Shown: positions 1 through 64,000 of the stretch, piece after piece
How positions within the stretch are numbered: position 1 is the stretch's first letter
Layout: each line of letters begins with the position of its first letter
NCBI GenBank assembly: GCA_965261065.1
Contig: OZ253444.1
Coordinates: forward strand, 7,414,902 to 7,478,901
DNA length: 64,000 bases
Reading direction: 5' to 3'
From: Bryobacterales bacterium
GTDB taxonomy: Bacteria; Acidobacteriota; Terriglobia; Bryobacterales; UBA6623
Notes under the pieces: generated by a model
Seen by the model: only the letters and a program-made list of their open reading frames with translations
Database searches by the model: none
What the model was told of the DNA's origin: nothing
Translations under genes and position numbers: made by a program

Positions 1-1020
1 ACTTGACTCAGGTGACCCCAACATCTTGTAGTTGGGCTCACAGCGTCTTAGCGTCCCAATCGGCGACGATCGAGCGGTACGGCGTCGGCTCCACCGCCAT
101 GGCCTGCTGCACAAGGCGGTAGAAGAGCTTGCCCCGACTGCGTGATCTGCGCCGATTGAAGCGGAACACGAACTCGTCGAGATAGTAGTCCAGATGCTCG
201 TGGCTGACCGCCCCCTGATGCGTGCCCAGCATCCAGCGCTTGAGTAGCGAGATCGCCAAGTGCACCCTCGGCAGTAGCTGCGAGGCCTGCTCGCGGCGGT
301 TGTTAATCGAGATGATACGACGCTGGTAGTCCTTCTTCTTGAGCGGATCGTAGCCCGACCAGTTGTCGGTAACAACCACGCTGCCCGGCTCGACCGACTC
401 CTCGACGAAGGGCATCAAACTGGCCGCCGAGGCGTTCTGAACGCGCTGCATGCGGATGCGCCCCCGCCCGGTGCCTCTCTCTTCCGCGGCGACTGCAATC
501 AACGCTTTACGCTCGGTCTGCTGGCCGATTACCCCTTCTTCTTCAGCGCCCCAGTAGGTCTCATCGACCTCGACGAGGCCCGTCAATCGCTCCCGCCCCG
601 GGCGCACCATCGCTCGCCTCAGCTTGTGCATCCAAGGCCAGGCGGTTTGGTAACTGCCCAGTCCCAGAACGCGCTGTAGGCCCAGGGCGCTGGCCCCATT
701 CTTCTGCGTGGTGATGGTCCACATCGCCCGGAACCACAGCCGCAGCGGCTTGCGTGTGTCTTGAAAGATCGTGCCGGCGGTGACGGAGGTTTGCCGCCCG
801 CAGCGAGCGCATTCGAACCACACTTTGCGCACCGGCCAAGCGCGCTCATGCCCACACCTTGGACAGCGGAAACCCTCTGGCCAGCGCAAGGCGAACAGAT
901 AGTCGCGGCAAGCCTCCTCGCTCGCAAAGCGAGACTCGAATTCGAGTTGGTCGCGCGGGTAATCCTCCACCAGGCCCTACACTACATCTTGGGGTCACCT
1001 GAGTCAAGTGGATACCCAGC
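1..1020 (-). mobile_element. IS1595-family insertion sequence, copy 1 (one terminus cut by the window edge)
   Basis: Same unit as the 1031-bp copies at 24360-25390, 26414-27444 and 29932-30962. The terminus ...TTGGGGTCACCTGAGTCAAGTGGATACCCAGC ends at 1020. Carries transposase ORF 38-970. Confidence 0.9.
38..970 (-). CDS. IS1595-family (ISXO2-like) DDE transposase with N-terminal zinc ribbon
   Basis: 310-aa ORF. Cys pairs ([20 protein letters not shown] ... FECARCG) typical of the IS1595 transposase zinc ribbon, followed by a DDE region. Four near-identical paralogs in the window. Confidence 0.9.
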   Translation of the reverse strand: MEDYPRDQLEFESRFASEEACRDYLFALRWPEGFRCPRCGHERAWPVRKVWFECARCGRQTSVTAGTIFQDTRKPLRLWFRAMWTITTQKNGASALGLQRVLGLGSYQTAWPWMHKLRRAMVRPGRERLTGLVEVDETYWGAEEEGVIGQQTERKALIAVAAEERGTGRGRIRMQRVQNASAASLMPFVEESVEPGSVVVTDNWSGYDPLKKKDYQRRIISINNRREQASQLLPRVHLAISLLKRWMLGTHQGAVSHEHLDYYLDEFVFRFNRRRSRSRGKLFYRLVQQAMAVEPTPYRSIVADWDAKTL

Positions 1021-1586
1021 TTCTCGAAAAGCTCGAGTATAGCGTCAAGAGCCTGAACGAAGGTCTGGCCGTCATCTACGCCGAACTGGAGAGATCAGGC
1101 TTTACCGGTATCGGCATCAGCTTTGGCGGCGGCATGTGCAATGTCTGTCTGGCCTATCTCGGACTGCCGGTGGTGACGTTCAGCACCCCGCAGGCCGGCG
1201 ATTACGTCGACTACAGCGCCTCGTCGGTAACCGGGCAAACGCCAACGACGATCCGGCTGCACAAAGAAGAGCAGTTCCAGCTCAACGGATTTTCCGGTAA
1301 CAACGTCGAGCAGGCCATCGGTGTCTATTACAACGACATGATCCGAGCTGTGGTGACCGGGCTCGAAGGAGCGCTCTCGGATCGCCGCAAGCTGCCCAAG
1401 TTCGACAAGCCGGTTCCAGTGGCCGTCAGTGGCGGCAGCGCCCAGGTGAAGGGCTTCCGGCAGCACCTGGAGAAGGAGATCCAGGCGGCCGAGCTGCCGA
1501 TTGCCATCTCGGAAGTGAGCCTGGCCGAAGATCCGCTGAACACGACCGCCAAGGGCACACTAATGGTGGCTATGCTCGATATGTAG
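1021..1586 (+). pseudogene. 3' fragment of an actin-like ATPase (ASKHA superfamily, MreB/ParM/EutJ-like) gene truncated by IS copy 1
   Basis: The reading frame runs straight out of the IS terminus. The remaining peptide (…GIGISFGGGMCNVCLAYLGLPVV… …VAVSGGSAQVKGFRQHLEKEI…) looks like the second half of an actin-fold ATPase. No N-terminal half is present. Confidence 0.5.
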
Positions 1587-1838
1587 GCCTGGACGCACGG
1601 GGGCAACCGCCGCCACGAAACTGTCCAGCCGGGTATATCCTGAACAGTCAGCCGTGGGCGGTACGATGCAGAAGGCGTGATCTTCGCCTCGTCGCGGGTG
1701 GGGCGGATTGGCCTCAGACCCCTCTGTCCAGCAGATGCCGCCTCAGGATGGCGACTTTCTCTGGAGCATGTTACGCAGTGACGACCACGGATCTGACCTG
1801 AGGGAATTGTACCGCCGCAGCATAGGTGGCGGTAACAA

Positions 1839-2119
1839 TGTTGAAGCCCAATCAAAATGTCCCCTTTTGCGCCCAATAGAAATGTCCCCTCTGGAGCAGG
1901 ATTGTGGCTGGCCCCTTCGCCTTGGAGACTGATGATGGCGACGCCGAGGTACCCGTCAAGGGTCCGCGAAGCCAAGCCCTACGGGCCCGCCCTTGACTGC
2001 TCCCTCGCCGCCGTGAGAACAGCATTCGGTTCAACAAGGCGAATGAGCTTAAGAACTTAGCGCGCAATGGGACATTTCTACTGGGCTACCGAGGGGGACA
2101 CTTCTATTGGGCTACGACA
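1839..2119. mobile_element. MITE-like non-autonomous element (281 bp) with ~56-bp imperfect terminal inverted repeats
   Basis: Left end TGTTGAAGCCCAATCAAAATGTCCCC..GCCCAATAGAAATGTCCCC. The reverse complement of the right end is TGTCGTAGCCCAATAGAAGTGTCCCC..AGCCCAGTAGAAATGTCCC. Flanked by a perfect 18-bp direct repeat CATAGGTGGCGGTAACAA (1821-1838 and 2120-2137). No credible ORF inside. Confidence 0.6.
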
Positions 2120-2205
2120 CATAGGTGGCGGTAACAACCGATGTCATGAGCAGACAGATTTTCTTCGCCCAGGACGCTGCGTCGGCTAGGGTTCTGGTGG
2201 TGCCA

Positions 2206-2266
2206 AGAGGCCCAGGCGGGCTTCGGGCGACGGAAAGGTAGGCGGAACCGGATATCCCGACAGTAA
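2206..2266 (+). repeat. Intergenic repeat, copy 1 of 2 (48 nt identical core)
   Basis: AGAGGCCCAGGCGGGCTTCGGGCGACGGAAAGGTAGGCGGAACCGGAT is identical at 2206-2253 and 5024-5071. Weaker similarity continues ~13 nt further. Confidence 0.85.
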
Positions 2267-2439
2267 ACGAAATCTACGGGCGCACATCCGAAATCGCCCA
2301 GTTGCGGAAGTCGCTTTTCTCGTAACGGCTGAGATGTAGATCAGAGCATGCGAGACGGGTCCCACGCATCTGCTAGCCTAGGGCCTTCCAGAAATACGCG
2401 GGACGCACGAAACGCCAGTCGTCCATGCGCCGCGAGACT

Positions 2440-3813
2440 TCAGACGTAGCCAAACAGCGGCGGAAACAGGACGACCACAATCGCCGCCCACGCGGCGTAC
2501 ACCGGCAGGTAGGACGTCTGCCACCGCTCCAGGGCGCCGAAAGGCCCTCGGCCGCGCAAGAAGCGCGCGTAGAGCCATGCCGACCCCGCCAGGTTGACCA
2601 GCAAGATGAGGTTCTCTCCCAGAGCCGCCACCTTATTCGGGCTGAAGCCGAACTCAGAGATGCGCGCCGTGATGGCGGTCAGAGCCACGGCGTCGACAAC
2701 GAGGGCGCTGACGACGAGCAACAACTGCAGCGCGTCAAAGGCATCCGGCGGCGCTTGCGGGTCGCGCGCCGAAATGGCGAACAGAAGCAGGCCGAGCACC
2801 AACACGAGTAACAAATCAAATCCGATCAACGCGTTGCGCGCGACATCGATGCCGCTCCCCGTCCACGCCATGGTCGCCAGGAAAGCGCACAGTACGACGG
2901 TGAACAGCGGTGTAAACAAGCGCGTCAGCACCGGCGCCATATTCTCAATCACGCTCTGCTTCGACTCCACCAGCCAGGCGCCGATCAGGACGGCCCCCAT
3001 CGCCCCACAGGGGATCAGCCAGACCTGCGCCAACCACTCCGCGTCGAGGCCGATCACGTTAAACATGAATATCGTGAAGAGGGTCAGCACGCCGCCACCC
3101 AGCGCGATCAGCACGTAGTAGATAAACAGCTCGCCCGTGAATCGCACAAAGTTCATGCGTTCCCGGCCGCTGCGCCAGCGTCCTCCCGCGTAGGCGACTC
3201 CTACCGTCAGCCAGAGTGCGATCGGCATGTGCAACACCGCAAGGACTTCCGTGGACCCTCCGGTTTGGAACGGAAAGATGTTGGCAAAGACGGCCGCTGC
3301 CCCGAATGCCAAGGATAGGGCGACGCAGGTTGCCGCCCCGAGGCGCCGCTTCCAAACGAAATAAACCGTGAGGAAGGGCAGCACAAAAAAGCTGAGGTTT
3401 CGTCCGTAGAATCCCGCGGTGTCGTCGTTCAGCTCCAGGCCGAACAGCATCGGAACCTTCACCGCCAGCGCCGCGGCGATCGCCAGCGTAACGACCACGA
3501 CGGACTCGACGCCCGCGGAGCTTCCCGACTCGACCGGCGCGGCGCCGGACGTCACCAACTGCTTCCACAACCGTTCCGAATACTCCTGCGCAAACTCCCG
3601 CGAGAGCGCATCGATCTCGCCCATCCGCTTGACGGCCACCAAAAACGCCTCGTCGGCCGTCAGACCGGCGGCCATGAGCGCCGCGACTTGATCGCGCAAG
3701 TGGTCTTCCAACTCGTCGACGTCGACGGCCCGAACGGCTTGTCGGCGGTTCAGGTAGCCCCGCCACTCGGCGATCCTGGGTTCCGGCGGCCCCCCGCTCC
3801 CGTCTGCCTCCAC
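2440..3813 (-). CDS. PadR-associated polytopic membrane protein
   Basis: ORF 2440-4044 trimmed to the GTG at 3813, which is preceded by GAGGAGGG. 5-nt gap after the PadR-like stop codon. N-terminal soluble helices (AEWRGYLNRRQAV..DELEDHLRD..DEAFLVAVKRMG) are followed by many hydrophobic segments. Confidence 0.7.
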   Translation of the reverse strand: MEADGSGGPPEPRIAEWRGYLNRRQAVRAVDVDELEDHLRDQVAALMAAGLTADEAFLVAVKRMGEIDALSREFAQEYSERLWKQLVTSGAAPVESGSSAGVESVVVVTLAIAAALAVKVPMLFGLELNDDTAGFYGRNLSFFVLPFLTVYFVWKRRLGAATCVALSLAFGAAAVFANIFPFQTGGSTEVLAVLHMPIALWLTVGVAYAGGRWRSGRERMNFVRFTGELFIYYVLIALGGGVLTLFTIFMFNVIGLDAEWLAQVWLIPCGAMGAVLIGAWLVESKQSVIENMAPVLTRLFTPLFTVVLCAFLATMAWTGSGIDVARNALIGFDLLLVLVLGLLLFAISARDPQAPPDAFDALQLLLVVSALVVDAVALTAITARISEFGFSPNKVAALGENLILLVNLAGSAWLYARFLRGRGPFGALERWQTSYLPVYAAWAAIVVVLFPPLFGYV

Positions 3814-3818
3814 TGTCG

Positions 3819-4172
3819 TCAGCCCTCCTCCAATAGCACTTGGGACGACGTTGGCCAGATGCCGCGCAAGGTCGCGTCCACCACCTGCCACTGCCGCCGC
3901 TGCTTGGCCATGTGCTCCCGCCCTTGAGTCGTAATGCGGTAGTACTTTCGCTTGCGGCCCGTCTCCGACGTCCCCCACCGGCCCTCGATCTGATCGAGCC
4001 GTTCGAGCCGATGCAGTACGGGGTAGAGCATCCCGTCGGTCCACTGCAGTTGACCGCCGGAGAGTTCGCTCACGCGCTTGATGATGGCGTAGCCGTAGCT
4101 GTCGCCCTCGGCCAGGATGGCCAACACGAGCGGCGTCGCCGAAGCGGCAACCAGATCCTTACCGACTTCCAT
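3819..4172 (-). CDS. PadR-family transcriptional regulator
   Basis: 117 aa. Winged-helix pattern GDSYGYAIIKRVSELSGGQLQWTDGMLYPVLHRLERLDQIEG...RKYYRITTQG is typical of the PadR family. Confidence 0.85.
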   Translation of the reverse strand: MEVGKDLVAASATPLVLAILAEGDSYGYAIIKRVSELSGGQLQWTDGMLYPVLHRLERLDQIEGRWGTSETGRKRKYYRITTQGREHMAKQRRQWQVVDATLRGIWPTSSQVLLEEG

Positions 4173-4190
4173 CTCCCGTCGTGATACCTG

Positions 4191-4212
4191 GAAGAACTAT
4201 ACATGGTACTTC
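4191..4212. promoter_or_regulatory. Inverted repeat GAAGAAC-N8-GTACTTC just upstream of the PadR-like gene (candidate operator)
   Basis: Seen directly 19 nt upstream of start codon 4172. One mismatch between half sites. Function is inferred only from position. Confidence 0.3.
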
Positions 4213-4394
4213 TATGTAATGTCAACCGCCTCGCGGGTTTGCTCGCCATCCCCGGCAAAGGATCAGCCGGGCCAGCTCGGCTGCGATGTGATCAGGACTG
4301 CTCCGAAAGCTGACGAGCGCCTGAACCAGTCCCCAGAGGTGAGACTAGCGAGGGAATGCTCCGCGCATGCCGGCGCTATGAACGCAACTCGACT

Positions 4395-4967
4395 CTAGCT
4401 CTCTCTGGTTGCCGGAAGGACCTCGAAGACCTCGGCGAGGGGTTTGCCGGCGGGGTTGGTCAAGCGGTTGCATCGGCCATAGAGGGTCTGCTCACGGGCG
4501 TCGGCGAATGCATCTTGCAGGAACGTGTTCGCCTCGGTCTGGAAGAACCCTTGTGGAGTGGAGACATAGGAGACACGGTACTCGGTCAGAATGACGCCGA
4601 GCGGCTTTTGGCTTTGTCTAATCACTGGCAGCACTTCGGGCGGAAAGCGATCCAAGTAGATGATGATTGCCCCGGCCTCGACGGGAATTCGGTCGGGACC
4701 CGCCGTCAACACGACCTGGCGGTACAGGCTGTTTCCGTCACGCAGGACAGTGAGGGGGCGCAGGGTGATCGGCAGGCCCCAATAGCCGGCTAGCGTTCCT
4801 GTCATATCCCTCTCGTGGACGAGCAGGGAGCGATAGGGTTCGGGGATTTCCGTCGGTTCGATGGGCTCGATGTCCCGGATGACTTCCCGCGCAGAAGGAT
4901 CTGCCGACTGGAGGCGACGGAGGATCGCGACGATGTCGTCGAAGCAGTCAGCCATCTCTGTCAGCAT
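4395..4967 (-). CDS. Chorismate-lyase-like (UbiC/DUF98-type fold) protein
   Basis: 190 aa. The pattern ...LLVHERDMTGTLAGYWG...LYRQVVLTAG...PVEAGAIIIYLDRFP...KPLGVIL... resembles the chorismate pyruvate-lyase/DUF98 family. Assignment by eye only. Confidence 0.4.
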   Translation of the reverse strand: MLTEMADCFDDIVAILRRLQSADPSAREVIRDIEPIEPTEIPEPYRSLLVHERDMTGTLAGYWGLPITLRPLTVLRDGNSLYRQVVLTAGPDRIPVEAGAIIIYLDRFPPEVLPVIRQSQKPLGVILTEYRVSYVSTPQGFFQTEANTFLQDAFADAREQTLYGRCNRLTNPAGKPLAEVFEVLPATRES

Positions 4968-5023
4968 AACCTCTGTGCTTCCGGGTCGGCTCTTTACCAG
5001 ACGACGGTGAAATGGGTCCGCCG

Positions 5024-5084
5024 AGAGGCCCAGGCGGGCTTCGGGCGACGGAAAGGTAGGCGGAACCGGATTTCACGACAGCAA
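5024..5084 (+). repeat. Intergenic repeat, copy 2 of 2
   Basis: 48-nt core identical to 2206-2253. Lies 57 nt outside the start codon (4967) of the minus-strand gene. Confidence 0.85.
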
Positions 5085-5723
5085 TCTGCGAATGAGGTCT
5101 ATGTAGTTCATTGCGTACGGTTTACTCGTGCTCGCGGTCTCTGACTCCGCAAACCAGTTTTGGACAACACGGATCGAGGACTGGGGACCGTCAGTACCGG
5201 GTTGGGCGACGAGGAACCGTCGGCGGTCAGCCGGAACGTGGTATCGCGGAGATGCCACGCTCTTGCTTATCGCTGCCACACAGCGCGCCGACAAGCACTA
5301 GAGGATGTTGATCTGCACAACATTGGCCACAATGCCATCGACCGTAACGACGACGTCTACGAGGCCGCTTCCAATGAGGCTGCGCTCGATCAGTACGTTG
5401 AGTTGGTCAAGCCCGGCAAACTCACTCGACGGTGCGGGTCCAAAGATGGTTGTCATGGGTACGCCGTTGATCGTGACTTGCACGCTGCTGCCGTTCCGGA
5501 CGCCGGTTAAGAACAGCGAGAGAAACGCCTGATTTACCGGTCCCAGATCGATCGCCGTGGCCGAGACGAGGGCTGTTTCGGTGAGTTGGCTATCCACGAA
5601 ACGGAGCACATTCGTGGCCGGCAGGCCCGAGCCCGCGCCATTCGCGGTGAAGATGCCGGGCGCGACCTCGACGACATTCATGGCGATTGAATGGCTTCCG
5701 CCGCTGGCTCGCCGCACTGTTAG

Positions 5724-7013
5724 AATCCGTCACAAAATAACCTTGTCAATCTAGGGTCTTGCGGGGAAGGAGCGTGTAGTTCCACTCCCCGTGAAACTTG
5801 TCTCGGCGCAGCTTGAGGGCCGCCATCTGCTGGTGGGTGATCTTGATGCCGGTCGGATAACTGCCCGTGTCGAGTTCGGCATGGACTTGCAATCCCGTTC
5901 GCGTCGTCGTCGCGGCGATCAGATTCACGATCACCTCATGGCTGATCAGCGGCTTGCCGCGCCAGTTCTGACTGATGTAGGAAAACAGCCGGTGCTCAAT
6001 CTTGTTCCACTTGCTGGTGCCGGGCGGGAAGTGACACACCGCGATCCGCAGCCCGGTTTCGTCCGCCAGCTTCTGCAATTCCAGCTTCCACCGCCGCGGA
6101 CGCGAGCCATTGCTGCCGCCCGCGTCGGCGGTGATCAGCAAGCGCTTCGCCTGCGGATAAGCGGCCTGCCCCATCGAGCGCCACCAGCGGCGGATCGTCT
6201 CGACCGCAAACGCCGCCGTGTCATGATCCACCCCGACGCTGACCCAACCCCGGTTGCGCGCCATGTCATAGACCCCGTAGGGCGTGGCCCGGCCCAGTTC
6301 GGGAATCGGAAAATCATGCACCCGCACCTTCTCCGGATCACCCTTCGGCCGTAGCTCCCGCCCGTTGTTTTTGAAGTCTCCCACCAGTTCCCGCTTCTTC
6401 GTGTCGACCGAGATGGCGGGCTGGCGGTGAGCCAAAAAACGCTTCACCTTGCGGTTAATCTGTTCAAACTGAGCGTTGCGGTCGGGATGCTTCGTTCCTT
6501 CTTTCGTCTTGCGGTTGGCTTGCAGGCGGTAACCCAGCTGGTGCAGCAGCTCGGCCACCATGCGATGACTCGTTGGGTGGCCCCTCCGTTCGAGTTCGGC
6601 GGCTAGCTTGCGGACACTTTTCAACGTCCAGCGCAGGGGGGATTCCGGATCGCCGCGCGTGAGTGGCTCGACCAGCCGCTCCAGCTCGCTCTTGAGAGTG
6701 GGGTCTTTCGTGACGCTTCGCTTGCGCCCGCCGCCCCGACGCCGGATGCGGCCGGGCGGAGGCCCAGCGGGCTCGGTTAACTCCTGGTGGCCACGGGCAA
6801 TGACTTGCCGTGAGACCCCGGTCGCTCGGGCCACTGCCGAGATGCCGCCGCGCCCCAGGGCCAAGCTTTCCGCGGCCACCAGCAGCCGCCGCGAACGTTC
6901 ATCGAGCACCCCTCGCAGCGCCTCATAACGACGCTTGATGGCTGCCGGCTCGCTCACCCTTCCAGAGTAAGTGAAAACAATTCTAGATGCAAATGTTATT
7001 TTGTGACAGTTTC
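5724..7013 (-). mobile_element. ISAzo13-family insertion sequence (about 1290 bp)
   Basis: Imperfect terminal inverted repeats share GTCACAAAATAAC (5729-5741 and its reverse complement 6995-7007). TTAG is present on both flanks (5720-5723 and 7014-7017). Removing the IS plus one TTAG restores the host reading frame (...GAATLTVRRASGG...). Confidence 0.8.
5746..6957 (-). CDS. ISAzo13-family (Rhodopirellula-type DDE) transposase
   Basis: 403 aa from the GTG at 6957. Diagnostic stretches: ...RDPESPLRWTLKSVRKLA..., ...HPDRNAQFEQIN..., ...ISVDTKKRELVGDFKNNGRE..., ...ITADAGGSNGSR..., ...PPGTSKWNKIEHRLFS.... The ORF track fuses it to the upstream host gene. Confidence 0.9.
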   Translation of the reverse strand: MSEPAAIKRRYEALRGVLDERSRRLLVAAESLALGRGGISAVARATGVSRQVIARGHQELTEPAGPPPGRIRRRGGGRKRSVTKDPTLKSELERLVEPLTRGDPESPLRWTLKSVRKLAAELERRGHPTSHRMVAELLHQLGYRLQANRKTKEGTKHPDRNAQFEQINRKVKRFLAHRQPAISVDTKKRELVGDFKNNGRELRPKGDPEKVRVHDFPIPELGRATPYGVYDMARNRGWVSVGVDHDTAAFAVETIRRWWRSMGQAAYPQAKRLLITADAGGSNGSRPRRWKLELQKLADETGLRIAVCHFPPGTSKWNKIEHRLFSYISQNWRGKPLISHEVIVNLIAATTTRTGLQVHAELDTGSYPTGIKITHQQMAALKLRRDKFHGEWNYTLLPRKTLD

Positions 7014-9795
7014 TTAGCGTGGCCGCTCCCGTAGCGGCGCGGTCGGGAATCATAAAATTCAGTTGAGAGAACGCTCTTTGTGCATTCTCGGCAAACGCCC
7101 CGAACATCAAGCACGGTCGGCTGACACCTTGGCTGTCGGTGACGTCCACACTTGCACCACCCAGTTGAGTACCAAGGGGCAGTGTGGCGATTTCGTCGAA
7201 ATCCGCCAGGAAGAGACCGAACAACGCGACAATCTCTTCCTCGGCCACATCGCCGGCTTCCAGCCGGGCCGAATGTGTTAACCCGGCCGCAGTAAACTCG
7301 ATCTGAGGCGGCCCACCCATACCGCTGCCAAGCTTGAAGATTGCAGCGTCGCTCGGACCGCCGCGGTAGTCCTCCCCTACAACTCCTGGGGTCGTCCTGA
7401 ATCCTTCGCTGGACCCAAAGAGCAAGACTCCACCATCGGGGGTAGTCTTGGGACGACTCAGTATGTCCTGCCCGACCCCTCCGAAGTACGTCGAAAACTC
7501 CACGGTACTCGTACCCTTGGCGCCCAAGTTCAACGTTAAGAGATAGCCATCGATTGACCCGGCAAAGCCGGCCTGCAAAGCGTCTGGCGACGATGGCAGA
7601 TTGTTCGACGATGTCAACCCACCAACGTGAATCCGGTTCCCGGCAGCAGCATCAGCAAAGAAGACGTCGAAGCCCTGTCCGCCGACGTAGCTGGCATACT
7701 CAACTGTCTGAAGGTTTTCATCCAGGACCGCAACAAACCCATCGAAATCACCACCGCCAAATGTAGATTGGAACGCACTGCTCGACACGGGAAAATTCGA
7801 GGATAATGTCAAACCCCCGACAACGACCCTTCCGTTGCTCGAAATCGCGATGGATGTTGCCCCGTCCAACTTGTTGCCACTGAGAAGGGTAGATGCCTTC
7901 AACGAATAGTCCTCGGCATCGAGTCTCATGATGAACGCGCTGTTGCTGCCCTGAAGGAAACTACCGTCGGTGGTGACAAAATCAGTGGAACTCGTGGCGC
8001 CGGCCAAATAGACATCACCGTCGTCGTTGATAGTCAACCACGGAGCCAGTCCGAATTCGATAGCTACCCCGGGTTCAACATCTAACGGAACTAGCTCAAA
8101 CTCAGAACCTGAACCTCCCAGGAAGGTCGAGTATTCAATGTTTGGTTGATCCAGTCGCAATACGCTGAAGAAGCCATCGAACGGTCCGCCCTGATACCGG
8201 GTTGACAAGGCGGTCGGCGTAGTTGGGAAGTTCTGAGAGGCGGTGTAGCCGGATAGCAGCAGTCGATTTTCGCGATCTGTGACCATGCACGTACAGTTGT
8301 CCTGCGACGAGCCGCCAAGGTAGCTGCTGAACGGCAGTGTGCCGCCGCTCTGAGACAGTTGGGACACAAATGCCGAGAGGAATCCGCTGATGTTGGCCTG
8401 GATCGCATTTGGCGTCGTCGGAAAGTCCGTCGACAGGGTGAATCCACAGATCGAGACCGATCCGTCCGCCATGACCGCGATTCCGTTCGTTGCTTCGATG
8501 GATTGTCCTCCCAGATAGGTCGAGAACACGATCTCCGATGCGTCGGGCCGAAGCATCGTAACGAAGATATCCTCGAAACCCGCGTTGTTGCCCTGAGCGG
8601 GATTGGCCGAGAGAGGAAAGTTGAGGGATGTCGTGGGTCCGGTAACCACGATATTGCCATTGTCAGCTATGTCACGGGCAGTAATAAAATCGCCTGCTGA
8701 CCCACCGAGCAGAGTCGAGAAGACCAAATCCGGATCGATGATCAACGGGTCCGAACGAAGGGGACCCTCGATTTCGAATCCGATGCTGCCATCGTCACGG
8801 ATTGCGTACGTTGCTTCCGCTCGAATGAGTCCTTGATCGGTTTCCCAGAACGCTTTCGGTGCGGTCCAGGTTGCCCGTCCGACAGCAGTAGAGAGCTCGA
8901 TCTCTCCCTGAGCGTTCAGGCGCATACCCTCGTGACCGCCGAACCGGAGCGCGATCTCATGTACCGCATCGCCGTGATCGAGTTCGATGCGATACCCCAG
9001 ACGACCATCGTTGTTCTTAAACAGGAAGTCGACCCCTGATTAGACGTCAGGGTAAAGTACGGATCCGTAGAGCGGTACCCCGCTCATCCATTTCTTGGGA
9101 TCGTTGCCGATGAAGTAGTTGGCCTTGCCACGCAACTTGCCCTTTCCAACTGGGACGCTTGCCTTGGTCAGCCACTCAAGGGACAACTCCAGCGTCGCCG
9201 CGTCGGGGGATTTTGCCAGATTAGCTCCCCTGGGTGCACGAGCCGTGCGGTCGGATAGCCGGATCGAAACGGCGCTGGAATTCAAGACGACATCATAGTT
9301 CGGGAAGCGCGCGTGATATCGTCGCGCCGCGCCGTCCTTGTTAATTGCCTCGAATGCGACCGGCAGTTGGCGGATATCGATGCCCTCAGCATCCGCGGTT
9401 GAGTGCGTCGGCGATAAACCGCCAATGGTTGCGGCCATGCAAGACATGCCCGTCATCAACAGACCAAGTCTCGCCGACCAACCCACCGAGTCGCCGAGTC
9501 GCCGAAGCAAACTAAAGAACGAGGGACTGCAGTTCAGCATGAATGCCTCCCGAGCGGAATTTAGCGTGGACCGCTTAGAGTGTAGGTAGCTCGCTCTTCT
9601 CAAAGCAAGGTCTTGTACTCAAACGCCTGGGTCCCTTAAGCCGGCTCGCCGCCGTCTACGATTCGAGCACGAGAACCCTGCAGACGAATTGCTGTTGATA
9701 ACAACCGAACCCACCGGTTATCCGTCGAGTCTCGCCGGCTCGGACCTACTCAGCGGCTCGCTATCGCGCCTGCAAGCACGCTCAACAACCGCGTC

Positions 9796-11100
9796 CTAAT
9801 GATCCGCGATGCCCCCATCGGGGAACCGAAGCTGCTGTCGAATATGCGGCGTATACGGCCGCTTGGCGGCCACCGCCTCGTCGAACCCGACCCCGAGACC
9901 CGGCCTGTCGGGCGGAAGGGCGAAGCCCTGTTCGTACGCCGGCCCCTGACCCTGGAACAGGTCGTCCCAAAACGGGTCCTGGCCGCGGTGACTGATCTCC
10001 TGGATCGCGAAACTCGGCGTCGAGAAATCGGCGTGCAGCGAGGCCATCGTGCTTACGTTGCTCTGCGGGTTGTGCGGTGCTAGCTCAATGCGATGCGCCT
10101 CTCCGATCAGGCCGATCTTCTTCAACTCCGAGATCCCGCCGCAATGGACGACGTCGGGCTGTAGGAAGTCCACCAAGTGCCGCTCGCAAATCTCGTTGAA
10201 ACCCCACTTGGTGAACAGCCGCTCGCCGGTCGCGAGAGGGATCGACGTCTTGCTGCGAAGGAATGCCAGCTCGTCGATGTCCTCGATCTGCGTCGCCTCT
10301 TCCACGAAGTAGGGCGCGTACTCCTCGGCGCGGCGGCAGAAGTCGACGGCCATGGTCGGGGTGGCCTTGCCGTGAACGTCGATGCAGATGCGGAAGTCAT
10401 CGCCGACGGCTTCGCGAACGGCCTTGAGATTGGCGATCCCCTCACGAACCGAGCCAACACGCTCGATGACGTCGTTGTGCGTCGTCACAAAGCCGCCTTT
10501 GCAGGCCGTCCAACCGTCCTGTTTCACCTGGAGCCAGTTCTGCGCGTACTCCTGGGGCGAGCGTCCGCCCGCGTGAACGTACATCTGCACGCGCTCGCGC
10601 GCCTTGCCGCCAAGCAACATCCAGATCGGCTGGTCAAGCGCCTGGCCGAGAATGTCCCACAGCGCGATCTCGACCGCGCTCACCGCCGAGTTGAGAATCG
10701 GACCGCCGCGCCAGCGCGCCCAGCGGAACATGGCCTGCCAGTGCATTTCGATGTCGGTCGGATCGCGCCCGACCAGATAGCGTTTATGCTCCTCGATCGC
10801 GGCGGCCATGGTCTTGGCCTTGCTGGTGACCGAGCCCTCGCCGGTGCCGACGATGCCTTGGTTCGTGAAGATCCTCGCGAAGACATAGTTCGAGCTGTTC
10901 GGCTTGCCGCTGCGGCTCACCACATAGGTCTTGAGATCCGTCACCTTCAGGTTGAGCGGCTTGGCCTTCGCGGCCGCTTGCGCCATGAGGCCTTCGGGAC
11001 CGCTGAATGCAGCCAAGCTCACACCCGCCGCCGCGGCGGCGCTTTGCAAGAAATCACGTCGTGTCATCGTCATGCTCCCTATGATCGAATTACGAATCAC
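9796..11100 (-). CDS. Enolase-superfamily enzyme (mandelate racemase/galactonate dehydratase-like) with Tat-type signal
   Basis: 434 aa. N-terminus MTRRDFLQSAAAAAG. Barrel-region strings ...DVHGKATP..., ...GERLFTKWGF..., ...APHNPQS.... Confidence 0.75.
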   Translation of the reverse strand: MIRNSIIGSMTMTRRDFLQSAAAAAGVSLAAFSGPEGLMAQAAAKAKPLNLKVTDLKTYVVSRSGKPNSSNYVFARIFTNQGIVGTGEGSVTSKAKTMAAAIEEHKRYLVGRDPTDIEMHWQAMFRWARWRGGPILNSAVSAVEIALWDILGQALDQPIWMLLGGKARERVQMYVHAGGRSPQEYAQNWLQVKQDGWTACKGGFVTTHNDVIERVGSVREGIANLKAVREAVGDDFRICIDVHGKATPTMAVDFCRRAEEYAPYFVEEATQIEDIDELAFLRSKTSIPLATGERLFTKWGFNEICERHLVDFLQPDVVHCGGISELKKIGLIGEAHRIELAPHNPQSNVSTMASLHADFSTPSFAIQEISHRGQDPFWDDLFQGQGPAYEQGFALPPDRPGLGVGFDEAVAAKRPYTPHIRQQLRFPDGGIADH

Positions 11101-11990
11101 AAATCACGGCCTTGCGCCGCCCGCACCTGCCACCAGGCCAGACTCGCAACAACCAGTACAGCCCCAATCAACGACTGCGCCCCAATCGTCTCACCCAGAA
11201 AAGTGTACCCAATTAGCGTACCGACCACCGGCTGAAAGAATAGGCTCAGCGCCACGTGGTTCACCGGCACCACTTTGATCACGCGGTACCAGACCGTGTA
11301 GGCAAAGATCGACGACAGTAGGGAGAGGAACAAGATTGAGCCCCACGCTTCCGGCGAGACAGCCCCGAAGTCCACATCGCCCATCAGGTTTCCGAAGACC
11401 GCCACCGCCACCAGAAACCCCGCGGCCTTCATCGCGAACACCACCTGCATCGCGGGATAGCGTGGCGCCAGCCGGCGCCCGGCAACCGTGACCGACGATT
11501 CACACAGCAGCGACAACGTGAAGAGCGAGTTTCCGAGCAGGCGGTTGCTCGCCCCGGTCGCGGGACCTCCGAAGCCGACGCCGGACAGCACCAGCATGCC
11601 CGCCGTCCCGACCAACAGGGCCGTTAAGGTTGCGCCGCTGGGACGTTCGTGAATCGCGAGGGCCGCCAACGCTACGGTCATCAGCGGCTCGAGGGCAATC
11701 AGAATCGAAACGTCGATCGCCTGCGTGTACAACAGGCTCGACACTTGCAACGTCGGTGCCAACGCGAAGTTCAACACTCCGAGCGCACCGACCAGCACCC
11801 AGTCACGCCGCTCGAGCCGAGGCAAACCGATCCACGGCAGCGCCGCCACCAGCACCAGCGACGCGATACCGTAGCGCAACAGAACCACGACACCCACCGG
11901 CATCTCCGCGCCGGCCAGCTTCATCGCCACGTAGCCGGCTGCCCAGACCGACTGAGCCGCAAACAGCCAGAACCAGTACGCGAGACGCAA
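11097..11990 (-). CDS. DMT-superfamily (EamA-like) transporter
   Basis: 297 aa with about ten hydrophobic helices in two similar halves. 4-nt overlap with the downstream gene. TTG start as called by the ORF track. Confidence 0.7.
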   Translation of the reverse strand: MRLAYWFWLFAAQSVWAAGYVAMKLAGAEMPVGVVVLLRYGIASLVLVAALPWIGLPRLERRDWVLVGALGVLNFALAPTLQVSSLLYTQAIDVSILIALEPLMTVALAALAIHERPSGATLTALLVGTAGMLVLSGVGFGGPATGASNRLLGNSLFTLSLLCESSVTVAGRRLAPRYPAMQVVFAMKAAGFLVAVAVFGNLMGDVDFGAVSPEAWGSILFLSLLSSIFAYTVWYRVIKVVPVNHVALSLFFQPVVGTLIGYTFLGETIGAQSLIGAVLVVASLAWWQVRAAQGRDL

Positions 11991-12071
11991 GGCACCCTAC
12001 CTCGAAAGCATCGGGTTCCCGACGAGCCAAAGGCTGCGCCCAGATACCGCAACGAAACCCACAAACTGAAA

Positions 12072-13971
12072 AGATCGGGTCGAGTGACGGGGATTGCGCC
12101 CCGGCACCCTCCCACACCACCGGACATACGGTTTTCCGTATCCGGCGGTTGGATCCAGCGACCTTACCTGCACGCCGCAAGATTCGATGGCACCACCAAC
12201 CCGTAGCGCTTCAGAGTGACGTTCGACAGCCCCGTGTGCAACCACACATGATGCGCCATACTCCACGCTCCACGACGCGTCGCGACTACACGCAGCAGCC
12301 CTTCGCCCACCCCCAGCCGCCGTAACGCTCTCTGGCGGCCGCGCTTCTTGTGCCAACGCAGCCAAAAGCACTTCCGCCTGTGTCGCCGGATCCAACCTTC
12401 CAGCCGAAAGACATTCCGACGCTGCTGGGCCAGCCGGTACTATCCCCACCAGCCCACCACGTATCGCCGCCACTCGTCGCGTAACGCCCGACTCGTGACA
12501 CTGCGACCACTGCGCCAAATCTCTCGCACCTTCTGCTTGAATCGTGCAACACTCTGCGGCGCTACTTCTCGCTGCCCTTGGCGGTTGATTCGAAACCCCA
12601 GAAACTTTCGCTCCCACGGCCTCCCTGCCCCGCTCTTGGCACGGTTCACTCGCAAACGCAGATGCCTCTCGATCCAGTCCCCGATCCCCGCCAACACTCG
12701 CTTCGCCGCCGCCTCGCTGCTCACATAGACGTTGCAGTCGTCGGCATAACGGCAAAAGCGCAGCCCGCGGTTCTCCAGTTCCCGATCCAGCGCATCCAGA
12801 TAGAGGTTCGCCAGCAACGGAGACAGCGGCCCGCCTTGCGGCGTGCCCTCCTCGCTGCGTACCACCACCCCCGCCGCCATCACCCCGGCCCGCAGATATC
12901 GTCCGATCAACCGCAACACCTTCTTATCCCGAATCACTTCCGCGATCCGCTGCATCAGAATGTCATGGTTGACGTGGTCGAAGAACTGCGCGATATCGAT
13001 ATCCACCACCCAGTCCTTGCCCTCGCGGACGTATTCTTGCGCCGCCCGAACGGCGTCGTGCGCGCTGCGCCTCGGACGAAAACCGTAGCTCGACTCGCTG
13101 AACCGCGGATCGAAAATCGGTTGCAACACTTGCAGCAATGCTTGCTGTACCACCCGATCCATCACCGTCGGTATGCCGAGCCGACGCGTCCCCCCGTTCG
13201 GCTTCGGGATGTCCACCCGCCTCACCGGGCTCGGCGTCCATCGCCCGGCCACGAGTTTCGCCCGCATCTTCGCACCGCGGCGCCGCCAATGAACTTCGAG
13301 TTCGTCGACGGTCATCCGATCGATCCCAGCCGCGCCGCGGTTGCGTTTGACCGCCGCCCGCGCCCGCGCCAAGTTCGGCTCGGCGACCACCTGGTCCATC
13401 AGATCTTCGTGCATCACTTTCTGTCGAGAGTCTCGCGACACTCGCCCTGGCTTCCACCGACCTCTGCCCGCAGCGGCTCCACCGCTTCTGCGTCGGCCTG
13501 CTCCCCGTTTCGTTCCCCTTAGCGGGAAAGAACCTCGCGGCCCGGGACTCCGGGAAACCGGTTGGGCGCTATGTCAGTCGCTCCTCTAGCCTTGCTCCTT
13601 GGTCCTTCGGCCCTTGGCTCCAGCGGCGTTACCCGCCTTTCTCGCTACTATGGCCTCTGCTGACTTCTCCTTCGCTCTCACCAAGGAGCTCTCCCCAGGT
13701 AAGGCGCTGTTTCTTTCCCTTCCTACCGTCCGGCTCTACCTCGCACGTCTGGATGGACTTTGGGCTTCACTGAGGCCAGCAAGCTTACCGCCCGTACGCG
13801 GCCTCTCTGCCGGTTCGTGTTCCTACGGTCGAAGGTTTGTTCCCCGCTGCCTTCAGCTTGGCCGCGCGGCTTGCGCCCCACGACTTCCACCTTGCGGTTC
13901 CCTACGGTTACCTCCATCGGTTGCGGTGAGTACGTTGCAACTCACAAGTAAACAGCCCATGCTGGGCACAC
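12072..13971 (-). mobile_element. Group II intron (IIC-like), about 1.9 kb; the 3' boundary is approximate
   Basis: The 5' end GTGTG is at 13971-13967. Domain V hairpin CCGCCGGAUACGG-AAAA-CCGUAUGUCCGGUGG lies at 12117-12148, with a 2-nt bulge and CGC at the catalytic-triad position. The RT/maturase ORF sits in domain IV. A short domain VI-like stem follows. Confidence 0.8.
12164..13441 (-). pseudogene. Group II intron reverse transcriptase/maturase with an in-frame TAG
   Basis: RT motifs are present (…GIPTVMDRVVQQA…, …FCRYADDCNVYV…). The ORF stops at TAG 12440-12442 (…RYVVGWWG*). The same frame continues with the maturase (X) domain YRLAQQRRNVFRLEGWIRRHRRKCFWLRWHKKRGRQRALRRLGV... to the TAA at 12164-12166. 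No endonuclease domain. Confidence 0.85.
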
Positions 13972-13974
13972 TAG

Positions 13975-13994
13975 GGGCACGGCATGCCGTGCCC
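13975..13994. repeat. Perfect 20-bp GC-rich palindrome GGGCACGGCATGCCGTGCCC, 3 nt upstream of the intron 5' end
   Basis: Read directly. On the intron strand it is followed by CTA and then GTGTG. Confidence 0.9.
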
Positions 13995-14117
13995 GCGGCT
14001 CCGAGTGGCGGTTGACGCTCAAGAGGCCAACCAGGCGGATGCTGCCAGGGGGCAGCGCGGTCGTCGGTCGATACAGGCACTGGTCTGATGAGTCGGTCTG
14101 TAGCATAATCTGGGTGT

Positions 14118-16676
14118 ATGCCGATTCGCTTCACTTCGCGGCTCGCGGCTCTGTTGGCCATCACGGCGCTCGTGCTTGGCGCGAGTCCTGACTTCGACAC
14201 CGACGTCCGGCCGATCTTGTCGCAGCATTGCTTCCAGTGCCACGGCGAGCAGGTCCGCATGGGCGAGCTCGACCTGCGCACGGCCGCGGCTATGGTCATG
14301 GGCGGCGTCCAGGGGCCGGCGCTCCGCCGCGGCTCGGCCAACGACAGCCTGCTCTACCGCCGCGTCGTCGACAAAACGATGCCGATGGGAGAGAAGAAGC
14401 TCAGCGCCGAGCAGGTCCGCCTTATCGGGGAGTGGATCGACGCCGGCGCCCACGGCGGCGAGGCCAACGAGCAGCCGGCTTCCTCCTCGACAACAGAAGC
14501 CGTGCGCCCCAAGGGCTTTGACCATTGGGCCTTTGAAGTGGCGCGCCGGCCCGAGCTTCCCCAAGTCCAAGACGAGACCTGGGTGCGGACGCCGATCGAC
14601 CGGTTCATCAAGAGTCGGCTCGAAGACAAGGGCATCCAACCAGTCGGCCCCGCGGCAAAACGCACCTTGCTCCGCCGCGCCTATCTCACCCTGATCGGTC
14701 TGCCGCCGACGCCCCGCGAGGTACAAGCCTTCCTCGACGACGACTCACCCGGCGCCTACGAAAAGGCCGTCGACGACTTGCTCTCCCGACCACAATACGG
14801 CGAGCGTTGGGCGCGGCACTGGCTCGACGTCGTTCGCTACGCCGAGTCGAACGGTTACGAACGCGACGGCGCCAAACCGCACGCCTGGCGTTACCGCGAC
14901 TACGTCATCAACTCGCTCAACAAAGACAAGCCCTTCGACCGCTTCTTGACTGAACAGCTTGCCGGCGACGAGATCGAAGGCTCCAACGCCGAATCGCAGA
15001 TCGGCGCCACCTTCCTGCGCCTGGGCTCGTGGGACGACGAGCCGGTCGACCCGAGGGTCGACCGCTATGACCAACTCGACGACGTCCTCGGTGTGACGGC
15101 CACGACGTTCCTCGGGCTGTCGATTCGTTGCGCGCGCTGTCACGATCACAAGTTCGAGCCGCTCTCGCAAGAAGACTACTACCGCATGCTGGCTGTCTTC
15201 GAGCCGCTCCAGCGCCCGCAGGACAACCGCACCGACCTCGACCGCCTCGTGGGCAGCGAAGAGGAACTCGCCGCCTACCGCACGGCGATCGAACGGGCCA
15301 AACAAGAGGTGGGGCGGCGCAAGGGTGAGATCGCGAAGCTACGCAAGGCGGTGATGAAGCGCGCGCTCGAGAGCGGGAACAACGCCGTTCCGAGTGTGAA
15401 CTTGTTCGATCACTCCGAAACTTTGTCAGCGATGCAAAAGCAGCCAGAGCGGCGTAACGATCGCGAGAAAGAACTAGTCGCGGCGTTCGAGAAAAAGCTC
15501 GACACGGCGGTCAACCAGTTCGCAACACTGGAGGAAGCCGGCCGCATCGAGACCCTCCGCCGGGAGATCGAAACCATCGAGCTGGCCCGCCCGCCCGAGC
15601 CGCCACGCGCTTACGTCTGGTACGAAGACACAGCCATTCCGCCCGTGACCCGAGTCTTGGCGCGGGGCGACACGACCCAGCCGACTACGGTCGTCGACGC
15701 CGAAGCTCCCACAGTTGTAGGCGGTACATCGCTCGACCCTCAGGAACGTCCGCTCTATTCGACCGGACGGCGGCTGGCGCTGGCGCGTTGGATGACCAGC
15801 CCAGAGAACCCGCTGGTCGCGCGCGTGATGGTGAACCGCATCTGGCAGTGGTATTTCGGCGAAGGCCTGGTCGCGAGCGAAAACGACTTCGGCGTCGCCG
15901 GCGCGCGTCCCACCCATCCCAGGCTGCTCGACTACCTGGCCACGGAATTCATCGACTCGGGCTGGAGCCTCAAACACATACACCGCCTGATCGCCAACTC
16001 GGCGGCGTTTCAACTGTCATCGACGTGGGACGACGCGTCGGGCCGCGTCGACGCGGAGAACCGTTTGCTGTGGCGCTGGCGCCCGCGGCGTATGGAAGCC
16101 GAGACGGTGCGCGACTCGATGCTCGCCGTCAGCGGCCGGCTCAATCCCAAGATGGGCGGACCGAGCATCTTCCCAAAGCTGCCGCAGGCCGTACTCGACG
16201 GGCAGTCGGTCCCCGGCAAAGGGTGGGAGACGTCCAACGAGGAAGAGGCTTCGCGGCGCAGCATCTACATCTTCATCAAGCGCAGCCTGGCGGTCCCCGA
16301 GCTGGATCTGCTCGACACCCCGGATAGCTCGTCAAGCTGCGAGCAGCGCCGGGTCTCGACCACCGGCCCACAGGCGCTGACGTTCTTGAACGGCGAGTTC
16401 ACGCACCAGCGGGCGGGTGACTTGGCGGCGAGGCTCACGAAGGAGACAGGCGACGGCCCGGCGGCCCAGGTGCGCCGCGCCTTTGCGTTGACTTTGGGGC
16501 GTCCGCCGACCGAGCAGCAGGTGGGCGACGCGCTGGATTTCCTGGCGAAGCAGGCCGAGCAGATCCAGGCCGACGATGCGGCTGCGGGCCGGGAGGCGGG
16601 TGACGCCAAGATGAAGGCGCTCGAAGCGTTCTGCTTGATTCTGCTCAACACGAACGAGTTCTTCTATTTGAGCTAA
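14118..16676 (+). CDS. DUF1549/DUF1553 (PSD1) protein with N-terminal Planctomycete-type cytochrome c motif
   Basis: 852 aa. Signal peptide, CFQCHG motif, and ...IRCARCHDHKFEP... typical of this family. Followed by its usual DUF1501 partner. Confidence 0.85.
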   Translation: MPIRFTSRLAALLAITALVLGASPDFDTDVRPILSQHCFQCHGEQVRMGELDLRTAAAMVMGGVQGPALRRGSANDSLLYRRVVDKTMPMGEKKLSAEQVRLIGEWIDAGAHGGEANEQPASSSTTEAVRPKGFDHWAFEVARRPELPQVQDETWVRTPIDRFIKSRLEDKGIQPVGPAAKRTLLRRAYLTLIGLPPTPREVQAFLDDDSPGAYEKAVDDLLSRPQYGERWARHWLDVVRYAESNGYERDGAKPHAWRYRDYVINSLNKDKPFDRFLTEQLAGDEIEGSNAESQIGATFLRLGSWDDEPVDPRVDRYDQLDDVLGVTATTFLGLSIRCARCHDHKFEPLSQEDYYRMLAVFEPLQRPQDNRTDLDRLVGSEEELAAYRTAIERAKQEVGRRKGEIAKLRKAVMKRALESGNNAVPSVNLFDHSETLSAMQKQPERRNDREKELVAAFEKKLDTAVNQFATLEEAGRIETLRREIETIELARPPEPPRAYVWYEDTAIPPVTRVLARGDTTQPTTVVDAEAPTVVGGTSLDPQERPLYSTGRRLALARWMTSPENPLVARVMVNRIWQWYFGEGLVASENDFGVAGARPTHPRLLDYLATEFIDSGWSLKHIHRLIANSAAFQLSSTWDDASGRVDAENRLLWRWRPRRMEAETVRDSMLAVSGRLNPKMGGPSIFPKLPQAVLDGQSVPGKGWETSNEEEASRRSIYIFIKRSLAVPELDLLDTPDSSSSCEQRRVSTTGPQALTFLNGEFTHQRAGDLAARLTKETGDGPAAQVRRAFALTLGRPPTEQQVGDALDFLAKQAEQIQADDAAAGREAGDAKMKALEAFCLILLNTNEFFYLS

Positions 16677-16723
16677 GTTTTTCCGGGGAGATGCCCCTAC
16701 CTCAGACCGGGAAGTCGGCACTC

Positions 16724-16860
16724 ATGTGGCGTAAGGCTCCAGCCTTGCCGAGTCTCGATTCTTCGGGACTCAGGATGGCAAGCGACCGAGCATTCCCTTT
16801 GGTAGCGGACCTGAAAACCGAGGAATCGGTTCTCGGCAAGCCTGGAGGCTTACGCCACAT
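16724..16860. repeat. 137-nt extended inverted repeat (two 43-nt arms, 37/43 complementary) in the DUF1553-DUF1501 intergenic region
   Basis: Arm 1 is ATGTGGCGTAAGGCTCCAGCCTTGCCGAGTCTCGATTCTTCGG (16724-16766). Arm 2 (16818-16860) is its imperfect reverse complement. Confidence 0.85.
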
Positions 16861-16933
16861 TCCGCCCCGACACTTCAATGGTTGACGCTTTTGTTCAGAG
16901 GACATTCAGATCACGCGGCTAGTTGAGCTAAAC

Positions 16934-18442
16934 TTGAGTCGAACGACCATGGTGGACCGACGCTCATCCCGGGAAACGACTCCGCGCCGCCTCACCCCCT
17001 GCGGCGAGACCCGCCGTGAATTCCTGTGGGAAGCCGGTGGTGGCTTCGCGGGCACGGCACTCACTTTTCTTCTCGCTCAGGACGGCTTCTTCGGTTCGGT
17101 AGCCGGCGCGGCCACTGGCACCGCCGCCGCATCGCCGCTAGCGCCCAAGGCGCCTCACTTCACCGCCAAGGCCAAGCGCTGCATCTTCCTGTTCATGTAC
17201 GGCGGGGTGAGCCAAGTCGACACCTTCGACCCCAAGCCCGAGCTCAACAAGCGGCACGGGCAGCCGATGCCGCACCTAAACTCCGACCCGCTGCTCAAGA
17301 TGCGCCAGAGCCGGCTCGGCGGCCTGCTCGGCTCGACACGCAGGTTCACCAAGTCGGGCCAGTCGGGCATCGAGGTCTCCGACCTCTACCCCAACCTCGC
17401 CAACAAGATCGACGACATTGCCGTCATCCGCGGCACCTACGCCGACAGCTTCGCGCACGGCTCGGGGCTACTGCAGATGAACACCGGCTTCCTGCGTCAG
17501 GGGCACCCGAGCGTGGGTTCGTGGGTGACCTACGGACTGGGTACCGAAAACCAGAACCTGCCCGGCTACGTCGTCCTGCTCGACCATCGTGGCGGACCGA
17601 TCTCCGGGCCGCCCAACTGGGCCTCCGGCTTCATGCCGGCCACCTATCAGGGCACGCAGTTTCGTTCGACCGGCGACCCCATTTTGAACCTCGAGCCGCC
17701 CGAAGGCGTCACCGGCGCGCAGCAGCGCCGACAGCTTGACCTGCTTACGAAGTTCAGCCAGGTACCCGCAGGTGCCGCGGCGCCCGAGAACGACGAACTA
17801 CGGGCTCGCATCGCCAGCTACGAGCTAGCGTTCCGCATGCAGCAGTCCGCGCCCGAGGCCGTTGATCTGGCGAAAGAAACCGAGGCCACCAAGAAGCTCT
17901 ACGGCCTCGACCAGGAAGTCTCCGAGAAGTTTGGACGCAAGTGCCTCATCGCGCGCCGGCTGATCGAGCGCGGCGTGCGCTTCGTCCAGGTCTACTCCGG
18001 CGGCGGGCACGGCGACGACAACTGGGACGCGCACGGCGACGTCAACATGAACCACGAGCTACACTGCGCCGAAACCGACAAGCCCATGGCCGGCCTGCTC
18101 ACCGACCTCCACAGCCGCGGTCTTCTCGAAGACACGTTAGTCGTTTGGGCCGGCGAGTTCGGCCGCACGCCGACCAGCCAGAACACCAACGGCCGCGACC
18201 ACAGCCCGCGCGGCTTCTCCACTTGGATGGCCGGCGGAGGCGTCAAGGGCGGCCAAGTGATCGGCGCTACCGACGACTTCGGCTACGCGGCGGTCGAAAA
18301 CAAGGTCCATGTACACGACCTCCACGCCACGGCCCTGCACTTGATGGGTCTCGACCACACGCTCCTCACCTACTTCCACGGCGGCCGCGACATGCGTCTC
18401 ACCGACGTGCATGGGCGCGTGGTTCCGGAGTTACTGGCCTAA
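16934..18442 (+). CDS. DUF1501 (sulfatase-like) protein with Tat-type signal
   Basis: 502 aa. Strings TRREFLWEAGGG, ...FMYGGVSQVDTFDPKPEL..., ...GGHGDDNWDAHGD..., ...GEFGRTPTSQNTNGRDH.... Confidence 0.85.
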   Translation: MSRTTMVDRRSSRETTPRRLTPCGETRREFLWEAGGGFAGTALTFLLAQDGFFGSVAGAATGTAAASPLAPKAPHFTAKAKRCIFLFMYGGVSQVDTFDPKPELNKRHGQPMPHLNSDPLLKMRQSRLGGLLGSTRRFTKSGQSGIEVSDLYPNLANKIDDIAVIRGTYADSFAHGSGLLQMNTGFLRQGHPSVGSWVTYGLGTENQNLPGYVVLLDHRGGPISGPPNWASGFMPATYQGTQFRSTGDPILNLEPPEGVTGAQQRRQLDLLTKFSQVPAGAAAPENDELRARIASYELAFRMQQSAPEAVDLAKETEATKKLYGLDQEVSEKFGRKCLIARRLIERGVRFVQVYSGGGHGDDNWDAHGDVNMNHELHCAETDKPMAGLLTDLHSRGLLEDTLVVWAGEFGRTPTSQNTNGRDHSPRGFSTWMAGGGVKGGQVIGATDDFGYAAVENKVHVHDLHATALHLMGLDHTLLTYFHGGRDMRLTDVHGRVVPELLA

Positions 18443-19005
18443 CTCGCGGTCGTCCCGACCGCAGGACCACAGGCAGCAAGAGGCCAGGCCCTCTTCGTTA
18501 CGACCTACCTTTACGGGCAGGTCGCGAACGCCTGCCTGCCTCACAGTGGTCGGCCAGCCGGCAGGCCTTCATGGAGCAAAGTCACGAGCGGCCCAGGGGA
18601 AGCGACGGGCGACCGTGGCAGAAGCACGATGTGCGAGGGGTCGGTCCCAGCGGTGAGCAGGCGCCGGAACGCCAGGTAAAGATCGAATTGGGGCCGTTCG
18701 AAGAGCGTGAGCCGCCGCTGCAGGCTGGCGATGGCCGCAGCGCTGCGCAAGGTGTACCGCGCGAACTGCTCTCGGGCCAAACCGAGACGCCGCGTTCACC
18801 CATAGGCCGGTTCAAGCACTGGCTGAAGTTCACGCTGGGTTCGCTTCAGCGCTGGAATTGCTAGGCTAGCTCCGGCATTTGACTCGGCGCGGCATCCGTG
18901 CCCTACTCGCACCCTTGCTTCCTGAGGTCAGTCAGAACCCTACGACCCTTTCCCACCCGGTCTGTTGCCGCAGGCTCGGCGTGACGATTCTACCTCTGAG
19001 CGTCG

Positions 19006-21588
19006 ATGCCAAGCGCCGTCAGCGAAGAGGTTGTCACTCATGTTCGCGAGAGACGCCGCCGACGCCATAGCCGTAGACGGCGTCGCACGCGACTGAATTT
19101 GGGCGAGGTCCTGCCGGCCACGGCGCTCCCGCTCGCGGTGGCCTATCTCGCCTGGCATCGGGGCGGCGTCAATGTTGCGGACCAGGCCCTCGTCTTCACG
19201 TGCCTTTTGGCATTCGCAACGCTGGCAGCGGTTTGGGGGAAGCCTCTGGGCGAACGGCTGACGCTGCCGTGGCCCACGCTGCTGATTCCCCTGCTGCCGT
19301 TGGTTCAACTCCTTCCTCTGCCGCCAACTCTCTGGGAGTGGGTCTCCTCAGCTCAACAAGGCCTGATCGGCGAGTTTGCCCGTCATGGCGTGCGGCCGGA
19401 ACCACACATCAGCATCTATCCTTACGCGACCTTGCGCGACGCGGTCGTCTTGGCTGGGTGTTGCGCCGTCTTCTGTGTATCGCGCACGGTCGCCCGGCGC
19501 TCGAGAACCTCGCAGCTCGCGTTGCTCGCGCCGCTGATGGTGCTGGCGGTGGGCGAGTTGGTGTTGGGCCTGCATCAACACATTCGCGGACAGCGGCTCG
19601 ACGACCCGCTCTCACAATTCGCCCACGGCACGTTCGTTAACCGCGACCACTACGCCACGCTGCTGGAGGGCATCCTCGGCCCCGCGCTCGGTTTGGTGTT
19701 CGCCACGGTGGCGACCGTTGGCTGGAAGCAATGGTTCCAAGGCCGTGACTCCGCGTGGACTGTTGCCGCATTGGCTGTAGCCGCGGCGTGCGGGTTGGGC
19801 GTCGTGTTCTCGTTCTCGCGCATGGGTGTGATCGTGGTGACCGTGATGACGCTGGTCACCCTGGTCGGGGCGCTCTGGAGGCAGCGGCTGGCGGCCCTGC
19901 TCGTGGGAGGCGGCGTGCTCAGCGGCGTCCTGCTAGCCGGCGCCGTAGGCCTGCGCGGCTTGCCGGAACGATTCAGCCAATTAATCGCCGAGCGCGGCGA
20001 CCCCTTCCGCGTGGCCGTCTGGCTCGACTCGCTCGACACCGCCGCTGGCCACTTGTGGACCGGCTCCGGACTGGGCACCTTTGCCTTCGCCTTCCGCCGC
20101 AGCGAACCCTACTTGCCGCTCAAGTTCGTCGATCACGCCCACTCGGAGTACCTGGAGCTGCTGGTCGAGCTAGGCCTGCCGGCAACCCTGTTTCTGCTGG
20201 GCGGCGGGCTTTACCTGTTGTTCGATACGGTCCGCCAAGCGTGCCTCGTCGACGACGCACAAGCCCGCTGGCTGACCTTCGGTTGTCTGCTCGGCGTGGC
20301 GGGCATCCTGCTGCACTCCGCCGTCGACTTCCCGCTGCGAATGCCCGCCGTCGCGGCGCTGTTCGCGCTGCTGTTGGGATGCGCGCGCGGCATTGTAGGA
20401 GCCGCGGCCGCCGCAGACGAAGCCGCCGCTCGACAGGAACAACCTGACATGCAACCCTCGTCGTCCCCGGAAGGCGGCCGGGCGACGCCAACTCTACCCA
20501 AGCTGCGAAATCTTCTCGTCAACCGAGCACTGCCCGTTCTTCTGATGGCTGGCTTCAGCCTCCTCGGCGCCTCCCTGCTGCTCGGCCAGTGGGAACACCT
20601 TGACCCCGAGACCCTCAACGAGCGCGCCTACGCGTCGATGGCCGGCGGACACCCTCAGCAGGCCGAGCGGCTCTATATCGAGGCGCTGCGCGTCCACCCC
20701 TATTCGGTGGCGCTGTGGCTCAAGCGCTCGGAGATCGCCGAGATGTCAGGCGACATGCCGGCAGCCACGCGGATGGTCGAGTTGGCACGTTCACTCGAGC
20801 CCAACTCGGTGCGGACCGAGTGGCCGCTAGCCCACCTCTATCTCCGCGCCGGCGAGATCGAAAAAGCGACACGCCCGCTCGGCTTGCTGGCCGCGTCGGT
20901 CCCGAGCATGCGCGCTACGATCCTCGACACCGCCTGGGACGCCATCGTCCCCGCCTGCCACGAGCTGGGCTGCGCCGATCTGGCCATTGCGCCCAAGCTC
21001 CTGCGCTACACCTTCGACAAGCTGTTCGACGCCGGGCGTGGGCTGGAATACCGGGCCCTGTGGAGAATCGTTGCAACAGCCACGCCGGATGCGTCACACG
21101 ACTCATTCGCCGAACCCGCCGGCACCGCGGCCACCGGCTCGCGTTGGTTCGGCGCGCGCGGCTACGGTCTCGACTGGGTGCAGCAGCCGATCGAGGGCGT
21201 GTCCGTTTCACCTCGCGAGGATGAGCCCGGCGGGCGGGTGCTGGAGGTCCATTTCCTGACGCCGCTCGACCTCGCCTATTCGCACCTCCGCCACGACTTC
21301 CTGGTCGAACCGGGCCGCCGCTACGTTCTCGAAGCCGACGTGCGCGCGGAGAAGCTCACCGGAAGCGAGGGCGTCCGGCTGCTGGTGCAGTCGCCGGCCG
21401 GAGCATTGGCCGCCTCCGACGGTGTCCGGAGCACGGCATCGTGGCAGCAGGTCAAGATACCCTTCCGAGCCGGCCCGGCGGATCACGTGCTGAGGCTGAT
21501 GGTGGTTCGCTACCGGAGCGAGAAGCTCGACAGATTCATCCAGGGCCGCTTCTATCTACGAAACGTGCGAGTGCAACCGCTGCCCTAG
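19006..21588 (+). CDS. O-antigen ligase/polymerase-like (Wzy_C) membrane protein with TPR-like and C-terminal beta-rich domains
   Basis: 860 aa with many TM helices. Signature region ...FSRMGVIVV... ...VDHAHSEYLELLVELGLPA.... Helical repeats (…AERLYIEALRVHPYSVALW…). The exact start is uncertain. Confidence 0.7.
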   Translation: MPSAVSEEVVTHVRERRRRRHSRRRRRTRLNLGEVLPATALPLAVAYLAWHRGGVNVADQALVFTCLLAFATLAAVWGKPLGERLTLPWPTLLIPLLPLVQLLPLPPTLWEWVSSAQQGLIGEFARHGVRPEPHISIYPYATLRDAVVLAGCCAVFCVSRTVARRSRTSQLALLAPLMVLAVGELVLGLHQHIRGQRLDDPLSQFAHGTFVNRDHYATLLEGILGPALGLVFATVATVGWKQWFQGRDSAWTVAALAVAAACGLGVVFSFSRMGVIVVTVMTLVTLVGALWRQRLAALLVGGGVLSGVLLAGAVGLRGLPERFSQLIAERGDPFRVAVWLDSLDTAAGHLWTGSGLGTFAFAFRRSEPYLPLKFVDHAHSEYLELLVELGLPATLFLLGGGLYLLFDTVRQACLVDDAQARWLTFGCLLGVAGILLHSAVDFPLRMPAVAALFALLLGCARGIVGAAAAADEAAARQEQPDMQPSSSPEGGRATPTLPKLRNLLVNRALPVLLMAGFSLLGASLLLGQWEHLDPETLNERAYASMAGGHPQQAERLYIEALRVHPYSVALWLKRSEIAEMSGDMPAATRMVELARSLEPNSVRTEWPLAHLYLRAGEIEKATRPLGLLAASVPSMRATILDTAWDAIVPACHELGCADLAIAPKLLRYTFDKLFDAGRGLEYRALWRIVATATPDASHDSFAEPAGTAATGSRWFGARGYGLDWVQQPIEGVSVSPREDEPGGRVLEVHFLTPLDLAYSHLRHDFLVEPGRRYVLEADVRAEKLTGSEGVRLLVQSPAGALAASDGVRSTASWQQVKIPFRAGPADHVLRLMVVRYRSEKLDRFIQGRFYLRNVRVQPLP

Positions 21589-21630
21589 CCTATCCCGTCT
21601 TTCACCCCGGAGGGGCCGAGAGCCTGCAGC

Positions 21631-21654
21631 GCGGATCTCGGTTTTGAGATCCGC
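21631..21654 (+). terminator. Stem-loop GCGGATCTC-GGTTTT-GAGATCCGC downstream of the ligase-like gene
   Basis: 9-bp perfect stem 43 nt after the stop codon. No clear T-tract follows, so terminator function is tentative. Confidence 0.35.
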
Positions 21655-21820
21655 GGCCTTGATGGGCGGTCCCCAGATGTGCCGTGTCGGTGGAAGATGA
21701 CGGACGAAGATGAGAGCCAAGGGGACAGCCCAAAGGGAAAACCTAACTCAGCCCCCGAACTGCCCGTCCGTCAATCGGCCGCCGCTGGTCCTCGAAGAGC
21801 TTGACTGTAGCTGTTGAGGT

Positions 21821-22642
21821 TCAATTCCCCTTGGTTCGCTCGTCGCCGATGTACCGCCCCACCGTTCCTACCGGTGCCATCCACAGGCGGTTCGCGGGGT
21901 CCTTGGCGTACGGTATCAGCTTCTCGAGCATCTTGACGCGCGTCGTCTGGCGGTCGGATGCGCCGATCTCGTGGCCCCCGAGGATCAGCCACTGGCCGTT
22001 CTCTGTCGCCTGGTCCAGTAGGGTCTTGATCGCGGGAAAGTCTTTGCCGTCCATCTGGATGCAGGCCAACTGGGCGAGATCGCAGAATGCCGGATCGTTC
22101 GCGGTTTCATCCAGCCACGTCCGTCCTGAGGCGAACAGTTCGGCAACGACCGGAACGTAGCTTCGCGTTTGGCTTCCTCTTCCGACAAACGTCTGTCCAC
22201 AAGGGTAGGCGAAGATCGTCGGACTGACGCCAAGCAGGACCTCAAGGCGCCGGTTGGCCAGTTTTAGTTCGTCGCGCATCTTATCGATCGTGTACGACTC
22301 GAGCGCGTTGTCACGAGACCAGGGAAAGTTGCCCGTGCAAGGATGTTTGAGAGAGTGGTTCGCGATCTCGTGTCCGCTTGCGACCGCCGCCTTCCACCCC
22401 GGCAGACGCGCTTGGACGCGGCTTGGCACGACGTAAAACGTGACCTTTGTCCCGAGGCGGTCCAGCAGCGCCGTACCCACGTCGACTTGGCTCGGGCGCG
22501 CATCGTCAAAGCTCAAGCTCAGCGCCGCCTGATTGCCCTCAGGCCACGAGAAGGAGGGGGGCGATATTTGGGCAGTCGCGCCCGCACTCGTGAGAATGAT
22601 TGCAACTGTAATCCAGATGAGGCTCCGAGAAAGCGTTTTCAT
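21821..22642 (-). CDS. Polysaccharide deacetylase (NodB-type), secreted
   Basis: 273 aa. Signal peptide. Motifs LSFDDARPSQ and GHEIANHSLKH. Confidence 0.8.
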   Translation of the reverse strand: MKTLSRSLIWITVAIILTSAGATAQISPPSFSWPEGNQAALSLSFDDARPSQVDVGTALLDRLGTKVTFYVVPSRVQARLPGWKAAVASGHEIANHSLKHPCTGNFPWSRDNALESYTIDKMRDELKLANRRLEVLLGVSPTIFAYPCGQTFVGRGSQTRSYVPVVAELFASGRTWLDETANDPAFCDLAQLACIQMDGKDFPAIKTLLDQATENGQWLILGGHEIGASDRQTTRVKMLEKLIPYAKDPANRLWMAPVGTVGRYIGDERTKGN

Positions 22643-22670
22643 AGGGAAAGGTTCGGCTGAGCCGGCGCGC

Positions 22671-23219
22671 TTACGCTCCGTGCTCGGGGTGCGTGCAACC
22701 GACGAACTCGGCCTGAGGACGGTTGCCTTTGTACTCGAGCTCCTCGTGAATCCCGATCGCCGAGGTGTAGTACCCGTCGATCGTTCTCGATTTGAGGACC
22801 GCGAAAAACGTCTCGAGTTCGGTCGTCGGGTGATCTTCGTTCCGGGCCATCGCTTGCATGACCCGGTCTTGCTCGGCGGCGTCGCACTCGATAAACGGCT
22901 TTTCGAACTTGGTCTGGGATTCTTTTTCTACAGCGCCCAAGCCGCGGATCCAATGGTCTTGCACGTCCGGCTTACTGTGGGACACCATGAGATCAATGAA
23001 CAAGCTCACCTTTGCCGCTTGCGCGCCTGGCGAGTGGTCATCCGCGGGAATGATCAGTTCGGTCAGGCGATCGAGCAGAGCCTTCTGGTCTTCACTGAAG
23101 AAGCGGAGCTCGTATTCGGCGGGGGCCTGGGCCAAGGCGATCAACTGCCCGCCGGCGACCTGAACCCGCTCGGCCACGACGCCGGCGGCCACCAATTTTA
23201 GCGCTGTGCGTCGGTCCAT
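22671..23219 (-). CDS. Gluconate 2-dehydrogenase subunit 3-family protein (Tat signal), partner of the GMC oxidoreductase
   Basis: 182 aa. MDRRTALKLVAAGVVA..., then ...FFSEDQKALLDRLTELIIPADDHSPGAQAAKVSLFID.... Lies immediately downstream of the GMC gene. Confidence 0.75.
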   Translation of the reverse strand: MDRRTALKLVAAGVVAERVQVAGGQLIALAQAPAEYELRFFSEDQKALLDRLTELIIPADDHSPGAQAAKVSLFIDLMVSHSKPDVQDHWIRGLGAVEKESQTKFEKPFIECDAAEQDRVMQAMARNEDHPTTELETFFAVLKSRTIDGYYTSAIGIHEELEYKGNRPQAEFVGCTHPEHGA

Positions 23220-24359
23220 ATCTACAACTCGCCCCTTTTCATTTGCTTCACGATATGGTCGGATGCCCTCGTTGCCAAGGCCCCGATCGTAAGCGTCGGC
23301 CCATAGCCGCCTGACGTTACAAAACTCGCGCCGTCTACCACGAAGAGATTCTTCACCTCGTGCGCTTGATTGAACTTGTTCAGCACGCTCTTCTTCGGGT
23401 CGGCGCCCATTCGGGCCGTGCCCATGCCGTGGATGGTAAACCCGGGGTCCATCAGCCGGTCCCGAACGTTAACGTTTTCCGCCCCCAGCGCATTCATCAA
23501 GGCCTTCAAGTTCTGCACGGCGTCCTTGGCCATCTCGCGTTCGTTGTCGCTCATACGGCAATCGAACTTGAGCACCGGGATGCCCCAGGCGTCGACGACG
23601 TCTTTGTCGATCGCGACATGGTTCTCGAAACGGGCGAGCATCTCGCCGCGGGTGCCGAAGGCGATGGGGGCTGTGTAGTAGCTCCGCACCGTCCGCTTGA
23701 ACTTCTGGCCGTAGCCGCTCATGGACTTGGCGAAGTAGGGGAACGCTCGAGCGCCTGAGCCTCCTTCATGAACGTACGAGCGGATGAATTTCGGATGGCG
23801 CGAATCGATATTGCGGTAGGGCACGATATCGATCCCGCTGGCCTTGCCGTCTTCGTTCACGGCCTCGCGGTCCCGTAATTGGGGCAAAAGGCCACTGACG
23901 TTCGGACCGCCTATGTTGTCCATCAAATAGTGGCCCAGCACGCCGCTCGAGTTGGCGATGCCGTTAGGCCAGAAGCGCGAAACCGAATTCAACAGGATGC
24001 GGGTGGACTCCAAGGCCGATGCGCCCAGGACGACGACCCGCCCCTTCGCTTCGTAGTCTTTCTTGCTCAGCCGGTCGACGAAGCTCACGCCGCGGGGCCT
24101 GCCGTTGTTGTCGACGACGATCTCGCGTACGACGGCGTCCGGCCTCAATGTCAGCCGGCCGGTTTTCGCGGCAGCGGGCAGCGTGTCCGAGATCGAGTTC
24201 CAAAACGCCCCGATATCGCAACCCCGGCCGCAGTGACCGCAATAGTGGCAGGCCGCCAACCCGTTAATGCTGCGTGACCGCATGGCCGCGCGCTTGGGAA
24301 TCACGCGCATCCCGAGCCCCAGCGTGGGAGCTACTTTCTGGACGATGCGTTCTCCGCAA

Positions 24360-25390
24360 GCTGGGTATCCACTTGACTCAGGTGACCCCAAGATGTAGTG
24401 TAGGGCCTGGTGGAGGATTACCAGCGCGACCAACTCGAATTCGAGTCTCGCTTTGCGAGCGAGGAGGCTTGCCGCGACTATCTGTTCGCCTTGCGCTGGC
24501 CAGAGGGTTTCCGCTGTCCAAGGTGTGGGCATGAGCGCGCTTGGCCGGTGCGCAAAGTGTGGTTCGAATGCGCTCGCTGCGGGCGGCAAACCTCCGTCAC
24601 CGCCGGCACGATCTTTCAAGACACACGCAAGCCGCTGCGGCTGTGGTTCCGGGCGATGTGGACCATCACCACGCAGAAGAATGGGGCCAGCGCCCTGGGT
24701 CTACAGCGCGTTCTGGGACTGGGCAGTTACCAAACCGCCTGGCCTTGGATGCACAAGCTGAGGCGAGCGATGGTGCGCCCGGGGCGGGAGCGATTGACGG
24801 GCCTCGTCGAGGTCGATGAGACCTACTGGGGCGCTGAAGAAGAAGGGGTAATCGGCCGGCAGACCGAGCGTAAAGCGTTGATTGCAGTCGCCGCGGAAGA
24901 GAGAGGCGCCGGGCTGGGGCGCATCCGCATGCAGCGCGTTCAGAACGCCTCGGCGGCCAGTTTGATGCCCTTCGTCGAGGAGTCGGTCGAGCCGGGCAGC
25001 GTGGTTGTTACCGACAACTGGTCGGGCTACGATCCGCTCAAGAAGAAGGACTACCAGCGTCGTATCATCTCGATTAACAACCGCCGCGAGCAGGCCTCGC
25101 AGCTACTGCCGAGGGTGCACTTGGCGATCTCGCTACTCAAGCGCTGGATGCTGGGCACGCATCAGGGGGCGGTCAGCCACGAGCATCTGGACTACTATCT
25201 CGACGAGTTCGTGTTCCGCTTCAATCGGCGCAGATCACGCAGTCGGGGCAAGCTCTTCTACCGCCTTGTGCAGCAGGCCATGGCGGTGGAGCCGACGCCG
25301 TACCGCTCGATCGTCGCCGATTGGGACGCTAAGACGCTGTGAGCCCAACTACAAGATGTTGGGGTCACCTGAGTCAAGTGGATACCCGGC
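24360..25390 (+). mobile_element. IS1595-family insertion sequence, copy 2 (1031 bp)
   Basis: Termini GCTGGGTATCCACTTGACTCAGGTGACCCCAA / ...TTGGGGTCACCTGAGTCAAGTGGATACCCGGC. 8-bp direct repeat CTCCGCAA at 24352-24359 and 25391-25398. Confidence 0.92.
24410..25342 (+). CDS. IS1595-family transposase (copy 2)
   Basis: 310 aa, differing from copy 4 at 2 residues (P5Q, T->A in EERGAGLG). Confidence 0.9.
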   Translation: MEDYQRDQLEFESRFASEEACRDYLFALRWPEGFRCPRCGHERAWPVRKVWFECARCGRQTSVTAGTIFQDTRKPLRLWFRAMWTITTQKNGASALGLQRVLGLGSYQTAWPWMHKLRRAMVRPGRERLTGLVEVDETYWGAEEEGVIGRQTERKALIAVAAEERGAGLGRIRMQRVQNASAASLMPFVEESVEPGSVVVTDNWSGYDPLKKKDYQRRIISINNRREQASQLLPRVHLAISLLKRWMLGTHQGAVSHEHLDYYLDEFVFRFNRRRSRSRGKLFYRLVQQAMAVEPTPYRSIVADWDAKTL

Positions 25391-26015
25391 CTCCGCAATT
25401 GAGCGGGAAAGGCGGTAGATATTTGCCATCGGGGAGGTGCGGGATGTTCTCGATCGACGCACTGACGCCAACGAAGCTCTCGTGCTTGTCGTAGTAGGGG
25501 GCGAGCTCCTCGTAGGTGATGGGCCAATTATCGCCGTAGCCATCGCGGTCGGCCGCCTTGAAATCGTAATCGCTCAGCCGGCGCGCGTTGCGGCTCCAAT
25601 GCAGGATCTTCCCGCCCACGCACCGCGACCGCACCCAGATCCAAGATGTTCCCGGCGCGGTCGTATAGGGGTGCTCCCGCTCGTCGATGTAGAGGGGCCG
25701 GGTGTATTCGCTCGACGTCCACTGATTCGGATAGATTCTCTCCCGGTCGCCCGGCTTGTCGAATCCCCGAAAGGGCATCTCGTACGGCCAGCGGTGGGAG
25801 AGGAAGCTAGACGGGTCGAGCTTCGGTCCAGCCTCCAACAGCAGCACCTCGAGACCGCCTTCCGTCAGCTCTTTGGCCGCCACTCCCCCGGCCGCGCCGG
25901 TCCCGACGACGATCGCGTCGTAGGTTTTGTTTAGATCGACAGACACGGCCAATCTCGATTCATCTTCTCGGGGAGGCGAAGTCTGACCTTAACCGATCAT
26001 CGGGACCCCGTCAAT

Positions 26016-26047
26016 CACCTCGGAGGGGACACACCTCGGAGGGGACA
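26016..26047. repeat. Perfect tandem duplication of a 16-mer (CACCTCGGAGGGGACA x2)
   Basis: Read directly, 64 nt outside the start codon (25952) of the disrupted GMC gene. Confidence 0.9.
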
Positions 26048-26413
26048 TCCATGATAGGTATCTGTCAAGGATGGACGCAGTCATCCGAATCCTCCCGTCA
26101 GCGGGGGCGTTGTCTTCAGCAGTGACGCTTCGCAGCCCGAGCGTTTTTGCGAATCAAGTCGCAAGGTCAACGAGTCACGTGACCAGACATCCATGTGCGC
26201 GCATCGGGTCGCCCCACCGTACCGGCCGGGGGACCGTCGCGGAAGATTCAGTTTGGGTTTTCAGGTCCGCCGGCCTCGAAACAGAGATACGGACGCATCA
26301 GAAATTTCCCAGGAAACTCCCAGCAAACTCCTTCGCGTAGTCCCCAACAGGCGAGGACCGGCGGGCCGCTCGTGACACCGCACAGCGTCGATGAAACTCT
26401 TCGTTTCTCCTTT

Positions 26414-27444
26414 GCCGGGTATCCACTTGACTCAGGTGACCCCAACATCTTGTAGTTGGGCTCACAGCGTCTTAGCGTCCCAATCGGCGACGATCGAGCG
26501 GTACGGCGTCGGCTCCACCGCCATGGCCTGCTGCACAAGGCGGTAGAAGAGCTTGCCCCGACTGCGTGATCTGCGCCGATTGAAGCGGAACACGAACTCG
26601 TCGAGATAGTAGTCCAGATGCTCGTGGCTGACCGCCCCCTGATGCGTGCCCAGCATCCAGCGCTTGAGTAGCGAGATCGCCAAGTGCACCCTCGGCAGTA
26701 GCTGCGAGGCCTGCTCGCGGCGGTTGTTAATCGAGATGATACGACGCTGGTAGTCCTTCTTCTTGAGCGGATCGTAGCCCGACCAGTTGTCGGTAACAAC
26801 CACGCTGCCCGGCTCGACCGACTCCTCGACGAAGGGCATCAAACTGGCCGCCGAGGCGTTCTGAACGCGCTGCATGCGGATGCGCCCCAGCCCGGTGCCT
26901 CTCTCTTCCGCGGCGACTGCAATCAACGCTTTACGCTCGGTCTGCCGGCCGATTACCCCTTCTTCTTCAGCGCCCCAGTAGGTCTCATCGACCTCGACGA
27001 GGCCCGTCAATCGCTCCCGCCCCGGGCGCACCATCGCTCGCCTCAGCTTGTGCATCCAAGGCCAGGCGGTTTGGTAACTGCCCAGTCCCAGAACGCGCTG
27101 TAGACCCAGGGCGCTGGCCCCATTCTTCTGCGTGGTGATGGTCCACATCGCCCGGAACCACAGCCGCAGCGGCTTGCGTGTGTCTTGAAAGATCGTGCCG
27201 GCGGTGACGGAGGTTTGCCGCCCGCAGCGAGCGCATTCGAACCACACTTTGCGCACCGGCCAAGCGCGCTCATGCCCACACCTTGGACAGCGGAAACCCT
27301 CTGGCCAGCGCAAGGCGAACAGATAGTCGCGGCAAGCCTCCTCGCTCGCAAAGTGAGACTCGAATTCGAGTTGGTCGCGCGGGTAATCCTCCACCAGGCC
27401 CTACACTACATCTTGGGGTCACCTGAGTCAAGTGGATACCAGGC
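26414..27444 (-). mobile_element. IS1595-family insertion sequence, copy 3 (1031 bp)
   Basis: 8-bp direct repeat TCTCCTTT at 26406-26413 and 27445-27452. The outermost bases of one terminus differ from the other copies (…GGATACCAGGC instead of …GGATACCCAGC). Confidence 0.9.
26462..27394 (-). CDS. IS1595-family transposase (copy 3)
   Basis: 310 aa, differing from copy 4 at 1 residue (R14H). Confidence 0.9.
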   Translation of the reverse strand: MEDYPRDQLEFESHFASEEACRDYLFALRWPEGFRCPRCGHERAWPVRKVWFECARCGRQTSVTAGTIFQDTRKPLRLWFRAMWTITTQKNGASALGLQRVLGLGSYQTAWPWMHKLRRAMVRPGRERLTGLVEVDETYWGAEEEGVIGRQTERKALIAVAAEERGTGLGRIRMQRVQNASAASLMPFVEESVEPGSVVVTDNWSGYDPLKKKDYQRRIISINNRREQASQLLPRVHLAISLLKRWMLGTHQGAVSHEHLDYYLDEFVFRFNRRRSRSRGKLFYRLVQQAMAVEPTPYRSIVADWDAKTL

Positions 27445-27452
27445 TCTCCTTT

Positions 27453-28770
27453 TAACAGAAAAAAAGCAAATTCTCCTCGTTACGCCTCGGCCGCAACCCG
27501 CGGCACGAACGCGCGGCCACTGGTGTCCACGGCCCGCAGATACGCCACCAACTTGCGCGCCACGGCCAACGTCGCGCGATTGCGAGACCCGCGCGTCAAC
27601 TCCCGCTCATGGACGTCGTGCAGTTGCGGGTTCCAGCGCGGCGCGAGTTTCGCCGCCTCGATCAGCACCCGCTGCAAATGCTTGTTGCGCTGCTTCGACA
27701 GCGGTCCCCGCTGCGTCTTGCCGGCCGACTCGCGCTGTGCCGAACACAACCCACAGTAACTCACCGCCTGGCCCAGCGAACCGAAGCGCTCGGGCTCGAC
27801 GGTCTCCAGCGCCCAGGTCAACGCCGTCACCTCCCCCACGCCGCGAATCGACTGCAGCAACTCGACGCGTTCCCGCAACAGCGGATGGCGCCGCAATCCG
27901 CGCAGTAACTCCTGCTGCAAACGATCGAACATTTCCAGGCTGCCGCGGGTGATGGCGAGCAGCTCGATCACCGACTCGGGCGTGTCGCGCAGGCTGTCGA
28001 GATAGGAGTAGAAATAGTTGCGCCCGTGCAGCCGCCGGGCATCGTAGGGTTCGCCCACTTCCATCAGTAGCCCGCTGATTTTGTTCTTCATGCGGACGGC
28101 TTCGCCCAGCAGCAGATTGCGATAGCGCAGCACGCGCCGCAACTCGCGCAGGGCAGGCGGCGCCACGTAGCAGCGCGGCAGCAGGTTGCAGCGCAGCAGG
28201 TCACTGATCTTGGTGGCGTCGAGACGGTCGTTCTTCTTCTTGGCGCAGGCGATGGCCTTGAGCATGGCCGGGTGTGCGACTTGCAGTTCCTGGGCGAAGG
28301 GCTGGAGGTGATCGTAAATCCAGCCGGTAAACAGGGTGGCTTCGAGCGCGCCCACCCAAGGGCGCTCGAGGGCTGACGCCCAAGCGGTCAGGGCGGCGCG
28401 AGTGGCCGCGACCTGACCGCGCTGGACGATCGTTCCGTCCCCGGTTTTGATGCAGAAGCTGATGCTTTTCTTATGGACATCGAGTCCGATGTAGTAGAGT
28501 TCTGGCATGGAATCCTCCTGGGATTGGCTCTGAGCCGACCGCGTGGCCGCTCTCAGCATTTTGCCCCCGGGAGGATTCCTCTTTGCCACTACCTATGCAT
28601 TGAAACAGAGCCCGAACTGAGGCAACCGGCGTCGGCATCCTCTGTGGCACAATCTCGGTAATGCGGTTCGTGGGCACCGTAAGCCGGCGCGCAAGCCGTT
28701 TTGCGCCCGAGGCCGCGTTGCGACAGTCCAGAACTCGATCAGGTTCTGCGAGAAAACATGCACGTCTCAA
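27453..28770 (-). mobile_element. IS110-family insertion sequence (boundaries not resolved)
   Basis: Defined by the transposase gene 27480-28508 plus the structured non-coding region on its 5' side. IS110 elements lack clear inverted repeats, so the ends cannot be fixed by eye. Confidence 0.55.
27480..28508 (-). CDS. IS110-family (DEDD) transposase/recombinase
   Basis: Motifs YIGLDVHKKS (N-terminal) and ...LQSIRGVGEVTALTW...CGLCSAQRESAGK... (C-terminal). Start set at ATG 28508 behind GGAGGA. The ORF-track start at 28589 is an upstream extension. Confidence 0.88.
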   Translation of the reverse strand: MPELYYIGLDVHKKSISFCIKTGDGTIVQRGQVAATRAALTAWASALERPWVGALEATLFTGWIYDHLQPFAQELQVAHPAMLKAIACAKKKNDRLDATKISDLLRCNLLPRCYVAPPALRELRRVLRYRNLLLGEAVRMKNKISGLLMEVGEPYDARRLHGRNYFYSYLDSLRDTPESVIELLAITRGSLEMFDRLQQELLRGLRRHPLLRERVELLQSIRGVGEVTALTWALETVEPERFGSLGQAVSYCGLCSAQRESAGKTQRGPLSKQRNKHLQRVLIEAAKLAPRWNPQLHDVHERELTRGSRNRATLAVARKLVAYLRAVDTSGRAFVPRVAAEA

Positions 28771-28776
28771 GGACTC

Positions 28777-29766
28777 CTACCCACCCATCAGGGCTCTCGC
28801 CTCCGCCGCGATCTGACCAACGATCTCCCCTGCGGCCTGAACTTCGTTCACGAGACCAACCCCTTGGCCGGCGTAGAGGGCCATCGAATCAATGTCGCCG
28901 GTCGTTTCCCGGTGAGGCGTGTAACCCATAAAACGTCGAACCTCAACCGTCTCCCCACCAACCGTCGTCGATCCGATCACCGGCTCACTAGGACGACCCT
29001 CGTTGCCTCGCGCTTCCTTGGAGCGCCACTGTTCGACGAACGACGTGCGGAGCGTCCGGTGCGGGGCATTCGGCCAGCTATGACCGAACAGGGTCGTACG
29101 AATGGTGTCACCTTCGCGAGCGTCCAGAATCCTCTGTCGATAAACCGGATGTGTTCTCGCCTCCGAGGCCACCAGGAACCGGGTCCCGAAAACAGCGCCC
29201 TGCGCGCCCAATGCCAGCACCGCTACCAGCCCGCGGGCGTCGGCGATACCCCCTGAAGCGACCACCGGTAGGGGAGACACAGCATCCACGATGCGGGGAA
29301 CCAACGTCAAGCTGGAAATCTCGCCTCTGACGTGCCCGCCCGCCTCGACACCCTGCGCGATGATCACGTCCACCCCGGCATCCGCCGCGGCTTTTGCCTC
29401 GGCAACGCTTCCGACCTGATGAATCACCCGCAGCCCTGCATCGTGCGCGGGATCTACGAAAGGCGACGGATCGCCCCAGAAGAACGACAGCAGCGGGACT
29501 CGCTCTTCAATGCAGACCGCAACCTGCTCGCTGACGTCCGCGGGTAGCAACATGTTGACACCGAATGGTCGGTCCGTTCGTTCCCGGATGGCGCGAATAT
29601 CATTCCGCAGCAAGTGCGGAGGGTTGCGGCTAAACGACATCAGGCCGAGGCCGCCGGCTTGACTAACCGCGCCCGCCAGCTCAGGCCCCGTCACGAAGCC
29701 CATCGGCGCGCAGAAGATCGGGTACCTAATGCCCAACAGATCACAGAGCGGCGCGTCGAGTTTCAT
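28777..29766 (-). CDS. Nitronate monooxygenase (2-nitropropane dioxygenase/FabK-like) family flavoenzyme
   Basis: 329 aa. Strings ...IFCAPMGFVTGPELAGAVSQAGGLG..., ...QGVEAGGH..., ...ASGGIADARG.... Confidence 0.8.
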   Translation of the reverse strand: MKLDAPLCDLLGIRYPIFCAPMGFVTGPELAGAVSQAGGLGLMSFSRNPPHLLRNDIRAIRERTDRPFGVNMLLPADVSEQVAVCIEERVPLLSFFWGDPSPFVDPAHDAGLRVIHQVGSVAEAKAAADAGVDVIIAQGVEAGGHVRGEISSLTLVPRIVDAVSPLPVVASGGIADARGLVAVLALGAQGAVFGTRFLVASEARTHPVYRQRILDAREGDTIRTTLFGHSWPNAPHRTLRTSFVEQWRSKEARGNEGRPSEPVIGSTTVGGETVEVRRFMGYTPHRETTGDIDSMALYAGQGVGLVNEVQAAGEIVGQIAAEARALMGG

Positions 29767-29931
29767 GGATGTTCAGAATAGCGGGTGTTGTGACCGTAAG
29801 GGAGCAGTCGGCGCGCCACGCGCGGGCTAACGCCCATGCCACTGTTGTGGTTGGCTGGACGGTTGCGCTGAGTTGGCGTGCGGGCCACCGCGAATCATGG
29901 AGAATCCCCCGCTTCATCACGAATCACGGAA

Positions 29932-30962
29932 GCTGGGTATCCACTTGACTCAGGTGACCCCAAGATGTAGTGTAGGGCCTGGTGGAGGATTACCCGCGCG
30001 ACCAACTCGAATTCGAGTCTCGCTTTGCGAGCGAGGAGGCTTGCCGCGACTATCTGTTCGCCTTGCGCTGGCCAGAGGGTTTCCGCTGTCCAAGGTGTGG
30101 GCATGAGCGCGCTTGGCCGGTGCGCAAAGTGTGGTTCGAATGCGCTCGCTGCGGGCGGCAAACCTCCGTCACCGCCGGCACGATCTTTCAAGACACACGC
30201 AAGCCGCTGCGGCTGTGGTTCCGGGCGATGTGGACCATCACCACGCAGAAGAATGGGGCCAGCGCCCTGGGTCTACAGCGCGTTCTGGGACTGGGCAGTT
30301 ACCAAACCGCCTGGCCTTGGATGCACAAGCTGAGGCGAGCGATGGTGCGCCCGGGGCGGGAGCGATTGACGGGCCTCGTCGAGGTCGATGAGACCTACTG
30401 GGGCGCTGAAGAAGAAGGGGTAATCGGCCGGCAGACCGAGCGTAAAGCGTTGATTGCAGTCGCCGCGGAAGAGAGAGGCACCGGGCTGGGGCGCATCCGC
30501 ATGCAGCGCGTTCAGAACGCCTCGGCGGCCAGTTTGATGCCCTTCGTCGAGGAGTCGGTCGAGCCGGGCAGCGTGGTTGTTACCGACAACTGGTCGGGCT
30601 ACGATCCGCTCAAGAAGAAGGACTACCAGCGTCGTATCATCTCGATTAACAACCGCCGCGAGCAGGCCTCGCAGCTACTGCCGAGGGTGCACTTGGCGAT
30701 CTCGCTACTCAAGCGCTGGATGCTGGGCACGCATCAGGGGGCGGTCAGCCACGAGCATCTGGACTACTATCTCGACGAGTTCGTGTTCCGCTTCAATCGG
30801 CGCAGATCACGCAGTCGGGGCAAGCTCTTCTACCGCCTTGTGCAGCAGGCCATGGCGGTGGAGCCGACGCCGTACCGCTCGATCGTCGCCGATTGGGACG
30901 CTAAGACGCTGTGAGCCCAACTACAAGATGTTGGGGTCACCTGAGTCAAGTGGATACCCGGC
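29932..30962 (+). mobile_element. IS1595-family insertion sequence, copy 4 (1031 bp)
   Basis: 8-bp direct repeat TCACGGAA at 29924-29931 and 30963-30970. Same termini as copy 2. Confidence 0.92.
29982..30914 (+). CDS. IS1595-family transposase (copy 4, consensus-like)
   Basis: 310 aa. The other three copies differ from it by 1-2 residues each. Confidence 0.9.
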
Positions 30963-31033
30963 TCACGGAAAACCAGCCGATCCATGATCGAGGCAGCCGA
31001 GCTAGAATTAGGGACCGGAAAACAAGAGGGGAT

Positions 31034-32044
31034 ATGACTCAAGCAGAAGAGCAGGAACTGGCGTTGCGGATCGTCCCGATAGTGGAGCAGGCGGCGATCG
31101 CCGCCGCGCACACCATGGGCAACGGCAACCGGCGGGAATCCGACCGCGTCGCGACGGAGGCGATGCGGCAGGCCTTCGAAGAGCTGCCCATCGACGGCAC
31201 CATCGTCATCGGCGAGGGTGAGCGCGACAAGGCGCCCATGCTCTATATCGGCGAGAAAGTGGGCCAGGGCGGCGACGCCGAGGGACGCTTCCCGCCCATC
31301 GACATTGCCGTCGATCCTCTGGAGGGGACGAACCTTTGCGCCCTCGGCACGCCCGGTGCGCTGGCCGTGCTCGCGGCCTCGGAGAAAGGGGGCCTGCTGC
31401 ACGCACCGGACTGCTACATGGAAAAGATCATCGTCGGGCCCGCGTGCAAGGGCAAAGTGGAGTTGGACCGTCCGGTGGTCGACAACCTCAAGAGCATCGC
31501 GCGCGCCATGGACCGTGATGTTGACGACTTGGTAATCGTGGTGCTGAACCGCACGCGCCACGAGAAGTTGATCTCCGACATTCGGACCGCCGGGGCACGA
31601 ATCCGCCTGATTGGCGACGGCGACCTGTCCGCCGGCGTAACGGCGGCGATTCGTGGATCGAGCGTCCACGCGGTGATGGGCACCGGCGGCGCGCCCGAAG
31701 GCGTGATCTCGGCCGCGGCGATGCGCTGCCTTCACGGCGAGATGCTGGGCCGGCTGATCATCGACACGCCCGAGCTGAAGGAGCGCGTGCAGGATATGGG
31801 CATTTCCGATCCGGACCTGATCTATAATGCCGAGGATCTGGCGCCTGGGAAGCTGATCGTGTTCGCGGCCACCGGCGTTACCGGCGGACTGGCGGGTGGC
31901 GGGATGCTCAGCGGCGTGCGATTCTTCGCCGAGGGCTCGCGCACGCAGACCTTGGTCATGACGCACTCGACACAGAAGGTGCGGTTCGTCGACACCATCC
32001 ACATGGAGCGGCCGCCCGGTCCGCGCGGCGTGAGATTGTACTAA
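31034..32044 (+). CDS. glpX: Class II fructose-1,6-bisphosphatase
   Basis: 336 aa from ATG 31034 (AGAGGGG upstream). GlpX-type strings ...[13 protein letters not shown]..., ...[31 protein letters not shown]..., ...[15 protein letters not shown].... The ORF-track start at 30911 lies inside the IS. Confidence 0.88.
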
Positions 32045-32124
32045 GTACACCGTTTTAAGAAACGCGGTCGCGCAAGCCCGAATCTCTCGCAAGTCTCCGG
32101 ATACTTCGGGAGACCAGACATACC

Positions 32125-32910
32125 ATGCTCGTTGCGATCGCAGGAAAGCCTGTTGGTATCGGCGTGCGCGGCGCGGGAGTGCCGCTGATTCTCATTCACG
32201 GGTTCCCGTTGCACCGCGGCATGTTCGGACCTCAGTTGGAGGGTCTGTCGTCCGTCGCGAAGGTCATCGGGTTCGACGTGCCAGGCGTGGGGGAGTCGGA
32301 GGCCGGACCGGTTTCGATGGACGACATTGCTGACCTGGCAGCGGCTGTTCTGACGGATCAAAATATCGAGAAGGCGGTTGTCGGCGGAGTATCGATGGGC
32401 GGCTACGCTTCGTTTGCCTTCGCACGACGCTATCCCGGGCGACTGCTCGGATTGGTGCTCGCGAATACCCGTGCGGCCGGTGATACCGAGGCGGCCAAAC
32501 AAGGACGGCGGCAAATGGCCCGGCTCGTCGAAGAACAAGGCGCGGCAGGCGCGGCCGAACGGATGGTTCCCGGCTGGTTCGGGCCCACCACGTTGGGGGG
32601 TCGGCCCGAAGTGGTTCGGCAGGCCCGAGAGATGGTCGAGGCAGCTCCGCCGGATGCCATCGCGCGAATGCTTCAGGCGCTGGCGGAACGGCCGGATGCG
32701 ACCTCGGAACTGCCCGACATCAAAGTGCCCACCCTCGTGATCTCGGGCGAGGAAGATCCGATGATCCCGGTGGCGGAGATGAAGGGATGGGCGGAGTTGA
32801 TCCCGGACTCGCGCCACGTAGTGATTCCCGGGACAGGACACTTGCCCAACCTGGAGGATCCGGGGGCATTCAATAGGGCCGTAACTGACTTCTTGGATCA
32901 GGTTCGATAA
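32125..32910 (+). CDS. Alpha/beta hydrolase (3-oxoadipate enol-lactonase-like)
   Basis: 261 aa. Strings LILIHGFP, GGVSMGG nucleophile elbow, C-terminal ...GTGHLPNLEDP.... Confidence 0.75.
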   Translation: MLVAIAGKPVGIGVRGAGVPLILIHGFPLHRGMFGPQLEGLSSVAKVIGFDVPGVGESEAGPVSMDDIADLAAAVLTDQNIEKAVVGGVSMGGYASFAFARRYPGRLLGLVLANTRAAGDTEAAKQGRRQMARLVEEQGAAGAAERMVPGWFGPTTLGGRPEVVRQAREMVEAAPPDAIARMLQALAERPDATSELPDIKVPTLVISGEEDPMIPVAEMKGWAELIPDSRHVVIPGTGHLPNLEDPGAFNRAVTDFLDQVR

Positions 32911-33049
32911 CGGCTCGGGGGCAGAGTAGCGGCAGGTAGCGTGGGAGCGTCCGCTGGAAAAGTCGTACCCGGGGTGAGGCCCTTGCTGCCTTGCCGAAAT
33001 TCACAGCGCGTTTCTGGCATGGGTCCACAGTCGTGGTCGTTGAATTGAA

Positions 33050-33133
33050 TGGTGCGAACGGGGGGAGTCGAACCCCCACTCCCTTTCGGGAACTAGAACC
33101 TAAATCTCAGAACTTCTGTTGCGCGGCGTTGCC
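33050..33133 (-). pseudogene. tRNA-Leu(UAG)-like remnant (intact 3' two-thirds, degenerate 5' third)
   Basis: The minus strand ends in GGGGGTTCGACTCCCCC-CGTTCGC-A-CCA (T arm, acceptor 3' strand, CCA). It also has a long variable arm TCCC-GAAA-GGGA and an anticodon loop UUUAGGU. The 5' acceptor strand GGCAACG mispairs at 2 of 7 positions, and no D arm (no GG) can be drawn. Confidence 0.5.
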
Positions 33134-33201
33134 TCAAATCGCAAGCCACTGATTCTAATCGGCCGCCAGGTGCCCTGAGTAGCCCAGCGAAGCACCGTGT
33201 T

Positions 33202-33262
33202 GGGCACACTTTTGGACACACCTTTGGCCTGGCCATCAGGTTGACTCGACCCAAGTGTGCCC
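33202..33262. repeat. 10-bp perfect inverted repeat GGGCACACTT ... AAGTGTGCCC bracketing 41 nt just upstream of the recombinase gene
   Basis: Read directly (33202-33211 and 33253-33262). It ends 18 nt before ATG 33280. Confidence 0.8.
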
Positions 33263-33279
33263 TCCACTGGAGGGCTAAC

Positions 33280-33957
33280 ATGGATGCAGTCTACTTCCGG
33301 GTCTCGTCTGACCGGCAAACCACCGAAAACCAATTCGCCGACCTACTCCAGGTGGCTGAGAAGGACGACTCAGAGCGCGACTGGACCTCGATCCGAAAGC
33401 TTCTCTCGTACTGCGTTGTCGAGGAGGAAGTGCGCGGTCAAGGTGTAAGCCGCACCGTCTACCGCGTCAACCCAGTCGTCGCTGACCGTCTCGCCGACCT
33501 CTGCATCTACGTTGAACAAAGCAAGTCCGGTCGCAAGGGCGCCCGATCTCGTCCGATGTTCGAGCGCATGAAGAAGGACGCCGCTCTCCGTAAGTTCGAC
33601 CGGCTCCTCGTGTGGAAGGTCTCACGTCTCGGCCGCGACATGCGTGAGGTCATCTCGACCGTCTACGATCTATCCGATCTCGGCATCACCGTCGTGCCGG
33701 TGAAGTCTCAGACCGGCCCAATCAACTCCACCATGGGAAAACTGCTCTGGGCAATCCAGGCCTGGTTGTGCCGGTTCACCCGGAACTGGAGAGAGGCCGT
33801 TCTCCGCAAGTTAGTTGTTCCGCCTTATTCGCCGATTCCTGCTGGTCGTTTCGCACGGCGGCCCGCGAGCGGGTCGCCGCCTTTCTCTGCATACCGGAGG
33901 CGCCGCGGGACGCGGCCAGCCGAGGCGCGACCCCTTGGTTTAGAGCCGCGCGCGTAA
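33280..33957 (+). CDS. Serine recombinase (resolvase/invertase family) with atypical insertion and non-canonical C-terminus
   Basis: MDAVYFRVSSDRQTTENQ (catalytic Ser motif) and ...FDRLLVWKVSRLGRDMREVISTVYDLSDLGITVV...MGKLLWAIQAW.... About 50 extra residues follow the first motif. After AWL the sequence no longer resembles the usual E-helix/HTH. Start set at ATG 33280 behind GGAGGG. Confidence 0.65.
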   Translation: MDAVYFRVSSDRQTTENQFADLLQVAEKDDSERDWTSIRKLLSYCVVEEEVRGQGVSRTVYRVNPVVADRLADLCIYVEQSKSGRKGARSRPMFERMKKDAALRKFDRLLVWKVSRLGRDMREVISTVYDLSDLGITVVPVKSQTGPINSTMGKLLWAIQAWLCRFTRNWREAVLRKLVVPPYSPIPAGRFARRPASGSPPFSAYRRRRGTRPAEARPLGLEPRA

Positions 33958-34249
33958 GCAAGCGGTGAGGACCGTCGGGTCTCCTCGGTCGCGGTCGTCA
34001 AAGGCGCGACGTGTGTGTCAGAGTTTTGTGTGCCAGTGGGCTGGGACGTCAGGCTCGGGTATACTACAGGTACTTGACAGAGGGAGAGGATCGAGTCTTC
34101 AGGCTGGGTGGAATCGGGCAGAGGGAAGGCTCCGCCTCGCCGTCTGCCTTCCACTGAGGCAAAGACCAACAAAGCGTGATGATGCCGCATGACCGCCATG
34201 AACGGGCGAATGGGACTTCCAAGATTCCCTCGCGCGAGGAGACCAGTCG

Positions 34250-34627
34250 ATGTCGGTCTTGAAAAACACGGTGCTAGCTTCTATTGGTTTGTTCGAAATC
34301 ACGAAAGCGCGCGCTGAAAGGATCATCGATGATCTCATCCAGAAGGGCGAGCTCAGTCGATCAGACCGCAAGAAGGCCGTGCTCGAGCTCCTGGACAAGG
34401 CCGAGCAATCGAGCGCGCGTTTCAGAAAGAAGGTGCTCAAGGAGGTTGATCAGGCACAGAGTGCAGTATCCAAAATGGCGGAGGACCTCAAGTGGGCGCG
34501 TCAAACAGAGATGCAGAAGCTACAGAACAAAGTCAGCCGGTTGACGAAAGCCGTAGACGCGCTCCAGAAGAACACGGAAACGACCAAGCAACCGGCCCGA
34601 GCCAGAAAACGAAAGAAGAAGCAATGA
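34250..34627 (+). CDS. Phasin-like coiled-coil protein (PHA synthesis regulator/phasin family-like)
   Basis: 125 aa. N-terminal ...LASIGLFEITKARAERIIDDLIQKGELS..., then a coiled coil and a Lys/Arg-rich tail. Family call by eye. Confidence 0.5.
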   Translation: MSVLKNTVLASIGLFEITKARAERIIDDLIQKGELSRSDRKKAVLELLDKAEQSSARFRKKVLKEVDQAQSAVSKMAEDLKWARQTEMQKLQNKVSRLTKAVDALQKNTETTKQPARARKRKKKQ

Positions 34628-34797
34628 GAAGAAGAATCGCTGGAGCGTTCTAAGCAGCAGAAGAAAGGATGCCGGCGCCCCTGGAGGCAAAGCGGTTGAC
34701 GCGCCGAACCGAAGGCAGGGCTGAAGTCGGCGCCTTCGGATCACCGACGCTTCCTCGGGCAGGGTTTCATCCGCTGACGTTCACTCGGGAGTGCCAT

Positions 34798-34831
34798 CGA
34801 TGCCCCGAAAGAATCATGAAAAGGGGCATCG
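34798..34831. repeat. Stem-loop CGATGCCCC-N16-GGGGCATCG, 30 nt upstream of the XpaC-like gene
   Basis: 9-bp perfect inverted repeat read directly. Function unknown. Confidence 0.6.
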
Positions 34832-34860
34832 AGGTATATGACGATCGCTAAACGACTCCG

Positions 34861-35445
34861 ATGAAGATGAACTCCAAGCAGTGGCTGTTGGCGATCAGCG
34901 CCGGGATTGTCGTCGGCGCGGGCGTGTACCTGATGCTCCCGCTGATCGTCGTGGCCGCCGTGAGCGCGGTCGTGGCCTCGCTCGTGGCCATTGTGGTCTA
35001 CCAGTATCTCGACGGGCAGACCAAAGTGAAGGACGTGCCGGCTAAGACCGATCCGCGCCAAGAGCTGATGTCCCTGCTTGATCGCCTTGTCGCACTGAAC
35101 ATCGACATCCGCGAGGCAGGGCTTGCGTCGGACGTGCTTCTCCGGGTGGAGACCATCATTGACAAGCTGCGCGATCTCCTTCCTGAGCTCAATGAGCGGT
35201 ATCCTGGACATGAGTTGGCCTGGACTCTCAACCAGATGGCCCGGGAGTATTTGAGCAAGGTCGTCCGGCCCTACGTGGCTTTGTCCGAAGCCGATCGGGC
35301 CGAGCGGAAGCAAGAGCTGCTGAAGAGCTTGAACGGAGTGGAAGCAGAAGTCGACAACGTTGGGGAGCTGGTTCAGGGCGACAAGAAGGGAGACTTCAGG
35401 GCAAAGGCGGCGTTCTTGCGCGCCCGCTTCGTTCAAGAGTCCTAG
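34861..35445 (+). CDS. XpaC-like (5-bromo-4-chloroindolyl phosphate hydrolysis protein family-like) membrane protein
   Basis: 194 aa. Two N-terminal TM helices followed by a helical cytoplasmic domain. Sits immediately upstream of telA, as in the Bacillus xpaC-yaaN arrangement (from memory). Confidence 0.5.
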   Translation: MKMNSKQWLLAISAGIVVGAGVYLMLPLIVVAAVSAVVASLVAIVVYQYLDGQTKVKDVPAKTDPRQELMSLLDRLVALNIDIREAGLASDVLLRVETIIDKLRDLLPELNERYPGHELAWTLNQMAREYLSKVVRPYVALSEADRAERKQELLKSLNGVEAEVDNVGELVQGDKKGDFRAKAAFLRARFVQES

Positions 35446-35472
35446 CGACCGAAAGAGGAGGATCGATCCACC

Positions 35473-36684
35473 ATGAGCGCAGGCAACCCGACACAACCGG
35501 CAGCCCCGGCCGAGGCGGCTCAGCCACCACCCGTCGCTCTGACTCCGGTGAAGCCCAAAGGGCTGGAATCCGAAGACGAGAAGCGTCTGCAAGAAACGGC
35601 GTTGCAACTCGCCGGCGAGGTTCACCAGGACGCCGGCAACCGGCAGGTCGCGAGGAGGCTGAGCGCTCTCGGCGTGCGCGAGCAGCAGAAGGCTTCCAAG
35701 GAGATCGGCCTTCTGAAAACGCGCGTCGGCACGATGCTCGGCCAGCTCGAAGGCGAAGGCGCCGAGATCCCGAGGACGCTGATCGAGCTGCGCCACACGA
35801 TGGACGAAATCAATCCCAACGTCCTCAGCCAGCCGACCGGGATCGCAAAATGGGTCGGCAAAGTACCCGGCGTGGGCACGGTCCTCAAGAGGATTGCGGT
35901 CAAGTACGAGTCCGTCCAAACCCAAATCGACCACATCATGAACGGGCTGCGGCACGGCAAGGACAAGTTACTGCAAGACAACGCTGAGCTGGAACAGCTT
36001 TACGAGCAGGTGGGACTGGCGCAGCGTGGGGTGCAGGAGAGCGCCTACATCGGAGAGTTGCTGTGGCAGAAAATTGAAGACAAGTTGGCGGAAGCAACGG
36101 ATCCTGCCGAGCGGCAAAAGCTGCAAGCGATGATGCACAGGGTCGCCATGCGGGTCCAGGACCTGCGCACGATGGAGCAGGTCAATCTGCAGTTTTTCGC
36201 CTCGATCGACATGACGATCCAGAACAACGACACGCTCTGCGAACAGGTTGACCGCACCGTCATGGTAACGCAAAGCCTGTTGACGGTCGGTTTGGCCATC
36301 CAGGCGGCTCTGGCGAGTCAGAAGCAGATCGCCACCGCCGTGAAGAGTGTCCAAGAGAGCACCGCGGCGATGCTTGAGGCCAACGCGGCGGCGATCGGCC
36401 GGCAGACGGCGGAGATCGGCGAAATGCAGAACAACCCCGTGATCGCTCTCGAAAGCGTGAAGAAAGCCCACAACAGTCTGATTGAGGCGATGGACAAGAT
36501 GGAGGAGATCCGCGCCGTCGGAACCGAAAAAGCGAGAGCGGGTATCGCTGAGTTGAACAAGATGTCGGCTGCGCTTGAGCCGAAGGTCGAGGCGTTGCAA
36601 GCAGCCGGCGATCTTCCGCCTGCGCAGCTCCCCGGGGCGACGCCGCCAGAACCGGAGGAGAAGCCGGAGCAGCCGGCATCGTAG
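35473..36684 (+). CDS. telA: TelA-family toxic anion resistance protein
   Basis: 403 aa, with GAGGAGG upstream. Long helical protein with TelA-like stretches ...TLIELRHTMDEINP..., ...KYESVQTQIDHIMNGLRHGKDKLLQDNAELEQLYE..., ...MEQVNLQFFASIDMTIQNNDTL.... Confidence 0.8.
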   Translation: MSAGNPTQPAAPAEAAQPPPVALTPVKPKGLESEDEKRLQETALQLAGEVHQDAGNRQVARRLSALGVREQQKASKEIGLLKTRVGTMLGQLEGEGAEIPRTLIELRHTMDEINPNVLSQPTGIAKWVGKVPGVGTVLKRIAVKYESVQTQIDHIMNGLRHGKDKLLQDNAELEQLYEQVGLAQRGVQESAYIGELLWQKIEDKLAEATDPAERQKLQAMMHRVAMRVQDLRTMEQVNLQFFASIDMTIQNNDTLCEQVDRTVMVTQSLLTVGLAIQAALASQKQIATAVKSVQESTAAMLEANAAAIGRQTAEIGEMQNNPVIALESVKKAHNSLIEAMDKMEEIRAVGTEKARAGIAELNKMSAALEPKVEALQAAGDLPPAQLPGATPPEPEEKPEQPAS

Positions 36685-36741
36685 GACGGAGTCTCTGAGC
36701 CACACCGATAAAGCCGCGGCTACTCAGCCCTTACCACAAAC

Positions 36742-37359
36742 ATGGCAACCCTCCTCGATCCCGCCCGGCGCAAACGCTATGAAGAGCAGTTCGCGGCGAT
36801 CCGTCAAATGCCGAAGCCGGTTCCGCCCGGCGATCGCCACAAATACTCCATCGAAGACGTCAAGAACGGGGCCTACATCCGCTTCGGAGGCAAATCCTAC
36901 CGCGTCGAGAGTACCAACGTGTATGAACGAAGCGGCTATCGCTGGCCCGAGCTTGTTCTCCGCTGCCTGCACGACGGCGAGACGCAGTACACCGAATGGG
37001 AGAAGGAAGACGAGGTTTCGGTCTACGTATCGCGGGAGAAGCTCAGCTTCGCCCAGGTCGGATTGAAGGGCAAGGAAGAGCTGTGGGAGATCTCTGAAGA
37101 GGAAGAAGGCGTGGCGAGATATGGGAGAAGGGTCTTCCACTACCATGAAGACTCCGCCGTGACCTTCTACCGCGATGGCGGCGAGCAGGGCGTGCCCTTC
37201 CACCAATACCTCTTTGCCGAGGAGGGCAGCAAGGCGTTTATCGGCATTGAAGAGTGGGGAGACGAAGACGACGGGTATGAGCACAACGTGGTTTTGAGTG
37301 AATACTTGAATCCAAGTGCCATCGAGGTCTTGGTGGCCGGAGGCGGCAAAAGTGGCTGA
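36742..37359 (+). CDS. DUF4178-like protein
   Basis: 205 aa. Two similar beta-rich halves (…GAYIRFGGKSYRVESTNVYERSGYRWPELVLRCLHDGETQYTEWEKED… and …VFHYHEDSAVTFYRDGGEQGVPFHQYLFAEEGSKAFIGIEEWGDED…), as in DUF4178. Call by eye. Confidence 0.55.
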   Translation: MATLLDPARRKRYEEQFAAIRQMPKPVPPGDRHKYSIEDVKNGAYIRFGGKSYRVESTNVYERSGYRWPELVLRCLHDGETQYTEWEKEDEVSVYVSREKLSFAQVGLKGKEELWEISEEEEGVARYGRRVFHYHEDSAVTFYRDGGEQGVPFHQYLFAEEGSKAFIGIEEWGDEDDGYEHNVVLSEYLNPSAIEVLVAGGGKSG

Positions 37360-37975
37360 GGTCGTTTATAAAGACAGGTCGGCCGGCGACCTGCAGCTTC
37401 ATCTCTTCAGTAACCTCGTTGACCCGGCTCTGTTCACCGTAGTGCGCCAGGGCCGCGTATTGGCGAACGGGATGCGGATCGACGCGTACATCCTGGGAGC
37501 CAGCCATTTGATCCGTTTTCGCGCCGGAGCTGGTTGCCTGAGCGAGGTTCTGGTATGCTCGGACACCGTGTTGCAGACGTGGCCCGGGAGCTGCGTGTCG
37601 CACAATCCCGTCCGCGGACGGTTGGATCTGGAGTTGGACAACGTCGCGTACCGCTTCAACGGAGGACTGCTGCGTCGCGGCACGGCCGAAAGCCTGCTGG
37701 GGGATCTCAAGACCCGCGTGGCTAAGGCGCGGACGCGGCAGGACGAAATCGGGCTCTCGTTCGAATTTCCTACCGGAGTCCGGCTGGAGAAGCCCGCCGA
37801 GACGCTGCTGTGGGCGCGGCTGGGCGCAGCGGGCGCCGAGATCGAGACGGTTCATTCTTATCCGTCAGAAGACTCCTTGGTGTGGACGCGGTCGTCGGCG
37901 GTCCGGACCGTGGGCACGCGACCCGGCACGTCCCCGACCCAAGAGGTGCGGCAGCCTGTTGAAATCGTGGAGTAG
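37352..37975 (+). CDS. Hypothetical protein (207 aa), translationally coupled to the DUF4178-like gene
   Basis: GTG at 37352, 7 nt after GGAGG, overlapping the upstream stop (GTGGCTGA, 8-nt overlap). No family recognised with confidence (possibly DUF2617-like). Confidence 0.6.
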   Translation: MAEVVYKDRSAGDLQLHLFSNLVDPALFTVVRQGRVLANGMRIDAYILGASHLIRFRAGAGCLSEVLVCSDTVLQTWPGSCVSHNPVRGRLDLELDNVAYRFNGGLLRRGTAESLLGDLKTRVAKARTRQDEIGLSFEFPTGVRLEKPAETLLWARLGAAGAEIETVHSYPSEDSLVWTRSSAVRTVGTRPGTSPTQEVRQPVEIVE

Positions 37976-38002
37976 TTTCCGCGGCCCCGCCTGACGGGGC
38001 GT

Positions 38003-39613
38003 GTGTGGATCCGCCATATGAGCAGATATCTGACAGCCACTCTCCTGGTTCTGCTGACGGCTTGCGGTGGCCTGCCTGATGTTACCGTCAGCCTCGCCGA
38101 AGCCATTCACAAGCGAGTCGGGCAGACCAGACAGGAGGTGGACGCGCAAGAGCAAGCGTACCGGCAGTTCCAGGAGTCGGCCCAATACGGCCCCCTTGCG
38201 CGATACGCCGAGAAAGAATCTTGGGCGCAGAAGTTCACCGCCGCCCGCAAGATGCTCGACTCTGCGGAAACTCTCTATCAGAAGACCGTCGCCCCGATCC
38301 TCGAAAGGGACGATGAAAAGGAGCTGCGGACTCTCAACGACAACCTCAAGAAGATCTCGCCGCTGACCGCCAGCGCTCGGAAGATGTCGGTGGAGTGGAA
38401 GGAGCGAAGCGATTTCATCACCCAGAGCCGCGAGCACGCGCCTGCGCTGATCCGCGGCGCAAATGCAGACTTGCAAAAGCAGAGGGATCAGAATCAGGCT
38501 GTCAGCAAGATCGCGGCCCAGACCGCCGGCGAGTTTCCGGCTCGCAAAGAGGACATCGGCAAACTGCTCCAGCCCCTGACGGCACTTGTGAACCAATCCG
38601 AGACGGCACACGAAGCGATCCGGGGCGAGTCAGGCAAAGTCGGGTCCGATGACGCCGACTACGCGTTGATCGGCGACAACCGTCAGATCCTCTCGGAGAA
38701 CGCCACGAGATTCGAGGAGTCCGGCGCGCAGGTCACTGCAAAGCTAGGTGAGCTTTCGCGGAGCTACTCCAAAACGCTGATCGACATGCAGGCTGTGTAC
38801 TCCGTGATCATCCGGCGGTACAGTTGGGATGACTCGCTCAACTCCCCGAGGGTGCATCACTACGACTATCGCCCGCGTCAGGTGGATCTGGAGACGTACA
38901 ACAACCTCACCGGCAACACAGCCGTGGGCCTAGGGCAGTGGAAGGCCGGCTGGTTTAGTAGCGGACTGAAGCTTTACAGGCATGTCGACCCGAGGCGATG
39001 GGACACCCTACGGATCGATCCCCGAGAGAGTTGGCCCAGCCGCAACGACAACGCTGCCGAATACTGGGTCGAGGACGACAAGGTGAACTACTACCACAAG
39101 TACATGGTGCTAGAGAACGGGGAGACATCCGAGACCGCCCTCGTTGCGGTCAGCGTAGCACTCTTCCTCGCCAACGTCGACAACCTGGGCATGGACGTCG
39201 AAGCGAAACCGTACGGCAGCTTCGAGGATGAAAAACTGGCCCACGCCGCCCCGCCCGGGATGGCCTACGTCGGGAACCCAAGATACGGTCACTGGGCCTC
39301 AGACGGCCGGGGAGGGAGCGTCTGGACTTGGATAGGACCCTATTTGCTCTACCGGAGCCTGTTCGGGACGCCCTACTACTACGGTCGGAATACTTGGTCC
39401 ACTTGGTCGGGCGGCTATCGGGGTTCACGCCCCTACTATGGCGGCACGGCGGCCGCACCGTTGTACGGAACAAGAAGTAAGACCACCCAAACCTCTCCCA
39501 GGTATCAGAACTCCGCCTTTGGCCGAACGGGAGGCTTTCGGCGGGTGTCAGCGTCCGTACGAGGAGCGGGACCGGGGAGTCGCGGGGGCGGTTTCGGTGG
39601 CAGTGGAAAGTAA
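38003..39613 (+). CDS. Lipoprotein (536 aa) with coiled-coil N-terminal half and Gly/Arg/Tyr-rich C-terminal tail
   Basis: Lipobox LLTAC near the N-terminus (alternative start ATG 38018). The tail is ...GGYRGSRPYYGG...FGRTGGFRRVSASVRGAGPGSRGGGFGGSGK. No family recognised. Confidence 0.7.
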   Translation: MWIRHMSRYLTATLLVLLTACGGLPDVTVSLAEAIHKRVGQTRQEVDAQEQAYRQFQESAQYGPLARYAEKESWAQKFTAARKMLDSAETLYQKTVAPILERDDEKELRTLNDNLKKISPLTASARKMSVEWKERSDFITQSREHAPALIRGANADLQKQRDQNQAVSKIAAQTAGEFPARKEDIGKLLQPLTALVNQSETAHEAIRGESGKVGSDDADYALIGDNRQILSENATRFEESGAQVTAKLGELSRSYSKTLIDMQAVYSVIIRRYSWDDSLNSPRVHHYDYRPRQVDLETYNNLTGNTAVGLGQWKAGWFSSGLKLYRHVDPRRWDTLRIDPRESWPSRNDNAAEYWVEDDKVNYYHKYMVLENGETSETALVAVSVALFLANVDNLGMDVEAKPYGSFEDEKLAHAAPPGMAYVGNPRYGHWASDGRGGSVWTWIGPYLLYRSLFGTPYYYGRNTWSTWSGGYRGSRPYYGGTAAAPLYGTRSKTTQTSPRYQNSAFGRTGGFRRVSASVRGAGPGSRGGGFGGSGK

Positions 39614-39622
39614 TACGAGGAC

Positions 39623-40528
39623 GTGATGCAATTCATTGAGACTTTCGTTCACGGTGCGGTCGACACCCTTTTTGTCTTTCTGATCCTTCTGTTAGCCAAG
39701 AAGCTCCGAGACGCGCGCTTTCGTGCCGCCGTGGCTCCGGCCGACGGAGGCGATTCCGTAGAATACACCGCCGATTACCAAATCGAAGAAGAGAGCAATC
39801 TGGCGGTGGCCCTGCACCGCTGTGGCTTGAGCATTGGTTTCGGCTTCGGTCTCGCCGGGATCGTCAGCGGAGGGGTCAGTCGCTTCTCGGCAGGATGGGA
39901 AGTAGTGCTACGAGACACCGGAGAACTGCTGCTCTCCTGTGTCCTGTTGCTTGTCTTTCTGTTCGTGGCCGAGTTCGTTGTTGAAAAGATCATCTTGCGC
40001 AATGTTCACAACACTCGCGAACTCAAGAATCGCAACACCGCCGTCGGATTCGCGGAGTTGGGCAGCTATACAGCTACCGGCCTGATCGCATTTGGCTCGT
40101 TTCAGGGTGAGGGTGGAGCGTGGTATACAGCCGCCGGCTTTTTCTTCATGGGGCAGGCGACTCTGATCCTGTTCGCGCTGATCTACGACTGGGTCACGCC
40201 GTTCAACATCGTCAACGAGATCCAGAAAGGCAACGCGGCCGCCGGGTTGATGCTTGGCGGCACTCTGGCCACGCTGGGTATCATCCTCAGCTTCGCTATC
40301 GCCGGTCCCTTTACCGGGTGGACCGAGGGAATCACCGGCTTCGCCATCAGCGCGCTGGTTGGGATGGCCCTGCTCATTCCCTTCCAGATGTTGATCGACA
40401 AGGCTTTCCTGCCGCATACGACCCTCCAGATCGAGGTCGAGCGCGATCGTAACCTTGCCGCCTGTTCAGTGACCGTCTGCGCCCAGATTGCGCTCGCCAT
40501 CATGATCGGCGCCTTGGTGGCGGTTTAG
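39623..40528 (+). CDS. Integral membrane protein built from four DUF350-like repeats
   Basis: 301 aa. Four units share an acidic/Asn motif followed by a small-residue helix: IEEESNLAVALHRCGLSIGFG, ELKNRNTAVGFAELGSYTATG, EIQKGNAAAGLMLGGTLATLG and EVERDRNLAACSVTVCAQIALA. Confidence 0.65.
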   Translation: MMQFIETFVHGAVDTLFVFLILLLAKKLRDARFRAAVAPADGGDSVEYTADYQIEEESNLAVALHRCGLSIGFGFGLAGIVSGGVSRFSAGWEVVLRDTGELLLSCVLLLVFLFVAEFVVEKIILRNVHNTRELKNRNTAVGFAELGSYTATGLIAFGSFQGEGGAWYTAAGFFFMGQATLILFALIYDWVTPFNIVNEIQKGNAAAGLMLGGTLATLGIILSFAIAGPFTGWTEGITGFAISALVGMALLIPFQMLIDKAFLPHTTLQIEVERDRNLAACSVTVCAQIALAIMIGALVAV

Positions 40529-40544
40529 CGGCACGGGGGCGTCA

Positions 40545-41600
40545 GTGACGGCTCGTGCTCGTTTTCGCCGGCTTCGCGACACTCTGCTGCGTATCGTCCA
40601 CAAGGCCGGCTGGGCATGGCTCGGGGCCCTCCTGCTGACACTCTACGTGCTCGGTGCAGCCCTGATGCCCTTCTTCGAGGGGCCTGACAGCCCGCTGGCT
40701 TCGATACAGGATTACACCTGGTGGTTCGTTGTGACCGCCACGACTGTGGGCTACGGCGATATCGCCCCCGGCTCGCTTGGCGGGAGGGCGGCCGCGGTGG
40801 TCATCATGCTGTTCGGCATCGGTGTCATTGCCGTCGCCGTGGCAAAGTTGGCCGAGTCGGTTATTGATTTTGGAAGGAGGCGCATGAGAGGTCTGACCCA
40901 ACTGAGCGAAGCAGGTCACCTTGTGATCTTCGGCTACACCAAGGGAGAAACCGAGAGCCTCATCCGGGAGTTCAGACAAGACAGGAGCGCGGAAGACCTC
41001 TCGATCGTTCTTTGTTCCTACCTGGTTGAAGAGAACCCCCTACCGGACGATGTGAAGTTCGTCAACGGTGACTTGGCGTCGGACGATGTGCTGGACCGCG
41101 CCTGTGTCGCACGGGCGGCCAGCATTCTCATCCACGGCCACGACGATAATGAGACGATCGTTGTTACCCTCGCGGCTCGCAGCGTCAACTCTCACGTTCA
41201 CATCGTAGCTCTGCTGCGGCAGCCCGAAAACGAAATGCATCTGAGGCGAATTGACCCAAACATCGAATGTGTCACGCCACTGTCGGTTCCCCTCATGGTT
41301 CAGGCGCTTCAGGACCCCGGGGCGACGACGGTGATCTCGTCCTTGTTGAGCAACTCGACCGACGACACGATCTACCGTTTGAACGTTTCCAATACGAGCC
41401 GCACCTGGAACTTCGGCGCCTTGCAGCGGGCGTTCAAAGATCGCCTTGGCGCCACGCTGGTGGCCGTGGCATCGGGCGATGCGGTTGGCGACGTGGATCT
41501 CAATCCAGCCTCGGATTTCGTGGTCAAGCAGGGAACGTCGCTTTTCTATATCGCGCGCCGGCGAATCCTGCCCCAGGAAGTCGCTTGGGATGAGCTCTGA
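40545..41600 (+). CDS. Two-TM potassium channel with C-terminal RCK/TrkA-N-like domain
   Basis: 351 aa. TTVGYGD selectivity filter between two hydrophobic helices, then a Rossmann-like region (GHLVIFGYTKG...). Confidence 0.85.
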   Translation: MTARARFRRLRDTLLRIVHKAGWAWLGALLLTLYVLGAALMPFFEGPDSPLASIQDYTWWFVVTATTVGYGDIAPGSLGGRAAAVVIMLFGIGVIAVAVAKLAESVIDFGRRRMRGLTQLSEAGHLVIFGYTKGETESLIREFRQDRSAEDLSIVLCSYLVEENPLPDDVKFVNGDLASDDVLDRACVARAASILIHGHDDNETIVVTLAARSVNSHVHIVALLRQPENEMHLRRIDPNIECVTPLSVPLMVQALQDPGATTVISSLLSNSTDDTIYRLNVSNTSRTWNFGALQRAFKDRLGATLVAVASGDAVGDVDLNPASDFVVKQGTSLFYIARRRILPQEVAWDEL

Positions 41601-41603
41601 CCA

Positions 41604-43169
41604 TCAGGCGTAGTCGAGATCCCGAAAACCGAAGCGCTTGAGCACGCGGTCCGCCGCTCGCACCCCGCGATACTGCGCTTCTTCGAAGATCGAAATCCCG
41701 CTTAGATCGGAACTCGCAAACTGGATCGGTCCGTCCCACTCTTCGAGCCGTTTTCGTGCTTCGGAGGTAATGAATCCGACGCCGGGGCGAATCATGGCGT
41801 GTCCCAGCCGCATCACATCAATCCGGCGTGTGCAATTGCGGATGTCCGGGTGGGCCTGCTCGAGATCGCGCAGAATCTCTTCTTTGCGCTCATCCCAGTT
41901 CGTCTCCAGTAAGGCGGCCCGCCCCATGCGGGGGGAAGCCTCCGTCAGGGCCCGATAGTACGTCCACACCGTCTCCGCCCCGGCCGCCCCGCGCCCTTGG
42001 TGTGTCGCTACCACATATCCGAGCCCGGGGGAGTCGTACAGGATGTTTTCCCAGGCCGGGGAAGCGCCGCTCTCCCGTGGAGTACAGTCAAGCGTCACAT
42101 TGGCCGTATACCAAGGTGAGTATTCGTGCCGGGCCATCGAGGGGAAGTCAGGGCCAATCTCAGGAATGATGTAGGGAGCCAAGAAGGTCGGCGCCGCGAA
42201 GATGACAGCCGAGCAACTGTAGACCACGTGCTCGGTCAACACCTCAAGGCCGCCAGCAGACCGAAGGATCCGATGGACCGACGCCGACGTTCGCAGGTAG
42301 GGGTGTAGCCTCTCCAAGAGCCGCTTGACGATCCAACCGTTTCCCTCGGTCCAGGTCAGGACTCCGATGTCTTCCCTGGGGCGCGCCGCGAAGTAGTGGA
42401 TACCCGCCCAGGCCGAAGTGTCGACGTAAGACACGCCGTAGTCGTCACGACAGGCATAGTCCACGTACCATCGCAGTTTGGACGAGAAAAACCCCTGCTC
42501 GATCATCCAGGTCTTCATCGAAATATGATCCAAGTCTTTGGTTTGCCCAGGCCGCTGAATGGGGATCGTAAACTCCCCTCCTTGCCGGTAGTAATCCATG
42601 CGGTCCCAAAAGCGATCGAACTGATCACGGTCCGATTTCGAAGCATCAGGACCCGGTTCCAGCCCTTCCTGCCAGTGGCCATCGAGGAAGAGCCGCTGCT
42701 GAGGCTCTTTGCAGAAGTGCCCGGTATCCCAGCGGCCCTCCTGGATCACACCTAGCTCTTCGAACAGCTCCTGAACCAGTGGGATTCTCTTATCCGGTAC
42801 CGGTATGTAGTGTGCGCCCCATGGATAGGCGCTGACTTCGTTCTCTCCCCAGCGAGAGTTTCCGCCGGCTTGGTCTTCCAGCTCGAGAACGACAAAATCC
42901 TCAAACCCAAGCCTATGCATGCGCCAGGCAGCGGAAAGCCCGGCGATACCGGCGCCGACCACGACCACAGGGGCGGTCACACTCTCGCGAGGCGGGGGGG
43001 GAGACTGCGAGTCACGAATACGGTGACCCGCGACGTGGCCCCGATCGACAAACGAGCCTTCAATCGGGCGGTCAGGGCGAAAAAGGAATGCCGCACCTGC
43101 CGTGGCCACGCCACCTACGGCGGCCGTTTGCAGCAGTCTTCGTCGCGAGATGCCGGGCCGGTCTGCCAT
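41604..43169 (-). CDS. Tat-exported FAD-dependent amine-oxidase-like oxidoreductase
   Basis: 521 aa. SRRRLLQTAAVGG twin-arginine signal. Dinucleotide-binding VVVVGAGIAGLSAA...LELEDQAGGN. Confidence 0.75.
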   Translation of the reverse strand: MADRPGISRRRLLQTAAVGGVATAGAAFLFRPDRPIEGSFVDRGHVAGHRIRDSQSPPPPRESVTAPVVVVGAGIAGLSAAWRMHRLGFEDFVVLELEDQAGGNSRWGENEVSAYPWGAHYIPVPDKRIPLVQELFEELGVIQEGRWDTGHFCKEPQQRLFLDGHWQEGLEPGPDASKSDRDQFDRFWDRMDYYRQGGEFTIPIQRPGQTKDLDHISMKTWMIEQGFFSSKLRWYVDYACRDDYGVSYVDTSAWAGIHYFAARPREDIGVLTWTEGNGWIVKRLLERLHPYLRTSASVHRILRSAGGLEVLTEHVVYSCSAVIFAAPTFLAPYIIPEIGPDFPSMARHEYSPWYTANVTLDCTPRESGASPAWENILYDSPGLGYVVATHQGRGAAGAETVWTYYRALTEASPRMGRAALLETNWDERKEEILRDLEQAHPDIRNCTRRIDVMRLGHAMIRPGVGFITSEARKRLEEWDGPIQFASSDLSGISIFEEAQYRGVRAADRVLKRFGFRDLDYA

Positions 43170-43263
43170 TGCCGCTGGTGTCGGGGCGAAAACGGAACCT
43201 CAGTATACAAAACAGGTTGGACGTCGCCAGCCGAAGCCCGGATGGTAGAATGGCTGGCACTCT

Positions 43264-44994
43264 GTGCCCGGTCCGATGGAGACGTCTCACTCGCAAACAC
43301 TCTCTGTTTCGACAATCCAACCCCGTGTCGCGACCGCCCTGCTTGCTCTGTCGATGTTCTTCACTGGCGCGAGCGGGTTCATCTTCGAGTGCGTCCTCAG
43401 CACCGTAGCCACGTACATCCTCGGCAATAGCATCGAGCAATTCTCCGTAACCATCTCCCTCATGTTGCTCATGATGGGCGTAGCGGGCTACTGGCAGCAA
43501 AGGCTCAGCGATCGTCGTTTGGTCGAGAAATTCCTGACGGTCGAAGTTCTCTTGGCGTTGCTGGGCGGCTTCGCCCCGACCGCGGCGTACGCGTCCTACG
43601 CGACGATGGAGAGCCACTTCTCCTTGGTGCAGTACTTTTTCGTCCTGGCGATTGGTTTTCTGATTGGTCTCGAGATTCCCCTCGTCTTGCGCATTAATCG
43701 ACAGTACGTCCCGACGCTCAAATCGAATATCGCAACGGTCCTCAGCACGGACTATATTGGCAGCTTCATCGGCGCCTTGGTGTGGGTGTACTTCTTCCTG
43801 AAGTATTTTCCACTGACCGAAATCAGTTTCTTTGTGGCGGGAGTCAACTTTGTCGTCGCAGTGGTTACTTACCTGTACTTCATGCGGCATCGGGCCGTGG
43901 CACGGCCGTTTGTTTCATTGCTCTTGATCCTACTGACTGCTTCGGCGCTCGGCTACGGTTACACCCAGAACCGAGTGTGGAACCTCCTTCTCGAGCAAAG
44001 GTTCTATGACCAGCCGATTGTTTATTCCAAAACCACGAAGTATCAACATCTCGTGATGACGGCCGGCGTCAGGCCCGTCGATTACCGCCTCTATATCAAC
44101 GGCAACTTGCAGTTCTCAAGCCGCGACGAACACATTTACCACGAACTGCTCGTGCACCCGGCTATGAGTTTGGCCGCCCGTCGCGATCGGATACTGATTC
44201 TGGGCGGAGGAGACGGCCTCGCACTAAGAGAGGTGCTTAAGCATCCTGACGTAGAAGAGGTTCGGCTCATCGACATCGATCCCGACATGATTGCGCTGGC
44301 ACGCGACGATGACGTGCTCAATGAGCTCAACCAAGACGCCCTCGCGGACGCGCGGGTCGTGGCGGCGGGTGCCTCCGGCGTCGCTTCGGAGACGTCCACG
44401 AGGCCCATCTACGACTACACCGAGACTCTGCCCGAATCGGGAAAGCCTGTCCTCGAGGAGGCAGCGCGGGTATCGGTATACACGGTCGACGCGGACAAGA
44501 TGGTCCAGCGCTTGTCGGGATCATGGGATGTGATCGTGGTCGACTTTCCTGACCCCAACAGCGTCGAGCTTGCCAAGCTTTATAGTCGCGAATTCTATTT
44601 GAAGCTGCGCCGTATCCTATCCAACGGCGGCATCATGGCGGTTCAGAGCACGTCTCCCTATCACTCAAAGGAATCTTTCTTGTGTGTCCGGCGGACCCTC
44701 GACAGCGTCGGATATGAGACGGTCCCATACCACGACAACGTCCCGAGCTTCGGAGATTGGGGCTGGATTCTTGCATGGCATTCTCCGAAGACGGTCAGAG
44801 ACGTTCGGAACGAGATCGCGCGGCTCGATCATTTTGGGATTCCCCAAGATCGACTGCGGTACTTGACCCCCGAGGCTTTTCGCAGTGCCTTAACGTTCGG
44901 CAAAGGAATGCTGGACTCGCACTCCACGGAAGTGAACCGTCTGATGCATCCGGTTCTGCTTCGTTTCTATCTCAGCGAAAGCTGGCAACCCTAG
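43264..44994 (+). CDS. Membrane-anchored spermidine-synthase-like polyamine aminopropyltransferase
   Basis: 576 aa. About seven N-terminal hydrophobic helices. C-terminal SpeE-fold motifs ILILGGGDGLALREVLKHP, VRLIDIDPDM and VIVVDFPDP. The exact start is uncertain. Confidence 0.8.
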   Translation: MPGPMETSHSQTLSVSTIQPRVATALLALSMFFTGASGFIFECVLSTVATYILGNSIEQFSVTISLMLLMMGVAGYWQQRLSDRRLVEKFLTVEVLLALLGGFAPTAAYASYATMESHFSLVQYFFVLAIGFLIGLEIPLVLRINRQYVPTLKSNIATVLSTDYIGSFIGALVWVYFFLKYFPLTEISFFVAGVNFVVAVVTYLYFMRHRAVARPFVSLLLILLTASALGYGYTQNRVWNLLLEQRFYDQPIVYSKTTKYQHLVMTAGVRPVDYRLYINGNLQFSSRDEHIYHELLVHPAMSLAARRDRILILGGGDGLALREVLKHPDVEEVRLIDIDPDMIALARDDDVLNELNQDALADARVVAAGASGVASETSTRPIYDYTETLPESGKPVLEEAARVSVYTVDADKMVQRLSGSWDVIVVDFPDPNSVELAKLYSREFYLKLRRILSNGGIMAVQSTSPYHSKESFLCVRRTLDSVGYETVPYHDNVPSFGDWGWILAWHSPKTVRDVRNEIARLDHFGIPQDRLRYLTPEAFRSALTFGKGMLDSHSTEVNRLMHPVLLRFYLSESWQP

Positions 44995-45029
44995 CACCCT
45001 CCTCGGTCAGGCCGTTTTCGAAGAGCCCT

Positions 45030-45662
45030 GAAGTCACGTCGTGGGAGATCTACGAGGCGCTGGAAGAGCGCGGCGTCAACTATGTGATCCGCATTTCGGC
45101 GAACAAGAACCTGGAGCTGGAGATCGAAGACATCCTGTTCCGCCCGCCGGGCAGGCCGAGTGCGAAGCCGCTGGTGCGCTACAAGAACTTCCACTATCAG
45201 GCCGCGAGCTGGTCGAAGCCCCGGCGGATCGTCGCCAAGGTCGAGCATCATCCCGGCGAGCTGTTCCCGCGCGTCGGCTTCATCGTCACGAACATGAGCT
45301 TGCCGAGCCGCTCGCTGGTGCGCTTCTACAACAAGCGCGGCACGGCGGAGCAGTGGATCAAGGAAGGCAAGCAGGCTACCCGCTGGACACGGCTGTCGTG
45401 CCATCGCTTCCGGTCGAACGAAGTACGGCTGCAACTCGCGGTACTGGCCTACAACCTGGGCAACCTGCGGCGGCTGGGGCTGTCGAGCCGGATCAAGAGC
45501 TGGTCGATGACGAGCTTGCAGCACCGGCTGATGAAGACCGGCGGTCGCCTGGTCAAGCACGCCCACTACTACTGGCTGCTGTTGGCGGAGGGACATCTCA
45601 ATCGGCGGCTGTTCGGCGAGATGCTGGCGAGGCTTGAGGCGCTGCCGGCGCCGGGAGGGTGA
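45030..45662 (+). pseudogene. IS1380-family-type transposase, C-terminal remnant only
   Basis: ...VRFYNKRGTAEQWIKEGKQATRWTRLSCHRFRSNEVRLQLAVLAYNLGN... matches the conserved C-terminal region of IS1380-like DDE transposases. The N-terminal roughly 200 aa are missing, and the fragment abuts the speE-like stop codon. Confidence 0.65.
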
Positions 45663-46098
45663 CGCAACGAGCCTTCGAGGAGCCGGTGCGCGGACTTGCT
45701 GGAGGCGGGCTCGGCGAAGTGTCGCCGAACCGACCCGCCCGAGCCTGAACGATGCGCTGGCGTGGAGCGAAACGGCCCGAAGGCGGCGAGACACAGGGAG
45801 GAACGAGGTCAGACGTGGCAGAGAGGGCAGAAACCCGTTGCGCCGAAGGCCCGAGTTCGACTACGCTAGACGCGTCGCGATTGCCAAAACGGAAATCCCA
45901 GTTTACACTTACCCCGCATCCACTGCGTCATTGACCACAGGCGTTTGGGAGGAACCCGATGAACCTACACCACTTGAGTCGGCAGGTCGCCCGATCCCTG
46001 CCACCGAGGACAAATCCGCCGTCCTTCTTGAGAGTCTAGGCCCCGCTGCAGCGCCTCAGACCGCCGTGGACCGGGAGCTGCCGCGCCCCGACCCGGCT

Positions 46099-48327
46099 AT
46101 GACCGCCCGAGACGAGGCGATCTTTCTTTTGCAGGCCGTCGCCGAAGTCGAGCACGCGCTCATGGCGCAGTACCTCTTCGCTGGATACTCCCTGAATCCG
46201 GATGCGGCTGGCATACCCGTCGACCGCGTCGAGGACGTCCGCCGCTGGAGGTCGCTGGTCCTCGGCATTGCCAAGGAGGAGATGGGCCACCTGATCACTG
46301 TTCAGAACCTGCTCCTTCTCATCGGCGGGCCGCTGCACTTCGGCCGCGAAGACTACCCTTTCGACGTCGCGCCCATCTATCCCTTCACCTTCGAATTGGA
46401 GCGCCTAACGAGGCAATCGCTGGCGAAATACATCCTGGCGGAGATGCCCGAGGAGAGCGAGCTGAGCCCGGAACAGCAAACGCTCGTCGATCAGGTGAGG
46501 GCGGCGCTCGGCGGCGGGATCATTGCGGCTCCTCACGTCAATCGCGTCGGCCAGCTCTACAACACGCTGATCCGTCTGTTCAGCCCGCACGGCGCTCCTG
46601 AAGAAGCCCCGAATCATCTGCGGGACTCCGACTTTGTGGCTGGGGCCGTAGACTTCCAGGCTCTGGGCGTCGACTGGGAAACCAACAGCGCGGCAGCCCC
46701 AACCGGCGAGCGCGCCGTGTACAACACGATGGTTCCGCCCGTCACAAACCGCGACGAAGCAGTAGCTGCCCTTCTGAAAATTGCAGAGCAGGGCGAGGGC
46801 ATGCAAGCCGGCGGTGAGGAAACGCTGGCCCACTTCGACCGTTTCTTACACCAGATCTTTGTCGAGTACCCCAACCCGAGCGAGTTCGTCCCGACCCATC
46901 AGTTCCCCGCGGACACGCGGTCCGACAGCATTCCCAACGCGGATTCCCGGCGTTGGGCGCAACTGTTCAATCTGCGCTACCGCCTGCTGCTCTCGTTCCT
47001 TCACCACAGTTTTCTCTTGCCGGGCGCGACAGCCAACCTAGAGGGCGGTCGCACGCCCCGCGGCTATTTGGTCACCTGGACGTTCTTCGAGATGCGCCAC
47101 ATCAAGAAGCTCTCTGAGCTTCTGCCGCAGCTTCCGCACGACAACAATGGCGGCTCAGCTGTTTGCGCTCCTCCATTCGAGATGCCTTACACGTTGGAGA
47201 TGCCGACCGACGCCAACCAGCACTGGCTTGCTCACCGCGAGGTCGTACTCGAATCGGAAATGCTGATCGCGCAAATTGAGGCGGCTGCGGGAGGAAACCT
47301 TTCACAGCAAGCCCAGGACTTGCTAACAATTCTCGGGCGTGCCAACGCCGAGCAAAAAGCGATCATCGACAGCATGACCGGGGGCCCGGTCGAGCCGCCC
47401 AATGAGGGTTACCAACGCGTTGTCGAGATCTTCGAAGAGGCCGTCCGCGGCTTCGAAATCGAGGTCATCCATCGGAAGTTCTGGCGTGAAGACCGAGTGA
47501 CTGCCGGACGCGTGCTGACGGAAACGGAGTTCGTTGACCTGCTTGTCGACGAGGACTGGATCGTCAAAGGCGACGCCGACGCCTCGCACATCATCACGAT
47601 GTTGCGGCGCCCGTTTCGGACCATGCCGCTCGCCAGGCCTCCGATCCCCGATAGCGAGCTCGAAGTCATCAAGGACTGGATCAACAGCCTTACGCCGGAC
47701 GGCGGCCCCGGGCCGGAACCTCAACCCGGTCCCACGGATCCTCAAGTCCACCTCGACTATTGGCGCGACTTCGACGACCAAGCCCTGTTCCAGGCCACCC
47801 CCCAGACGAACCAATCCGTCGGTGCTTTCTTCGCCCAGGTCCAGCGCTGGAGACAGTTCGCGTTGGATCCTTCTCGGGAAGCGGAATGGAACACCGCCGT
47901 CAACCGAACCGAAGTCGTTGCCGCCGTGGCCCACCTGAGCGGCATCCATGTCCAAACGGTGCAACAGCATTATGGCGACCCCATCGACCAGGCCAAGCTT
48001 TTCGACGGCTACCAGCACTTTGGCGCCAACACGCTGCCGGACGACCCGGCGCGGCCTCAAGACGTCCGGCACAACATGAACGGCGAAAGCCTGTGGTTCC
48101 GCTGGTGCGCCTTCGCCGACGCCGCCTTCTGGGAAATCGAGCTGCGAGCGATCTTGATCGGCCTCCTCAACGACGGCCTGATGCGCGGCCGCTTCACGGT
48201 CAACGGTTTCAGCCAGGACGCGACGGGCCAAGCCGCGATCATCACGTTCGTCACCGGCCTGGCAAACAACCAGCTGCAAGCCGAGACCCGGCAACGCTAC
48301 AGAGATTCCGGCCTGGCGTTCATCTAG
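46099..48327 (+). CDS. Large ferritin-like-domain protein (VioB-type ferritin-like fold) with uncharacterised C-terminal half
   Basis: ...LLQAVAEVEHALMAQYLFAGYSL... and ...IAKEEMGHLITVQNLLLLIGGP... helix pairs. The long ORF opens at 45634 inside the IS remnant. The ATG at 46099, chosen because it lies just upstream of the ferritin-like region, is used as a provisional start. Confidence 0.6.
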   Translation: MTARDEAIFLLQAVAEVEHALMAQYLFAGYSLNPDAAGIPVDRVEDVRRWRSLVLGIAKEEMGHLITVQNLLLLIGGPLHFGREDYPFDVAPIYPFTFELERLTRQSLAKYILAEMPEESELSPEQQTLVDQVRAALGGGIIAAPHVNRVGQLYNTLIRLFSPHGAPEEAPNHLRDSDFVAGAVDFQALGVDWETNSAAAPTGERAVYNTMVPPVTNRDEAVAALLKIAEQGEGMQAGGEETLAHFDRFLHQIFVEYPNPSEFVPTHQFPADTRSDSIPNADSRRWAQLFNLRYRLLLSFLHHSFLLPGATANLEGGRTPRGYLVTWTFFEMRHIKKLSELLPQLPHDNNGGSAVCAPPFEMPYTLEMPTDANQHWLAHREVVLESEMLIAQIEAAAGGNLSQQAQDLLTILGRANAEQKAIIDSMTGGPVEPPNEGYQRVVEIFEEAVRGFEIEVIHRKFWREDRVTAGRVLTETEFVDLLVDEDWIVKGDADASHIITMLRRPFRTMPLARPPIPDSELEVIKDWINSLTPDGGPGPEPQPGPTDPQVHLDYWRDFDDQALFQATPQTNQSVGAFFAQVQRWRQFALDPSREAEWNTAVNRTEVVAAVAHLSGIHVQTVQQHYGDPIDQAKLFDGYQHFGANTLPDDPARPQDVRHNMNGESLWFRWCAFADAAFWEIELRAILIGLLNDGLMRGRFTVNGFSQDATGQAAIITFVTGLANNQLQAETRQRYRDSGLAFI

Positions 48328-48797
48328 CGGCGCTTCGAGGCACATTCCAACAGCGCACGGGCGCGACATGTCGCGCCCTTTCGTACGGAGAGGGCGCCAT
48401 GCTCTGGTGTGGGGCGCAATCCTGGCTGCGACCTAGGCGGATCAGCGACCTCGCATCGTTAGGGCGCGTGCAAGAGTCGGCGGACTGGAACAGGCGGAGG
48501 AACGACCACCCTCGATCCATGTTGTCGAGAACGGGTACGAAGAGTTCCGTGAGCGGGACTGATCACCTAACTGTCAGGCAGACAACGACATAGGGCGTTG
48601 TCGCCGATTACTGTCGGAATATCTTCGTTGTGCTGAGTTTCCGCCAGCTAGTGCCAGCCGGGACGTTCACCGTCCAGCCCGGCACAAAGCCAGTCGCATG
48701 CCAAAGCCGAAAAGCTATGTTTCAAAACCCCGTATGTACGGGATGACCGGTGGCCGCGGCCCAGTGTTAAAGAGCGGTCCCCGTGTCGAGCGGTAGG

Positions 48798-50030
48798 TCA
48801 TGTCCATGAACGGCGTCTCGATGCGACGTCCGATCTCAGAGTAACGGCCGTTCTCCCAGTTTGATCCATGTTGTACGACACAATCCCTGTGGACAGAAGC
48901 AGCCGCTCCGCATTGAATGGTTCCTTTCTGGTCAGCATCATCTCGACGAGCCAGTGTTCGAAAGCGTTCGCGGCGTGGTACTGGGAGTAGGGCCCGGGCC
49001 AGCCAAGCATCGAAATGATCGTCGGGTCCTTACGGCCTTCAATGTCGCCGGCGTAGGTCCACCCCACACCCCGAGCTGCGTATATCGCGGCCTTCGTCCC
49101 GTCACGATAGTCGACGATCGTCACCGTTGGCTCGCGGACAGTGTCCTGAAAGTGTCTCAGCTTCATGTCAAAGCTTTTCCGCACGGCGTCAAGCAGATTG
49201 CCCGCCCAAGGATTGCGGTCGGTCCACTTCCACACTTCAGGCCCTCGAATGCACTGCACCGCCTCGATGCCTGTCTCACCGCCCTTGCGGCGTTCCACAA
49301 AGCACTGGAGCACGTCGACACAATGGAAAAGGCTCCCCTCAGCCCCGGAGCCTCCAGCCACGACCGATGCCTTGATGGGCGTATCGGCGTCGATTTCGAT
49401 CTCGGGCTTGCGGTAGTAGAACGGGATGGAGGAACCGCCGTACAGCGGGAAGTCCAGTTCCCGGGATTTGTCAAACATCCACTTGGCCTCGTCCCAACTG
49501 GTGGAGAGGTGCTTGTCGTTAAAAACCGGCACCGAGCGCTTGCTCTGCTCGAAAACCCGGATAATCTGCTGGTAGAGCCACCAGCGGGGATAGTATTTCT
49601 GTCCCTTGAGATTGCTGTGATAAATCCCGTGCTCTCCGACGAGGACGACACCGTCCACGTCAAGTTCCTTCCCCCCGAGCGTGAGGGCTTCATTTACTCT
49701 GTTAAAGATGGGAATGCCTTTCTCTTCGCACACTTTCCGGCCCAATCCGCTTTCTTGAAGCTGATGGATGTAAACGGATACAACGTCCACCCGCGAAGGC
49801 GTACGGGCGCCCTGCCACCAATAACCGTCCAACAGCTTGGTGATGATCCAATCCGCATGTGATCCCGGAGCCGCCCAATAGGTAACGACACAGGCGATAC
49901 GAGGCCGTTTTTCCGCGGCCTGCGAAACAGTACCGGCTGCCATGCCGGCTAAGGCCGCCTTTCCGGACATTCCCAGCATTTCACGCCGGGTGAAGAGTGG
50001 GTTCGAGCGCATACGATGATTTTCGGTCAT
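48798..50030 (-). CDS. Tat-signal hypothetical protein (410 aa)
   Basis: TRREMLGMSGKAALAGMAAG N-terminus. Long uninterrupted ORF. No family recognised. Confidence 0.6.
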   Translation of the reverse strand: MTENHRMRSNPLFTRREMLGMSGKAALAGMAAGTVSQAAEKRPRIACVVTYWAAPGSHADWIITKLLDGYWWQGARTPSRVDVVSVYIHQLQESGLGRKVCEEKGIPIFNRVNEALTLGGKELDVDGVVLVGEHGIYHSNLKGQKYYPRWWLYQQIIRVFEQSKRSVPVFNDKHLSTSWDEAKWMFDKSRELDFPLYGGSSIPFYYRKPEIEIDADTPIKASVVAGGSGAEGSLFHCVDVLQCFVERRKGGETGIEAVQCIRGPEVWKWTDRNPWAGNLLDAVRKSFDMKLRHFQDTVREPTVTIVDYRDGTKAAIYAARGVGWTYAGDIEGRKDPTIISMLGWPGPYSQYHAANAFEHWLVEMMLTRKEPFNAERLLLSTGIVSYNMDQTGRTAVTLRSDVASRRRSWT

Positions 50031-50281
50031 GTGAAAACTCCCCGTGTTGGTAGATTACCGTTCGCAATCCAAGTTGAGGTTTCCCATCATTGATACTTGT
50101 CGTCCTCCTGCTCGGCTGGCAGGAATGGGCCGGGTTTCGATCAGTCGAGTAACAACTCCAGGATCCGCTCAACGTAGTCGTGCTCGGCCTCCGGGTACCA
50201 GAGCCTACCTTTCCGGAGGCTTGATCCAGACCGGCGGAACTCACCTTGCTTGGTTCGACCGGGTGGGGAGCTGAAGGTCTG

Positions 50282-50650
50282 TTACGATTCTTTGCCTAAC
50301 CGCTCGATCTTCGCCGCCATGACGAAGTCGCTTTCCGTAAGCCCGTCGATCTTGTGCGTCCACAGGTAAATCCCCACCTTGCCCCAGGCGAGGTGAATGT
50401 CGGGGTGATGACCCTCTCGCTCGGCAAGCTCGCCCACTCTGTTTGTGAAATCCAGGGCCTCCCGGAAGTTCTTGAAACGATACTGGCGCTCCAGATGATG
50501 CTCGTCCACGACAGTCCAGTGGGACAGCTGCACGGCCAGCGGCTCGATCTCTGCGCCCTTCAACGGTGGAACGCCGCCCCGACAAGGGATGCACTCTTTG
50601 TCAGCCAGGTCGGGCACTGCTCGTTCCTCTCCTGGTCGGCATGTTACCAA
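50282..50650 (-). CDS. Pterin-4-alpha-carbinolamine dehydratase
   Basis: 122 aa. ...RQYRFKNFREALDFTNRVGELAEREGHHPDIHLAWGKVGIYLWTHKIDGLTESDF... is the PCD signature. TTG start as called. Confidence 0.85.
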   Translation of the reverse strand: MVTCRPGEERAVPDLADKECIPCRGGVPPLKGAEIEPLAVQLSHWTVVDEHHLERQYRFKNFREALDFTNRVGELAEREGHHPDIHLAWGKVGIYLWTHKIDGLTESDFVMAAKIERLGKES

Positions 50651-51010
50651 AGCCGACTGCCTGCGATGACACCACTTTCCATGTGACGAGCATGGCGCGG
50701 TACAATTTGCCCGGCGGAAACTCGGATGAAGTGCCTGGGCTCCGGAGCCCAGGGCCCCAGCGCCAGTGAGAGGCTTTTTTTGTAGGTCACATCCAAGGGG
50801 GCTTTGTCAAGTTAACGACACGAAGGCGGTTTGGCCTGAAGATCGTCCGAGGTTTCTCCCCCTCAGTACGCACAGGTAGCCGTCTCCCAGTCCGAACAAA
50901 CGCTCATCGGCATCGCATACGCCTACGAACAGACGGCACACCACCGCCGCCCGCCGGAAGCCCTTCCCTAGGCTTCAAGAGTCCCGAGGGCGTCAACGTC
51001 GGATGGTACC

Positions 51011-51175
51011 GAGAAACGATTTCTCCCCGAAAGATGCGGGTTCAGAGCTTCGGCAACCGGTCACCTAGCAACCCCAAATGGTGTGCCCTCAGGCAGCTAG
51101 CGGGGATCTGGGCCGGGAGCAAGTGACATCGGTTGTTACCATTAGCAACCCCCACGGTGGTAGAATTGGACCGTC
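51011..51175 (+). promoter_or_regulatory. Conserved 5' module, copy A (palindrome GAGAAACGATTTCTC ... GCCCTCAGG ... TAGAAT)
   Basis: Aligns along its whole length with 59543-59708. Shared blocks: GAGAAACGATTTCTC, CAGAGCTTC, CCCAAATGG, GCCCTCAGG, CTAGCG.GGATCTGGGC, TCGGTTGTT, TAGAAT. Ends at the start codon. Confidence 0.75.
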
Positions 51176-52495
51176 GTGATCGGCACCACGATCTCCCACT
51201 ACCGCATCATCGAAAGGCCCGGGGAGGGCGGGTCACTTGGGGTCGTGCTCCACAGAGAGGTGCCCACTTCGTTCAATTCGAGGCCACGCCTCGCGTCCAG
51301 CGCGAACCACCGGCGCCTATGCATTGCTTGGATGGCTGGCCTGTTCGCCCTCTTGCTGGGCGCCTGCGGTTCAGGAAGCTCCGGAGACTTCGACGCGACG
51401 GACTTTGGCGCGGTCGCTGACGGCGCGACGGACAGCACCCAAGCGATCCAGTCCGCTATCGATGAGGCAAGCGCTGCGGGTGGGCGCGTTCTGGTGCCCC
51501 CGGCCGAAGCGCCGTACCTGATAAGCAAGACACTTCTCATCCGTGGGAGTGGCGTCGAGATCGTCGGCGAGGGCGCCACAATACGGTTCGCCGACAACGC
51601 GGCGGGCGAAGGCGACCCGACCGTCATCCTCGCGAGTGGCAGCGAAGACAACCCGATTCGCGATGTCGCGATCCGCGGGCTTACCGTCGACGCAAACTTC
51701 TATGCACAAGAAGGGGCCGAGCGCCCGCGGGGAATCGAATTTCGGTTTATTGGGGGCGCACGCGTTACCGACGTTACGATTCGGCGGCCCTTCGTCGGGC
51801 TCGACTTCGGACGCGGGTGTGTCGACGCCGAGGCGCGCAACGTGGTGATCACTGACTTCGCCGAGGATGGCTTCGACGCCAGCGGTGACGCCAACGAGTT
51901 TTCTGGCGCGAAGACCAGGGATATTCGATTCATCAACGTCGTGGCGCGCGATGCGCCCCGTGCCGATGGCAATGCTTTCGAAATCGAGGATGGTGTGGAG
52001 AACGTCCTCGTCGAGAATGCAACCGTCGAGAACGTCGCGGGCAACGGTTTTGGGCTGCGGAATCACTTTGTCGAAGGGAAGGAAGATCACTCGAGAAACG
52101 TCGAGTTGCGCAACGTCACTGTCCGCGGTACCGGCGGGCAATTCGCCATCTACGGCCGTTGCGCGCCTCGGGAAGGGTTCCCCAACAACAGCTATCACGA
52201 GATGAAGCTGACGAACGTCGAGACTGACGGCGCGGTATCCTTCGTCGGGCCGATCGAAGACCTCGAGATCACCGGTGGCAGCTTCGCTGCTATCTATCTC
52301 GGTTTCGAAGGACCGGACGATGTACCCGCCAAACAAAACGCAGTGGCCACCGCAAAGCTCCAAAAGCTGCAAGCAGAGCAACTTCGGATCAACGGGATGG
52401 ACGGTACCATAACCCTCTCCAATCTCACGCTCCCCAAGGGCCAGGAATCAGTCTCGATCGAAGGCAGCGGAGCCGATGTGCAGACCGACTGGTAG
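51176..52495 (+). CDS. Right-handed beta-helix (pectate-lyase-superfamily) protein, probable lipoprotein
   Basis: ...ATDFGAVADGATDSTQAIQSAIDEASAAGGRVLVPPA..YLIS... is typical of this superfamily. Lipobox LLLGAC at residues 59-64. Alternative start at ATG 51332. The first ~25 codons resemble a kinase N-terminus. Confidence 0.7.
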   Translation: MIGTTISHYRIIERPGEGGSLGVVLHREVPTSFNSRPRLASSANHRRLCIAWMAGLFALLLGACGSGSSGDFDATDFGAVADGATDSTQAIQSAIDEASAAGGRVLVPPAEAPYLISKTLLIRGSGVEIVGEGATIRFADNAAGEGDPTVILASGSEDNPIRDVAIRGLTVDANFYAQEGAERPRGIEFRFIGGARVTDVTIRRPFVGLDFGRGCVDAEARNVVITDFAEDGFDASGDANEFSGAKTRDIRFINVVARDAPRADGNAFEIEDGVENVLVENATVENVAGNGFGLRNHFVEGKEDHSRNVELRNVTVRGTGGQFAIYGRCAPREGFPNNSYHEMKLTNVETDGAVSFVGPIEDLEITGGSFAAIYLGFEGPDDVPAKQNAVATAKLQKLQAEQLRINGMDGTITLSNLTLPKGQESVSIEGSGADVQTDW

Positions 52496-52546
52496 CGTAG
52501 CGGCTCTGCCCTGGCCGCCAGATGCCATAGCCGTCGCATAGATGAC

Positions 52547-52640
52547 GAGAAATGATTTCTCATTGCGAAATCAGCCGTTGGGGCCTCTGGAACCGGTTGC
52601 CGACTGAACACAAATCGAGTCCCCTCAGGGGACAAGAACG
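52547..52640 (+). promoter_or_regulatory. Conserved 5' module, partial copy C
   Basis: GAGAAATGATTTCTC ... CCGACTGAACACAAATCGAGTCCCCTCAGGGGAC parallels copy B (CCGACTGAACCCAAATGGAGCGCCCTCAGGTGAC). Lies 270-370 nt upstream of the DUF1552 gene. Confidence 0.6.
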
Positions 52641-52912
52641 AAGCCGCTGGCGCGACGGACGCCTTCGGCGTAGGAGTGCGCTGAGCTAGGTTCTGGTCGG
52701 CAAGGGTAGATCCAACGACCTGGATCGGGGTTCGCCATCAGGCAGGAATCAAAGGGCCAGCCTACCGCAAGATCTTCGGATCTTGCGAATCGGCATCAGG
52801 GCGCAAGGGAGTGTATACTAGGGCCGTAAAGACGCGCGGCGTCAACGTTCTGCGTGACACCCACTTCAATCGCTCAGTGGGATGCGTTGACGTTATCCGC
52901 CGGGCATCGACC

Positions 52913-54262
52913 ATGAGATCGAATCAAGCAAACCGCCGGGTTTTCCTAAAGGCCGCGGGGATGAGCCTCGCTCTTCCTTGGTTGGAATCGGGCGCCGCGC
53001 TCTCGGCGGCCCGGACGGAACAAGCGGTCGGGCAGCCACCGATCCGTTTTGTGACGACTTTCTTCCCGTTGGGGGTAAATACTCATAAATGGGGAGCTTG
53101 CGGTTCGGGCGAAGATCTGACACTCGAGCCGACGCTTGAGCCGCTGGAAGTGATCAAGCACAAGGTCAGTGTGCTCCAAGGTTTGTCGCATCCGCATCTG
53201 AAGGATGTGCGCGGACATGCCGGCAAGGTCGCCTCGTTTCTGACAGGCGAGCCCGGCGGGCGGGACAACAACAAGTCAGGCGTTTCTATCGATCAGCGGA
53301 TCGCTGCGCGAATAGCTGACCAGACAGAGTTTCGTTCGCTGGTCCTGGGTGTTGCTCCCTCAAGAAACGGTCGCGGATTCTATGATTCCAGCATCTCCTG
53401 GCGGGGCCCTGACAGGCCGCTCGCCAAAGAGATCGATCCCGCCATGACTTTCGCGACTTTGTTCGCCGATAAGTCTTGGCTGAAGCGTGACGAGAGCGTG
53501 CTCGACTTTGTGCTCGACCAGGCTAAGCACCTGGAAACGCGGATCAGCGCCCAGGATAGTCAGACGTTGGCCGAGTACTTCGAGGGCATTCGCGAGTTAG
53601 AGCTGCGGATCGCGCGCCTAGACCGGGACACGACAGATTGGCAACGCCAGCAGGCAGGCGAGCTTTCCATCTCTCGGCGTTTTCATGCTGATGATCCGAG
53701 CGGCGCGGGCGAGACGCCTGATTTTGCGCTTTATCAACCAGAGAACTTCCGCGAACACACCCGCTTGATGCTTGATTTGCTCGTGTTGGCGCTACGAATG
53801 GATAAGACCCGGGTGCTGACATTCATGTTCGACAGCTATGGCCCGAAATACATGGACTTCAGCTTCCTGCCTGGCGTCACAGGCCAGTGGCACTCGTTGA
53901 GTCACCACAAAGAGACGCCGAGCTCGCTTCACCAGTATCACCTCATCAATCAATGGCATGTCTCACAATTCACGTACCTGCTGCAGAAGATGGATGAGGC
54001 GCAGGAAGGGGATCGGACCTTACTTGACAATTCGATGGTCATGATCGGGTCGGACATGTGGGACGGAAACCGCCATACGTGCACGGAGTATCCATTGCTT
54101 CTCGCCGGCAGTGGTGGGGGCCGGATCAAGACCGGGCGTGCTATCGATTTCGAGGATGGCTCAATGTCCCGGCTCTTCTTGTCGATTGCGGAAACCATGG
54201 GCACGCCCCTGGACGGATTCCAGGAAGCCTGCGAGTCGTTGGGTTCGCAACTAGCCGCATAA
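52913..54262 (+). CDS. DUF1552 protein (Tat-type signal)
   Basis: 449 aa from ATG 52913. N-terminus MRSNQANRRVFLKAAGMSLALPWLES is typical of the family. Followed by its usual DUF1592-type partner. Confidence 0.8.
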   Translation: MRSNQANRRVFLKAAGMSLALPWLESGAALSAARTEQAVGQPPIRFVTTFFPLGVNTHKWGACGSGEDLTLEPTLEPLEVIKHKVSVLQGLSHPHLKDVRGHAGKVASFLTGEPGGRDNNKSGVSIDQRIAARIADQTEFRSLVLGVAPSRNGRGFYDSSISWRGPDRPLAKEIDPAMTFATLFADKSWLKRDESVLDFVLDQAKHLETRISAQDSQTLAEYFEGIRELELRIARLDRDTTDWQRQQAGELSISRRFHADDPSGAGETPDFALYQPENFREHTRLMLDLLVLALRMDKTRVLTFMFDSYGPKYMDFSFLPGVTGQWHSLSHHKETPSSLHQYHLINQWHVSQFTYLLQKMDEAQEGDRTLLDNSMVMIGSDMWDGNRHTCTEYPLLLAGSGGGRIKTGRAIDFEDGSMSRLFLSIAETMGTPLDGFQEACESLGSQLAA

Positions 54263-54272
54263 GAACCTCTCC

Positions 54273-56651
54273 ATGAAGTCTGCCCGCATCGCTCGGCGAG
54301 GCCTCATCGGTCTTTGTGGTCTCGCTCTTATCCTTGGTCTGGGGATGATCCATGGGTCGGCCCTAGCGGCGAAGAAGGACGTCTCCCCCGTTTGGGATGC
54401 GAAGGTTCAGCCGATCTTCGCCCAATACTGTGTTGGATGCCATGGTCCTGAAACACAAATGGCCGGCTTGCGCCTAGACGATGCTGCAGCGGCGCTTAAA
54501 GGCGGCCTCAACGGGCCGGTGATCATCGCCGAGCAATCTTTGGAAAGTCGGCTCGTACAGCGTGTGTCGTTGCCTCGAACGGACGCGCGGGTCATGCCTC
54601 CTAACGGGAATCCTTTGCCGACCGAGGAACAAATCAGAGTCCTTGTCGAATGGATCGATGGGGGCGCGCTGCTGCCGGCGAGCGAAGTAGAATCGCTTTC
54701 TGAAGCGGAGGAGGCTCCGCAACCTGTGCCGTATTCGGTACTGTCCGGACCGGCTGAGGAGTTGACCTTCGACGAAAAGATCCATCCCTTCCTTCGCCAC
54801 TATTGTTATGACTGCCACGGCAAGAAGAGCCGCGAGGGCGGGCTCGCCATTGAGGACTACGCCGAACAATGGCCTGGCGAGGACCTGCGTGCCTGGCATC
54901 AGCAGTGGGGGAAGGTTGCGCGTTCGATCACCACCGGTGCGATGCCTCATCCAAGGCAGGAGCGGCAGCCTTCCGAAGAAGAACGGCAGCTGTTCGGCCT
55001 GTGGTTCGACAAGGAATTGGAGTCGCGCGTCACGCCCGACTCGTCCCGGCCAAGCAACCCGCGATTGCGGCAAATGACGGCGTTCGAGTACGACAACACG
55101 GTTCGTGAGCTGACGGGACTTGACCTGGGTCTCAGCAGCCTGACGCAGTCCGGCGGTGTGGCCAGTGACGGAGGCTTCCTGAACCAGGGCCGCGAGATGC
55201 AGCTGTCTCCCTCGAAACTCTCACGTTATTTACAGGCGGCGGATCAGGTCGTGGCCCGGGCTGCGATCGATCCGGACGTGGGCATCCGTTTTCATCCCGA
55301 ACCACGACCAGCTCGTTCCAAGCCCCCGAACGCGGCATCGCCGGCCGACTTGCGAACCACCGCCCAGCGGCACCTGTCCGCCTTTGCCGCCCGAGCTTAC
55401 CGCCGTCCTCTGCACGAAGAGGAAATCGCCGGCCTGATGGGCCTTTATGACCAGCAGATGGAGAGCGGCAAGGGCTTTGAGGGTGCCTGCCGGCAGGTGT
55501 TGCAGGGCATTCTTGCCTCGCCTCAGTTTGTTTATTTGGCCGAGGAGCATCGCTGGGCAAGAAAGGAAATCAACTGGGGCGACAAGAAGCGGGAGAAGTC
55601 CGAGGCGACAGCGCTCATGGCCGACCACGAGGTGGCGTCGCGGCTTTCGTATTTCTTGTGGTCTGCTCCGCCTGACGACGAATTGATCCGTTTGGCCATT
55701 GACCGCCGGATGCAAGATTCGGAGGTATTGAAGGCTCAGGTGAAGCGAATGCTGTCAGATCCGAAGGCGGCATCTCTGGCAACACAGTTCGCCGGGTACT
55801 GGCTCAAGTTCAACAAGATCGCGGACCATCTCGACATCAATCGGGAGCGCTTTCCGGAATTCACCGAATCGTTGCAGGGGGCGATGTATGACGAAGTGCA
55901 CCACTTTGTCGAGGAGATCATTCGCCGTGATCTGAGCATCTTGAGTCTTCTAGACGCTGATTTCACGTTTGTGAACGGGGAGCTCGCGGCGCACTACGGA
56001 ATCGATAACGTCAACGGCACCGAGTTTCAGAAAGTGCAATTTGGCGATCGCGACGGGCGCGGCGGCCTGCTGGCTATGGCCGGGATTCTGAGTCTGACTT
56101 CGCATCCTGACCGCCGCAGTGCGGTGGAGCGCGGCGCCTATATCCTTCGGGAGATTCTCGGTACTCCGCCGCTACCGCCGCCAGCCACGGTGGGAAAACT
56201 GGAGGATGTTGCAACCAAAGACGGGCGCCAGTTGAGTCTGGCTGAGTCGATGGAACGGCACCGCCGAGAGACGCGTTGCGCGGGATGCCACCGCCGCATG
56301 GACCCCCTCGGCCTTGCTCTAGAAGAATTCGACGGGATCGGACGCCGCGTGACTCCGGAGTTCGTCAACCCCGAGCTGGCCGCCGATCTGTATGCCCTGC
56401 CGGACGGCACCATCCTGCGAGGACTCGATGAACTCAAGCGCTATCTTCTGGAAGGCCCGCAGCGACGGAAGTTCGTCGATAACTTTTCGAAGCGTCTCAT
56501 GACGTACGCTTTGACCCGCGATCTACAGTCCGGCGACTTCTACACCTTACTCTCGATGCGCCGTGCTCTCGAAGAGAACGGATACCGTTTGTCCGCGGCG
56601 ATCAATACGCTTGTGACAAGCGAGGTGTTCCTTCAGCGGGCGGAAGAATAG
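54273..56651 (+). CDS. DUF1592/DUF1595/DUF1587/DUF1588/DUF1585-type multidomain protein with cytochrome-c-like CxxCH motifs
   Basis: 792 aa. CVGCHG and CYDCHG motifs. ...RLSYFLWSAPPDDEL... and C-terminal ...CAGCHRRMDPLGLALEEFD... are typical of this family. Confidence 0.8.
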   Translation: MKSARIARRGLIGLCGLALILGLGMIHGSALAAKKDVSPVWDAKVQPIFAQYCVGCHGPETQMAGLRLDDAAAALKGGLNGPVIIAEQSLESRLVQRVSLPRTDARVMPPNGNPLPTEEQIRVLVEWIDGGALLPASEVESLSEAEEAPQPVPYSVLSGPAEELTFDEKIHPFLRHYCYDCHGKKSREGGLAIEDYAEQWPGEDLRAWHQQWGKVARSITTGAMPHPRQERQPSEEERQLFGLWFDKELESRVTPDSSRPSNPRLRQMTAFEYDNTVRELTGLDLGLSSLTQSGGVASDGGFLNQGREMQLSPSKLSRYLQAADQVVARAAIDPDVGIRFHPEPRPARSKPPNAASPADLRTTAQRHLSAFAARAYRRPLHEEEIAGLMGLYDQQMESGKGFEGACRQVLQGILASPQFVYLAEEHRWARKEINWGDKKREKSEATALMADHEVASRLSYFLWSAPPDDELIRLAIDRRMQDSEVLKAQVKRMLSDPKAASLATQFAGYWLKFNKIADHLDINRERFPEFTESLQGAMYDEVHHFVEEIIRRDLSILSLLDADFTFVNGELAAHYGIDNVNGTEFQKVQFGDRDGRGGLLAMAGILSLTSHPDRRSAVERGAYILREILGTPPLPPPATVGKLEDVATKDGRQLSLAESMERHRRETRCAGCHRRMDPLGLALEEFDGIGRRVTPEFVNPELAADLYALPDGTILRGLDELKRYLLEGPQRRKFVDNFSKRLMTYALTRDLQSGDFYTLLSMRRALEENGYRLSAAINTLVTSEVFLQRAEE

Positions 56652-56756
56652 CTGTAGGCGGCTGTGGAAGTCGATCGATAGGCCACCCGAAGTCTTGTTC
56701 CGACGAGACCTTTTGCTGTTCGTCCCAGCTTTCTTTGTTGAAGACGCTCCTACGGG

Positions 56757-57902
56757 CTAGTTCTTTGACCGTGTGATAGATGGTCTTTCATAGCCGAGCT
56801 TACGGCGCGCCGTTTTGCGGTCGAATCTCCAGTCGATCTTAACCCGCTCGCGGTTGACTCGACGGTTCCAAGCGGCTGCTTCGCTGCGCAGCTTTGCCAA
56901 ATCCTCGATGCGCCGCTTGCCCAAGCATGGCCTCGAGAACAGTCCGCTCTCGATTTCCGCCTGGTTCAACCAACTGCCGTGCTTCGGCGTGTAGTGCGGA
57001 GTGAAGCGATCCCAAATCTCGCCGCCGAACTGCTCGCCGCACAGGTCCGTCAGCGACTTGCGGCTGTGCGTCGAGAGGTTGTCCATCACCAAGTGGATCG
57101 TCTCCGCTTCGGGGTAGGCCATGGCCACCTCAAACAGCGCCTTGGCAAACGCCACGCCTGAGCGGTCCGGCGTCACGAACGTGAACTGCCGGCCCGCTTT
57201 GGGCTCGACCGCGCAGAAGACATGGGCGGTCCCGCGGCGTTCGTATTCGCTGTCATAACGAGCCTCGCGTCCCGGCCCGGCGGGCGTCGGGGGGCGAACG
57301 TCGGCGTGCAGCGTGACCGGCTTCTCGTCGAGGCAGACGACGGGATGCGCCTGATGATAGGGCCTCTCATATGTTTCCAGCACATCTTCCATGCGCGCGA
57401 TGTACTCGTCAGTCAGCTCCGCCACGCACCACATTTTTTTCCGCCACGGCTGGAGGTCGTGGCGGAGAAGCAAGATGCGGATGGTCTCTCGGCCCACGCG
57501 CGGGAGCAGTCGTCGTTGGACGGCTTCGTGGGCCACCAGCCGTACCGTCCAGCGGGCGCGCCCTCTGGGCGGATCGCTGCAGACCATGGCGATGATGCGC
57601 TGGCGTTGCTGGTTCGAAAGCAAGCTTGCCGCACCGGGCCGCTGCTGGTCGTAGCGCGCACGTTCGAGCCCGCCCTGCTGATAGCGCCGGGCGAGATGAC
57701 GAACCGATTGCCGTGTCATGGGCAGGACTTCGGCGATCGGCGGCGCGCCCATTCCTTCGGCGAGCCGCAGCAAAGCCACCGCGCGCATCGCCACGCGGAC
57801 CTGCTCGATGCCGCTGCCTAGAACCTTCTTCAGCGCCGCTTGATCTTTCTTGGAAACTTTCACACGCAGTGCGGCACGATGCATACCTCCAGCATGCCCC
57901 AA
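56757..57902 (-). CDS. IS630-family transposase (single ORF)
   Basis: 381 aa (likely start MHRAAL.. at 57884). HTH region followed by ...VCLDEKPVTLHA..., ...HLVMDNLSTHS..., ...HYTPKHGSWLNQAEIE.... Confidence 0.88.
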   Translation of the reverse strand: MGHAGGMHRAALRVKVSKKDQAALKKVLGSGIEQVRVAMRAVALLRLAEGMGAPPIAEVLPMTRQSVRHLARRYQQGGLERARYDQQRPGAASLLSNQQRQRIIAMVCSDPPRGRARWTVRLVAHEAVQRRLLPRVGRETIRILLLRHDLQPWRKKMWCVAELTDEYIARMEDVLETYERPYHQAHPVVCLDEKPVTLHADVRPPTPAGPGREARYDSEYERRGTAHVFCAVEPKAGRQFTFVTPDRSGVAFAKALFEVAMAYPEAETIHLVMDNLSTHSRKSLTDLCGEQFGGEIWDRFTPHYTPKHGSWLNQAEIESGLFSRPCLGKRRIEDLAKLRSEAAAWNRRVNRERVKIDWRFDRKTARRKLGYERPSITRSKN

Positions 57903-57955
57903 AACATTTCGATCCGAACATGTTTCTTTGTAAAATATTCAGACGGTCAAGGAAC
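56760..57955 (-). mobile_element. IS630-family insertion sequence no. 1 (about 1196 bp)
   Basis: Inverted termini are GTTCTTTGACCGTGTGATA and the reverse complement GTTCCTTGACCGTCTGAATA. TA is present on both flanks (56758-56759 and 57956-57957). Confidence 0.85.
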
Positions 57956-59295
57956 TAGTTAAGCTTAGGTCTTTCTCGAAACGGAACCTGCCGCGGACGG
58001 TACTCTTCCAGCTTGGCTTGGTCGAGGACCACGCCGAAACCGGGTCCGTCCGGCACACGCAACCGACCCGATTCGTAGGTGAAGACCGGAGTCACCACAT
58101 CGTCTTCGAGATGTCCCGGCCCGATGAGGTCCGAGGCCACCGTGAGTGCCTTCGACGACACACCGAGATGTAGGGCCGCCGCCGTTCCAGGACCGAGTTC
58201 AACGGTACTGCCCAGCAAGACCTGAAGCCTGGCAGCTTCGGCCAACTCGGCTAGCCGCCTGGCGCGGCTGAGGCTCCCCGTTTGGCTCGGAATGATGTTA
58301 AAGACATCAACCGCTTGGTGCCGCACCAGCGCTACTGCAAACTCGTCTGAAAAGTCGCCCACATGTTCGATGATCTTGGTCGGGACCGCCCGACGCACAC
58401 GGGCCAGTGCCAGCGCCGCTTCGTCGGGATTCTCGTTGACGAGATGGGGGCGGTTCTTCGCAATATCCCGTGAAGCTGCCTTCACAGGAGTTTCCACGGC
58501 ATCCACACCCAGTTCCGCCAACTTCCTGATGTTCTCGATGGCTTCCCCCTCATCCCACGTTCCACTGGGATCGACCTTCAAGTACGCCCCGGGACCGGCG
58601 ATCTTCCGGATGGCTGCCACGTTCTCGCTATCGGCGGCGAGATCCGAACCCACTTTCAACTTGAAGGCACGAAACCCCTGGGAAACCTTTTCCTCGATTC
58701 CCTGCTCGTCCAACCTAGAGTGGCGTACATATGCCACCCACGAAACCGGCACGTGCGTTCGATGCCGCCCGCCAAGCAGCCGATAGGCCGGAACCCCCGT
58801 CACTTTCCCTACGAGGTCCAGCAGAGCCATATCGACTGCGGCCCACAACATCCGCCGCAGTTCCACGTGCCAGTGCTGGGGAATCGCCTCGGCCACTTTC
58901 TTACTCAGCCGATGGCGCTCGGAAGCATTGGCTCCCATCAGTTGCTCAGAGAGAAAACGCTCGAACTCACCAACCCCAGGCGCATGCCACGCAGGCTCCA
59001 CGTCGGACAACTCTCCGACTCCCGTGGTGCCGTCGCCGGATATGAATTCGATCAACAGGTAGAGCGACGCTGGCTTGCCCGAGGGATCGGTGCGAGCCAT
59101 GCGAGTCCGATAGATGCGTGGCATCTCGACCGGATGCACACGTATCTCGGCAATATGGAACGAAGATTGAACCCGCCCTTTGGTAGGGGTCTCGCGGTCC
59201 CGGTTGCGACAGGCGGTCATCACCCATGGGCCACCAACGCCAGCTACCGCTCGGCCGAGCAGATTACGTCTTGTCAAGAAGCCCAATCCTAACAC
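57955..59295 (-). CDS. Enolase-superfamily (mandelate racemase/muconate lactonizing enzyme-like) protein with Tat/lipoprotein-type signal
   Basis: ...LTRRNLLGRAVAGVGGPWVMTAC..., then ...GDGTTGVGELSDV..., ...FKLKVG..., ...KVDPSGTWDE.... Provisional GTG start at 59295; the ORF track starts at 59388. Confidence 0.7.
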   Translation of the reverse strand: MLGLGFLTRRNLLGRAVAGVGGPWVMTACRNRDRETPTKGRVQSSFHIAEIRVHPVEMPRIYRTRMARTDPSGKPASLYLLIEFISGDGTTGVGELSDVEPAWHAPGVGEFERFLSEQLMGANASERHRLSKKVAEAIPQHWHVELRRMLWAAVDMALLDLVGKVTGVPAYRLLGGRHRTHVPVSWVAYVRHSRLDEQGIEEKVSQGFRAFKLKVGSDLAADSENVAAIRKIAGPGAYLKVDPSGTWDEGEAIENIRKLAELGVDAVETPVKAASRDIAKNRPHLVNENPDEAALALARVRRAVPTKIIEHVGDFSDEFAVALVRHQAVDVFNIIPSQTGSLSRARRLAELAEAARLQVLLGSTVELGPGTAAALHLGVSSKALTVASDLIGPGHLEDDVVTPVFTYESGRLRVPDGPGFGVVLDQAKLEEYRPRQVPFRERPKLN

Positions 59296-59363
59296 GGGAG
59301 AGCGCCTGGCCCAGGCGGTCCAATAACTCCGCTTCTTTAACTGGGCCGCTAGCCAGTCATAAC

Positions 59364-59373
59364 GGGGGGGGGG
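59364..59373. repeat. G10 homopolymer (C10 on the minus strand) in the divergent intergenic region
   Basis: Counted directly. Lies upstream of the probable start of the enolase-like gene. Confidence 0.9.
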
Positions 59374-59542
59374 CGGGCGAAGCCACATCTCTGAGATGCC
59401 GACGACGCGGGCGTGTGGACAGACTGGTTCAACGCTGCGCCGTCAGTGCGGATTTGAGATCTATGGACGATCGGATACAGGTCCTCGTACAGCCCGCTCA
59501 CGCTAGAATCTTGGGCGCAAGCGTCACCGTCGGGTAGATACT

Positions 59543-59708
59543 GAGAAACGATTTCTCGCTGAACGATGCAGGGTGCAGAGCTTCCTCAACCAGGCACCGA
59601 CTGAACCCAAATGGAGCGCCCTCAGGTGACTAGCGAGGATCTGGGCGGGTAGCGAGTGGGTTCGGTTGTTCCCGCCATCTATTTGAATCGCGCTAGAATC
59701 GGCGTGTC
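59543..59708 (+). promoter_or_regulatory. Conserved 5' module, copy B, directly upstream of the Ser/Thr kinase gene
   Basis: See copy A. TAGAAT at 59694-59699, 9 nt before the TTG start at 59709. Confidence 0.75.
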
Positions 59709-62433
59709 TTGATCGGCCAAACCATCTCGCACTACAAGATCACCGAGAAGCTCGGTGAAGGCGGGATGGGTGTCGTCTATAAGGCCACCGACACCGAACT
59801 CAACCGGCCCGTTGCCCTCAAGTTTCTCGCGCCGCACCCGCTCCAAGATGAAGAAGGCCGCAAGAGGTTCCGGCGCGAAGCGCAGGCGGCTGCGGCGCTC
59901 GACCACCCTAACATCTGCACCGTTTACGAAATCGGTCAGGCCGATGATCAAAGCTTCATCGCCATGGCCTTCCTCGAGGGCCGGCCGCTGAGCAAAAAGA
60001 TTGGCGATGGTCCTCTGAAGCTTCCCGAGGCCCTCTCGATCGCGATCCAAATGGCTGAGGGCTTGGAAGCCGCGCACGAGAAAGGCATTGTCCATCGCGA
60101 CATCAAGCCCGACAACGTGATGTTGATGAAGGGTTCACGCGGGCTCGTGAAGTTGATGGACTTCGGGCTGGCGCAGCTTGCTGAAAGCTCAAAGCTGACC
60201 CGCGAGGGTACGACGTTAGGGACTCCGATCTACATGTCCCCTGAGCAGGCGCTCGGGGAACCGACCGATAGCCGCTCGGATGTCTGGGGACTCGGCGTCG
60301 TTCTCTACGAGATGGTGGCAGGGCGGCCACCGTTCCAAGGCGAGGTCGATCAAGCCGTCATCTATGCCATTGTCAACGAGCAGCACGGACCGCTGACCGC
60401 CCTGCGCACGGGAGTGCCAAAGGAGCTTGAACGGATCGCTGACAAGTGCCTGGCGAAAGATGCCGAGGAGCGCTACCAGCACGTCACCGATCTGCTTGTG
60501 GATCTGCAAGCCTGCCGCCGCGCTCTGGAACCCGGGACACCAAAGTCTGGCGCGAGGGCCACGCCTGTCAATCGAGCGACGCTCGCAGCCGCCGGCGCTG
60601 CGGTGGTTCTAGCGGGTCTGGGCTTAGCTTGGTGGCTCACGCGCTTCTCCCAGCCAGCCCCTCCCCCCCCCCCCCCCCCAATACAAACTGACCCAGATTA
60701 CACGCGACACGGGTTACACCGCCGATCCGGCTCTTTCGCCCGACGGCAAACTGCTGGCTTATGCTTCGGACCGCGACGGCGATGGGAACCTCGATATCTG
60801 GGTGCAGCAACTGACCGGCGGGGGAAATCCGGTCCGCCTGACTCAGCACGAAGCCGACGACTACGAGCCGTCATTCTCGCCCGACGGTAGCCAAATCGTC
60901 TTTATTTACGACCGCGATGATAGCGGGATTTACGTGGTTCCGGCGCTCGGCGGAAGTCCGACACGCATTGGACGTGGCGGGCGAGGGGAGAGGATATCGA
61001 CACCCTGTTTCTCTCCAGATGGGAAGTGGGTCAGTTATTCTCGACTTAGGAAAGATAGCGATTGGCAATACTTCATCCGTATTGAGATCGTCCCGGCTTC
61101 CGGCGGTCCACCGCAGGCCGTGGAGATGGGCCTGCCAATTGCCATGGCACCGATCTGGTCACCCGACGGACAGCATCTGATGTTTATAGGGAGCGAGGAG
61201 CCGCTTGTAAGTGGCAAGCAGATGAACCTCGACTGGTGGCTTGGGCCCGCCGCGGGAGGCGAGCCCGTTCGACTAGGAGCTAGAGGGCTATTCGAAGGAC
61301 GTGGAATCGTACCAGCGAGAACCACCGATGTCTTTTACAGGTATTTCCCGGCTCCTCGCGCTTGGCTAGCTGACGGTAACCGGGTAGTCTTCACTGGGGC
61401 GATCGTTGGTGCGGCCGCCAATCTGTGGCAGGTTCGAATCTCACCCAGCGACGCAAGACTTATCGGTGAGCCCCAGCGGCTCACCTCGGGAACAGGCGAG
61501 GAAGACCCTTCCGCCTCCCATGACGGCCGAATCGCGTTCGTTAACCCAGCGCGCGATGGGGATATCTGGAGCTTGCCGCTCAACGCCAATCGCGCCGAGG
61601 TGCGCGGAGAACCGGAGAGGGTCGTCTCAGGACTGAGCGACGAGCGGCACCCATCGATCTCGGATGATGGGCAAAAGCTTGCCTACGTGTCAGACCGCGC
61701 CGGTAATCTCGATATCTGGCTTCATGACCTGGAAACCGGCGAGGACACGCCTATAACGATCACTCTGGAGAGCGAGCACCGCGGAATGATTTCACCCGAC
61801 GGTTCGATGGTCTCGTTCGTCCGCCAGGAGCAAGACCAAGTCAACCTGTACGTGATGGACCTCGTGGAAAGGAGAGCGAAGCGCTTGGTCGAGGGCGTCG
61901 GCAGCGTGTTTGACTGGATGCCGGGAGGCAAACGAATCCTGTACTACACGCCTCCGCCTATACGCTGGAAGACCGTGGATGCGGAGACAGGTGATCAAGC
62001 CGATGTCGATCTCACACACCCCGAGTACCAACCGGCAGCGCTTCGATTCTCTCCCGATGATGAGTGGCTCGCGTTCACTCTTGCGGTCCAACCCGAATGG
62101 CTGCTCTTCATTTCCCATATCGAGCAGGGCCAACCAACCGCACACGACGGATGGATTCAGATCACCAAGGATTCGGTCGCTAGCCGCTCTTGGTGGTCAC
62201 CCGACGGAAACACACTCTACTTCACGGATCTTCGCGACGGGTTCCGCTGCCTCTATGCCCAGCCTTTGGAGCCTGCAACCAAGAAGCCGCAAGGGTCCCT
62301 GAAGTCAATACAGCACTTCCACGGGCGCGTTCGCCCCGTCGCTGGAGGGACCAGGACCAGCGATCGTCTTTATCTCCGGCTTAGCGAACGCAAAGCCAAC
62401 ATCTGGCTGGCCGAGCCGGTGGCGGCTCAGTAG
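59709..62433 (+). pseudogene. Ser/Thr protein kinase - TM - TolB-like (PD40) beta-propeller gene, frame-shifted in a C17 tract
   Basis: Kinase motifs GEGGMGVVYKA, VHRDIKPDNVML and MDFGLA. TM segment AAAGAAVVLAGLGLAWWL. The +1 frame continues from the tract as QYKLTQITRDTGYTADPALSPDGKLLAYASDRDGDGNLDIWVQQL... into ORF 60802-62433. Confidence 0.85.
60663..60679 (+). repeat. C17 homopolymeric tract inside the kinase-TolB gene
   Basis: Counted directly: CT followed by 17 C, then A. Encodes the poly-Pro linker just after the TM helix. Confidence 0.95.
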
Positions 62434-62476
62434 CGAACAACTGGCGTGAAGGCTCCCCGCGCCGCGAACACAACTA

Positions 62477-63570
62477 TTGACTCCCGCAAATTATTATGAC
62501 ACTTTTTGATAGTTTGGAGCATCTATATATGTATGGGCAACCCCAAAGGTGTGAAGCGGGATTTCAAGGCCCTGGAGAAGCGCCGTTTCGAAGCGATGCG
62601 GCTGCTCGACCAAGGCCACAATCAGTCCGAGACGGCAAGACGGCTGAAAGTCGCTCGCCAAACCGTCAGTGCGTGGCGGCGGCAATACCGCGAGCAGGGT
62701 GCGGCCGGACTCCGCCAGGCCGGGCGCGCCGGACGCAAGCCGCTCCTCGATGCCGCACAACGCGAACGCCTGACGTCGCTGTTGCTGGAAGGCCCGCAAG
62801 CCCACGGCTTCCCCACGCCCCTGTGGAGCTGTCCGCGGGTGGCTCGGCTGATCGGAGACGAGTTCGGGGTCGACTACCACGAAGGCCACGTCTGGAAGAT
62901 CCTGCGAGCGCTCGACTGGAGCCCGCAACGCCCGGTCGGAAAGGCGCGCGAGCGCAACGAAGAGCAGATCCGCACCTGGAAGCGCAAGACCTGGACGCGC
63001 ATTAAAAAAAAGCCCAAAACGAAGGCCGTACGCTCGTCTTCATCGACGAAAGCGGATTGAGTCAGAAGCCGCATCGCTGCCGCACCTGGGCGCCACGCGG
63101 CCAAACACCGGTGCTGCAGTTTAACTTCAATTGGGAGAAGCTTTCCGTCTCGGCGGGGCTGACGCTGCGTAACTTCTACTTTCGGCTCTATCCCGGTGCG
63201 ATCGGCAAAGAGCAAGTGATCGACTTTCTCAAGGCGTTGGTACGTCATATCGATCGGCCGCTGCTGATCGTCTGGGACCGGCTGCCTGCGCACCGTAGCC
63301 GCCTGGTGCAAGAGTTCATCCAACTCTCCGAAGGCCACATCGCAACCGAGTACTTGCCACCCTATGCGCCGGAGTTGAATCCGGTGGAATACATCTGGGC
63401 TTACTGGAAGCAGCACGAGTTGCCGAACGTCTGTCCGAAGGACTACGGCGAGCTGAACGAGCGGGTCCGCAAGGCACTCCGCCGCATGCACCGCAAACCG
63501 CGTTTGATCACGGCCTTCTGGAAACAGTCTTCTCTTTGCTTCGAGTGACGGGATATTATGCGGGACTCAA
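62477..63570 (+). mobile_element. IS630-family insertion sequence no. 2 (about 1094 bp)
   Basis: Inverted termini are TTGACTCCCGCAAATTAT and the reverse complement TTGAGTCCCGCATAATAT. TA is present on both flanks (62475-62476 and 63571-63572). Confidence 0.85.
62533..63548 (+). CDS. IS630-family transposase made from two frames (orfA 62533-63060, orfB to 63548) via a -1 shift at A AAA AAG
   Basis: orfA carries the HTH region. The -1 frame from the A8G run (63004-63012) reads KKAQNEGRTLVFIDESGLSQKPHRCRTWAPRGQTPV..., the canonical continuation of IS630 transposases. Confidence 0.8.
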
Positions 63571-63718
63571 TAAGCCCTTCGAAACGAACCACATAGCCTC
63601 CGTTGGTCGTTAGATGTCGCGAAATCCGGTACCGTCCACCTTTCCGTCGGCCCGCCCTCAGAAGCTCGTCGAAGGGGTAGAACTCCGCTCAGACCAAGGC
63701 GCAGTGTTGTGAACGCAC

Positions 63719-64000
63719 CTACTCCTTCAGGCCGCGAGCTAGGCTTCGAGTCAACGCACGTAGTGCCAAAAACAGGGCGGCCACCACCGGCACCGCCGCC
63801 AGCGCCCACAGCAGGACGGCCCGCCAGATAGCCCCCCATAGGGTACCGACGGCCTCCCTGAAACCCAATTCATCAAACCGGTGCAGCACTTCCGCCAGCG
63901 AGCATACGGGCATTTCGTAGCTGAACAACGCAGCCCCATGCGAAAGAAGGGGAACAGCAGGAGGAGTTGGAGAGGCCAGACCGCGTAGTTGGCCACTTGC
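63719..64000 (-). CDS. Hypothetical membrane protein, 5'-partial at the window edge, with an apparent frameshift near 63925
   Basis: Two adjacent frames both give membrane-like sequence (…ANYAVWPLQLLLLFPFFRMG… then …LFSYEMPV.SLAEVLHRFDELGFREAVGTLWGAIWRAVLLWALAAVPVVAALFLAL…). Could be DUF2062-like. Too short to be sure. Confidence 0.3.
   Translation of the reverse strand, partial: ASGQLRGLASPTPPAVPLLSHGAALFSYEMPVCSLAEVLHRFDELGFREAVGTLWGAIWRAVLLWALAAVPVVAALFLALRALTRSLARGLKE

Follow-up and report, generated by a model that had tools for sequence, protein, structure and literature searches.

A core operon with PspA-type and PspA-less variants has been described computationally by Ravi et al. 2024 (PMC11237479), who counted DUF2617, a polyamine oxidase and a ligand-gated K+ channel among the operon components and proposed that membrane dynamics are linked to polyamines or aminopropylation. 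Their PspA-associated 'second group' includes the Shewanella oneidensis SO_3765 region, with genes for a lipoprotein (Ctha_1186 plus low-complexity), YjfL-8TM, TM-SpeE, CesT/Tir, PspA, DUF4178 and RHH. The 'third group', of the Escherichia coli yjfIJKLMC type, combines CesT/Tir-PspA (YjfJ) with DUF2491, a 4-TM YjfL, a DUF1190 lipoprotein and an ATP-grasp glutathionylspermidine-synthetase-like ligase; some members carry a ligand-gated K+ channel, and variant forms include AdoMet decarboxylase and polyamine oxidase. The PspA-less operon Rv2597-Rv2601 of Mycobacterium tuberculosis encodes TM+DUF4178, DUF2617, SIG+DUF4247, YjfL-TM and SpeE (Ravi et al. 2024, PMC11237479); a literature search on these mycobacterial genes found no reports of expression, interaction or phenotype. 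Neither that paper nor its available supplement mentions TelA. In Firmicutes, envelope-active peptides induce TelA/XpaC, xpaC-telA pairs affect nisin and daptomycin tolerance, and a Listeria telA disruption mutant has raised nisin susceptibility.

Here, we describe a locus of a Bryobacterales bacterium (Acidobacteriota) that carries a TelA-type variant of this operon; the variant is new, and the parent family is known but experimentally uncharacterised. The window (the whole stretch of DNA analysed, 64,000 nucleotides) holds ten ORFs at this locus, whose coordinates and spacing in an earlier sequence-only reading were all borne out on re-reading (Table 1). The DUF2617 ORF starts with GTG inside the 3' end of the DUF4178 gene, the two sharing 8 nt (GTGGCTGA); a 233-bp gap separates P1 from X; and the amine oxidase gene converges on the channel gene across a 3-bp gap and diverges from speE, which lies 94 bp away. 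Profile searches supported the family calls made earlier for TelA, DUF4178, DUF350, the K+ channel/RCK, the amine oxidase and SpeE, but not the one for XpaC, and left the phasin call marginal.

Table 1. Genes of the TelA-type locus, with positions in the window.
Feature	Length (aa)	Positions	Strand	Basis of assignment
P1, phasin-like coiled coil	125	34250-34627	+	marginal phasin match
P2/X, small membrane-anchored helical protein	194	34861-35445	+	position 5' of TelA, hydropathy
TelA	403	35473-36684	+	PF05816
DUF4178 protein	205	36742-37359	+	PF13785
DUF2617 protein	207	37352-37975	+	PF10936
P6 lipoprotein	536	38003-39613	+	lipobox, AF2 model
DUF350/YjfL-family membrane protein	301	39623-40528	+	PF03994
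K+ channel with RCK (TrkA_N)		40545-41600	+	Ion_trans_2, TrkA_N
Tat-exported flavin amine oxidase	521	41604-43169	-	Amino_oxidase
Membrane SpeE	576	43264-44994	+	NF002956, Spermine_synth

DUF4178, DUF2617, an exported protein, DUF350 and membrane SpeE follow one another in identical order here and in M. tuberculosis Rv2597-Rv2601, and both loci lack PspA. The exported protein belongs to the P6 family here and is DUF4247 in M. tuberculosis, the DUF4178 protein has TM only in the latter, and, unlike the mycobacterial operon, this locus places X-TelA in front of these genes and inserts a K+ channel and amine oxidase before SpeE. With the SO_3765 type it shares membrane SpeE, an 8-TM DUF350/YjfL protein, DUF4178 and a lipoprotein with a low-complexity tail; P6 has the architecture that Ravi et al. 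2024 (PMC11237479) list in their supplement as 'LipoSIG+Ctha_1186+Low-comp'. It differs in that X-TelA replaces the non-homologous CesT/Tir-PspA (hhalign probability of 0.1% between the TelA and PspA sequence profiles) and, relative to Shewanella, in having DUF2617, another gene order and no RHH regulator. This locus and the yjfIJKLMC type share a theme in which a polyamine enzyme is combined with a DUF350 protein, a lipoprotein and an effector of membrane stress; recurrent accessories are a polyamine oxidase and a K+ channel that has a sensing domain in the cytoplasm. These two accessories, initially regarded as novel additions, are both already in Ravi et al. 2024 (PMC11237479). The yjfIJKLMC type, however, has an ATP-grasp ligase, a 4-TM DUF350 and PspA where membrane SpeE, an 8-TM DUF350 and TelA are found here, and its lipoprotein and P6 are of different families. 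The xpaC-telA pairs of Firmicutes (yaaN; Listeria lmo1966-lmo1967, B. subtilis, Enterococcus) likewise have a small TM plus helical protein immediately 5' of TelA, but stand alone, without DUF4178, P6, DUF350 or SpeE genes.

We surveyed 59 GTDB species-level genomes with P6, among which 52 loci were informative for the upstream genes and DUF2617 and 50 for DUF350, SpeE, the channel and the oxidase. X-TelA-DUF4178 was directly upstream in 47/52 loci, a figure that overstates the frequency of TelA versus PspA with this core generally, since the loci were found via P6 patterns derived from TelA-type operons. X-TelA ran into DUF4178 with few-base gaps or overlaps (47/52 loci, at least six phylum-level lineages), DUF2617 was present in 48/52, DUF350 followed P6 in all 50, and membrane SpeE was found in 41/50, with none within 10 kb in the other nine. 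Carriers included Acidobacteriota, Gemmatimonadota, Desulfobacterales, Cloacimonadota, Arcobacter, Gammaproteobacteria and a plasmid of Alteromonas mediterranea, annotated in RefSeq as SpeE-SpeD-X-TelA-DUF4178-P6-DUF350; independent confirmation came from precomputed Pfam calls, which show the operon in one Longimicrobiales MAG and one further contig. The neighbourhoods of the surveyed loci held no further recurrent gene family and no unrelated genes interleaved. The operon is real, and its conservation spans several bacterial phyla; recurring as one gene order in dozens of species, the co-localisation goes far beyond chance. The 'single module' proposed at the outset held for X through DUF350 plus membrane SpeE, with the K+ channel as an accessory, but not for the phasin-like gene, nor for the amine oxidase outside Acidobacteriota.

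Three loci in MAGs labelled Chloroflexota (L039, L040 and L047) read DnaJ-CesT_Tir_1-PspA_IM30-DUF4178-DUF2617-P6-DUF350-SpeE (CesT_Tir_1, 3e-35; PspA_IM30, 4.5e-48), and their P6 sequences nest among TelA-type P6. Ahead of an unchanged set of downstream genes, CesT/Tir-PspA here takes the place of X-TelA, a non-homologous replacement that bears out the suggestion that TelA sits where PspA usually does. That a PspA pair fills the slot when TelA is absent is an argument that a single system requires the function encoded there.

TelA matched PF05816 (5e-55, 187 bits), and its homologs of 77, 72, 65 and 58% identity all lie within X-TelA-DUF4178-DUF2617-P6-DUF350. Its AF2 model (pLDDT 66) is all-alpha, with helices at 134-207 and 211-280 that are predicted to form a long hairpin; searched against the PDB, the model gave nothing significant, and the top 50 contained no PspA or ESCRT-III entry. 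Because neither profile nor structure similarity to PspA was found, the TelA-PspA analogy is one of gene position alone. X, the obligate upstream partner of TelA, which it adjoins on the 5' side in 47/52 informative loci, has a hydrophobic N-terminal stretch of ~40 residues (1-2 TM by hydropathy) and, from alignments, a ~130-aa cytoplasmic helical domain with the C-terminal motif F..KA.FL..RF. It matched zero Pfam or NCBIfam models, even at E ≤ 10, and hhalign against XpaC of Listeria and Clostridium returned probabilities of 12% and 1%. The label 'XpaC-like' was therefore not retained: homology was undetectable with profile models and hhalign, and what the two have in common is architecture and position.

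Downstream, the DUF4178 protein matched PF13785 (3e-9) and is soluble, hydropathy revealing no TM segment; the PspA-type loci carry a divergent copy (hhalign probability 83%). The 207-aa protein first listed as unknown is DUF2617 (PF10936, 2e-16), a predicted enzyme-like beta-sandwich domain in which H52, H168, E65, E173 and C69 are kept in at least 55 of 57 homologs. P6, the hub family of the operon (1,060 representatives at 50% identity, E ≤ 1e-3), carries the lipobox LLTAC, and its AF2 model (pLDDT 84, pTM 0.68) comprises a periplasmic helical bundle (~26-252) and a beta-rich domain (~255-445), followed by a disordered tail that is rich in Gly, Arg and Tyr and has GK at its end. No Pfam model matches P6, and its model had no match in the PDB (best E 0.047). 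The DUF350 protein matched two copies of the 4-TM model PF03994 (1e-34); with 7-8 hydrophobic segments by hydropathy, it is of the YjfL type, two 4-TM units giving ~8 TM.

SpeE is an aminopropyltransferase domain fused to a polytopic (7-TM) membrane domain. It matched Spermine_synth (6e-33), passed the NCBIfam equivalog NF002956 for polyamine aminopropyltransferase (596 bits versus a cut-off of 472, 5e-179) and retains its catalytic motifs (YHE, GGGDG, D-F-P-D-P). The window contains no speD, whose product would supply decarboxylated SAM. Because an oppositely oriented gene parts speE from the rest of the locus, it is probably transcribed alone here; a sigma-70-like site 5' of it (43224-43251) is weak, at chance level. 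The intervening gene product matched Amino_oxidase over the full model (positions 1-443, 6e-11), and its N-terminal twin-arginine motif, SRRRLL, is kept in 32/33 homologs. Its linkage is confined to Acidobacteriota (25/50 loci overall, 0/23 outside that phylum). Ralstonia and Novosphingobium megaplasmids carry a separate speE-amine oxidase(-speD) cluster, in which the two genes are adjacent, the fused membrane SpeE is 33-36% identical to SpeE here over its full length, and the oxidase has the Tat signal and GHR(I/L)RD N-terminal motif also seen here; these clusters are, however, co-directional and stand-alone, without TelA, P6, 8-TM DUF350, DUF4178 or DUF2617.

The K+ channel (2-TM) matched Ion_trans_2 (7.5e-16) and TrkA_N (6.7e-10), with a visible TTVGYGD filter, and fell under the cut-off of the Kch-like model NF007828 (2e-24). 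Found in 15/50 loci at three different positions, it is a recurrent accessory of the module. P1 cleared the phasin-related NCBIfam NF047773 (38 versus 35) but not Pfam Phasin (26.3 bits, under the 28.8 cut-off). Among the 59 loci it was present in just the seven closest Bryobacterales species and hence, contrary to the initial proposal, probably lies outside the conserved module.

We propose, with a probability of about 0.62, that the locus is a TelA-type version of a widespread envelope-homeostasis operon that works as follows. The invariant heart would be a membrane unit of the periplasmic lipoprotein P6, the 8-TM DUF350/YjfL protein and the membrane-fused aminopropyltransferase, to which would be attached a helical 'effector pair' peripheral to the membrane (X and TelA here, CesT/Tir and PspA in sister operons) and the soluble cytoplasmic proteins DUF4178 and DUF2617. 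X may tether or recruit TelA at the inner face of the cytoplasmic membrane, where TelA, like PspA in the sister operons, would bind and stabilise stressed or remodelled membrane. The SpeE unit would make polyamine at the membrane or aminopropylate an envelope or membrane substrate there. As Bryobacterales accessories, the Tat-exported amine oxidase may clear the amine product outside the cytoplasm, and the RCK-gated channel may tune K+ and membrane potential. The coupling of damage sensing to polyamine turnover and K+ flux suggested in the earlier reading is an inference.

The membrane SpeE may instead aminopropylate a non-polyamine substrate (a lipid, envelope polymer or protein) and so alter surface charge, with TelA/PspA buffering the resulting membrane change and the periplasmic oxidase reversing the modification. 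For 'aminopropylation of other substrates' in these operons, Ravi et al. 2024 (PMC11237479) refer to Li et al. 2019; SpeE carries a fused polytopic membrane domain and always has a polytopic DUF350 protein and a lipoprotein as neighbours; and the oxidase, being Tat-exported, works beyond the cytoplasm and so would not have free cytoplasmic polyamine as its substrate. The equivalog match of SpeE nevertheless favours polyamine, and the sequence offers no identifiable candidate acceptor, which leaves this a tentative alternative. It is unlikely that two or three self-sufficient units (an X-TelA stress pair, a DUF4178-DUF2617-P6-DUF350 membrane unit and a SpeE(-oxidase) polyamine unit) travel together with no common mechanism. 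SpeE-amine oxidase(-SpeD) does occur alone in Ralstonia and Novosphingobium, as do xpaC-telA pairs in Listeria and Clostridium; P6-DUF350-SpeE lacks TelA in loci L052 and L061, SpeE is missing near 9/50 loci, and here the oxidase lies on the opposite strand and a separate promoter probably drives speE. Against this stand the tight X-TelA to DUF4178 junction, the refilling of a TelA-less slot by a PspA membrane-stress pair rather than its being left empty, and the absence of interleaved genes.

The TelA family name, and the 2-fold greater tellurite sensitivity of a Listeria telA mutant, would fit a tellurite/toxic-anion resistance determinant, but the literature regards this phenotype as minor and mechanistically unexplained, the partner genes encode polyamine and membrane proteins, and Pfam lists showed no TerB, TerC, TerD, TerZ or TehA/B-type genes within 10 kb of any locus; we regard this explanation as very improbable. 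Slimmer still is the chance that the locus is mobile-element cargo, such as an anti-phage or competition island. Its distribution is patchy, a resolvase gene and a DDE transposase fragment border it, IS110 and IS1595 copies occur close by, and the Alteromonas copy lies on a plasmid beside CRISPR-Cas and a DNA methyltransferase; yet PADLOC gave no relevant matches, the flanks in most genomes are housekeeping genes with no mobile-element genes common to them, and the components belong to membrane-homeostasis families.

Read as a TelA-type envelope-homeostasis operon, the locus places TelA, which is poorly understood, in the exact slot of the membrane-repair protein PspA in the sister operons, and this provides a testable clue to TelA function.

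All ten open reading frames that the sequence-only reading had placed in this locus were recovered, with the same coordinates and spacing. Genes P1 through P8 all read in one direction, and DUF2617 has a GTG start with an 8-nt overlap across the DUF4178 stop (GTGGCTGA). The amine-oxidase gene runs the opposite way: it meets the channel gene tail to tail across a 3-bp gap and lies head to head with speE at a distance of 94 bp, and speE is probably transcribed separately. A promoter and terminator scan gave counts equal to the shuffled expectation, and speD was not found in the 64-kb window. On one side of the locus lies a resolvase ORF; on the other are a DDE transposase fragment and, beyond it, a large Ferritin-like ORF. 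An identical TelA was present on four metagenome contigs (L001-L004) that had the same gene order and variable, IS-rich flanks; upstream IS110 and IS1595 insertions differed among them, pointing to active IS elements in the population. By the names of its homologs, the window belongs to Bryobacterales (Acidobacteriota).

Window positions of the locus genes and flanking ORFs, with profile matches (cut-offs in parentheses)
Feature	Positions	Strand	Profile match
Resolvase (serine-recombinase) ORF, odd C-terminus	33241-33957	+	
P1, phasin-like	34250-34627	+	PF05597, 26.3 bits (28.8); NCBIfam 'phasin-related domain', 38.1 (35)
X (P2), TM-anchored helical protein	34861-35445	+	
TelA	35473-36684	+	PF05816, 5e-55, 187.3 bits (30), model positions 16-330 of 332
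DUF4178	36742-37359	+	PF13785, 3e-9, 37 bits (25)
DUF2617	37352-37975	+	DUF2617, 2e-16
P6, lipoprotein	38003-39613	+	
DUF350	39623-40528	+	PF03994, 1e-34, two copies of the 4-TM model
K+ channel (P8)	40545-41600	+	Ion_trans_2, 58 bits (22.5); TrkA_N, 39.8 (23.8)
Amine oxidase	41604-43169	-	PF01593, 42.7 bits (19.8), positions 1-443 of 443
Membrane SpeE	43264-44994	+	NCBIfam NF002956 'polyamine aminopropyltransferase', 596 bits (472); Spermine_synth, 6e-33
DDE transposase fragment	44757-45662	+	
Ferritin-like ORF	45634-48327	+	

Profile searches upheld the proposed TelA, DUF4178, DUF350, channel/RCK, amine oxidase and SpeE identities. The XpaC call found no such backing, and the phasin call was marginal, falling below the Pfam threshold and passing that of a short NCBIfam domain. 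The 207-aa protein that had been left as an unknown belongs to DUF2617. With two copies of the 4-TM model and 7-8 hydrophobic segments, the DUF350 protein is of the 8-TM YjfL type. Ahead of its catalytic domain, membrane SpeE has at least 5-7 hydrophobic segments, as in the 7-TM-fused type, and it keeps the SpeE motifs YHE, GGGDG and D-F-P-D-P intact. The channel is of the RCK-type 2-TM class, with a TTVGYGD filter, and is not a Kch ortholog, since it scored 86 against the E. coli Kch equivalog model, far under the cut-off of 425. In DUF2617, two histidines, two glutamates and one cysteine were kept in at least 55 of 57 homologs, in broad agreement with the two histidines and acidic residues (aspartate, glutamate) whose conservation led Ravi et al. 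2024 (PMC11237479) to predict an enzyme.

The amine oxidase matched its Pfam model from end to end and carries an SRRRLL twin-arginine motif upstream of GxGxxG. Because 32 of 33 homologs, among them the speE neighbors of Ralstonia and Novosphingobium, keep this N-terminal motif (as SRRxLL), the oxidase is predicted to be Tat-exported. The same conservation indicates that the longer start (521 aa) is right and that the public 454-aa call, which omits the signal, is too short. On a Ralstonia solanacearum megaplasmid (L011, 9001-12214), membrane speE is followed by a co-directional Tat-signal amine oxidase, and the Novosphingobium resinovorum plasmid pSA1 (L012, 8182-12459) has the same arrangement plus speD. 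Unlike the window, these loci lack TelA, P6, DUF4178 and DUF2617, and their SpeE-oxidase genes form a separate conserved pair.

Two members of the locus matched no Pfam model. X has one or two N-terminal TM segments, a helical domain of ~130 aa and a conserved C-terminal motif, F..KA.FL..RF. It had no Pfam or NCBIfam match, and none was found when five members were scanned against Pfam at E<=10. The sequence-only reading had called it XpaC-like. In architecture this held, as Listeria XpaC also combines N-terminal TM segment(s) with a helical cytoplasmic domain and is encoded immediately upstream of telA. In sequence it did not: a 19-sequence X profile reached hhalign probabilities of 12% against Listeria XpaC and 1% against C. 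butyricum XpaC, in comparisons of limited sensitivity because XpaC was represented by one sequence in each. P6 had no Pfam match at E<=0.01, and its homologs carried no precomputed Pfam domain. Its AF2 model (pLDDT 84) shows a helical bundle and a beta-rich domain, with the G/R/Y tail disordered, and the best Foldseek match in the PDB had an E-value of 0.047 and a TM-score of 0.11. The P6 family contains 1060 representatives at 50% identity.

The gene order around TelA is conserved well beyond this genome. TelA homologs of 77, 72, 65 and 58% identity all lay in the arrangement X-TelA-DUF4178-DUF2617-(about 530-aa protein)-DUF350, around which the K+ channel, amine oxidase and SpeE varied in presence and position. 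The Alteromonas mediterranea plasmid pAMCP48-600, found by plasmid tblastn and read from its RefSeq annotation, encodes membrane SpeE-SpeD-169-aa protein-TelA-DUF4178-510-aa protein-DUF350, whose members are homologous to those of the window (P6, E 1e-25 over full length; DUF350, 2e-18; DUF4178, 2e-7; X, 0.005). A P6 tblastn search against plasmids recovered Alteromonas copies only, and a DUF4178 search of a clustered protein database returned close acidobacterial relatives only and did not widen the view.

Using P6 as the hub and scanning one genome per GTDB species, we collected 59 loci and annotated them by iterated HMMs seeded with the window and Alteromonas proteins; 52 had enough upstream and 50 enough downstream sequence to be informative. 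X, TelA and DUF4178 lay directly upstream in 47 of 52 loci, in a sample drawn with TelA-type P6 patterns and so over-representing TelA. DUF2617 was present in 48/52, DUF350 in 50/50 and membrane SpeE in 41/50 (unlinked in the other 9/50), with the amine oxidase in 25/50 and the K+ channel in 15/50. The neighborhood comparison proposed earlier bore out the co-localization as recurrent. Carriers included Bryobacterales and other Acidobacteriota, Desulfobacterales, Cloacimonadota, Arcobacter and Gammaproteobacteria; precomputed Pfam annotation independently confirmed the operon in a Longimicrobiales MAG and one further contig. Beyond Acidobacteriota the canonical form was entirely co-directional, X-TelA-DUF4178-(DUF2617)-P6-DUF350-SpeE-(K+ channel), and linkage of the amine oxidase was restricted to Acidobacteriota (0/23 loci elsewhere). 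No further gene family recurred when neighborhoods were clustered. The phasin-like gene, confined to the seven closest species, falls outside the module. Five of the loci (L049, L053, L056, L057 and L060) come from MAGs that bear the labels Nanoarchaeota, Bathyarchaeia, Patescibacteria or Kaiserbacteria; an envelope operon with lipoprotein, Tat and 8-TM components is implausible in these taxa, so the contigs are probably mis-binned.

The channel occupied three positions (upstream of X, after DUF350 or after SpeE), which suggests that it was recruited repeatedly. Two loci of the order Desulfobacterales, L052 (labelled Desulfococcaceae) and L061 (Desulfobacterales), carried only P6-DUF350-SpeE, suggesting that this membrane trio is the core and can work without TelA, PspA, DUF4178 or DUF2617 encoded nearby. 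The genes upstream of the trio there are unrelated (a WD40-caspase protein and LarA). The X-telA pair was split in a single Bryobacterales genome (L007/L022, 7429-10000), by a ~2.5-kb insertion with small ORFs and a Uma2-family endonuclease gene.

Three loci from MAGs labelled Chloroflexota (L039, L040 and L047) lacked TelA. Upstream of DUF2617-P6-DUF350-SpeE they encoded a DnaJ-domain protein, CesT_Tir_1 (3e-35), PspA_IM30 (4.5e-48) and a divergent DUF4178 (hhalign probability 83%). As the same five genes follow in the same order behind either pair, CesT/Tir-PspA fills the exact slot of X-TelA, which confirmed the earlier suggestion that TelA takes the usual place of a PspA-family protein. 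The PspA-type loci nested among TelA-type loci in a neighbor-joining tree of P6, computed without support values. No PspA or CesT homolog was found in a six-frame translation of the window (phmmer with the L040 PspA and CesT as queries), and none of the ten window proteins matched PspA_IM30 or CesT_Tir profiles. TelA and PspA showed no detectable relationship (hhalign probability 0.1%). The comparison reveals a non-homologous displacement in situ. The J-domain gene lies just upstream of CesT/Tir-PspA (L040, 7023-7502; likewise in L039 and L047) and hints at Hsp70 involvement in the PspA-type variant.

The AF2 model of TelA (pLDDT 66, a moderate value) consists of alpha-helices only, two of which (134-207 and 211-280) form a long hairpin. 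A sequence search of the PDB matched only designed helical proteins, and Foldseek with this model gave no match at E<0.08, its top 50 being generic helical bundles with no PspA or ESCRT-III among them; at this model confidence, a shared fold may still exist. Residues 263-281 (LLTVGLAIQAALASQ) form the sole hydrophobic stretch of TelA; they are highly conserved in the family and lie where the long hairpin ends and the confidence of the model falls. This stretch may be an amphipathic helix that inserts in the membrane or binds a partner.

Much of this operon has precedent. Ravi et al. 2024 (PMC11237479) described operons combining CesT/Tir-PspA, 7-TM-fused SpeE, 8-TM YjfL (DUF350), a lipoprotein ('LipoSIG+Ctha_1186+Low-comp') and DUF4178, with Shewanella SO_3765 as the example of their group 2. 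[quoted passage not shown] PspA-less variants were described as well, among them M. tuberculosis Rv2597-Rv2601 (TM+DUF4178, DUF2617, SIG+DUF4247, YjfL, SpeE). The window shares the 7-TM-fused SpeE, 8-TM YjfL and DUF4178 of group 2 but lacks its CesT/Tir-PspA pair. P6, which has a lipobox and a folded domain ahead of its G/R/Y tail, matches the Ctha_1186 lipoprotein in described architecture, and the P6 family is present in the bona fide CesT/Tir-PspA operons of the L039/L040/L047 type. With M. tuberculosis the window shares the order DUF4178-DUF2617-exported protein-YjfL-SpeE and the absence of PspA; it differs in the K+ channel and oxidase genes between DUF350 and SpeE and in its exported protein, which is DUF4247 in M. 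tuberculosis and has no Pfam match here. The sequence-only reading had counted the ion channel and amine oxidase as additions, but core, PspA-less state, channel and oxidase are all in PMC11237479, so none of these is new. TelA, 'toxic anion' and 'tellur' were absent from the text and supplement searched. A full-text literature search for TelA with spermidine synthase, DUF350, DUF4178, DUF2617 or ESCRT-III returned nothing relevant, although earlier Ter-system/polyamine literature may mention a TelA-SpeE/DUF350 neighborhood, and a literature search found no functional work on the Rv2597-Rv2601 genes. The locus is a new, TelA-type variant of a known and experimentally untouched operon family.

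Could the genes be independent adjacent units? SpeE-oxidase and xpaC-telA pairs do stand alone elsewhere, which lends this some support, yet it is contradicted by tight linkage across multiple phyla and by a slot that is refilled by replacement. As a tellurite resistance determinant, the operon would sit oddly in neighborhoods from which TerB, TerC, TerD, TerZ and TerA were absent, both by Pfam annotation and among the recurrent neighbor clusters. IS-rich flanks and the plasmid-borne Alteromonas copy would fit mobile defense cargo; against this stand housekeeping flanks in most genomes and a lack of PADLOC support, the PADLOC matches being of generic Rossmann or methyltransferase type only. 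The Alteromonas operon (L010) does sit in an accessory, defense-rich plasmid region, ~4 kb downstream of a cas6 gene of type I-E CRISPR-Cas, from which several small hypothetical genes separate it, and with a DNA cytosine methyltransferase gene directly upstream (L010, 1-1500 and 13604-15028).

One envelope-homeostasis system is the most economical reading, and from the observed linkage, replacement, domain identities, export signal and catalytic motifs we infer its activities as follows. P6 on the outside, the 8-TM DUF350 protein and the membrane aminopropyltransferase would form a trans-membrane unit for polyamine synthesis at the membrane or for aminopropylation of an envelope substrate; a variant in which the substrate is not a polyamine is quite possible. 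DUF4178 and DUF2617 would work on the cytoplasmic side, and a peripheral helical effector would guard or remodel the membrane; in this locus it would be X-anchored TelA, in other operons PspA with CesT/Tir. Bryobacterales would have added an RCK-gated K+ channel and a periplasmic amine oxidase. Of the earlier proposal of a single module, its conservation and the TelA position stood, whereas the coupling mechanism stays inferential.

TelA is widespread; envelope-active antibiotics induce it, and it influences how well cells tolerate nisin, daptomycin and tellurite. In Firmicutes envelope-active peptides induce xpaC-telA, and a Listeria telA disruption mutant has higher nisin susceptibility. That TelA and an obligate anchored partner occupy the PspA-chaperone slot of an operon that is identical in all else argues strongly, on genomic grounds, for a PspA-like task. 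We give a probability of roughly 0.3 to the full reading, tentative as it is, in which TelA plus X would be a non-homologous functional analogue of the PspA/ESCRT-III effector plus CesT/Tir, recruited to the cytoplasmic side of a P6-DUF350-aminopropyltransferase trans-envelope machine that remodels envelope charge through aminopropylation or through polyamine made locally. If true, TelA would gain a mechanism for its role in tellurite, nisin and daptomycin tolerance, and bacteria would have a second, independent answer to PspA-type membrane protection.

These results define a lipoprotein family of ~1000 clusters, which lacks a Pfam model and has a confidently predicted but unmatched fold, as the periplasmic component of the operon family. 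The PspA-linked polyamine/YjfL operons, including M. tuberculosis Rv2597-Rv2601, belong to a larger family than described, in which effector modules are interchangeable. The main value of the locus is the testable proposal that TelA and its anchored partner may be functional stand-ins for PspA and its chaperone.

Follow-up and report, generated by a model that had tools for sequence, protein, structure and literature searches.

The 165-nt module upstream of a Ser/Thr kinase gene in the window, the whole 64,000-nt stretch of DNA that we analysed, is a member (F1) of an ancient, family-restricted, dispersed and unannotated non-coding element. This element seems to be selectively maintained, marks the junctions of PD40-kinase genes and carries a promoter-like box of the leaderless type, and one relative (G005) has an insertion sequence (IS) that targets it specifically. 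In our preferred reading, to which we give a probability of roughly 40% from the sequence evidence, the module would be a transcribed non-coding RNA or leader in which the sequence, not the fold, is conserved. If transcribed, the element would be one of the earliest lineage-specific candidates for a regulatory RNA family and would give a direct handle on kinase regulation and leaderless expression in Acidobacteria; if not, it would still be a marker of duplication, decapitation and rearrangement in the kinase family.

Copies A (50990-51200) and B (59522-59735) could be aligned from end to end with MAFFT, and every block listed in the initial annotation was found. Their similarity is far beyond chance (79% identity over 153 nt, blastn E = 2e-29), and the palindrome-to-start-codon spacing was confirmed as 165 nt in A and 166 nt in B. 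Copy C aligned only with the first ~110 nt of A and B and had no P1, 3' end or P2 (the boxes defined below). Of the earlier statement that there are three copies, the partial nature of C stood but the count did not: the genome has eight full copies (nhmmer E = 1e-52 to 1e-58) and about five partial ones, and relatives yielded 66 distinct copies. The similarity is not merely a recent local duplication, the objection that the initial annotation had raised against itself. The three copies in the window appear to be paralogues of one unit, in which B would stand at a real (split) kinase gene, A would adjoin a beta-helix gene with a kinase head fused to its start and C would be a decayed fragment (Table 1).

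Table 1. Coordinates of the element copies, their parts and the linked genes in the window.
Feature	Position	Strand	Basis or remark
Second F2-type remnant	5034-5144	-	Degenerate ..VVQNWF.. tail before it
Copy A, P1, degenerate (TAGGCT)	50969-50974	+	
Copy A, F1 module	50972-51176	+	nhmmer, E = 3e-52
Copy A, palindrome	51011-51025	+	
Copy A, CGGTTGTT	51130-51137	+	
Copy A, P2 (TAGAAT)	51161-51166	+	GTG start at 51176
ORF, kinase head (VIGTTISHYRIIERPGEGG..) then pectate-lyase-like beta-helix protein	51176-52495	+	
Copy C, decayed partial module	52518-52635	+	Profile positions 18-135, E = 2e-18
Copy C, palindrome	52547-52561	+	
Copy B, CDS-tail remnant (..ADDAGVWTDWFNAAPSVRI, then stop TGA 59455-59457)	59417-59457	+	Long-form alignment and sequence reading
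Copy B, full F1 module match	59500-59709	+	nhmmer, profile positions 2-212, genome 7474401-7474610, E = 9e-57
Copy B, P1, distal -10-like box (cgcTAGAAT)	59504-59509	+	
Copy B, palindrome GAGAAACGATTTCTC (6+3+6)	59543-59557	+	
Copy B, direct repeat TAGCGAG...TAGCGAG	59631-59656	+	59631-59637 and 59650-59656; conserved in F1
Copy B, CGGTTGTT	59663-59670	+	3' edge of universally conserved core
Copy B, P2, proximal -10 box (TAGAAT)	59694-59699	+	9 nt 5' of TTG start at 59709
Ser/Thr kinase (Pkinase) and PD40 propeller gene	59709-62433	+	Split into two ORFs, 59709-60890 and 60802-62433
F2-type relative, 3' flank of kinase B	63571-63708	+	IS630 between it and degenerate ..NW.. tail with stop, 62434-62476

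The conserved unit proved longer than first described, as it begins ~35 nt 5' of the palindrome. An F1 unit has its own -10-type box, P1 (CGCTAGAAT), followed by ~160 nt to CGGTTGTT; a second box, P2, lies another ~25 nt on. In many copies the unit reaches ~100 nt further 5': the coverage profile placed this extension (-100..0) in a subset of copies, and the resulting long form, which includes the coding-tail remnant of copy B, is common to 13-40% of copies. Of the non-orthologous pairs, 98% can be aligned across profile positions 0-175, 20-30% across P2 with codons 1-25, and 2% within the kinase body. This sharp drop and an IS insertion point at GGTTGTT are the only marks of the 3' end of the module, for which an intrinsic terminator was not found. 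Module copies occur in 15 of the 77 genomes of the same family of soil Acidobacteria, with at least 10 in each carrier relative, and were not found in the two sister families searched.

The proposal that P2 is the -10 box of a nearly leaderless mRNA was supported by spacing genome-wide and by a variable start codon. Among ORFs of at least 120 aa, starts follow TAGAAT or TATAAT at 6-10 nt far more often than at 3-5 nt, and at one fixed position after P2 the start codon may be ATG, GTG or TTG. P2 (TAGAAT-N9-TTG/GTG/ATG) matches the leaderless sigma-70-type pattern of a TANNNT hexamer 6-12 nt before the start with no Shine-Dalgarno sequence; since it is 9 nt 5' of the PD40 Ser/Thr kinase start, the kinase mRNA would be leaderless. 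In the published signal for leaderless genes, TANNNT precedes the start codon by ~10-12 nt (Zheng et al. 2011, PMC3160421). P2 resembles these promoters in its TAGAAT, its 9-nt distance to a variable start and its lack of a Shine-Dalgarno sequence, but this signal accounts for no more than the final ~20 nt; the 160-nt module and a second box with no ORF behind it, P1, fall outside the leaderless-promoter concept. A canonical -35 was not found, and none was detectable for P2.

Few blocks are as well conserved as P1, and this holds for orphan copies too. In counts made by eye on an alignment of 58 copies, it was exact in ~46 and fitted TAnnnT in ~51. The context of P1 is organism-typical, in that leaderless-type -10 boxes across the genome are most often preceded by the 3-mer CGC, and no start codon follows P1 in the sequence at 6-10 nt. 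The two boxes are part of a 13-nt direct repeat, with 190 nt between P1 and P2. A target-site duplication was dropped as its origin because the similarity of the two boxes within copies was only marginally above that between copies (p = 0.02, with orthologues non-independent). A sigma-54-like TGG-N10-TGC in the upstream extension of one subfamily was, by eye, not conserved.

Large-genome soil Acidobacteria carry dozens of PD40/TolB-type Ser/Thr kinases, and we know of nothing published on their regulation. The module usually adjoins the putatively leaderless start of such a gene, or else just its stump. The genes behind the copies had been described as unrelated; the pectate-lyase-like ORF of copy A has a kinase head at its start, which makes A and B paralogous units, and the same fusion of kinase head and beta-helix was present in two relatives (G001 and G057). 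The idea of a regulon signature was not supported: an intact kinase stands behind only eight of the 60 copies, and 35 of the 60, equally conserved, have no kinase start. Orphan copies include those at genome positions 2146452-2146659 and 6841336-6841546, and besides kinase B a kinase designated H has a module. Most kinase starts linked to P2 and the module are truncated at codons ~19-28, and most intact kinases of the linked type in this genome have no module. Across the large paralogue family of presumably leaderless PD40 kinases, codons 1-25 show unusual conservation of their nucleotide sequence.

The F1 modules branch off from a larger family of kinase-junction elements, F2, which begins within the last codons of a kinase gene (..NWYEEFRDREQD, then stop) and ends at GGTTGTT before the P2 of the next kinase. 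F2 relatives have no P1 and start directly after or inside the stop codon of a kinase, which means that their transcription would be expected in any case. The place of the palindrome is taken in F2 by GCGAA/TTCGC, GCGAT/ATCGC and GGGAT/TCCC variants. Taken together, F1 and F2 account for dozens of element copies per genome; a joint profile of both was dominated by F1 and recruited no F2. A protein-coding region or small ORF was rejected, as no frame is open across copies (mean 1.5-2.1 stops in each of the six frames), and ARAGORN detected no tRNA-like or tmRNA-like element in 50800-59900.

In the preferred reading, the sense strand would be transcribed, with P1 as the promoter of F1 members and with F2 members as part of the upstream kinase's 3' UTR, and the product would be a non-coding RNA or long leader of ~150-160 nt. 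Selection would act on its primary sequence rather than on a stable fold, and the RNA may act independently of the gene behind it, for example through protein binding or base-pairing. In favour of this reading are the copy number and distribution, the conservation of P1, a module identity well above that of four-fold sites in the linked kinases, orphan copies as well conserved as those with an intact kinase, the discrete 3' end and the lack of an open frame. Against it are the lack of an intrinsic terminator, of a canonical -35 and of a conserved fold, and the patchy, multi-copy distribution, with which a selfish repeat would agree equally. Pairing with the kinase 5' end was tried as one such target and rejected, duplex energies being no better than those of shuffles (z = +0.5 to -2.0).

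It is possible, if rather unlikely, that the module works as DNA instead, as a protein-binding platform that tunes P1 and the -35-less leaderless promoter P2 and was duplicated with the kinases. Candidate sites are recurring YGAG and GGAT motifs, the palindrome GAGAAAYGATTTC and the two direct copies of TAGCGAG, which are 19-20 bp apart. Such control would be consistent with a primary sequence conserved without covariation, in blocks that flank a variable centre, with repeats at about -55 and -75 (hand count) from a P2 that has no detectable -35, and with the fixed spacing from module to start codon. However, the 35 of 60 copies that lost P2 and the gene are as well conserved as the others: identity at 99 strongly conserved columns was 0.915 in these copies and 0.896 in those with an intact kinase, and private-change rates were alike in orphan and linked copies (about 1.5% versus 1.8%, by hand arithmetic on counts). 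This rate comparison is the only result used from a singleton test for site-specific constraint, which is biased in that private changes in variable columns are rarely singletons. Conservation is also nearly continuous over ~100 of the 167 columns, much more than at typical operator sites, and F2 relatives begin inside a coding tail.

We regard a selfish or neutral dispersed repeat as unlikely. The module, P2 and the first ~25 kinase codons would then have been dispersed together, either by some unspecified copying process or through rearrangements between repeats in the IS-rich kinase clusters, and conservation would reflect descent from a few master copies instead of a role in the host. The patchy distribution and high copy number in carriers, the truncated kinase starts and the many intact kinases without a module fit this explanation, as do the clustering of copies in IS-rich regions and flanks that are orthologous but adjoin another module subfamily or other downstream DNA, the breaks falling at the module edges. 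Against it, copies keep their position and flanks across species of a genus, and the same blocks are conserved across six genera. Paralogues are 70-80% identical, whereas the synonymous sites beside the modules are saturated: module identity was 0.58-0.77 (about 0.68) compared with 0.32-0.63 (mostly ~0.42) at four-fold sites of the linked kinases. Apart from a single larger duplication in G005, near-identical recent copies within one genome were absent. Neither terminal inverted repeats nor target duplications were found, 59380-59720 holding only weak internal inverted repeats and the P1/P2 box repeat, whose weak similarity also speaks against a duplicated target. No associated transposase was found, and the IS copies in G005 are 99-100% identical while the adjoining modules differ by ~12%. 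A MITE or other non-autonomous transposon was rejected on the same absence of terminal repeats, target duplication and near-identical recent copies and on the flanks kept within a genus.

The initial annotation had also offered a structured cis-regulatory RNA, for which we found no Rfam match, no RNAalifold consensus and no covariation above controls. At the gathering threshold, Rfam 15 matched only group II intron pieces at 12074-13873 in the whole window; at E <= 10, two chance matches in 50000-60500 lay elsewhere and none on the module. RNAalifold with default settings predicted 0 pairs in the module. With ribosum scoring, the best structure was 84.3% paired, compared with 83.4% in shuffles, with 19 compensatory cells versus 14.2 (46 of 500 shuffles); such structures shifted with the alignment and sub-region chosen, and mean pair probabilities were <0.2 everywhere except for two pairs at 0.21. 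The terminal hairpin had no covariation (85 of 500 shuffles reached the observed value), and mutual information consisted mostly of non-Watson-Crick subfamily signals. The pairs of the palindrome are conserved but invariant in F1; its F2 variants are partly compensatory (71.3% versus 66.3% paired, 8 of 500 shuffles reaching the observed value), which suggests that the dyad symmetry was kept across the wider family. A riboswitch-like leader of the kinase mRNA that starts at P1 and controls the downstream start is thus very improbable: the module does separate a promoter-like box from a start codon by a constant distance and the palindrome could form a hairpin, but there is no Rfam family, consensus fold or covariation, the constant 5' UTR position expected of a riboswitch is missing wherever neither P2 nor a kinase start follows the module (35 of 60 copies), and P2 would be the kinase's own leaderless promoter.

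G005 has an IS91-like element, equipped with an integrase, whose insertion point is the position right behind ..GGTTGTT, in diverged copies of F1 as well as of F2. It pairs an IS91-family Y2 transposase with a tyrosine recombinase, and at least 28 of the 29 examined copies of this IS lie at the same point of the module, the CGGTTGTT edge (target end ..GAACGGTTGTT). A bolder combination, which we hold to be quite doubtful as a whole, is that F1 and F2 form a new family of sequence-constrained non-coding RNAs, made from their own leaderless-type promoter or as kinase 3' UTRs, that would act in trans on the leaderless PD40-kinase paralogues and whose 3' end would be a dedicated landing site for the IS91-plus-integrase element.

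Among known multi-copy systems, the 'cuckoo' small RNAs of Rhizobiales are context-hopping and have conserved stem-loops and rho-independent terminators. The module, a putative RNA, differs from them in that neither a fold nor a terminator is supported; it resembles them in its diverged paralogues per genome, each with a promoter-like box, a ~150-nt conserved body and varying neighbours, and in being limited to one bacterial lineage. Correia/NEMIS of Neisseria and ERIC are dispersed 100-200-nt intergenic repeats with promoter elements that are co-transcribed with their neighbours; Correia and ERIC have terminal inverted repeats, and Correia also a TA target duplication. The module is likewise a dispersed intergenic repeat of similar length that bears a promoter-like box, but it lacks terminal inverted repeats and target duplication, and its copies are old, position-fixed across species and tied to a kinase head. 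Known IS that target repeated extragenic elements include IS1397 and ISKpn1 in BIMEs and REP-targeting IS in Pseudomonas. The IS in G005 similarly sits at a fixed point of a repeated non-coding element; unlike them, it is an IS91-family element with a recombinase, and its target is a 170-nt non-palindromic element.

MAFFT aligned the module copy upstream of the beta-helix gene (A) with that upstream of the kinase gene (B) over the whole length, including all the blocks named in the initial annotation. The copy upstream of the DUF1552/DUF1592 pair (C), described there as partial, aligned only with the first ~110 nt of A and B and is a decayed fragment. The reportedly equal spacing from the palindrome (a 6+3+6 element) to the start codon was 165 nt in A (GTG) and 166 nt in B (TTG). 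A and B were 79% identical over 153 nt (blastn, E = 2e-29), and a chance resemblance is excluded. The window belongs to a single 8.96-Mb contig; in the genome, profiling with the copies identified first recovered eight full-length copies (E = 1e-52 to 1e-58), ~5 partial copies, and ~15 short matches confined to the final 50 profile positions. The module was present in 10 of 41 relatives and in 15 of 77 same-family genomes (six of 12 genera), with up to 15 matches scored per genome where it occurred, and was absent from the 16 genomes of two sister families that were searched. A total of 66 distinct copies were collected.

The conserved unit first delimited was real but too short. Every copy possessed a block ..CCCTCGTAC.GCC.GCCCACGCTAGAATGTT.. 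~35 nt before the palindrome, containing a second, distal TAGAAT box (P1; exact boxes were counted by eye on the copy alignment) in addition to the proximal one, 9 nt before the kinase start codon (P2). Among non-orthologous pairs, 98% could be aligned over about 175 nt, starting ~20 nt upstream of P1 and ending at ..CGGTTGTT. The next ~100 nt, which span P2 and the initial ~25 codons of the kinase, were alignable in only 20–30% of these pairs, and the kinase body in 2%. Up to 100 nt more upstream of P1 was common to 13–40% of pairs (the long form), and this extension reads as a coding-sequence tail (..WIDPSPSVRI*). P1 and P2 of copy B are 13-nt near-repeats 190 nt apart; we rejected a target duplication, the likeness reflecting general promoter context.

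The genes behind the copies, initially considered unrelated, proved to share a kinase origin at A and B. Copy B precedes a Pkinase + PD40 gene split into two ORFs, and the pectate-lyase-like ORF behind A opens with a kinase head (VIGTTISHYRIIERPGEGG..), a fusion also found in two relatives (G001 and G057). An intact kinase followed eight of 60 well-aligned copies. In 11, the kinase head broke off at approximately codon 12–46 (most at 20–30) or was joined to another gene, as in copy A. Six retained a P2-like box and start codon, with a degenerate kinase head or none, whereas 35 had no P2-like box, start codon or kinase head. Kinase-type N-termini (M/V-IGQTISHYRI..) numbered 46 in this genome, 23 of them intact (open for >=400 aa). 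Most intact kinases lacked both the module and a TAGAAT-N9 start, and most started with ATG. P2-type similarity was seen at 16 kinase N-termini, only five of them long, and the TAGAAT-N9 leaderless kinase starts were mostly truncated at codons ~20–45. The copy tally and the many intact kinases without a module thus argue against the proposed regulon signature before diverse genes.

Coordinates of features in the window and of the G005 insertion sequence (IS)
Feature	Position	Remarks
Kinase-type start, copy A	51176	
Kinase-type start, copy B	59709	first 25 codons 59709-59783
P1, copy B	59504-59509	
Coding remnant upstream of P1, copy B	TGA at 59455-57	20 codons
Degenerate ..NW..* tail, kinase B 3' flank	62434-62476	
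IS630, kinase B 3' flank	62477-63570	
F2-type element, kinase B 3' flank	63571-63708	
Group II intron RNA domains	12074-13873 (-)	Rfam RF00029, RF01998, RF02001
1059-aa ORF	5746-8925 (-)	
IS in L086 (G005:C12:2352500-2360200)	~3481-6011	further copies L087, L088, L089-L108

We estimated constraint from the eight module-linked intact kinases. Identity at their 4-fold sites was 0.32–0.63, mostly ~0.42, and these sites are therefore saturated; whole-CDS nucleotide identity was 0.62–0.82, and module identity 0.58–0.77 (~0.68). Nucleotide identity over the first 25 codons was 0.67–0.95, which suggests that the 5' end of the leaderless kinase mRNA is constrained at the nucleotide level. At 99 strongly conserved columns, identity was 0.915 for copies without a kinase behind them versus 0.896 for those with an intact one. 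Private changes affected ~1.5% versus ~1.8% of cells, respectively; these rates are simple arithmetic on counts from a test whose design was biased and whose main result was not used. As copies without a kinase were equally conserved and changed at a similar rate, the module is maintained independently of the downstream gene. In genus g4, two locus pairs (L036/L043 and L057/L058) shared orthologous upstream flanks (85–98% identical), followed by different module subfamilies or, after the module, unrelated DNA. The breakpoints fell at the 5' or 3' module edge, suggesting recombination between dispersed copies.

A wider family (F2), tied to the 3' ends of PD40-kinase genes, matches the module (F1) over the stretch between GGATAG and GGTTGTT, which has equal length in both, as judged by consensus comparison and weak profile matches rather than by a joint model. 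Of 24 family genomes, 16 carried F2 (eight genera, with as many as 20 scored matches in a genome); this genome had ~27 matches, and a search of 16 sister-family genomes found none. It starts within the coding tail ..VQNWYEEFRDREQD*, the PD40-kinase C-terminus. Another paralogue (kinase H) ends at such a match, and several F2 copies extend as far as GGTTGTT, beyond which lie P2 and the following kinase. Behind kinase B, the degenerate kinase tail ancestrally ended in the TAA stop within ..ACTAAG..; an IS630 insertion at the TA of this sequence separates the 3' flank from its F2-type element. F1 thus represents a variant of this kinase-junction element, with another CDS remnant plus P1 in place of the upstream tail.

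A 2.5-kb element in relative G005 (~30 copies, 93–100% identical) encodes a tyrosine recombinase (Phage_integrase ORF) and an IS91-type Y2 transposase. Its insertion point is directly 3' of the ..GGTTGTT in module copies; its own bodies were 99–100% identical, the adjoining modules ~12% different. In one case, the module continuation (ATCACCAGGTATC..GGTAGAATC..ATG) resumes after the IS right end (..AAGGTGTT). Of 20 further copies, 19 were preceded by ..TGTT, and the upstream DNA was F1 or F2. Altogether, at least 28 of the 29 junctions examined placed the IS directly after ..(A/G)ACGGTTGTT, GCGTTGTT or GGGTGTT of an F1/F2 module; one copy follows another's own ..AAGGTGTT end. This IS is strictly site-specific, its target being a repeated non-coding element. 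The window also contains group II intron RNA domains, as well as an ORF in which a repeat-rich secreted-type protein is apparently fused to a C-terminal region resembling a DDE transposase (..HFPPGTSKWNKIEHRLFSY..), probably marking an IS inserted in frame.

The suggestion of a structured cis-regulatory RNA was not borne out by Rfam, where no family matched the module, or by covariation. RNAalifold returned no consensus structure, and ribosum-scored folds were unstable; the best paired 84.3% versus 83.4% in shuffles, with 19 versus 14.2 compensatory cells (46/500), and averaged pair probabilities exceeded 0.2 at two pairs only (each 0.21). No covariation was found in the CCGAT/ATCGG hairpin before TTGTT, and secondary structure of the module is not supported. 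Duplexes of the module with the 5' end of the kinase were energetically no better than shuffles. At the palindrome, F2 arms read GCGAA/TTCGC, GCGAT/ATCGC and GGGAT/TCCC; across 32 sequences, this helix was 71.3% paired versus 66.3% in shuffles (8/500), with 12 versus 8.1 compensatory cells (16/500), so compensatory pairing across F1/F2 is suggestive only. A protein-coding reading and a tRNA-like element were rejected by a coding test and a search of the module region, respectively. Neither terminal inverted repeats nor target duplications were found in the module, nor an intrinsic terminator or canonical -35 at it.

The results show an old and discrete non-coding unit that is restricted to one lineage, is constrained at the sequence level and does not depend on the gene downstream. 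It usually accompanies kinase junctions, and its conserved box is of the type seen at leaderless promoters in this organism. Our leading reading, at a probability of roughly 0.4, is that it is transcribed in sense and functions as an RNA or leader constrained in sequence. In F1, transcription would start at P1; in F2, it would read through from the kinase upstream. Of the readings considered, this one accounts best for the retention of both P1 and the body in orphan copies, and for the variant that lost its upstream gene having its own promoter. A DNA-level control platform for P2, which we regard as doubtful, would account for block-wise conservation without covariation but leaves the orphan copies unexplained. 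Somewhat less likely still is a selfish or neutral repeat: the patchy distribution, decapitated kinase heads and breakpoints at module edges fit, but the copies are too old, too stable in position and too well preserved in their blocks for it, and the absence of mobilising features also speaks against it. A riboswitch-like leader is disfavoured as improbable.

The initial proposal that TAGAAT is the -10 box of a nearly leaderless mRNA gained support from genome-wide data. ORF starts (>=120 aa) were far commoner at 6–10 nt than at 3–5 nt after TATAAT/TAGAAT boxes, following TATAAT-N6 in 20 of 27 cases and TAGAAT-N6 in 18 of 40, versus ~10% at N3-5. For -10-type boxes with TACAAT included alongside these two, long ORFs were likewise far commoner at 6–10 nt than at other spacings. 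Kinases made up only 10 of 179 box-plus-ORF candidates with TA[ACGT]AAT boxes; among these 179, G was preferred two bases before the box, CGC was the commonest preceding triplet, and no -35 emerged. The start codon behind P2 varies between ATG, GTG and TTG at a single aligned position. Leaderless expression seems common in this acidobacterium, and the inference that P2 is a leaderless promoter is well supported by the genome-wide spacing, the fixed start-codon position and the fit to TANNNT, the published signal of leaderless genes (PMC3160421).

Follow-up and report, generated by a model that had tools for sequence, protein, structure and literature searches.

A run of 17 C interrupts a receptor kinase gene in a genome from a free-living soil lineage of Bryobacterales. 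Tentatively, and with confidence just under even, it is taken here to be a by-product of the lengthening of G/C runs, or of a problem in calling their length, that touches about 130 sites in the genome, and not to be a conserved, selected switch. The exact length of the tract is untrustworthy and nothing shows an evolved on/off switch. The gene is either mis-called or recently slipped, and a length miscall in a long-read assembly is about as probable as a real state of recent slippage; the first-pass annotation, which had put forward a phase-variable switch, was right to leave assembly error open. Positions below are those of the window, the whole 64,000-nucleotide stretch of DNA that was analysed, and all features of the locus are on the plus strand.

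One receptor kinase gene in two reading frames

The upstream of the two pieces is an ORF at 59709..60890 (393 aa, TTG start), which the ORF list, Pfam and its motifs mark as a Ser/Thr kinase followed by one transmembrane helix and a poly-Pro stretch. Its Hanks-type protein kinase domain (59733..60479, residues 9-257) matches Pkinase PF00069 with E=1.4e-54 and 185.7 bits, where the cut-off is 31.7, and the translation has the catalytic motifs GEGGMGVV, VALK, HRDIKPDN, DFG and SPE. The single predicted transmembrane helix, ATLAAAGAAVVLAGLGLAWWLT (60576..60641), is hydrophobic at the same position in homologues and lies shortly before the tract. The 17 C themselves, at 60663..60679 in the juxtamembrane linker, stand between cct and aatacaaactg and move the frame by +1, and with this length the kinase frame continues for 70 out-of-frame codons to its end at 60890, a tail that the first-pass annotation had described correctly.

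The downstream ORF is listed at 60802..62433 (543 aa). Its frame is open back into the tract, as had been suggested, from 60664 (PPPPPQYKLTQITRDTGYTADPALSPDGKLLAYASDRDG...) and runs to 62433 as 589 codons and a stop with no internal stops. It encodes a PD40/TolB-like beta-propeller sensor domain, with matches to PD40 PF07676 in four stretches (E=3.4e-53, 177 bits, cut-off 20.9) and to DPPIV_N (E=1.6e-15, 57 bits). Taking away one C yields a read-through product of 907 aa with no other stop, and runs of 16 or 19 C give ORFs of 907 or 908 aa, so the tract is the sole lesion, again in agreement with the earlier proposal. The 907-aa protein with C16 is a construct for analysis only and the two pieces were otherwise analysed separately. 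Bridging the frames by a four-letter codon was rejected, because CCTC and CCAA read as Pro each occur again in frame at other places in the gene and scramble it. In a search of 5.8 billion proteins it aligned over 100% of its length with single-ORF homologues of 905-910 aa, the best at 84% identity and none above that. This alignment shows that the kinase and propeller ORFs are one gene, which bears out what had been claimed for them, and the gene is predicted to encode a receptor-type Ser/Thr kinase with a cytoplasmic kinase, one transmembrane helix and a periplasmic PD40 propeller. The architecture is common to thousands of proteins. A second long G/C run of the locus, a G10 at 59364..59373 (genome 7474265-7474274), was found by the genome scan in the divergent upstream region and is classed as non-coding.

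A natural frameshift insertion is said to be present in pknD of Mycobacterium bovis BCG, a gene of the same type; that lesion is a fixed insertion and not a long homopolymer, and the propeller of PknD is of the NHL type, not PD40. The likeness otherwise extends to the cytoplasmic Hanks kinase, the one transmembrane helix and the extracytoplasmic beta-propeller, the order known for PknD-type receptor Ser/Thr kinases (PMC9392950).

Measured against five homologues the kinase domain has a dN/dS of about 0.10. The PD40 frame has an own-branch dN/dS of 0.54, within the 0.32-0.76 of intact homologues, and is free of stops across some 590 codons in a genome of 62% G+C; a three-taxon estimate was set aside because it included a homologue, that of assembly G005, which is itself frameshifted. 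On these sequence measures the gene shows no long-standing decay. The open frame, together with a dN/dS equal to that of intact homologues, rules out an old pseudogene and means that any inactivation must be very recent.

Homologues and the setting of the locus

Homologues from G005, G001 and another metagenome-assembled genome, the three for which DNA was compared, read CCCCCTC (GCTCCCCCTCAA) at the tract site, and the window carries about 10 extra C relative to them. All eight closest homologues have Ala-Ala-(Pro/Val)-Pro there, and seven homologous proteins that were retrieved have AAPPQY, AAVPQY or TPPQY. Because the closest homologues have only such short sequences at this point, the tract is best described, from the comparison, as a recent, lineage-specific expansion of about 10 C and not as a conserved contingency tract. 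The comparison of tract length across orthologues that the first-pass annotation advised thus went against its switch: the hallmark of a contingency locus, a tract conserved at the same site with varying length, is absent from the homologues compared, which are single ORFs.

Long homopolymer tracts are prone to slippage, and a run of 17 C should be no exception. The course of events may have been that two Pro codons after the transmembrane helix (ancestral CCC-CCT) recently grew into a long poly-C, the recorded length of which would put the sensor domain out of frame. Since such long runs exceed the resolution of long-read consensus, the dominant genotype may keep the frame (16 or 19) or break it. 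In a real tract, slipped-strand mispairing would make the length drift, giving cells with the full receptor and cells with a membrane-anchored kinase that lacks its sensor, and the ‘off’ state would probably leak through slippage of RNA polymerase on the run and +1 slippage of the ribosome on CCC-C.

The surroundings are variable. Synteny with a 97-99% identical congener stops 3 kb upstream of the gene, an IS follows the locus, and no strict orthologue of the kinase gene was found in the nearest congener. The genome has about 10-11 close full-length paralogues, two of which are broken in other ways, one by a TAG nonsense codon and one by a frameshift near G6 runs. The G005 homologue owes its own frameshift to a G8 where the window reads GGGGAGAGG. 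With some 11 close paralogues, two of them broken otherwise, and a non-syntenic locus, it is plausible that loss of the gene's function is tolerable. Little is at stake in the single gene: acidobacterial receptor kinases of this kind are very common, and it is one of about 11 that are close paralogues here. Neither ORF product, looked up exactly, matched a second copy of the organism, and two scans for metagenome contigs with the right flank of the tract, with and without C8, found none.

Long G/C runs across the genome

A scan of the single-contig, 8.96-Mb genome for runs of 9 nt or more found 129 of G/C and two of A/T. Seventy of the runs are longer than 10 nt, which is 0.78 per 100 kb. Counts of C runs drop 5- to 9-fold per added base (23917, 4617, 829 and 96 for C4 to C7), and extrapolation from them gives an expectation for C17 of less than 1e-5 per genome. 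As to a replication-strand asymmetry, G and C runs divide 66:63, and noise in the cumulative GC skew keeps origin and terminus from being located. Among the 35 intragenic runs 26 are out of frame, near the two thirds expected of random lengths. With about 130 runs, of lengths nearly random to frame, and with close homologues that have no tract, the idea of a phase-variable switch at the kinase gene is not supported; the tract points to a genome-wide process or artefact instead of a gene-specific switch. Neither are tracts significantly enriched in the kinase-PD40 family, 3 of the 129 being in or near loci that match it at E<1e-10 (P=0.20).

The congener sites orthologous to tracts (92-99% identical flanks) have short or interrupted runs, and the length differences at congener-matched sites are in frame in seven cases and out of frame in 10. 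Runs of 7-8 nt behave like longer runs in comparisons with congeners. A four-copy repeat in the genome has C6, C7, C8 and C13 at one site. In other tract-bearing genes (arginase, DUF4331 and amidase among them) Pfam domains span the joins. Loss of mismatch repair as the cause of the runs in this genome was rejected on finding mutS and mutL intact, and runs do not in general go with such loss, since G004 has many of them while both of these genes are intact there. A pile-up of A8/T8 runs, considered as a possible basecaller ceiling, proved to consist of the slippery sites of three IS families.

That the frameshift is purely technical, the true sequence being C16, C19 or a short C-rich stretch inflated in basecalling, consensus or polishing, is a substantial possibility, if one to which we give clearly less than an even chance. 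The assembly is probably of long-read origin, because it forms one 8.96-Mb contig even though the genome has about 155 near-identical copies of IS. Nanopore R10.4 consensus is reliable only below about 11 nt (PMC9262707), and the tract, at 17 nt against that limit of about 10 nt, is outside the range that long-read consensus resolves if, as the contig suggests, the platform was of this kind. Homopolymer indel errors are known to split genes in long-read assemblies and metagenome-assembled genomes (Sereika et al. 2022, PMC9262707; a pipeline is given in PMC12313526). As with such errors, the gene splits here are at homopolymers in a single-contig genome, their rate rises with length, and the affected genes keep both halves intact, with a dN/dS at the kinase gene that shows no decay. 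The fraction of runs associated with a frameshift climbs smoothly from 4% at 4-6 nt through 14% at 7 nt and 52% at 8 nt to 73% at 9 nt or more, about the random two thirds. In one IS family otherwise identical copies differ, with A8 in 38 and A7 in 22, and the split is unrelated to SNP haplotypes; neither length fuses the two transposase frames of the family. Both the rise with length and this A7/A8 split fit an error model, and real slippage would fit too. Related assemblies are also frameshifted at G/C runs, mutS of G003 by a G20 at C2:353128-353147 of that assembly and the kinase gene homologue of G005 by its G8. The abundance of runs is patchy, from 0 to 652 C12 windows per related assembly, and poly-C of 40-88 nt in some fragmented assemblies looks technical.

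Deletions are the usual bias of nanopore reads, and the cases of 7-8 nt are mostly +1 relative to G001, the opposite direction. The gains of 10 bases here and 13 in the G003 mutS exceed the usual consensus error of ±1-2, and, unlike the common long-read errors, the runs here are longer than the homologous sequence by as much as 10-13 nt and replace interrupted stretches. Short runs are called consistently: in a high-copy repeat, of the roughly 100 copies whose C run is uninterrupted at one site, every copy but one has C6. At one site this genome (G000) and G002 share a G9 where G001 has AGGAGGGGG, which argues that some runs are real. Essential genes are spared. The tracts in rpsA (C10, genome 1295736-1295745) and in a RodZ-like gene (G9), both of which we take to be essential, are in frame, and no core housekeeping gene is found among the approximately 45 homopolymer-associated frameshifts. 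Because these tracts are in frame and core genes unbroken, it is suggested that selection has filtered the recorded lengths and that these are accurate at least in part; this favors real frameshifts over noise.

Switching, decay and recoding

An evolved contingency locus, in which selection keeps the tract and cells, within a phase-variable gene set, switch reversibly between the complete receptor kinase and one that lacks the sensor, is improbable. It has in its favor that a C17 in excess of chance expectation lies inside a coding region where a change in length alters the frame, that the linker tolerates poly-Pro, and that both halves are intact. The excess of G/C runs resembles that of known phase-variable species, and other genes with tracts are of classic classes: HsdS (G16), an AlgJ-like GDSL enzyme, DegT and a GT7 glycosyltransferase. 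Out-of-frame tracts are found in HsdS, glycosyltransferases, an O-acetyltransferase-like gene and outer-membrane and sensor proteins, classes typical of contingency loci, and this keeps an adaptive reading alive. At two other sites a run is kept in three species while its length varies (G7/G8/G9 and G8/G7/G12). Against this, no homologue has the tract at its site, G003, the other congener rich in tracts, lacks a long run at the few tract sites of G000 that have a counterpart there, and the frames are statistically random. Neutral tolerance suffices for a gene with variable, IS-flanked surroundings and many paralogues, of which two are broken, and a C17 would probably switch too fast and too leakily to be a good heritable switch.

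Contingency tracts in Campylobacter, Neisseria, Haemophilus and Helicobacter usually measure 8-14 nt, keep their position from strain to strain and vary in length within a culture. Such homopolymer loci (for a review see PMC11868660, for a Neisseria survey PMC5084427) have features also seen here: an excess of long G/C runs, both coding and upstream, an association with restriction-modification specificity, glycosyltransferases and surface proteins, and many loci that are ‘off’ in a given sequence. In contrast, most of the sites compared here are tract-less in congeners, and the host is a free-living soil Bryobacterales lineage represented by an assembly only.

By analogy a poly-C frameshift in a sensor kinase already has a precedent in bvgS of Bordetella pertussis, where, in the account of Stibitz 1989 given by Gogol et al. 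2007 (PMC1891110), phase variation is by a C6/C7 run and the extra C truncates the protein. The earlier statement that no receptor kinase was known to switch in this way had overlooked it. In both cases a gene for a membrane sensor kinase has the poly-C inside its coding sequence, a single extra C truncates the product, and the genome is rich in further G/C tracts in which close species differ. However, BvgS is a histidine kinase, its run is of 6-7 nt and keeps its place in the three Bordetella species sequenced, and its switching was shown experimentally, whereas the present gene encodes a Hanks-type Ser/Thr kinase with a 17-nt run that no homologue carries and is known from sequence alone.

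A plain fixed pseudogene, in which the expansion killed a redundant paralogue that is now decaying, is equally doubtful. The two of 11 close paralogues disrupted by other lesions fit it, as do the break in synteny with the congener and the IS after the locus. The downstream frame is open over 590 codons in this genome of 62% G+C, and neither its own-branch dN/dS, which is like that of intact homologues and not about 1, nor the 0.11 of the kinase half has the look of decay.

Programmed recoding, in which C17 DNA would normally give the full-length protein through obligatory slippage in transcription or a +1 ribosomal frameshift on CCC-C, in the manner of IS transposases or dnaX, is very improbable: the needed shift is +1, the direction favored at CCC-C proline codons and poly-Pro stalls, and long runs reportedly make RNA polymerase slip, but the slippery site is unconserved, the homologues are run-free single ORFs, and no Rfam family matched in 59300-60800. 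In insect endosymbionts poly(A)-tract frameshifts are reportedly rescued by transcriptional slippage, function being retained through polymerase infidelity. Those are also long homopolymers in otherwise conserved genes, out of frame in the DNA; in contrast to the tracts here, which are G/C-specific and not conserved in a 9-Mb genome of 62% G+C, they are A/T tracts, conserved between strains, in AT-rich reduced genomes.

To return to the favored reading, a by-product of run lengthening or of length calling, its consequences differ with which of the two applies. If the 129 runs are artefactual, single-contig metagenome-assembled genomes of the group contain dozens of false pseudogenes, mutS in the congener among them, and annotation pipelines should flag frame breaks at G/C runs of at least 8 nt. 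If they are real, their density above 10 nt in a free-living soil bacterium is close to the threshold of one per 100 kb, a level surpassed in no more than about 1% of bacterial genera (PMC9262707), and the affected gene classes mirror the contingency loci of pathogens. In the literature on homopolymer phase variation Acidobacteria have incidental mentions only. It is conceivable, if rather unlikely, that the runs are both real and hypermutable and that some soil Bryobacterales carry a large poly-G/C contingency set of fast turnover, about 130 tracts here and more in a congener. The tracts would then switch restriction-modification specificity, polysaccharide-modifying enzymes, outer-membrane proteins and receptor kinases stochastically, and contingency-locus biology would reach beyond host-adapted pathogens to free-living soil Acidobacteriota. 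The G20 in the G003 mutS would, on that supposition, make the mutation rate itself switchable.

A kinase-PD40 gene broken at a run of C

The run of 17 C at 60663-60679 (plus strand), where the window reads ...cagccagcc cct, 17 C, aatacaaactg, lies within an upstream ORF of 393 aa (59709-60890, plus strand, TTG start) and ahead of a downstream ORF of 543 aa (60802-62433, plus strand) whose frame is open from 60664, inside the tract, and in translation starts PPPPPQYKLTQITRDTGYTADPALSPDGKLLAYASDRDG. The upstream piece has a Pfam Pkinase match (E=1.4e-54, residues 9-257), the complete set of VALK, HRDIKPDN, DFG and SPE kinase motifs and, directly before the tract, one hydrophobic helix, translated as ATLAAAGAAVVLAGLGLAWWLT; the downstream piece matches PD40 over four stretches (Pfam, E=3.4e-53) and also DPPIV_N. 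The two frames are one base apart, upstream codons starting at multiples of 3 and downstream codons one base later, and so removal of one C or addition of two joins the kinase and PD40 frames, the C16 reading giving 907 aa with no other stop. The first-pass annotation, that C17 splits a kinase-TM-propeller gene and that C16 or C19 would restore it, is borne out in every detail.

The C16 read-through protein aligns over 100% of its length with single-ORF proteins of 905-910 aa, the best at 84% identity, and as a query it matched 7665 of 8000 scored candidates at E ≤ 0.001, their source names being ‘serine/threonine protein kinase’ or ‘Tol biopolymer transport system component’. Judged from these alignments, the split ORFs belong to a single gene, and its type is very common. 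Eleven close full-length paralogues are present in the same genome and two of them, L002 (G000:C1:613539-616229) and one at G000:C1:7284964-7287617 (C1 being the window's contig), are broken by other lesions, one by an in-frame TAG (AYS*DRDG; a TCG-to-TAG nonsense change at residue 350) and the other by a frame change near two G6 runs.

A G10 run is present at 59364-59373 in the divergent region between an enolase-superfamily-like gene and the kinase gene. The ~300 nt upstream of the kinase start (59400-59720) is repeated seven more times in the genome at 70-95% identity, one of the seven being within the window at ~50990-51140, and is also found at many places in the congeners G001 and G003; no Rfam family matches it, and it may serve several genes as a common promoter or leader.

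Tract-site comparison and the genomic set of G/C runs

Tract-site DNA was compared with homologues from the related assemblies G005 and G001 and from one unrelated MAG, plus a same-genome paralogue. All three homologues read GCC GCT CCC CCT CAA TAC AAA CTG, encoding Ala-Ala-Pro-Pro-Gln-Tyr-Lys-Leu, where the window has CCT-C17-AA TAC AAA CTG, with ~10 extra C's. The paralogue compared has no run there, and seven homologous proteins have no poly-Pro run, their linker being AAPPQY, AAVPQY or TPPQY. The C17 tract is, on this comparison, evidently a novelty of this lineage. Identity with G001, the nearest congener, is 97-99% up to ~56761 of the window; beyond that point G001 carries different genes, which places the kinase gene in a variable region. 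The drop in identity is abrupt, and the segment that G001 lacks at this position contains the kinase gene together with the enolase-like gene and an IS. That IS, an IS630-like element (62477-63570) with an A8 (63004-63011) at the junction of its two transposase frames, begins 44 nt past the kinase-PD40 stop codon and has ~65 copies in the genome; two more IS families have A8 sites.

Across the single 8,957,806 bp contig (62.4% G+C), homopolymer counts drop geometrically up to 7 nt and then level off. At 9 nt or more the contig has 129 G/C runs, the longest being C23, and only two A/T runs. Seventy G/C runs exceed 10 nt, or 0.78 per 100 kb; ~1% of 1,598 surveyed genera are above 1 run per 100 kb (PMC9262707). 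The non-coding share of long runs is 45%, versus ~14% for random positions and 20-26% for shorter G/C runs. Frame was assessed with a self-built codon-usage classifier, and among the 35 runs with coding signal on both sides in the same strand 26 are out of frame and 9 in frame, where random lengths would be expected to put two thirds out of frame. The proportion at a frame change is ~4% for runs of 4-6 nt, equal to random positions, 14% at 7 nt, 52% at 8 nt and 73% at 9 nt or more.

At 17 other tract sites with usable orthologous sequence, mostly with flanks 92-99% identical, the congener runs are shorter or interrupted (for instance TCCCCCTC, TCCCCGCC, AGGAGGGGG, TCCCCCCCGCC, GGTGGGGGGAACGG, G7 and G8) at places where the window's genome carries pure runs, C9 to G14; lengths differ by a multiple of three at 7 of the sites and by other amounts at 10. 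Runs of 7-8 nt at frame changes are likewise ‘purified’, and most exceed their G001 counterpart by one base. One repeat with four copies in the genome has C6, C7, C8 and C13 at the same site, and a high-copy repeat has C6 in ~100 copies, C8 in one and CCCTCC in some others.

Out-of-frame runs occur in genes for a GDSL acylhydrolase-like protein, a DUF4331 protein, four other PD40 proteins (two being kinase-PD40 fusions), a DegT aminotransferase, a matrixin-like peptidase, a multihaem cytochrome, an arginase-family enzyme, a DUF6531 protein, an outer-membrane barrel protein, an Amidase_2 enzyme, a response-regulator/HisKA hybrid and a GT7 glycosyltransferase. A G16 outside the window (G000:C1:2321476-2321491) puts out of frame HsdS, a type I restriction-modification specificity subunit (Pfam Methylase_S), of a kind that is phase-variable in several pathogens. 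Pfam domains cross the joins uninterrupted (arginase, E=4.5e-75, is an example), and so both halves of the split genes are intact. Among the in-frame runs are a C10 in rpsA, where G001 has three bases fewer, and one in a RodZ-like gene. No core housekeeping gene is among the ~45 homopolymer-linked frame breaks, the 7-8-nt set having been judged by eye without Pfam, and this sparing is weak evidence that recorded run lengths are filtered by selection.

The reading tentatively placed first, at a little short of an even chance, is that the tract is a long poly-C run, recent and non-adaptive, and that neither its recorded length nor, as a result, its frame can be relied on.

Sequencing error or real runs

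That the kinase-PD40 frameshift is purely technical is a serious possibility, if on balance less likely than not. C17 exceeds the range of homopolymer lengths that long-read consensus resolves (PMC9262707), and the assembly is inferred to be long-read because a single contig resolves ~155 near-identical IS copies. Otherwise identical copies of one of the IS families with A8 sites have A8 in 38 cases and A7 in 22, unrelated to SNP haplotype, and neither length fuses the transposase frames. The number of runs is uneven between related assemblies, from 0 to 652 C12 windows, with poly-C stretches of 40-88 nt in some fragmented ones. Similar lesions are found in related assemblies too: in G005, the closest full-length homologue has a frameshift at a G8 (L012:2772-2779, G005:C12) where the window reads GGGGAGAGG, its ORF stopping after 488 codons, and mutS of G003, the congener richest in G/C runs, is split in two frames by a G20 (L026:229-248 = G003:C2:353128-353147). 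In favour of real tracts, gains of 10-13 bases exceed what ordinary miscalling produces, calls of short runs are uniform, a G9 is common to this genome and an independent assembly, essential genes are spared, and expansion is confined to G/C as in Bordetella, in which 69 tracts were found and 74% differed between species (PMC1891110). Look-ups of both ORF products and metagenome scans with the right-hand flank turned up no second sequence of this population.

For the split in G003 mutS there are two readings, a mutator lesion or switch on the one hand and, on the other, the same artefact in a repair gene. At the G20 site the window's genome has GGTGGGC, 13 fewer bases, and an intact mutS; mutL is intact as well, and so mismatch-repair loss does not explain its runs.

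Switching, decay and the sensor half

If the tract is real, slipped-strand mispairing would alter its length at a high rate, in-frame alleles giving the complete receptor, its juxtamembrane linker having 6 or 7 Pro, and out-of-frame alleles a sensor-less kinase anchored in the membrane and ending in 70 nonsense residues, the propeller being left unexported. RNA-polymerase slippage on the run would make such ‘off’ alleles leaky, as would +1 tRNA-Pro slippage on CCC-C, the direction that C17 needs. An evolved on/off switch is quite unlikely. The phase-variable switch first proposed is upheld only in part: the single gene broken only at its tract stands; homologues do not have the tract, and relatives do not show it at this site with varied length, as would mark a contingency locus. 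Nothing indicates that selection has shaped switching of this gene. Two sites outside the window where the run is kept with different lengths in three species, GDSL/AlgJ-like (G7/G8/G9; G000:C1:705519-705527) and DUF4331 (G8/G7/G12; G000:C1:836323-836334), look more like contingency loci by their sequence. By itself the kinase-PD40 gene is of low interest; the genome-wide G/C run set and the G003 mutS merit attention. Across readings, it is about as likely as not that most cells carry an in-frame gene.

A fixed pseudogene is as unlikely as an evolved switch, long-standing decay being ruled out by codon alignments with four intact homologues (L021, L093, L094, L095), in which the PD40-half dN/dS on the terminal branch of the window's genome (0.54) is within the range of other branches (0.32-0.76), and by a PD40 frame stop-free for 590 codons. 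Any real inactivation would accordingly be recent or reversible. In all pairs dN/dS is ~0.10 for the kinase half and 0.4-0.6 for the PD40 half, intact-intact pairs included. dN/dS is thus 4-6x higher in the PD40 half (about 0.5, versus 0.1), and dS is 3-5x lower (0.11-0.30, versus 0.58-1.45 in the kinase half) in every homologue pair, which suggests a sensor half that evolves fast at the protein level and has been swapped by recombination or is under unusual synonymous-site constraint.
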